NCBI GenBank assembly: GCA_965644495.1
Contig: CBFFSA010000076.1
Coordinates: 1 to 26,028, forward strand
Direction of reading: 5' to 3'
DNA: 26,028 nucleotides
Source of the DNA: Perkinsela sp. CCAP 1560/9
Taxonomy: Eukaryota > Protista > Euglenozoa: Kinetoplastea
A program made the position numbers and the translations under genes. Positions 1-26,028 of this stretch are shown piece after piece; position 1 is the stretch's first letter; the number at the start of each line of letters is the position of its first letter. The notes beneath the pieces are model-generated. The model did not search any database, was not told where the DNA came from, and saw only the letters and a program-made list of their open reading frames with translations.

Positions 1-1
1 G

Positions 2-1864
2 GAGAAACTTGGGCGATCTGTTCCAACCACCTGGGAAGAGTATGAAGAGATCTCTGCTCTTGCCCATGGTCATGACTGGAATGGAGATGGAGAGCCTGAT
101 TATGGGAGTTGTATTGCGCGTGCGCCTAAGTTCCAATCTCAGTTTTTCCTTTTCCAAGTAGTATCCAGCTTCTTGCAATCGAAGGGTAGTTCACAAGGAA
201 TCTATTTTGATGTTGATACCATGGATCCATTGGTCGATTCAGAAGGTTTTCGTGAAGGACTCGCCATGTACATGCGTTTACGTGAGCATGGACCACCTGT
301 AGAGAATACTGATATCGATATCTACCACCTGATGGTAGAGGGTCGATGTGCATTCGCTCCTACATGGGCTGATATTGGTCCTCTCTCACGAGATTCGCGT
401 GGCCTTCCCACTTCCACCTGGGACAAGATTGGAGCAGCAATTGGTCCAGGTGTACATCGTGTGTGGGATTACCAACAAAACAAGTGGCATGTTTGTTCAG
501 AAGAACCCTCTGAGTGTCCATTTGCTGGTGATGATTATGTGAATCATGCTCCATTTGCTGCGAATGGTGGATGGAGTGGTGCAATCCCAGAAAACATACC
601 AGATGATCGGAAGAATGCTGCATTTGCCTTCCTCGCTTTCTTGGGTGCCAACTCAGATGTGGATGTAATGGCTGGTACAGGGTTCGATCCATACCGTACT
701 TCACATCTTGACCTCGACCTCTGGCTTGCCAATGGTTTCAATGAGCGTGCAGCTGAGGCCCAAATTGCTGGATTAAGTGAAACATTGCGCTCCAGTAACT
801 TGGTGATGGATTTGCGGATCCAAGGTGCCAATGATTATGTGAATGTGGTGTTGGATGATGAGTTATTCCGACTCAACAAAGATGAGATCACACAAGATGA
901 GTTTGTCTCTCGAATTTACTCAGCTTGGCAGGGAATTACTGACAAACTTGGGCGCCGTGAGCTCCTTCAACAATACCGTGCCACCATAGGGTTACCACCC
1001 AAGGATTTTGCAGAGGAGGTTGAAGTGACTGAGGCAGGTCGCATTGCATTGGCTGTTGTTTCAGGACTCTTTGCTCTCTGTTGTATTTGCCTCTGCATTT
1101 TTGTATATTTGTACCGAGACCTCAAGGTGTGGCGCTTTGCTTCGCCAAACTTCTTGTTTGGCTCTTTAATTGGAGCTATCCTTGCATATGTTGGTATCAT
1201 CCTGATGTCAGCTGATGCTAGCACTGGGACTTGCACATCTGCATTGTGGTTGTATGTGGTGGGTATGAGTCTCATTTTGGGTAATATTTTTGCCAAGACC
1301 TATCGTACGTGGCGCCTTGACCAGAGTCATTTCTTCCTTATGAAGATAAGTGACCTCCACATTTTGCCTATTAGTCTTGTGGTGATGTCTCTGGCTATTG
1401 TCGTCCTTATTGTGTGGACTGTAATGGATGCTCCTACTGTGCACAGGAGCACTAAGGGAGTAGGTGACCTTGAGTATGTGATGATTTGTGACTCAACTGA
1501 TCATGGTCTTGAATTCTTTGTGACAACAGTTGCCTACTTTGGTTTTCTCCTTCTCGTTGCCCTCTTCCTCTCGTTCAACACTCGTAATGTTGGTGCTGCT
1601 GTCAATGAATCGAAAGTGCTTACTTTATGTGTGTACAACCTGACACAAGTACTCATCATTGTTATTGTATGTGCATTGGCTCTTGACTCCCCAGATGCTC
1701 GGTACATCCTGGTTGTCATCTGTTTGATATTTGGAGTCACAGTGACCATTGGATTATTGTTCATTCCCAAGGTTTGGATCACAATCCAGGGAAAAGGAGA
1801 TGAAGTGTCTGTGGTTCGTACAAACGATTTTCTGTCCAGTACGGATGCTGATCTTGACCAATAA
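2..1864 (+). CDS. Solute-binding-domain / class C GPCR fusion, copy 1 (5' end outside window)
   Basis: Frame open from position 2 (EKLGRSVPTTWEEY...) to TAA at 1862-1864. The solute-binding part has PTTWEEY and DWNGDGEPDYGSC. Seven hydrophobic segments follow with class C 7TM motifs FASPNFL, GNIFAKTYR, NESK and LFIPKV. Confidence 0.9.
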   Translation, partial: EKLGRSVPTTWEEYEEISALAHGHDWNGDGEPDYGSCIARAPKFQSQFFLFQVVSSFLQSKGSSQGIYFDVDTMDPLVDSEGFREGLAMYMRLREHGPPVENTDIDIYHLMVEGRCAFAPTWADIGPLSRDSRGLPTSTWDKIGAAIGPGVHRVWDYQQNKWHVCSEEPSECPFAGDDYVNHAPFAANGGWSGAIPENIPDDRKNAAFAFLAFLGANSDVDVMAGTGFDPYRTSHLDLDLWLANGFNERAAEAQIAGLSETLRSSNLVMDLRIQGANDYVNVVLDDELFRLNKDEITQDEFVSRIYSAWQGITDKLGRRELLQQYRATIGLPPKDFAEEVEVTEAGRIALAVVSGLFALCCICLCIFVYLYRDLKVWRFASPNFLFGSLIGAILAYVGIILMSADASTGTCTSALWLYVVGMSLILGNIFAKTYRTWRLDQSHFFLMKISDLHILPISLVVMSLAIVVLIVWTVMDAPTVHRSTKGVGDLEYVMICDSTDHGLEFFVTTVAYFGFLLLVALFLSFNTRNVGAAVNESKVLTLCVYNLTQVLIIVIVCALALDSPDARYILVVICLIFGVTVTIGLLFIPKVWITIQGKGDEVSVVRTNDFLSSTDADLDQ

Positions 1865-2189
1865 GAAATCTATTCTTATTATTATTATTTTGAATCAGTG
1901 TGATGATGATTTCCATACAAAAATTATAATTTAAACTCTTTTCACTTTTCAATTCCATTCAAATAACAATAAAGAATTTGAATGTAAACTCTCTCTCTTT
2001 TTCAATTTTTTTATTTGAATATTTCTTGTCTTTGTTTTCCAAGATCAGATCAACACTGAAGTCACAATATTCTCTCCATTATTGTACTCCATTCAAACAA
2101 TAATGTGAAGGTATGTTTGGATCAATGTGCTGATGGAGACTGTTTCTTGTGAAATAATCAACCAGAACTGAAATTCCAAGATGGAGAAC
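1865..2189 (+). repeat. Conserved 3' flank of the duplicated GPCR unit (copy 1)
   Basis: Near-identical to 14301-14618 and 22383-22683. Confidence 0.9.
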
Positions 2190-2499
2190 CACTACTGAAT
2201 CAAAATCAGACAGAAGAAACACGAGCCAACCCCGATCCACTTTGGGTTAATCTTCATTGCAGGGTAGTATTCTGTTGCCTGCTATTGACTTTTCCAGAAA
2301 CAAAAAGTCTGAAAAGGTCAAGAAAGACTTTCTGCAACGCGGAGTTTTTTCGACGCGCGGAAAAGGAACGATTTTTGGCTCAGGGTTGTTCTTTTCTCTG
2401 GAAACCACAGGCCTGAACATTTCTAGGAGAGGTTGGAAGCGCTTTAGATCCACGGGGTGGACTGAAGTTGTGGAAAACTTATCCTAAAAAGTAAGGAGG

Positions 2500-3572
2500 A
2501 TGGAAAGAGAAAAAAAAAACCCTTCCCCCCCCCCAAACAAACGAAGAAAGCTTTTGGAAGAACTCCCTAACGAAAAGGTCCTCTGCCCAAAACCTGGCAA
2601 CACAAGAGGCCAAGGACCGAGCGACGAACCACAATGCGACCTTCCGGCGACCTCAAAGGAATCGATCTCACCAAATGTCTCCGACAACACGAACCCCCCC
2701 CCCCCAAGAACGAAGAGAAAAAAAAGAACAAGAAATCGAGGTTTTGCATGGATAGAATTCCATTGACCTTAACCAAGAACCAGATGCTTACCTGTGGGTC
2801 AGGAAAAAGGATAGATAAAAACACTTTTTTGGACGCAAACTGTGGGGGAAAGTCTTGCAGGGCACACTTTTTCAAGAAGTTCTTTTCGGAGGACGAAATG
2901 CTTCGTTTGAAAGATCGACTTCTTCAGTGCCCAAAACAATACTGGGAAAGAAAAACGGATAAGAGGGGGACAAGAAGATTTCTTTATTCTGGCCACTGGA
3001 AGCATCGGTTTTACAACCTGGCCTTTGGGGCTGGAAAGGCTGGAAAATTGGAGCTCGAAAACCCGTTTTTGAAAAACATTTTGGTCGAGTTGGGGAAGAA
3101 GGTCTCTCGTGAAGCTTTGTCTCTGAAGAGGCCTGACGTTTATCTTCCCATTCGAGAAGCTGGCTTCGAAGAACAAGACTTTGGGATGTTCCATTTGTTT
3201 ATGTGTCCTGCTGGTCGATCTTTTATGCATACAGATGATAACGATTTTGTTTCTTGTATCTTCTCCATCAGTCTTGGGTCTGGAGATGGGGACGGGCTTC
3301 ATATGGGGGGATGCGGAGTGGACTTCAATTTGCGAGTGGGAGATCTTGTGATTGCAGACACCGATATTTTTTTTCATGGTTCTCCAAGCTACCAAGGAAA
3401 TGAACACCCCAAAATTATTTCGGAAAATGACAGACTGGTGGGTCTCTTTATTCTCCATCGAAAGTTTATGATCATGAAGGGGGTTCCAGCTGATGATTTG
3501 GAGAGAGAACCCTATGAATTTCGAACCATTCCAAACCAAAACCAGAAAAAGAAGAAGGAAGTTGATATTTAA
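2500..3572 (+). CDS. TET/JBP-like 2-oxoglutarate/Fe(II) dioxygenase
   Basis: ORF 2634-3572 has HxD (MHTDDND; H 3228-3230, D 3234-3236), GDLVI..FFHG (distal H 3375-3377), R in NDRLVGLFILH (3432-3434) and an upstream DKRG..LYSGHW motif. The likely real start is ATG 2500 (MEREKKNPSPPPNKRRK, NLS-like), joined by a 1-nt indel in the C12 run at 2694-2705; the alternative ATG is 2634. Confidence 0.75.
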
Positions 3573-5329
3573 TAATTAAATTGTTTATTTTTTTTGTCGT
3601 TAGCACCCAGTTGAGTCCTCTCTACGAAAATTTTTCCCCCTTTCTCCACTCTTTTTTCTGAAAAACCAGTTTGATCTTTTGTAAATATTATTCTTTTGCC
3701 AAAGGGTGTTCAGAATAAAAGGAGGAGGAGGGGAGAGGAGGGTGTAGACACAATAATAAAAATAGATTGCTCACAAAGGAAATTTGAGAAAACTTTTTGA
3801 TTTATCAACCTTTTGTTCAGCCCAACTTGGTTCTTTTTTTAGGAAGTGGTTTCTTGGTTTGTTTTTTTCTTTTGTTGCTCTGAGGGAAAGGCAAAAGTTC
3901 ATTATCATAACAACAACAGGGTTCCATTTCATCTGAAGGATTCTCCCAAAAACTATGAGCATACAGGTAATAAAAAAGATGACGTCGAAAACCTTCACAA
4001 TCGTCCAAGGTAAAATCCAATCCAAAGTTATAGATCAGACAAAATCCAACAAAACAAACCATGACTCCACACTCTGTCATGTTCTTGGGGGGGGGGGTGA
4101 GGTGAGGTGGTGATCAAAGGGGGTTGTGTCAGAAAATATTAAAAACCAAAAAGATTAAACAACAAAAAAAAGGCAAGTTTTTTAACCTGACCCTGCTGTG
4201 GGGTTGTTGGTGAGCCATGAATAAATTCTGGGGGTTGTTCTTCTGGGTATTTCCTCTTAAAATCATTTAACAACAATACCTAAAAGATGAGAAGGGTAAA
4301 AAAAAAAAAACTTAAGCTGAAAAGAAAGAAACAAAAAAATGAAAGAGAAAAGAACTGAAAGGTTCTTCGAATAAAAGGAATTTTTGTGATAGAGACTGTC
4401 ATAACAATCAAGAACGACCCTTCTTTTCTGTTCACAAATATACCCTACAAGAAGGATCCAATGATTCTGGCTCACAAGACAAGGCAGGTAAAACGTTTTA
4501 TAATCCCAGATAACCACTTTCTATAAATTCAAAACAATTATTGGCAAGAAGATAGATATGGGGGAAAATTGAAAAACAAAAGAAAATAAGAAAAACTTAC
4601 TTCCAAATAAGTTTGAGTTTGTTTTTGATACTGTTGTGTGTCATCTAACATAAAGGTGGGAAGTTCAACCAGTTCATCCTTCAGAGCATTTCCCTTTAGG
4701 AGAACTTGAAAGTAGAGACTGACTATCTGATAAAAAAAAGAAAAAGATAATCAGCAAAAGAGGGGGAGGGCTTGAGTGAAAAGGAAATTCAATAAAAGAA
4801 ATATTTTCCTTTTGAACCTGTTCACTCAGTGGACTTGTTAAAATACTCTTAAAATCACTCGGGGAAATGGGGTATCCACCGCTGAGGGTGGATACCCCAA
4901 AATAGAACTGTGTCTGCATTCCATAAGATTCCAAGTTTCTTTTTGGAATTTCAAGTTGTTTTTCAGTTGGAATAAATCTTTTCCAACGCTGTAGCTCGTG
5001 ATCTTTAAAAATTAAAGTTTCAACTAATTGCTTGATACGCATTAACTCCTTCCTTCCTTTCTTTTCTAATGTAGTATTATGTGGATCAGCCTTGAAACAA
5101 AGAAGAAAATAAAGTCAATTTTAAGAGAAAAACAAAAGTATGATGAACCAAACCAAACCCCCATTTCTTGAAAAACATCCTCTTTTGATGCCTCTAATCG
5201 AGATATCATCCCTTCATTATGAGTATGGCAAGAGGCACTCGGATATATTGAAATCTTGGAAGGGTATCCTTTTCCTTCCTTTTGATTCTCCCATTTTGCT
5301 GTCTCTGCATGTGTACTGGGTACAAAAGA

Positions 5330-6210
5330 GGGAGAGAATGAGGAGGAGGAGGAGGAGGATGAGAGAGAAGGAGAAAGAGAGAGAGAAGATGAATGAGAAG
5401 AAAAAGAAGAATGAGAAGAACGAAAATTTGAAGGAGAATGAGAAATAGAAGGAAAAGAAGGAAAAGAAGGAGAAGGGGACAATGAGGGAGCTGAAGGAAA
5501 CAGAGAAGGAGGAGAAGAAAATGGAGAAGAAGAGAGAGAAGAAGAGAAAGAAGGAGAACAAAGAGAACTGAGAGGGGAAGAAAAAGAAAGAGAAGGGGAC
5601 AATGAGGGAGAAGGGGACAATGAGGGAGAAGGAGAAGGAGAAAATGGAGAAGGAGAAGAAGAAAATGGCGAAGAAGGAGAAGGAGAAAATGGAGAAGGAG
5701 GAGGAGGAGAAGACAGAGAAGAAGGAGGAGAAGAAGAGAAAGAAGGCAATAGGGGAGATGAGGAAAACAGAGAAGGAGAAGAAGAAGAAGGAAAACTTGC
5801 AAAAGGAGAAAGAACTGGCGAGTGTGAAAAACAGGGACTTGGAGAGAAAGAAGGAGGATGAGAATGAACTGGGAAAGGAATAAAAGAAGATGGAAAATTA
5901 CTCATTTTTGGGGTTGATGATGGGGGAAAAGGAGTTGTGGAAGATTGGGAAAGAGAAAAGGGAGGGGAAGAAATGTGGATTGGAGGGGATGTGGTTTGGA
6001 AAGAAGGAGATGGAGAAGGAAAAGAAGAATGTGAACTTCCTGAGAGATGAGTGGAAGGAGAGAAATTACTTTGGGATGGTAGTGGAAAGGAAGAATGGGA
6101 AAAAGGAAATTGAGAGTTTTTTCCTGGTGATTGAGAAAGAGAAGAAAGGGAAGGGGAAGGGGAAGGGGAAGGGGAAGGGGAAGGGGAAGGGGAAGGGGAA
6201 GGGGAAGAGA
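5330..6210. repeat. Purine-rich low-complexity tract encoding the Ser/Pro/Phe linker on the - strand
   Basis: GAGAAG/GGAGAA-type degenerate repeats inside the 1290-nt exon 6448-5159. Confidence 0.85.
6148..6207. repeat. (GGGAAG)n microsatellite, about 10 units, encoding (SP)n
   Basis: Directly visible hexamer repeat. Confidence 0.95.
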
Positions 6211-9200
6211 GGTTAATTGGAGTGGTTTGGGAAGACATGTAGTGTGATGAAGGGTTGAGAGAGCGGGTGTTGTGACGATGAGAAGAGGATTGATAATTTG
6301 TTATTGGATCCAAAGTATCCTGAAGGGGCTGGCTACACAAAGAAGCATACTGATAAGCTGATTTGCAGGCAACAGAATTAGGTAGTTTTGTTCTTTTGAG
6401 GAGGGGTTGCTTTGAAGAACCAGAGGGAACAAGTTTTGAGGAGTGACCCTGAGTTTGGTAGAAGGAAAGAATTATTAGAAACCTGCTTTTGAGTTTTCAT
6501 ATTTTATTTTAAAAAAAAAACAATTTGAAATTTTCAGAAAACAACAAATTTGGGGGAAAAAAGGGTCAACAAAAAATACCTCACGAATAAGTCGAGAAGG
6601 TTCATTTGCACTTATTTTGCTTGCTCTATTTTCAAGTTTTTTCTCTGATCTCAATGCCTCACTTCGCTCCATCATCCCTTTGATCAAGGCATTCATTTGG
6701 ATTGAAAAAGTTCCTTTCTCTTGACTGCTCACTCCTTGCCTACGTCTACCTCCAAATGGCTTTTGGGCCCAACAATGAGAACGAGCTGCAAGAATGGCTC
6801 CTTCAATTGCAAATCCTGCTCTTCGTGGAAGAGGGTATCTGTGTTGTGTATGTCAGAGGGGAGTGACTTTATTCTGTGTTGCAGAAAAACTGAAAATCAA
6901 AAAAGAAGGATGGATATTATGAACCATCATTTTTAAAATTTTTCAACACCACAAAAATAATAAAGAAAAAACAAACCTCAATAACTCCCAATGAAGGTGA
7001 TCATGGAGGGTATGTAAATAAGGAGCCCAATAAAGAGGGGAGAAATTACATTCGTTATATTTTCTTCCCCAAAAAAAGTTGATATGGGGCTGAAGCCATT
7101 TGGAGAATGTCATAAGTCAACGTTAGAAACTCATATTCTGGTTCAAATGTGTCTCGTTCTGAATCTCCAATTAAAACATCGATGATCGATAAATCAAAAT
7201 CTGAATAACAAAAATCATGAAAAAACTTTTGAAATTTTTTTTTCTGAATAAAATTATTTGATCAAAAAAAGAGAGTTTTTGTTTGTTTGGAAAAAACAAG
7301 AAATAGTAAAGCAACCTTTTGCATTCAACAAAGCTGCATTAAACGTCGAAAAAGGAAGGACTTCTGGTTCCTCTTGTTCATGTGAAATGCTTTTGACTTT
7401 TTCACTTTGGAGATTTGAATCCATCCATTCAGCTAATTTAATAAGATATTCATCATAAAGAAAATCAACAGCTCCTTTTCGGGCTAAAATAAATGATTTT
7501 TTTTGAAAACAAAAATATATTGTCAGTTGCAAGAAAAATAAAGAGAGAGAATGTAATAATTAAGATATTCAAAAAAAAAAAAGTATTTCAAAAAATATTA
7601 TTCTTTTTTTATTATTCATAAAATTTTAAAAATAAAGAAGATATCAAAGAAAGAAGAGAAGAATAAACCAACCAGTTTTATTGGGGAAACCCCTTAAAAT
7701 CTTGATCCATTGAACGTAACTGGGTCTTACTTTTTTGATTCTCTCCCAAAGGTTGAATACCTTTTGTGATGGATCTGGAATTTTCACTCCTCCAATGAGA
7801 TAAAAAGCAATTCGAATCGTTAAATCATGAGGTGAATCTATTTTCTTTTTCAATGAGAATCTTATTCTTTTCAAAATATTATTTTCAAAATATTCTTTTT
7901 TTAACTTACACGGAGAAACATCCATCACAAAAAGTTTAACAACATTTCTACAAGTCCCTTCAACAAAGTGGATCAAGTCCAAGTTGTGGTCCCATGGTTG
8001 CGATGGAGTTATTGGAGGATTTCTCATTCCCATTTGATTCATAAATTTTGCAAGACTGTTCTTGGATCCCTCCCAGCCCTGAACCAATTGAAAATCGCTT
8101 TTTTTTTGTTCTAAAGTCCACCATGTATGTTTTTGATCCAAGTTACCAACAAGATTAATTGCCAGTTCATCATCAGCCTCAGCAAAACTTTCAAAGATAC
8201 TATAACCACCAAATTGATTATCCCAAAAGTGATGCTGACAAAAAAATATGGGCGGGGGGTGGATGTTAGTAAAAACAAAATTATTTTTTAGTTGAAATTA
8301 TTTTTTTTTTCTTAATTATTTTTGAAATTTTTCTTCTTTTATTTTCTTACTCATTTTTATGGAGTAAATTATTTGAATAAAATTTGGAAGAAGCTGCAAA
8401 CCTTTGTATGATCATCCCAAAGCCTTCCATCATCCTTATCTCGAACAATGTTACAACGCCAACAAGGCCTTTTTGATGTGTGATGAAACATTGATTTGCC
8501 ACCATGACCAAAAAGAAGTGAAGAGCATAACATGTCATGTGTTTCAGTGAATGAAATTGTTCGTTCCTTGAAATCTGAACACTGAATCTTTTTCTAATAA
8601 AAATCACAAAAGAGCCCCAAGAGAAGAAAGAGAGAGGAGAGAGGGGAAAGAAAAAGTAGGTAAAAAAGAGAGGAAAATTAATGAAATGAATATCAAACGA
8701 AAAATTAAATTAATTTTTTTTTTAAAAAAAATTAAAAAAGTCAAAAATTAAATTAAATTAAATTAATATTAATATTAAATTAAATTAAAAGCATTACAAA
8801 AAAATACTTACCTGGTAAATCATCTGATAAATCGGAGATATCTCTTCTTGAAAGGTTTTAAAGCTCTCTTTCATTACAAAGACACCCAAACTTAAATTGA
8901 GGACTGCTCTCCAAGTTCGAGTTCCTTTTGCCCACCACTCTTCATCACCACGTATCAATTTCACAACAACTCCTTTGTTCCTTCGATCAAAAGAACCCCC
9001 ATCAGCAGAAAAGATCATCTTCAGCTTTAAATTTTCCTCTGCATTAGCAACACCACCAATAGTCGCTTCTTCTTGGTGATTCATGTTGTTGTTCACCCGA
9101 TCATATTCATCCCAAAGAGGATACTTGTTGCCCTCCCAATCATCATCAAACATTCTATTCACTTCACCCTCAACATCATTCACTCTCCAACCATGGTCTG

Positions 9201-9746
9201 TTTTTTCCAAGGGAATCTGATCTTTTAGTTTTTGGAACCAATACTTGAACTGACAATCTGAAAATTCCCAACCCAGTTCAGAATTAAGACCTCGAATCTG
9301 ATACCTAGTGAGACCCAATCTTAGAAACAATCTTCCAAAAAACTCTGCCTTTTCCTGTTTTTTCATACACCGATATTTTTTTGATACTTCTTGCGCATCA
9401 TTTGGGAGTCCAAAAAAGTTTCTAATCTGTTGTTTCTGAGAAAAACCACTCCTCCCCCTCCTTGCATTTCCATCATCCAACTGAAAGAGTTTCTCTAAGA
9501 CTTCAATAATCTGAGAAGTGTTGCAATCACTTAAAAGCTGAGCCAAGAAAGAGGTTGGATTTTCAAAACCAAGTGATCTCACAGCTTCATTCACCCAGTT
9601 GGTTCGGAGGAATTTCTCATCTGAGGAACTACGGTGATGGCAAGAAGCAGTCACAGGAGGAGTAAAAGTGGTGGTGGTGGTGGTGGTAAAGGTACTGTTG
9701 GAAGCAGCAATGGGGAGTGTGGTGGTGGTGGTGGTGGTGGTGGAAA

Positions 9747-9772
9747 AAGAAGAGGTGGTACCACCTCTTCTT
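9747..9772. repeat. Perfect 26-bp palindrome
   Basis: aagaagaggtggt|accacctcttctt, no spacer. Confidence 0.95.
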
Positions 9773-10560
9773 CTAGTCTAAAAAACAGAAATTATTTTTC
9801 TTACAGTGTCATCACTTAACTTGACTTGAAGAATAAAAAGACTCTTCTCTTTGCAAAAAAAAAAGACCTGTTCCTGTTGTCCTTGTTGTGGAAAAACTTG
9901 AGGAATCGCTCCCATACCCATCATACTCTCAGCAGTTTGATCAACAGCAGCAGCAGCTCTTTCTAATTCCAAACACCAAATTCTTTCAGAATAGCAACAC
10001 TTTCAAACCCACCAAAAAGAAAAAAGACAAACAGAAACTTTAAACCCACCCAGCTACTCTCTGAAACTGAAGAGCGAAGAAGAGGAAAAGAATTCAAACC
10101 TTGTTCTTTTTGACACCTCTTACATTCATCTGGACAATAATGGCGTAAACGTTGATGAATACTTTTGGCTTGTTTTGAACTGAAAACTCCACACGAACTT
10201 TTCTCATTCCAAATGACTACACACCAACTGTTTCTTTGCAGAGACTCCTCTTTCAGCCATTTGAACACAACACAACACAACACACAACCCTGTCTTTTCC
10301 TCCTTTCTTCTTCTTCAGTGGGTCACGAAACAAAGCAGCTGCTTTTTTTTTGGTCTTTTCTCAAGAGAAAAAAAAAAAAAAAAGGCGGTGCCTCAGATAA
10401 AAAAAATAATTTATTTTTCACTATTTGTTGAGAGCCTCCTCTTTCACAACAACAACTGGGGCAACTGCTGGGAGTTTCCAGTTTTCAGCCATCCCCCTTG
10501 CTGGCCTTCCATCTTGGTTTCGAAGAAAATAGCCAGAAGAAATCGACAACAATTTTTTTT

Positions 10561-10585
10561 CCTGTGAAAATTTGATTTTCACAGG
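10561..10585. repeat. Hairpin with 11-bp stem and 3-nt loop
   Basis: cctgtgaaaat-ttg-attttcacagg. Confidence 0.9.
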
Positions 10586-10889
10586 GCCGGTCACTGTTGC
10601 GGTGGACCCATCCCGAAAAATTTTCTAGTAGGCAATGACCCCCAACTTCTTTCGGATTTGTGAAGGGAGATCAAGTTGTCCCCAAAATTCTTTCTTCCCG
10701 GTTTTTCGATTTGTTTTGGTTTTGGTAACATTATCATCGACCAAAAAGAAAAAGAGGGCCTCAGGGAAATGTTGAATGAAAACCCGGCGAGAGCACCAAT
10801 GTTTTCGACCTTTTCCCCTCCACTAAAAGAATTTTGTGTGTGAGTGAAAAGAATCTTTAGAAAAAAAAAAAACTCATGAGAGTGTTTTT

Positions 10890-11412
10890 TACCAATTTTT
10901 CGAGGATCTTTGGGATTCTTTGCGCCATAACACAATGAACCATTTGTTCATTCATCATCGATCTCATCATCTCGTCTTGTTCGTTTCCACCAGGTCCTGC
11001 TATTTTTTTCGCTTTTTTTTTCTATTCGAAGCGTTTTGCTCTTTCCGAATCAAACGGAGACATTCTTCAGTCTGCACACGTCTTACTTGGGCGCTAGCAA
11101 GAAGAGAAGTGTGTGGGTGAATAATAATCGAGTGAACGGCGGTTAGCGGTCCACATGTGAAAATGCGGGACACGCTGAACACATCATCGCTCTTTGTCTT
11201 TATTTGTAATCAAGAAGAACGACCGGATCGGCTTTGCAGATGATCCGACGTCAAAGGAGAGAAAGAGGGAGAGAGAGATTGGAAGAGAATCAAAGGTCGA
11301 CTTTGGGAAATGATCAAATACACATGAGAGCAACCCAGGTATCAGAAGAGTAACGCTTGTTGCCTCTGTGCAAGTCTCCCAAGTATCTTCGATCGTCAGT
11401 TTGTTTTCCATT
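10890..11412 (-). other. Possible fragmentary spliced gene divergent from GPCR copy 2 (unidentified)
   Basis: ATG ORF MENKLTIEDTW..., and an exon-like segment ..VHSIIIHPHTSLLASAQ followed by a gtaaga donor (weak WD40-like look). No full model could be built. Confidence 0.25.
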
Positions 11413-11957
11413 TCGAGAAGTTGAAAAAGAACACCTCCTCCTCTCCCACGCCATCTTGATCCCACCCAAAAATTTTGAGTGAAAAAGAACCTAATTATCA
11501 TCCTTTTTGGCAATTGGGTTCATATCGCCTTTCCGCGTTTTTTTGGGGTCTTTTTTCCTATCCACTTTGCCACATCACTTCCACAGTCGTGTTTCAGAGC
11601 CAAAAAATGCGGGTTGACCTCTGGCTGTGTTCTCTCCCAAGAAATTTTTTTGTCCCAAAGTGGAGAGACGCAATTCTTGAGGTGAGAGAAGAGAAACTTT
11701 TGGGTACCCAGGAGATTATTGAGTTCTCATTACTCAACTTATACTCCTATGGGTTGACAGGGGATTATTCCCCTTGGGTTTCCGTTGAAAATGGGACCTA
11801 CCCGCTCAAAGTTTGCCACCTCCCCCAACGTTTTAGCGCCCCAAATTTAGCATTGATAGAATCGGTGAATCGATTCACTGCTGACGTGGCAATTGATCCT
11901 TTTTTTGGGGGCTTTTTGTTTCCGCTTCAAAATTTTGTGTTTCTTTTCTCTTCTCTG

Positions 11958-14300
11958 ATGTCTCGACAATTTTCTCCTTTCTTCGTATTGTTGTGCCTTC
12001 TGGTGGCAATAATACACTCACCAACAACCAATGCACAACGCCCCCATGAAGGGGTGCACATCACATTTGTTGTTGAGGATCGTGTGAGTGCCAATCTTTT
12101 TCGCCATCAAGAAGCTTTCCAAGACGCCAGCGGTGCCACCGTGGATATTATCGAATTTCCTTTTGATGACCTCTTTGGCCAAATCATGGGTGATCTGCGT
12201 GATGACAGTCCACTCTATGATGGATTTGTGTTCCCACCAAACCAAATGGTGGACTTTATCAAATGCCCCGATTGTTCGTTGGAGGTGCTCACCGAGCGTG
12301 TCCGCAACAACGAGGAACTGGCTTGGCATGATATCTCTCCGTATTTTCGTTCACATAACTCAGTATTTGATGGTCAAGTGTACACAGTGACATTGGATGG
12401 TGATGTTCACTACCTCTACTACAATCTCGACGTCCTGGAGAAACTTGGGCGATCTGTTCCAACCACCTGGGAAGAGTATGAAGAGATCTCTGCTCTTGCC
12501 CATGGTCGTGACTGGAATGGAGATGGAGAGCCTGATTATGGGAGTTGTATTGCGCGTGCGCCTAAGTTCCAATCTCAGTTTTTCCTTTTCCAAGTAGTAT
12601 CCAGCTTCTTACAATCGAAGGGTAGTTCACAAGGAATCTATTTTGATGTTGATACCATGGATCCATTGGTCGATTCAGAAGGTTTTCGTGAAGGACTCGC
12701 CATGTACATGCGTTTACGTGAGCATGGACCACCTGTAGAGAATACTGATATCGATATCTACCACCTGATGGTAGAGGGCCGATGTGTGTTCGCTCCTACA
12801 TGGGCCGATATTGGTCCTCTCTCACGAGATTCACGTGGCCTTCCCACTTCCACCTGGGACAAGATTGGAGCAGCAATTGGTCCAGGTGTACATCGTGTGT
12901 GGGATTACCAACAAAACAAGTGGCATGTTTGTTCAGAAGAACCCTCTGAGTGTCCATTTGCTGGTGATGATTATGTGAATCATGCTCCATTTGCTGCAAA
13001 TGGTGGATGGAGTGGTGCAATCCCAGAAAACATACCAGATGATCGGAAGAATGCTGCATTTGCCTTCCTCGCTTTCTTGGGTGCCAACTCAGATGTGGAT
13101 GTAATGGCTGGTACAGGGTTTGATCCATACCGTACTTCACATCTTGACCTCGACCTCTGGCTTGCCAGTGGTTTCAATGAGCGTGCAGCTGAGGCCCAAA
13201 TTGCTGGATTAAGTGAAACATTGCGCTCCAGTAACTTGGTGGTGGATTTGCGGATCCAAGGTGCCAATGATTATGTGAATGTGGTGTTGGATGATGAGTT
13301 GTTCCGACTCAACAAAGATGAGATCACACAAGATGAGTTTGTCTCTCGAATTTACTCAGCTTGGCAGGGAATTACTGACGAACTTGGGCGCCGTGAGCTC
13401 CTTCAACAATACCGTGCCACCATAGGGTTACCACCCAAGAATTTTGCAGAGGAGGTTGAAGTGACTGAGGCAGGTCGCATTGCATTGGCTGTTGTTTCAG
13501 GACTCTTTGCTCTCTGTTGTATTTGCCTCTGCATTTTTGTATATTTGTACCGAGACCTCAAGGTGTGGCGCTTTGCTTCGCCAAACTTCTTGTTTGGCTC
13601 TTTAATTGGAGCTATCCTTGCATATGTTGGTATCATCCTGATGTCAGCTGATGCTAGCACTGGGACTTGCACATCTGCATTGTGGTTGTATGTGGTGGGT
13701 ATGAGTCTCATTTTGGGTAATATTTTTGCCAAGACCTATCGTACGTGGCGCCTTGACCAGAATCATTTCTTCCTTATCAGGATAAGTGACCTCCACATTT
13801 TGCCTATTAGTCTTGTGGTGATGTCTCTGGCTATTGTCATCCTCATTGTGTGGACTGTAATGGATGCTCCTACTGTGCACAGGAGCACTAAGGGAGTAGG
13901 TGACCTTGAGTATGTGATGATTTGTGACTCAACTGATCATGGTCTTGAATTCTTTGTGACAACAGTTGCCTACTTTGGTTTTCTCCTTCTCGTTGCCCTC
14001 TTCCTCTCATTCAACACTCGTAATGTTGGTGCTGCTGTCAATGAATCGAAAGTGCTTACTTTATGTGTGTACAACCTGACACAAGTACTCATCATTGTTA
14101 TTGTATGTGCATTGGCTCTCGACTCCCCAGATGCTCGGTACATCCTGGTTGTCATCTGTTTGATATTTGGAGTCACAGTGACCATTGGATTATTGTTCAT
14201 TCCCAAGGTTTGGATCACAATCCAGGGAAAAGGAGATGAAGTGTCTGTGGTTCGTACAATCGATTTTCTGCCCAGTACGGATGCTGATCTTGACCAATAA
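11958..14300 (+). CDS. Solute-binding-domain / class C GPCR fusion, copy 2 (780 aa)
   Basis: ATG 11958 starts a signal peptide MSRQFSPFFVLLCLLVAIIHSPTTNA. Solute-binding motifs FQDASGATVDIIEFPF, LDGDVHYLYYNLDVL and PTTWEEY; class C 7TM. The upstream part of the 941-aa track ORF has no counterpart in copies 3 and 4. Confidence 0.92.
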   Translation: MSRQFSPFFVLLCLLVAIIHSPTTNAQRPHEGVHITFVVEDRVSANLFRHQEAFQDASGATVDIIEFPFDDLFGQIMGDLRDDSPLYDGFVFPPNQMVDFIKCPDCSLEVLTERVRNNEELAWHDISPYFRSHNSVFDGQVYTVTLDGDVHYLYYNLDVLEKLGRSVPTTWEEYEEISALAHGRDWNGDGEPDYGSCIARAPKFQSQFFLFQVVSSFLQSKGSSQGIYFDVDTMDPLVDSEGFREGLAMYMRLREHGPPVENTDIDIYHLMVEGRCVFAPTWADIGPLSRDSRGLPTSTWDKIGAAIGPGVHRVWDYQQNKWHVCSEEPSECPFAGDDYVNHAPFAANGGWSGAIPENIPDDRKNAAFAFLAFLGANSDVDVMAGTGFDPYRTSHLDLDLWLASGFNERAAEAQIAGLSETLRSSNLVVDLRIQGANDYVNVVLDDELFRLNKDEITQDEFVSRIYSAWQGITDELGRRELLQQYRATIGLPPKNFAEEVEVTEAGRIALAVVSGLFALCCICLCIFVYLYRDLKVWRFASPNFLFGSLIGAILAYVGIILMSADASTGTCTSALWLYVVGMSLILGNIFAKTYRTWRLDQNHFFLIRISDLHILPISLVVMSLAIVILIVWTVMDAPTVHRSTKGVGDLEYVMICDSTDHGLEFFVTTVAYFGFLLLVALFLSFNTRNVGAAVNESKVLTLCVYNLTQVLIIVIVCALALDSPDARYILVVICLIFGVTVTIGLLFIPKVWITIQGKGDEVSVVRTIDFLPSTDADLDQ

Positions 14301-14618
14301 GAAATCTATTCTTATTATTATTATTTTGAATCAGTGTGATGATGATTTCCATACAAAAATTATAATTTAAACTCTTTTCAATTCCATTCAAATAAAAATA
14401 AAGAATTTGAATGTAAACTCTCTCTCTTTTTCAATTTTTTTATTTGAATATTTCTTGTCTTTGTTTTCCAAGATCAGATCAACACTGAAGTCACAATATT
14501 CTCTCCATTATTGTACTCCATTCAAACAATAATGTGAAGGTATGTTTGGATCAATGTGCTGATGGAGACTGTTTCTTGTCAAATAATCAACCAGAACTGA
14601 AATTCCAAGATGGAGAAC
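14301..14618 (+). repeat. Conserved 3' flank of the GPCR unit (copy 2)
   Basis: Matches 1865-2189; similarity stops abruptly after atggagaac where the Gypsy-containing segment begins. Confidence 0.9.
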
Positions 14619-17600
14619 TGAACACGTCTACTTTGGTACAGACTAAAGAAGGTGTGTCAGAAATATGTTGAATGGACAACTGAAGAGCGGTCCTCAGAAG
14701 TCTCACGAAAAGTGAGAAACTTCCTGATGACATCATCAATGGTGTTCTTTATTTGGATTCACAGAAGGTCGACTTGGAGGAGACCAAGGGTCGACTTGAA
14801 GGAGATTGGGAATTGACTTGGAGGAGATCAAGAGTCGGATCAAACAAATAGAGCAGAGAGCCAAGTGTCTTCAGAGTAGCGCACATTGCTCGTGTGCACT
14901 CTCCCCGCCCGAGAAGTCCTTCGTTTAGGAGAAACGGAGGTGCTCGAAGAAGAGCTCGAGGAGCTTGAAGAGCTTGAGGACTTGGAAGAGGAAGAAGACC
15001 TCTTGGTCGATTTAGAGGTTGAAGATTTGGAGGTTTTCGATGATTTAGAGGAAGAGGAAGAGGAAGAAGACTTCTTGGGTGACTTGGAAGTCGATGATTT
15101 GGAGGATGATGACTTAGAAGAAGATGATTTAGAAGGAGGTGGATTCAGAGGGTGTTTCTGATGATATCTTTCGATTTGTTCTGAAGCATCAATTTGTGAA
15201 ACATGGATCCATTCAGCATTGGCCTTTCAGTAGTGTTTGAAATGCACTCGATAATAAAGTTCTCCATTTGAATACTTATGCTTAAGGATTTCCTTCACTT
15301 CAAAATCATAACCATCATCATCTTCAACAATCTCTTCGGGTGCTGGCTCTGAATTAACAATAGATATTTCATTTGATTCAGGATGCAGAGTAATCTCGTA
15401 CCGAACATGGAGTTTCTTTAAGTTCTGAACGTTTTGGATTTCTGAATTCTTCTCTCGTTTGAGTTCTTGAATCCGGTAACTTCCATTCTTAAGATCCTCC
15501 ACAACCACATAAATCTCTTGGTAATAATAGGGTCTGTACTTCTTCGCAATCTCTTTTCCTTTTGATTTGTTTCTCTTCAACACTTGATCACCAACCTTCA
15601 ACACAGTGTATGTTCCTTCATTTGCTTTGTCATATCGTTGTTTTTGTTTCACAGCCACTTTCTCTCTCTCCTCTCGAACCCAATTAATCACGCCCTCCCT
15701 CTCAGTTTGTAGCTTCTTGACGTAGTCATCGATCAGTACCACTGGTTTGTTCACAGAGCCGAAGAGAGAATCGATTGGCATAATTGGATGTCTCCCAAAG
15801 TGAAGATAGAAAGGTGTGTAACCAGTCGAGGAGGAACGAGAAGTATTGAAAGCAAATTCCACAAGAGGTAAGAGAAGGTCCCAATCGTCTGCATATTTAT
15901 CAACAAATGAGCGAATGATTGATTCCGTAACTTTGTGGGAACATTCAACACGACCGTTACTTTCGGAGTTGTAGGGGGCAATAAAGGTTTGTTTCATTCC
16001 GAGAAGCAGGGTCAGTTCTGCAAAAATTTGATTTGCAAATTCTGAACCATTATCCGTTACTATCCGCAAAGGCATTGAATTAACACAAACATACTGAAGT
16101 AAGGCTTCAGCAGAGGCTTCGGCAGAGGGATCTGGAATTGCATACAGACGTATATAGCCACTAAAGTTATCAAGGATAGCCAAAATAAAAGAATTCCCGC
16201 GAGCAGTGACTTTTGGTTCCTTTGTGCAATCCAGGTGGAGTAAAATTCCAGGATAAGAAGCCATATAAGGGTTTAAATCAGATGTCAATGTCTTTGTTTT
16301 TGAGTTGATCGCACAATTAAGGCAACGGTGATAGTAACCTTTGATCGCAGCACTCATACCAGGGAAATAATAGGAGACGGCAATTGCATCATAAAGTCGC
16401 TCGAACTTGCGGTGTCCGGAGATTAGATCTGAATGATAAGCGTCAAATACTGTATTCCACAAACTCTGGGGCAGAATTGCAGGTGGGAGACAACCAGCAG
16501 CTGTAGTTTCATCCACTTTCCTCAAGATTCCGGATTCATCAACCCAGTACTTGTGAGCAGTTCGTTGGAGTGCCCGAAGATAGCGCTTCCTCTTAGGCAA
16601 GAGGCCATTAATCAAGTAATTAATAATCATTGAGCAAAACTTATCTTTCCTTTGAGCTTGAGCAAGGTAAGGAAGTTCAACTAAAACCTGATCAATGTCA
16701 TCCGTATCCACTTCAACATTTTCAGAACTTTCTTTTGCTGCGGAAAGTGGCAGAGGCAGTGATCGAATAGGAGGAATGTCACGAATTTCCGGCTCACTGA
16801 TTAATTCAATTGTTTCCAAAATGTCGTTTTGTCTCGAGAGGATATGGGCTTTTCCTGAAGAAGATTGTCCCAAATCCACCAACTCTTCAAACCAACAAGT
16901 CACATAATCCTTTGAAGTGGCCTTATCATGATATCCAACATACTGGCGGCTTAGAGCATCAGGGATTGCCATCAACTTTCCAGGTTTGTGAATGACCTTT
17001 GGGTGATATTCTAGAATTCGAGCAACCCAATCGCGCAGCATATCATGGTTCGGTACTTTCTGTTGACCCGTTTTAAACACAGATTTGAGAGATTCGCAAT
17101 CACAGAACACAATAGGATTTCGACCACGGACGTAATACTTGAAGTTGTTTAATGCCCACAGGATTCCAAGGCCCTCCCGCAGAGGATTAGTGTACTTCTG
17201 CTGTGTCTCTGTGAGTGTTCGAGAAGCATACTCAATAACTCGGTGGTGGCCATCTTGATCCATCTGAGTGAGAATCGCTCCAAGACCAAGCTTGCTGGTG
17301 TCAACATGGATAAAAAATTCTTTTGAGAAGTCAGGATGGGCCATACAGGTTTCGGATGTCAAGAGCTCCTTTAAGAGATGTATCTCCTTGATGGATTCTT
17401 GGGATAGCGAAAACTTCTTTGGATCCATCACTTTGGCTTTTCTCAGGTGTGTTGTTAAACTGGATGAACGAGGGATGAACCGTTTTAACCAAGTAACCAT
17501 TCCCAAAAATCTCTCAACTTCCTTTGGAGTAGTCGGAAGTGGGTAATTCTGGATTGCCTCAACTTTTTTCGGATTTGGCTTCAAACCATCCTTCGTCGCA

Positions 17601-19678
17601 ATAAATCCAAGAATTTCAAAATTCGGCTTGCAAAACGAGCACTTTGCTGGTTGGAGCATCAAATCATTGTCCCTCAATCTTTGGAAAATTTTCGTCAGAT
17701 CAGCCAGATGTTGTTCAAACGTTGAGCTGTAACAAAGGATATCATCGATGTAGGCAAAACAACATTGCCAAACCAGACCGCTCAGGACCGTTTCAATAAA
17801 CCGTTGTTGTGTTGCTGGAGCGTTACATAACCCAAAAGGCGTCGAGAGAAATTCCCAGAGACCATATTTGCTGGTAAAAGCAGCCTTTTCAATGTCTCCT
17901 TCTCTGATTGGGATCGACCAGAAAGTCTCAGACAGGTCAATAGAGGAAAAATAAGAAGAACTGCCAAGTGCAGCTAAGATTTCATCCATACGGGGTAGTG
18001 GATAGGAGTCCTTCTTTGTTTTTTCATTCAGGCGACGGAAATCCACACAAAACCGAACATTTCCATTCTTCTTGTCCACCAAGAGAATTGGAGCAGCCCA
18101 AGGAGAGTTAGATTTTCTAATCACTTTCCTTTTCACCATCTTGTCAATATGTTTCCATATGATGCAGTCTTCGACAGGTGTGGTTCTACGGGGTTTTGCT
18201 CTCAAGGGTGGACCCTCTGCCTCGATTGGATGACTCGTTGCCGTGGTCCTAGTAATTGGACCTTCTCGCTTCTCATCATCCCACAAGTCTTGGAAAGAAA
18301 CCAACATCTCCGCTAATTGTATTTTCTGCCTGTCATTCAATTCAGCATTATCCAAACCAAATTTCTCATATGCTTCTTTGAATTTATCAGGCGGATCTTT
18401 TTTATGTACAGTAGACTTGTTTTGGGTGGTGATGTGAGTAAGCAATTGTATCACAGATGAGTCACAATCGAGGTCAGGGTCGGGGTGTCTGGTGGATCGA
18501 TCAGATTTGCCATTCTGATGATCGTGCAACTTCCGTCTCTTCTGTTTAGGTTTTTGAAATAAATCCTCATCCTCAATCATTTTCTCAAGCCATGGTCCAG
18601 CGAGTGCACAGAGATAATTGGCACCAGTCTTAGCATTAACTGATTTTGTGCGAGGTGGTTGTTTCTTGGGTACAGATTTTCGAAGACAGGGTTCAATCAA
18701 AGAGTGTTTCAAGAGTTGAAGAAGCTCGGTGTTTTTGACATCATGGTCATTAAGCTGATAAACCGTTCCAACTTCGAGATTTTTCTTCACTTGGACCTCA
18801 GTCTCAGAATGATTCATCACAAGAACATTCAGTGTGTTGCGTTTTTTACCTTGCTCGATTGTAACCAAGCCAGGAAGGAATAACAAACTCTCTGATCCAA
18901 TTGATGGGAAGAAGAATCCTTCAGGTGACAATGCACGGCCGTTCAGTGTTAGTGGAAGGAACACTGATGATCTCAGAGGGATGGCCTTTGTCTCAGCCGA
19001 GAGTACCAAGGTCTTATCTCGCCTCTCTACGTCGACGTAGAAATCTGGATCTGTGACCTGAGGAAGGGTGATGTTGAGCTGTGCCGAATTTGCCTGGATG
19101 CATCTCCGACCTTTCCACGTTAAATGACCATCTCTGAGGCCTAGGCGACATTGTTTTGTGTTTGAACAGGAAGGTCATCAATAATGAAGAACCAGAGTCC
19201 TTGGGAAAACCTCTTTCCGACTTGACCACGGTGTGAATCTCTTCATTAATCGCAACTTCGGTTGAGTTTCCCACTTTGACTTGAAGCTCGTCAGCTTGCC
19301 ATCAGTTCAGGATCTCAAATCCAGGACGCGAAAGTTGCTGACGACTGATCGCATTGATACCAGATCCCGTGTCTATACAAGTAGTAGTTGCTAATCCACC
19401 TGCCTGAGACACAACTTCAAATGCACAACCAATATCCCGGCTTTCCGCATTGATTACTAAATTCAGAAGAACATTGATCACATGATCTGAAGGAAGGTTG
19501 GTATGGGATGATGGATCAGCCCGAACGTGAACATCAGAGTGTTTCAGAGGTTCTTGAACGTGAGTGTTGGACTGACTCAGAGGTTCTTTGAATTCAGTTG
19601 AGCAACTAGATGAAATCGAAGAATACAATACAATGGGCTCAGAGCAGTAGAAAAACCCAATGGGAAAACTGGTGTTCA
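14619..19678 (-). mobile_element. Degenerate Ty3/Gypsy retrotransposon 1 with chromodomain (no gag or clear LTRs)
   Basis: PR-RT-RH-IN-chromo order. Left edge set by loss of flank similarity; right edge tentative (TGAACAC...GTGTTCA 7-bp inverted ends). Confidence 0.85.
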
Positions 19679-19679
19679 A
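14840..19679 (-). pseudogene. pol: pol polyprotein (protease, RT, RNase H, integrase, chromodomain, Ser/Lys-rich tail)
   Basis: Protease CIDTGS; RT SPWAAPILLV, CVDFRRLN, PFGLCNAP, YIDD; RNase H HVDTS/PDALSR; integrase H..GH..CLNC, LHLD, VTDNGSEF, NGRVE; chromodomain FEVKEILKHK..YRVHFKHY*KANAEWI. In-frame TGA at 19302-19304 and 15227-15229, and frameshifts in the protease region (~19160-19220). The frame continues past 15227 to a stop at 14840. Confidence 0.92.
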
Positions 19680-19715
19680 AGTTTAAAAAAAGAAAAGTCG
19701 CTCACTCAAAAAATA

Positions 19716-20036
19716 CAAGACCAAAAAATACAATTCCCAACTCACTCAGGGCAACCTCAAACACCCAAAAAAAAACAACAAAAAACAAACAAAAAAAAGA
19801 AAAATAAAGGGGGTCTTTTTGACTTTTGTTCCCGAAAAAACTTTTGTTCCCGAAAGTCTTTTTTCGGCGAAAAGACATATCGATAAAATTTGGAGAATAA
19901 TCCTATTTGGGGTGCCGAGGGATCAGAGTAGGACCTAATTTAGTTTTTTGCCAAACACAAAAACGTGACTCGAAACTTTTGGAAAGATTTATTCTCTTTT
20001 TCGTGGTAACCGCAGTTGATTGATCTCTTTTCTCAT
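19716..20036 (+). promoter_or_regulatory. Upstream region shared by GPCR copies 3 and 4 (putative promoter/5' UTR)
   Basis: Homologous to 25200-25454 and not to the sequence upstream of copy 2. Contains a tandem duplication acttttgttcccgaaa (19822-19837, 19840-19855) absent from copy 4. Function inferred from position only. Confidence 0.6.
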
Positions 20037-22382
20037 ATGGACCGTCAAGATCCTTCTCTATTCCTCTTTTTATTGTGTCTTCTGGTGGCAATAATACACT
20101 CACCAACAACCAATGCACAACGCCCCCATGAAGGGGTGCACATCACATTTGTTGTTGAGGATCGTGTGAGTGCCAATCTTTTTCGCCATCAAGAAGCTTT
20201 CCAAGAGGCCAGCGGTGCCACTGTGGATATTATCGAATTTCCTTTTGATGACCTCTTTGGCCAAATCATGGGCGATCTGCGTGATGGCAGCCCACTCTAT
20301 GATGGATTTGTGTTCCCACCAAACCAAATGGTGGACTTTATCAAATGCCCCAATTGTTCGTTGGAGGTGCTCACCGAGCGTGTCCGCAACAACGAGGAAC
20401 TGGCTTGGCATGATATCTCTCCGTATTTTCGTTCACATAACTCAGTATTTGATGGTCAAGTGTACACAGTGACATTGGATGGCGATGTTCACTACCTCTA
20501 CTACAATCTTGACGTCCTGGAGAAACTTGGGCGATCTGTTCCAACCACCTGGGAAGAGTATGAAGAGATCTCTGCTCTTGCCCATGGTCATGACTGGAAT
20601 GGAGATGGAGAGCCTGATTATGGGAGTTGTATTGCGCGTGCGCCTAAGTTCCAATCTCAGTTTTTCCTTTTCCAAGTAGCATCCAGCTTCTTACAATCGA
20701 AGGGTAGTTCACAAGGAATCTATTTTGATGTTGATACCATGGATCCATTGGTCGATTCAGAAGGTTTTCGTGAAGGACTCGCCATGTACATGCGTTTACG
20801 TGAGCATGGACCACCTGTAGAGACTAACGTTGTTGATATCTACCACCTGATGGTAGAGGGTCGATGTGCATTCGCTCCTACATGGGCTGATATTGGTCCT
20901 CTCTCACGAGATTCGCGTGGCCTTCCCACTTCCACCTGGGACAAGATTGGAGCAGCAATTGGTCCAGGTGTACATCGTGTGTGGGATTACCAACAAAACA
21001 AGTGGCATGTTTGTTCAGAAGAACCCTCTGAGTGTCCATTTGCTGGTGATGATTATGTGAATCATGCTCCATTTGCTGCGAATGGTGGATGGAGTGGTGC
21101 AATCCCAGAAAACATACCAGATGATCGGAAGAATGCTGCATTTGCCTTCCTCACCTTCTTGGGTGCCAACTCAGATGTGGATGTAATGGCTGGCCCAGGG
21201 TTCGATCCATACCGTACTTCACATCTTGACCTCGACCTCTGGCTTGCCAATGGTTTCAATGAGCGTGCAGCTGAGGCCCAAATTGCTGGATTAAGTGAAA
21301 CATTGCGCTCCAGTAACTTGGTGGTGGATTTGCGGATCCAAGGTGCCAATGATTATGTGAATGTGGTGTTGGATGGTGAGTTGTTCCGACTCAACAAAGA
21401 CGAGATCACACAAGATGAGTTTGTCTCTCGAATTTACTCAGCTTGGCAGGGAATTACTGACGAACTTGGGCGCCGTGAGCTTCTTCAACAATACCGTGCC
21501 ACCATAGGGTTACCACCCAAGGGTTTTGCAGAGGAGGTTGAAGTGACTGAGGCAGGTCGCATTGCATTGGCTGTTGTTTCAGGACTCTTTGCTCTCTGTT
21601 GTATTTGCCTCTGGATTTTTGTTTTTGTGCACCAAGACCTCAAGGTGTGGCGCTTTGCCTCTCCACTCTTCTTGTTTGGCTCTTTAATTGGAGCTATCCT
21701 TGCATATGTTGGTATCATCCTGATGTCAGCTGATGCTAGCACTGGGACTTGCACATCTGCATTGTGGTTGTATGTGGTGGGTATGAGTCTCATTTTGGGT
21801 AATATTTTTGCCAAGACCTATCGTACGTGGCGCCTTGACCAGAATCATTTCTTCCTTATCAGGATAAGTGACCTCCACATTTTGCCTATTAGTCTTGTGG
21901 TGATGTCTCTGGCTATTGTCATCCTCATTGTGTGGACTGTAATGGATGCTCCTACTGTGCACAGGAGCACTAAGGGAGTAGGTGACCTTGAGTATGTGAT
22001 GATTTGTGACTCAACTGATCATGGTCTTGAATTCTTTGTGACAACAGTTGCCTACTTTGGTTTTCTCATTCTTGTTGCCCTCTTCCTCTCGTTCAACACT
22101 CGTAATGTTGGTGCTGCTGTCAATGAATCGAAAGTGCTTACTTTATGTGTGTACAACCTGACACAAGTACTCATCATTGTTATTGTATGTGCATTGGCTC
22201 TTGACTCCCCAGATGCTCGGTACGTCCTGGTTGTCATCTGTTTGATATTTGGAGTCACAGTGACCATTGGATTGTTGTTCATTCCCAAGGTTTGGATCAC
22301 AATCCAGGGAAAAGGAGATGAAGTGTCTGTGGTTCGTACAATCGATTTTATGCCTACTACGGATGCTGATCTTGACCAATAA
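20037..22382 (+). CDS. Solute-binding-domain / class C GPCR fusion, copy 3 (781 aa)
   Basis: ATG 20037 (MDRQDPSLFLFLLCLLVAIIHSP...), intact ORF to TAA, same domains as copy 2. Confidence 0.92.
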   Translation: MDRQDPSLFLFLLCLLVAIIHSPTTNAQRPHEGVHITFVVEDRVSANLFRHQEAFQEASGATVDIIEFPFDDLFGQIMGDLRDGSPLYDGFVFPPNQMVDFIKCPNCSLEVLTERVRNNEELAWHDISPYFRSHNSVFDGQVYTVTLDGDVHYLYYNLDVLEKLGRSVPTTWEEYEEISALAHGHDWNGDGEPDYGSCIARAPKFQSQFFLFQVASSFLQSKGSSQGIYFDVDTMDPLVDSEGFREGLAMYMRLREHGPPVETNVVDIYHLMVEGRCAFAPTWADIGPLSRDSRGLPTSTWDKIGAAIGPGVHRVWDYQQNKWHVCSEEPSECPFAGDDYVNHAPFAANGGWSGAIPENIPDDRKNAAFAFLTFLGANSDVDVMAGPGFDPYRTSHLDLDLWLANGFNERAAEAQIAGLSETLRSSNLVVDLRIQGANDYVNVVLDGELFRLNKDEITQDEFVSRIYSAWQGITDELGRRELLQQYRATIGLPPKGFAEEVEVTEAGRIALAVVSGLFALCCICLWIFVFVHQDLKVWRFASPLFLFGSLIGAILAYVGIILMSADASTGTCTSALWLYVVGMSLILGNIFAKTYRTWRLDQNHFFLIRISDLHILPISLVVMSLAIVILIVWTVMDAPTVHRSTKGVGDLEYVMICDSTDHGLEFFVTTVAYFGFLILVALFLSFNTRNVGAAVNESKVLTLCVYNLTQVLIIVIVCALALDSPDARYVLVVICLIFGVTVTIGLLFIPKVWITIQGKGDEVSVVRTIDFMPTTDADLDQ

Positions 22383-22683
22383 GAAATCTATTCTTATTAT
22401 TATTATTTTGAATCAGTGTGATGATGATTTCCATACAAAAATTATAATTTAAACTCTTTTCAATTCCATTCAAATAAAAATAAAGAATTTTAATTTAAAC
22501 TCTCTCTTTTTCAATTTTTTTATTTGAATATTTCTTGTCTTTGTTTTCCAAGATCAGATCAACACTGAAGTCACAATATTTTCTCCATTATTGTACTCCA
22601 TTCAAACAATAATGTGAAGGTATGTTTGGATCAATGTGCTGATGGAGACTGTTTCTTGTCAAATAATCAACCAGAACTGAAAT
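22383..22683 (+). repeat. Conserved 3' flank of the GPCR unit (copy 3)
   Basis: Matches the flanks of copies 1 and 2 up to aactgaaat. Confidence 0.9.
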
Positions 22684-23049
22684 CTCCAATATTTTCTTTT
22701 CCTTTACTTTTCCCACAATGATTGGAGGTTCCCAAAAAAAATTCTTTACCAAAAAAAAAGAGAAACTTTCTTTTCTTTCATTAAAAAACTTTAAAAAAAC
22801 ATACTTTTTCTACGTTGGCTGAATGAGACTGGGGATGATTGGGTTGGGTGCTCTTCTGATCACTCAGCTGCAGTGGATTGTCAATGATAACTTCATCAGA
22901 CTGATTCTGGACTGATTCTGATTGGCAGTGAATTGGGGTTGAGGAATTCTTACCTGATGAAATTGGACTCCAGGTTTTGGGTTTCCCTGTGACTTCGCCT
23001 GGCTCGTTCAGCATTCATTTTTCAAGACCTCTGCCAAGCTTGTGCTTTC

Positions 23050-23313
23050 TGTCAGTCAAGGCTCTATCAAGCACTGATACAAACAGATATGAGACTACAG
23101 AGAGAATTGGTCTTAAAGAACAAGTTTATTAACCTGACAGAGTTAGGTTGCGATAACGTTCGCAAGGAGCGTGACTCATGGCCAATCACCAGGTGCCACA
23201 TCACTGGGACATCCACGGAGCTTGACCAATCAATATGAGCCACATCAGATCGATCCACGGACAGCAAACCAATCAAATGATGACACGCAAGTGGGACACT
23301 TCTGGTGTCTACA
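23050..23313 (-). repeat. 3' LTR (~260 bp)
   Basis: Begins TGTAGACACC on the - strand immediately after the polypurine tract. Three CCAATCA boxes (+ strand), AATAAA (- strand, ~23125-23130). Ends ...CTGACA at 23050, or at 23054 if the duplication is perfect. Confidence 0.8.
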
Positions 23314-23322
23314 CCCCCCTTC
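23314..23322 (-). other. Polypurine tract
   Basis: GAAGGGGGG directly abutting the TG of the 3' LTR. Confidence 0.85.
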
Positions 23323-23407
23323 AGTGTTTTTAGCAGATAAAACACTTGAAGATAAAAACACGCCCAAACCGAAAAACACAACAACCTCTCTCCAAAAATA
23401 AAATAAT

Positions 23408-25080
23408 TTAACCATCCCTTATTCGAACCGACGGGCGCAGAGTTCGACCCGTTCTCGACGTCGGCAATTCCCCAGGTTTAGGTTGAGATTTCTTAGATGA
23501 ATCTTTCTCAGGTACTGACTTAGCAACATTCTCTTTTGCCTTCCGCTTCAACGGTTGTTTCTCTTTCCCTTTTTGCTTTGGCGGTTGTTTCTCTTTCCAA
23601 TAATCTTGAATTATATGGTGAGCGTCGAAGTCAGATGCTTTTACCCACGATTCTTCTTCTTCTCCTTTCCATTTAACCAAATATTCCCGATTTGATGTAT
23701 CGCCTCGATGGTCCAGGATTTTCTTTACAACTTCAGCCTCTTCTTTGCCCGTAATTTCCGCATGAGTGGCCAACTTCAAACGATTTCGGGGGACTTCTCC
23801 ATCCAGAAGTGCTCCTCTGTTGTCAATTAAGTAATAGCCCTTCTTTTCTTTATCGAATCCGACAACTTTGTAAGGACCTTCCCAACTTGTTGTTCCTTCT
23901 TGGAATTCCGTTTATCAACTTCTTTCATTACTAGCGCACCCACAGGAAGAATTTTCTCTTTCTTTCCGCGATTCTTGAAATTAGAATACTTCTCCCCCGA
24001 CGCCACAGATAGTTTAAAAATAGCAGGATAAATAGCTTCTACCATCTTCCGATTTCGCTGCAGTAACTCGTCCTCTTTTGGAACTTCACCCACAGTCTTT
24101 GTATAATCTTGAAATTCATTCAACTTCCGAGCAAACATAAGAGCAAATGGTGATGATTTGTGACGGCCGACAATTCGGTCATTCAGAGACATTTGGATCA
24201 CAGGAAGCATCTTTTCCCAATTCGCAAATTCGCCTTGAAGGAATTTGTTCGTGACCATCTTTACCTCACCCACAAATCTTTCAGCTACGCCATTCTTTGA
24301 AGGAGAATACTTCGAAATTGCTCTCGGAAGAAATTCAGCAGCTTCACGAAAATCAGAAATCAACCCGCTCATAAAGGATGGGTCTTGGTCATATTGGATC
24401 ATCTTTGTAACTCCAAAGTTAGCGAAGACATTTAATAAAACCCAAGCCACCTCTTTTGACGATTTAGTCCTCAGAGGTCTCAAAATGATGAACTGAGTCG
24501 CTACATCCACAATAATCAGCACGTACTTATAACCTTCAGCTGTCTCTGAGAGTAAGCCGATAAAATCAAAAGCAATGTGATCAAAAGGTAAGAGTGCCAG
24601 AACTGCAGAAATTGGGTGAAATCCACTCCTTCCCACATTGTATAAAAGACACTCTCGACAACCTCGAGCGATCTTCACGCACAATTTTTTCATACCTCTC
24701 CAGTAATGACCTCTTCGAAAGGCAAGGATGCATAACCCTATTGGACCGATATGACTTTCCGTGTGGATCTTCTTGATGACTTCTTCTTTCTGATCATCCG
24801 GAGGTTCAGATTTCCCCGTTAGTTCGACAATCATCCCTTGGACTTGATTCCAAAGACCTTCTTGAATTGCATCATCAATCTCTAAGTCTGAAAGTCCTCC
24901 AACCATACTTCCATCTTCAGGTAGCGTGATCAACCGAGAAAGCACGTCCGGAAGAACATGCTCAATTCCCTTCTTATATTCGACCGTAAAATCGTACCCG
25001 AGAAAATAGTGGAACCAATCTCTTACCATATAACTTTCGCTCTTGTTCAAGTAAGTTAGCGCTTGGTGGTCTGTTTCCAC
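23408..25080 (-). pseudogene. pol: pol fragment: RNase H C-terminus, integrase, GPY module, chromodomain
   Basis: ETDHQAL..PDVLSR; H..SHIG..CREC; IAFDF, QYDQD, NGVAER. A frameshift at ~23885 restores WEGPYKVV and joins to the chromodomain ORF (KILDHR..EYLVKWKG..SWV). Confidence 0.9.
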
Positions 25081-25107
25081 GCAAGTGGGACACTTATGGT
25101 GTCTACA
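25078..25107 (-). repeat. 5' LTR remnant (first 30 bp)
   Basis: 29/30 identical to 23284-23313. Confidence 0.88.
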
Positions 25108-25199
25108 CTGTCCCCATACCGCGACTTCTTCTTTCTTTGTGGAATTTTCGCCTCAGACATTTTCTTTTTTAGTCTTTCTTTTAAGAGAAGAACAAATTT

Positions 25200-25454
25200 C
25201 AAGACCAAAAAATACAATTCCCAACTCAACCTCAAACACCAAAAAAAAAAACAAAAAACAAACAAAAAACTTTTTTTCGGAGAAAACACATATCGATAAA
25301 ATTTGGAGAATAATCCTATTTGGGGTGCCGAGGGATCAACTACCCTAATTTAGTTTTTTGCCAAACACAAAAACGTGACTCCAAAGTTTGGAAAGATTTA
25401 TTCTCTTTATTCTCTTTTTCGTGGTAACCGCAGTTGATTGATCTCTTTTCTCAT
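25200..25454 (+). promoter_or_regulatory. Upstream region shared with copy 3 (putative promoter/5' UTR)
   Basis: Homologous to 19716-20036. Confidence 0.6.
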
Positions 25455-26028
25455 ATGGACCGTCAAGATCCTTCTCTATTCCTCTTTTTATTGTGTCTTC
25501 TGGTGGCAATAATACACTCACCAACAACCAATGCACAACGCCCCCATGAAGGGGTGCACATCAACTTTGTTGTTGAGGATCGTGTGAGTGCCAATCTTTT
25601 TCGCCATCAAGAAGCTTTCCAAGACGCCAGCGGTGCCACCGTGGATATTATCGAATTTCCTTTTGATGACCTCTTTGGCCAAATCATGGGCGATCTGCGT
25701 GATGGCAGCCCACTCTATGATGGATTTGTGTTCCCACCAAACCAAATGGTGGACTTTATCAAATGCCCCAATTGTTCGTTGGAGGTGCTCACCGAGCGTG
25801 TCCGCAACAATGAGGAACTGGCTTGGCATGATATCTCTCCGTATTTTCGTTCACATAACTCAGTATTTGATGGTCAAGTGTACACAGTGACATTGGATGG
25901 TGATGTTCACTACCTCTACTACAATCTCGACGTCCTGGAGGAACTTGGGCGATCTGTTCCAACCACCTGGGAAGAGTATGAAGAGATCTCTGCTCTTGCC
26001 CATGGTCGTGACTGGAATGGAGATGGAG
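25455..26028 (+). CDS. Solute-binding-domain / class C GPCR fusion, copy 4 (runs off window end)
   Basis: ATG 25455; near-identical to the start of copy 3 and open to the window end. Missing from the ORF track because no stop is reached. Confidence 0.88.
   Translation, partial: MDRQDPSLFLFLLCLLVAIIHSPTTNAQRPHEGVHINFVVEDRVSANLFRHQEAFQDASGATVDIIEFPFDDLFGQIMGDLRDGSPLYDGFVFPPNQMVDFIKCPNCSLEVLTERVRNNEELAWHDISPYFRSHNSVFDGQVYTVTLDGDVHYLYYNLDVLEELGRSVPTTWEEYEEISALAHGRDWNGDG

Follow-up and report, generated by a model that had tools for sequence, protein, structure and literature searches.

A Probable CMCT-Clade Transposon with a TET/JBP-Family Dioxygenase Gene and a Transposase Predicted to Be Fused to a C48 Protease Domain

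Overview

The window analysed in this study (the whole stretch of 26,028 nucleotides) harbors a 9,425-bp element which, with a probability of roughly 0.6, is a CMCT cut-and-paste transposon from the nuclear genome of a Paramoeba-like amoeba, carrying a TET enzyme that would act against 5mC and a C48 domain that would act against SUMO or another ubiquitin-like tag, the present copy being probably non-autonomous. The assignment of the host to a Paramoeba-like nuclear genome is one that we infer.

Element Boundaries and Genomic Setting

2238..11662, no strand assigned: whole DNA transposon, 9,425 bp, CAC..GTG ends, placed by sister-copy ends and inverted repeats
2238..2246, plus strand: left terminal inverted repeat CACTTTGGG, on the TET side
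11654..11662, minus strand: right terminal inverted repeat, 9 bp, on the transposase 5' side
11073..11372, no strand assigned: solo LTR, 300 bp, TG..CA, with a 4-bp target duplication (AGTC), within the subterminal region

At position 11662, the similarity of three decayed relatives (L038, L039 and L041, from the matching assembly sample) to the element stops at CAC; this end is common to all of them, while their flanks are unrelated. The probability that the left-end 9-mer occurs by chance in the 500 nt upstream of the TET ORF is about 0.0015. The element is thus longer than the 2450–10600 proposed in the sequence-only reading, and candidate ends near 2450 and 10600, as well as a CACTA at 2190, were rejected because the sister copies reach 11662. 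The proposal that the dioxygenase and transposase genes belong to one transposon holds, as both are located inside the inverted ends. The terminal sequence of the element starts with CACTT, and the 5'-CA..TG-3' termini that define CMCT elements are present as CAC..GTG with a 9-bp inverted repeat.

Two copies of a tandem GPCR gene, one on each side, flank the element. The single two-ended copy showed no target-site duplication (the left flank ends with GATC, the right one begins with GAGA); therefore, no CMCT subfamily was assigned. The solo LTR is missing from sister copy L038. No further copies of the element ends or flanks were found in G000, and pattern-based scanning of viral and metagenome contigs revealed no relatives.

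Transposase Gene

10280-10046 and 9962-9868, minus strand: transposase exons 1-2, Cys/His-rich N-terminal part
8812..9777, minus strand: exon 3, first catalytic Asp (SADG at 9009)
8593-8402, 8234-7910, 7837-7673 and 7483-7316, minus strand: exons 4-7, second Asp, CxxC and DLIH
6977..7200, minus strand: exon 8, H(3)H motif (YLHTLHDH at 7020), frameshift near 7070
6580..6838, minus strand: exon 9, catalytic Glu (IEGA at 6807)

The transposase gene runs on the minus strand from 10280 down and consists of 15 predicted exons, rather than the 14 counted originally; all of its 14 introns are GT-AG and AT-rich, and no start codon was found. The exons were searched singly, the joined spliced protein being used for a coordinate-based frame check only. 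Exons 1 and 2 have amino acid matches of 77% and 45–49% in the sister copies. The previously noted series of DDE motifs (SADG, D..G..CxxC, DLIH, YLHxxxxH, E) was found on the minus strand, with HDML at 8539, CWRC at 8464 and DLIH at 7979 in exons 4–7. [quoted passage not shown] The exons align collinearly with relatives P0018, P0021 and P0023; for exon 9, the match to L040 is one of position alone (25/300 shuffles).

For the P0018 model, which is of low confidence, every Foldseek row listed as far as rank 48 and each of the five leading VIA rows was RAG1 or HzTransib, at E about 1e-3 and Z 6–7. At the sequence level, Pfam and PDB searches with the exons returned no match to RAG1 or Transib, and Pfam, including its Plavaka and EnSpm domains, had no match for either the exons or their relatives. 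The motif order and the modelled fold of P0018 support the proposed placement of the transposase as RAG1/Transib-like within the CMCT clade.

C48 Protease Domain

5159..6448, minus strand: exon 10, a Ser/Pro-rich linker of 430 codons that connects transposase and protease in frame
5090-4818, 4726-4601, 4520-4356, 4279-4187 and 4083-3817, minus strand: exons 11-15, C48 (Ulp1/CE-clan) protease domain

A C48 domain is predicted to be fused in frame to the C-terminal end of the transposase, and the reading frame supports this architecture: 870 codons stay open between the frameshift and the stop codon at 3817. The non-repetitive ends of exon 10 are stop-free in 0.06% of shuffles, and a branch-like motif is located 30 nt before the acceptor. 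The reported His-Asp-Cys triad is complete and is accompanied by a Gln before the Cys and an HW motif (NHW at 4466, CYDS at 4406, PQQ at 4201, ECG at 4074, contributing His, Asp, Gln and Cys, respectively). Exon by exon, the C48 match is weak; the atlas gave PF02902 at 0.94, and the similarity to a C48 protein on contig C1 was equalled in 2/300 shuffles. No database relative was found for the Cys exon.

The C48 family also includes deneddylases and deubiquitinases. It is a serious possibility, although short of an even chance, that the domain is one of these, or protects or processes the transposase, or is a recently captured decaying fragment, rather than an anti-silencing deSUMOylase. The Pfam C48 match (E 0.003, 18 bits on one 48-residue exon) is below the cut-off of 20.7, among solved structures the His/Asp exon best matches the deubiquitinase/deneddylase ChlaDub2 (weak, E 0.3), the WLND motif of the contig C1 protein is not evident in exons 11–12, and no relative with the domain was found. 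However, all four catalytic positions are kept over five exons, the frame is preserved, and the introns resemble those of the transposase part in being AT-rich; these features suggest that the domain has long resided there under selection. Moreover, Ulp1 domains are recurrent in CACTA and Mutator elements (PMC2528002).

State of This Copy

In exon 8 (7200–6977), the upstream frame ends at a stop near 7057, and YLHTLHDH is in a different frame. The distance from Y to W comes to 43 nt in this copy, compared with 27 codons in L040 and 30 codons in L019 and P0010. Exon 8 falls about 38 nt short of its length in a relative, and the frameshift near 7070 is probably a deletion of ~38 nt. An intron bridging the break was rejected, as no GT-AG pair restores the frame while sparing the conserved motifs. 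Since the H(3)H motif, the protease and the catalytic Glu all come after the frameshifting deletion, this copy is probably broken and non-autonomous; the TET core is intact. Accordingly, the idea of a single spliced transposase-protease gene stands for the linker, which enters the C48 domain in frame, but not for the whole, which is broken near 7070 and is not one open frame.

An assembly error at a run of seven T, leaving the element autonomous, is improbable, even though the shift lies on this homopolymer, all other junctions are clean, and C>T changes against L038 are few in this copy. Compared with L040, L019 and P0010, the copy lacks about 13 codons, and a one-base error does not account for that.

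TET/JBP-Family Dioxygenase and Host Methylation

2634..3572, plus strand: intronless gene of a 312-aa TET/JBP-family 2OG-Fe(II) dioxygenase that keeps its catalytic residues
2500..2766, plus strand: basic/Pro-rich upstream ORF that overlaps the start of TET at a run of 12 C and is a candidate for the real TET N-terminus

The intronless HxD..H..R ORF convergent with the spliced minus-strand gene was confirmed at 2634–3572. It contains HTDDND at 3228, the His of FHGS at 3372 and the Arg of DRLVG at 3429; H199, D201, H248 and R267 (the HxD..H iron triad and the 2OG-binding Arg) are invariant across nine homologs. The fold search ranked NgTET1 (Z 17.4, rmsd 3.2, 211 aligned), CcTet (17.3) and TET2 (16.6) above AlkB-type folds (13.2 or less), and the protein matches Tet_JBP clusters at 0.96. 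Its fold therefore lies nearer to the TET/JBP family than to either AlkB or the prolyl hydroxylases, which bears out the family originally suggested. Sequence similarity is weak (BLAST against a small set: JBP2, E 6e-6; JBP1, E 0.002), and Pfam and PDB sequence searches were blank. Because Pfam Tet_JBP (PF12851) has no match to the protein, its TET clade is regarded as divergent. The enzyme is small (about 270-residue core), intronless and directly assayable.

Dead sister copy L038 differs from the window by 192 C>T/G>A changes and 8 in the reverse direction, the rate being 0.54 in the CG context and 0.23–0.26 in others. This asymmetry indicates that the host probably methylates transposons. 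Between the GPCR copies, 9/21 transitions are at CpG. No DNA methyltransferase was found in the partial assembly. An anti-silencing role of the cargo is plausible given the methylation-deamination footprint: the host would silence transposons by cytosine methylation, and the TET enzyme would oxidise 5mC on the element DNA, so that the element would stay expressed and be spared deamination. The tethered C48 domain might free the transposase, or chromatin proteins at the element, of SUMO or another ubiquitin-like tag. With its visibly C>T-decayed dead copies, this host offers a setting for testing whether transposon TETs defeat silencing.

Thymine and 6mA are also possible substrates of TET/JBP proteins. 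It is rather unlikely that the dioxygenase acts on another base (thymine as JBP, 6mA as CcTet, or a CMD1-type adduct) and marks or protects the element while 5mC is kept. The best fold matches include CMD1 and CcTet (substrates 5mC and 6mA), the similarity to JBP2/JBP1 is weak in a clade outside Pfam Tet_JBP, and the same substrate question is left for other TET-positive transposons (Kojima 2025, PMC12730594). However, the mutation footprint of the dead copies suggests that methylated cytosine is the source of the pressure, and the element has no glucosyltransferase or other partner gene.

TET Gene as Mobile Cargo

The closest TET relatives (45–59%) have as neighbours either Harbinger DDE_Tnp_4 together with SWIM/SAP genes or else a pogo-like DDE; judged by this setting, the TET gene is cargo exchanged among transposons. 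A TET paralog (29–32%) is found head-to-head with another RAG1-like ORF on contig C71. The anticipated co-occurrence of TET and transposase genes is thus seen for the relatives, which adjoin other transposases, but not within the element's own family, where no second TET copy was found. No second element copy with TET or protease was detected, the sister copies being truncated before both genes, and distant relative L040 carries neither. Four DNA matches on other contigs were rejected as TET copies, as all fall within the low-complexity linker.

Passive capture by a single copy, of no benefit to the family, is very unlikely: it fits the lack of another TET-bearing copy and the TET-less L040, but TETs of this clade stay intact next to transposases of three unrelated types and always keep nucleus-type basic N-termini and intact catalytic residues. 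More tentatively, the element may represent an undescribed amoebal RAG1-like lineage countering two silencing layers (a new-clade TET on 5mC and a protease on SUMO), with TET traded among amoebozoan CMCT, Harbinger and pogo-like elements.

Comparison with Known Systems

TET genes have been described in CMCT-clade elements of fungi, namely EnSpm, Plavaka (PlavakaB) and RAG1-like ESTA, Plavaka belonging to CMCT and not to KDZ (Kojima 2025, PMC12730594). The claim of an undescribed family therefore has to be narrowed: TET in CMCT elements is known, and the two cargos together are new. The literature yielded no report of TET and C48 in one element, nor of TET cargo in amoebae. What is new here is the host lineage (apparently Paramoeba-like), the TET clade and both cargos together, which extends TET-bearing transposons beyond fungi to a probable amoebozoan.

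As in the fungal elements, a TET/JBP gene resides inside a cut-and-paste element with a D..D..C(2)C..H(3-4)H..E transposase and CA..TG ends; ESTA is likewise RAG1-like, and fungal TET genes are also swapped among superfamilies, making this a parallel instance in which elements exchange a demethylase gene under pressure from host methylation. In contrast, the host here is a protist, the TET clade has no Pfam match, and the transposase carries C48, whereas Ulp1, SUMO and protease are absent from PMC12730594. The ends also differ: Plavaka, EnSpm and ESTA have TGT/CATCA/CACTA with a TA or 2–3 bp duplication, and here CACTT occurs without one.

Zisupton carries a SUMO protease. Plant CACTA and Mutator elements carry ULP1 domains (PMC2528002). 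The C48/Ulp1 domain on a DNA transposon, including CMC-clade CACTA, is common to all of these and the present element; unlike here, a TET gene is unreported there, and C48 here is at the end of a RAG1-like transposase. The red-algal Plavaka with PAG2/PAG3 (bioRxiv 10.1101/2025.02.11.637652) is likewise a non-fungal CMCT element with several chromatin-modifying accessory genes, one being a putative 2OG oxygenase; however, PAG3 is a ParB-oxygenase fusion unassigned to TET/JBP, PAG2 is a methylase-SET protein, and C48 is lacking.

Transib, RAG1 and ProtoRAG share with the element the motif order, the CAC ends and the best fold matches of P0018. Unlike them, the element shows no sequence-level match, no RAG2-like gene and no visible 5-bp duplication, and its gene is intron-rich with a protease tail. 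A RAG1-like transposase with such a tail, if true, would be a new domain architecture for the clade.

Element Boundaries and Sister Copies

Three decayed relatives from the assembly sample ERZ24900291, which also contains a contig identical to window positions 1-4033, match the window up to 11662 and end there at CACTTTG, with unrelated flanks beyond. The 9-mer at this end recurs inverted at 2238, 400 bases before the dioxygenase gene (chance, about 0.0015). Thus, the TET and transposase genes both lie inside one 9,425-bp element, which is longer than 2450-10600, the extent proposed by the sequence-only reading. That reading had also proposed to check for shared ends and target duplications: the shared end was found at 11662, while a target duplication is absent from the flanks of the window copy. 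Other insertions or contig ends truncate each of the three relatives ahead of the protease and TET, so both are putative cargo for the family as a whole.

Features of the window
173-1864, 11958-14300, 20040-22382, 25460-26028: class C GPCR copies, intronless, tandem, PF13416 and PF00003
2634-3572, plus strand: dioxygenase ORF, 312 residues
10280 to 3817, minus strand: predicted transposase-protease gene, 15 exons, 14 AT-rich GT-AG introns, 4,843 coding bases
11073-11372: solo LTR, 300 bp, within the element
14618-14897: LTR, relative of the one at 11073-11372
15227-19679 and 23408-25080: remnants of two Gypsy-type retrotransposons, chromodomain integrases

TET/JBP Dioxygenase

A sequence search revealed eight database relatives of the dioxygenase, and H199, D201, H248, and R267 are invariant in the alignment with homologs. 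The first structural matches of its model (pLDDT 78) are CcTet (Z 17.3), NgTET1 (Z 17.4), TET2 (Z 16.6), and CMD1 (Z 14.7), compared with Z 14.8 for an uncharacterised bacterial oxygenase and at most 13.2 for AlkB-type structures; this ranking supports the proposed TET/JBP assignment over other 2OG families. Atlas searches led to Tet_JBP clusters as well. Since a Pfam search gave no Tet_JBP match, the protein represents a clade that has diverged. The true N-terminus may be encoded by an ORF that begins upstream, at 2500, and overlaps the dioxygenase start at a stretch of 12 C; this would leave the catalytic core unchanged.

Transposase, Frame Break and Protease Domain

The convergent gene is predicted to be spliced and carries transposase and C48 motifs, as had been read from the sequence, with 15 exons instead of the 14 proposed. 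A search with exon 3 returned close fragments and longer relatives, and exons 3-6 align in order with three intron-poor relatives (P0018, P0021, P0023); this alignment bears out both the order of the exons and the D, D, CxxC, and H motifs. Both halves of exon 8 match a distant relative lacking TET and protease (L040; 0/300 shuffles each). Foldseek matched the P0018 model (pLDDT 58) to only RAG1 and HzTransib chains down to rank 48, and VIA placed RAG1, HzTransib, and BbRAGL among the top seven rows, in both cases with weak but consistent scores. Together with the CAC..GTG ends, these matches agree with the suggested RAG1/Transib-CMC affinity and assign the element to the CMCT clade in the sense of Kojima (2025, PMC12730594), but to no named subfamily.

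The frame entering exon 8 from upstream meets a stop near 7057 (codon 764), and the H(3)H motif lies in a different frame, which continues for 870 codons until it ends at 3817. Two conserved anchors are 43 bases apart here versus 27 codons in L040 and 30 codons in two other RAG1-like proteins, so a true loss of about 38 bases is favoured over an error in a homopolymer. The protein predicted from the broken gene lacks the catalytic Glu and the protease. The element is real, and this copy of it is probably defective.

The C48 residues His-Trp, Asp, Gln, and Cys follow one another in the family's order over exons 11-15, in accordance with the complete triad noted earlier. The His/Asp exon alone scores 18 bits against Pfam C48 (cut-off 20.7), 0.94 against PF02902 clusters in an atlas search, and gives a weak match to ChlaDub2. 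The putative transposase-protease fusion rests on the linker exon, open for 430 codons (0.06% of shuffles leave its non-repetitive ends without a stop), and on an acceptor at 6449 with a branch-like motif; with a second candidate acceptor, at 6483, the transposase would terminate prematurely. SUMO specificity of the domain is likewise putative.

Genomic Setting and Host

The window is a tandem array of at least four intronless genes with solute-binding and 7tm_3 domains (97-98% alike), each followed by a different mobile element; the outer domain of these receptors is a bacterial-type solute-binding protein. No second LTR to match that at 14618-14897 was seen. JBP1 and JBP2, typical kinetoplastid genes, are encoded on long contigs of the same assembly (C1, L051 1352-4030; C5, L052 978-4121), pointing to a kinetoplastid (Perkinsela-like) endosymbiont. 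The window itself is not kinetoplastid DNA, because its genes contain many cis-spliced introns. Amoebae hosting such an endosymbiont are Paramoeba/Neoparamoeba, with Perkinsela, and taken together we infer a Paramoeba/Neoparamoeba-type host.

Relative to the window's copy, the decayed copy L038 carries 192 C>T/G>A changes, 8 reverse changes, and 21 transversions; the C>T/G>A changes occur in all contexts and are strongest at CG (0.54). Among the receptor copies, 9 of 21 transitions fall at CpG, where such sites account for roughly one in nine C and G positions. These patterns fit methylation of cytosines that later deaminate; the partial assembly yielded no methyltransferase gene. That the window's copy has decayed so little could be due solely to its youth, and is not evidence of TET protection.

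TET Genes beside Other Transposases

The nearest TET relatives (45-59%) occur in three settings: with a Harbinger-type DDE_Tnp_4 gene on one side and a SWIM/SAP gene on the other, beside a SWIM/SAP-like gene only, and after a 1,037-residue ORF with pogo-like DDE motifs (read by eye; no Pfam match). On JGI contigs L020, L026, L036, and L024, this clade adjoins a Harbinger transposase and SWIM/SAP gene, or a pogo-like transposase with a fused region that resembles a nucleotidyltransferase; these are candidate further TET-bearing protist transposons. In the same assembly, a 29-32% TET paralog is arranged head-to-head with a RAG1-like ORF of 1,540 residues and no introns, which has a 37% relative in a JGI metagenome (P0010), and on contig C63 a broken RAG1-like ORF faces an HxD..H ORF whose likeness to TET is confined to the motif and whose sequence is unrelated to the window's TET.

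Paired loci in the assembly
L019 108-1277 and 2156-6778: C71 TET paralog and RAG1-like transposase, all transposase motifs intact
L034 1060-1683 and L033 7931 to L034 900: C63 broken RAG1-like transposase and HxD..H ORF

L038 is inserted in a copy of the C63 element's flank. A tree of ten rows places the window's TET with the proteins from Harbinger-side loci and separates it from the C71 protein, which has a long branch. The proposed TET-transposase linkage recurs elsewhere, with Harbinger-type, pogo-like, and RAG1-like transposases, and this trading among transposon types repeats the pattern described by Kojima in rust fungi (PMC12730594). A distant TET relative (L028 10001-10606), on a contig labelled as an archaeal MAG, adjoins a Herpes_ori_bp-type helicase as well as an integrase zinc finger; the contig resembles a eukaryotic mobile element or virus that was binned wrongly. 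The TET-less relative is followed downstream, at L040 13290-16800, by a predicted convergent spliced gene with P-element/THAP9-like motifs (read by eye).

Comparison with Known Systems

In the literature covered, which did not include Iyer 2014 and Repbase, neither an amoebozoan TET-transposon nor an element with TET and C48 together was found; the suggested novelty would hold for the combination and not for TET in CMCT elements, already known in fungi. Among plant transposons, CACTA and Mutator elements include some with ULP1 domains (PMC2528002), and the accessory genes of Plavaka elements in red algae encode a putative 2OG oxygenase and a methylase-SET protein (bioRxiv 10.1101/2025.02.11.637652). 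The fungal CMCT elements EnSpm, PlavakaB, and RAG1-like ESTA, described with the same proposed function (PMC12730594), resemble the window's element in carrying TET within a CMCT-type transposon.
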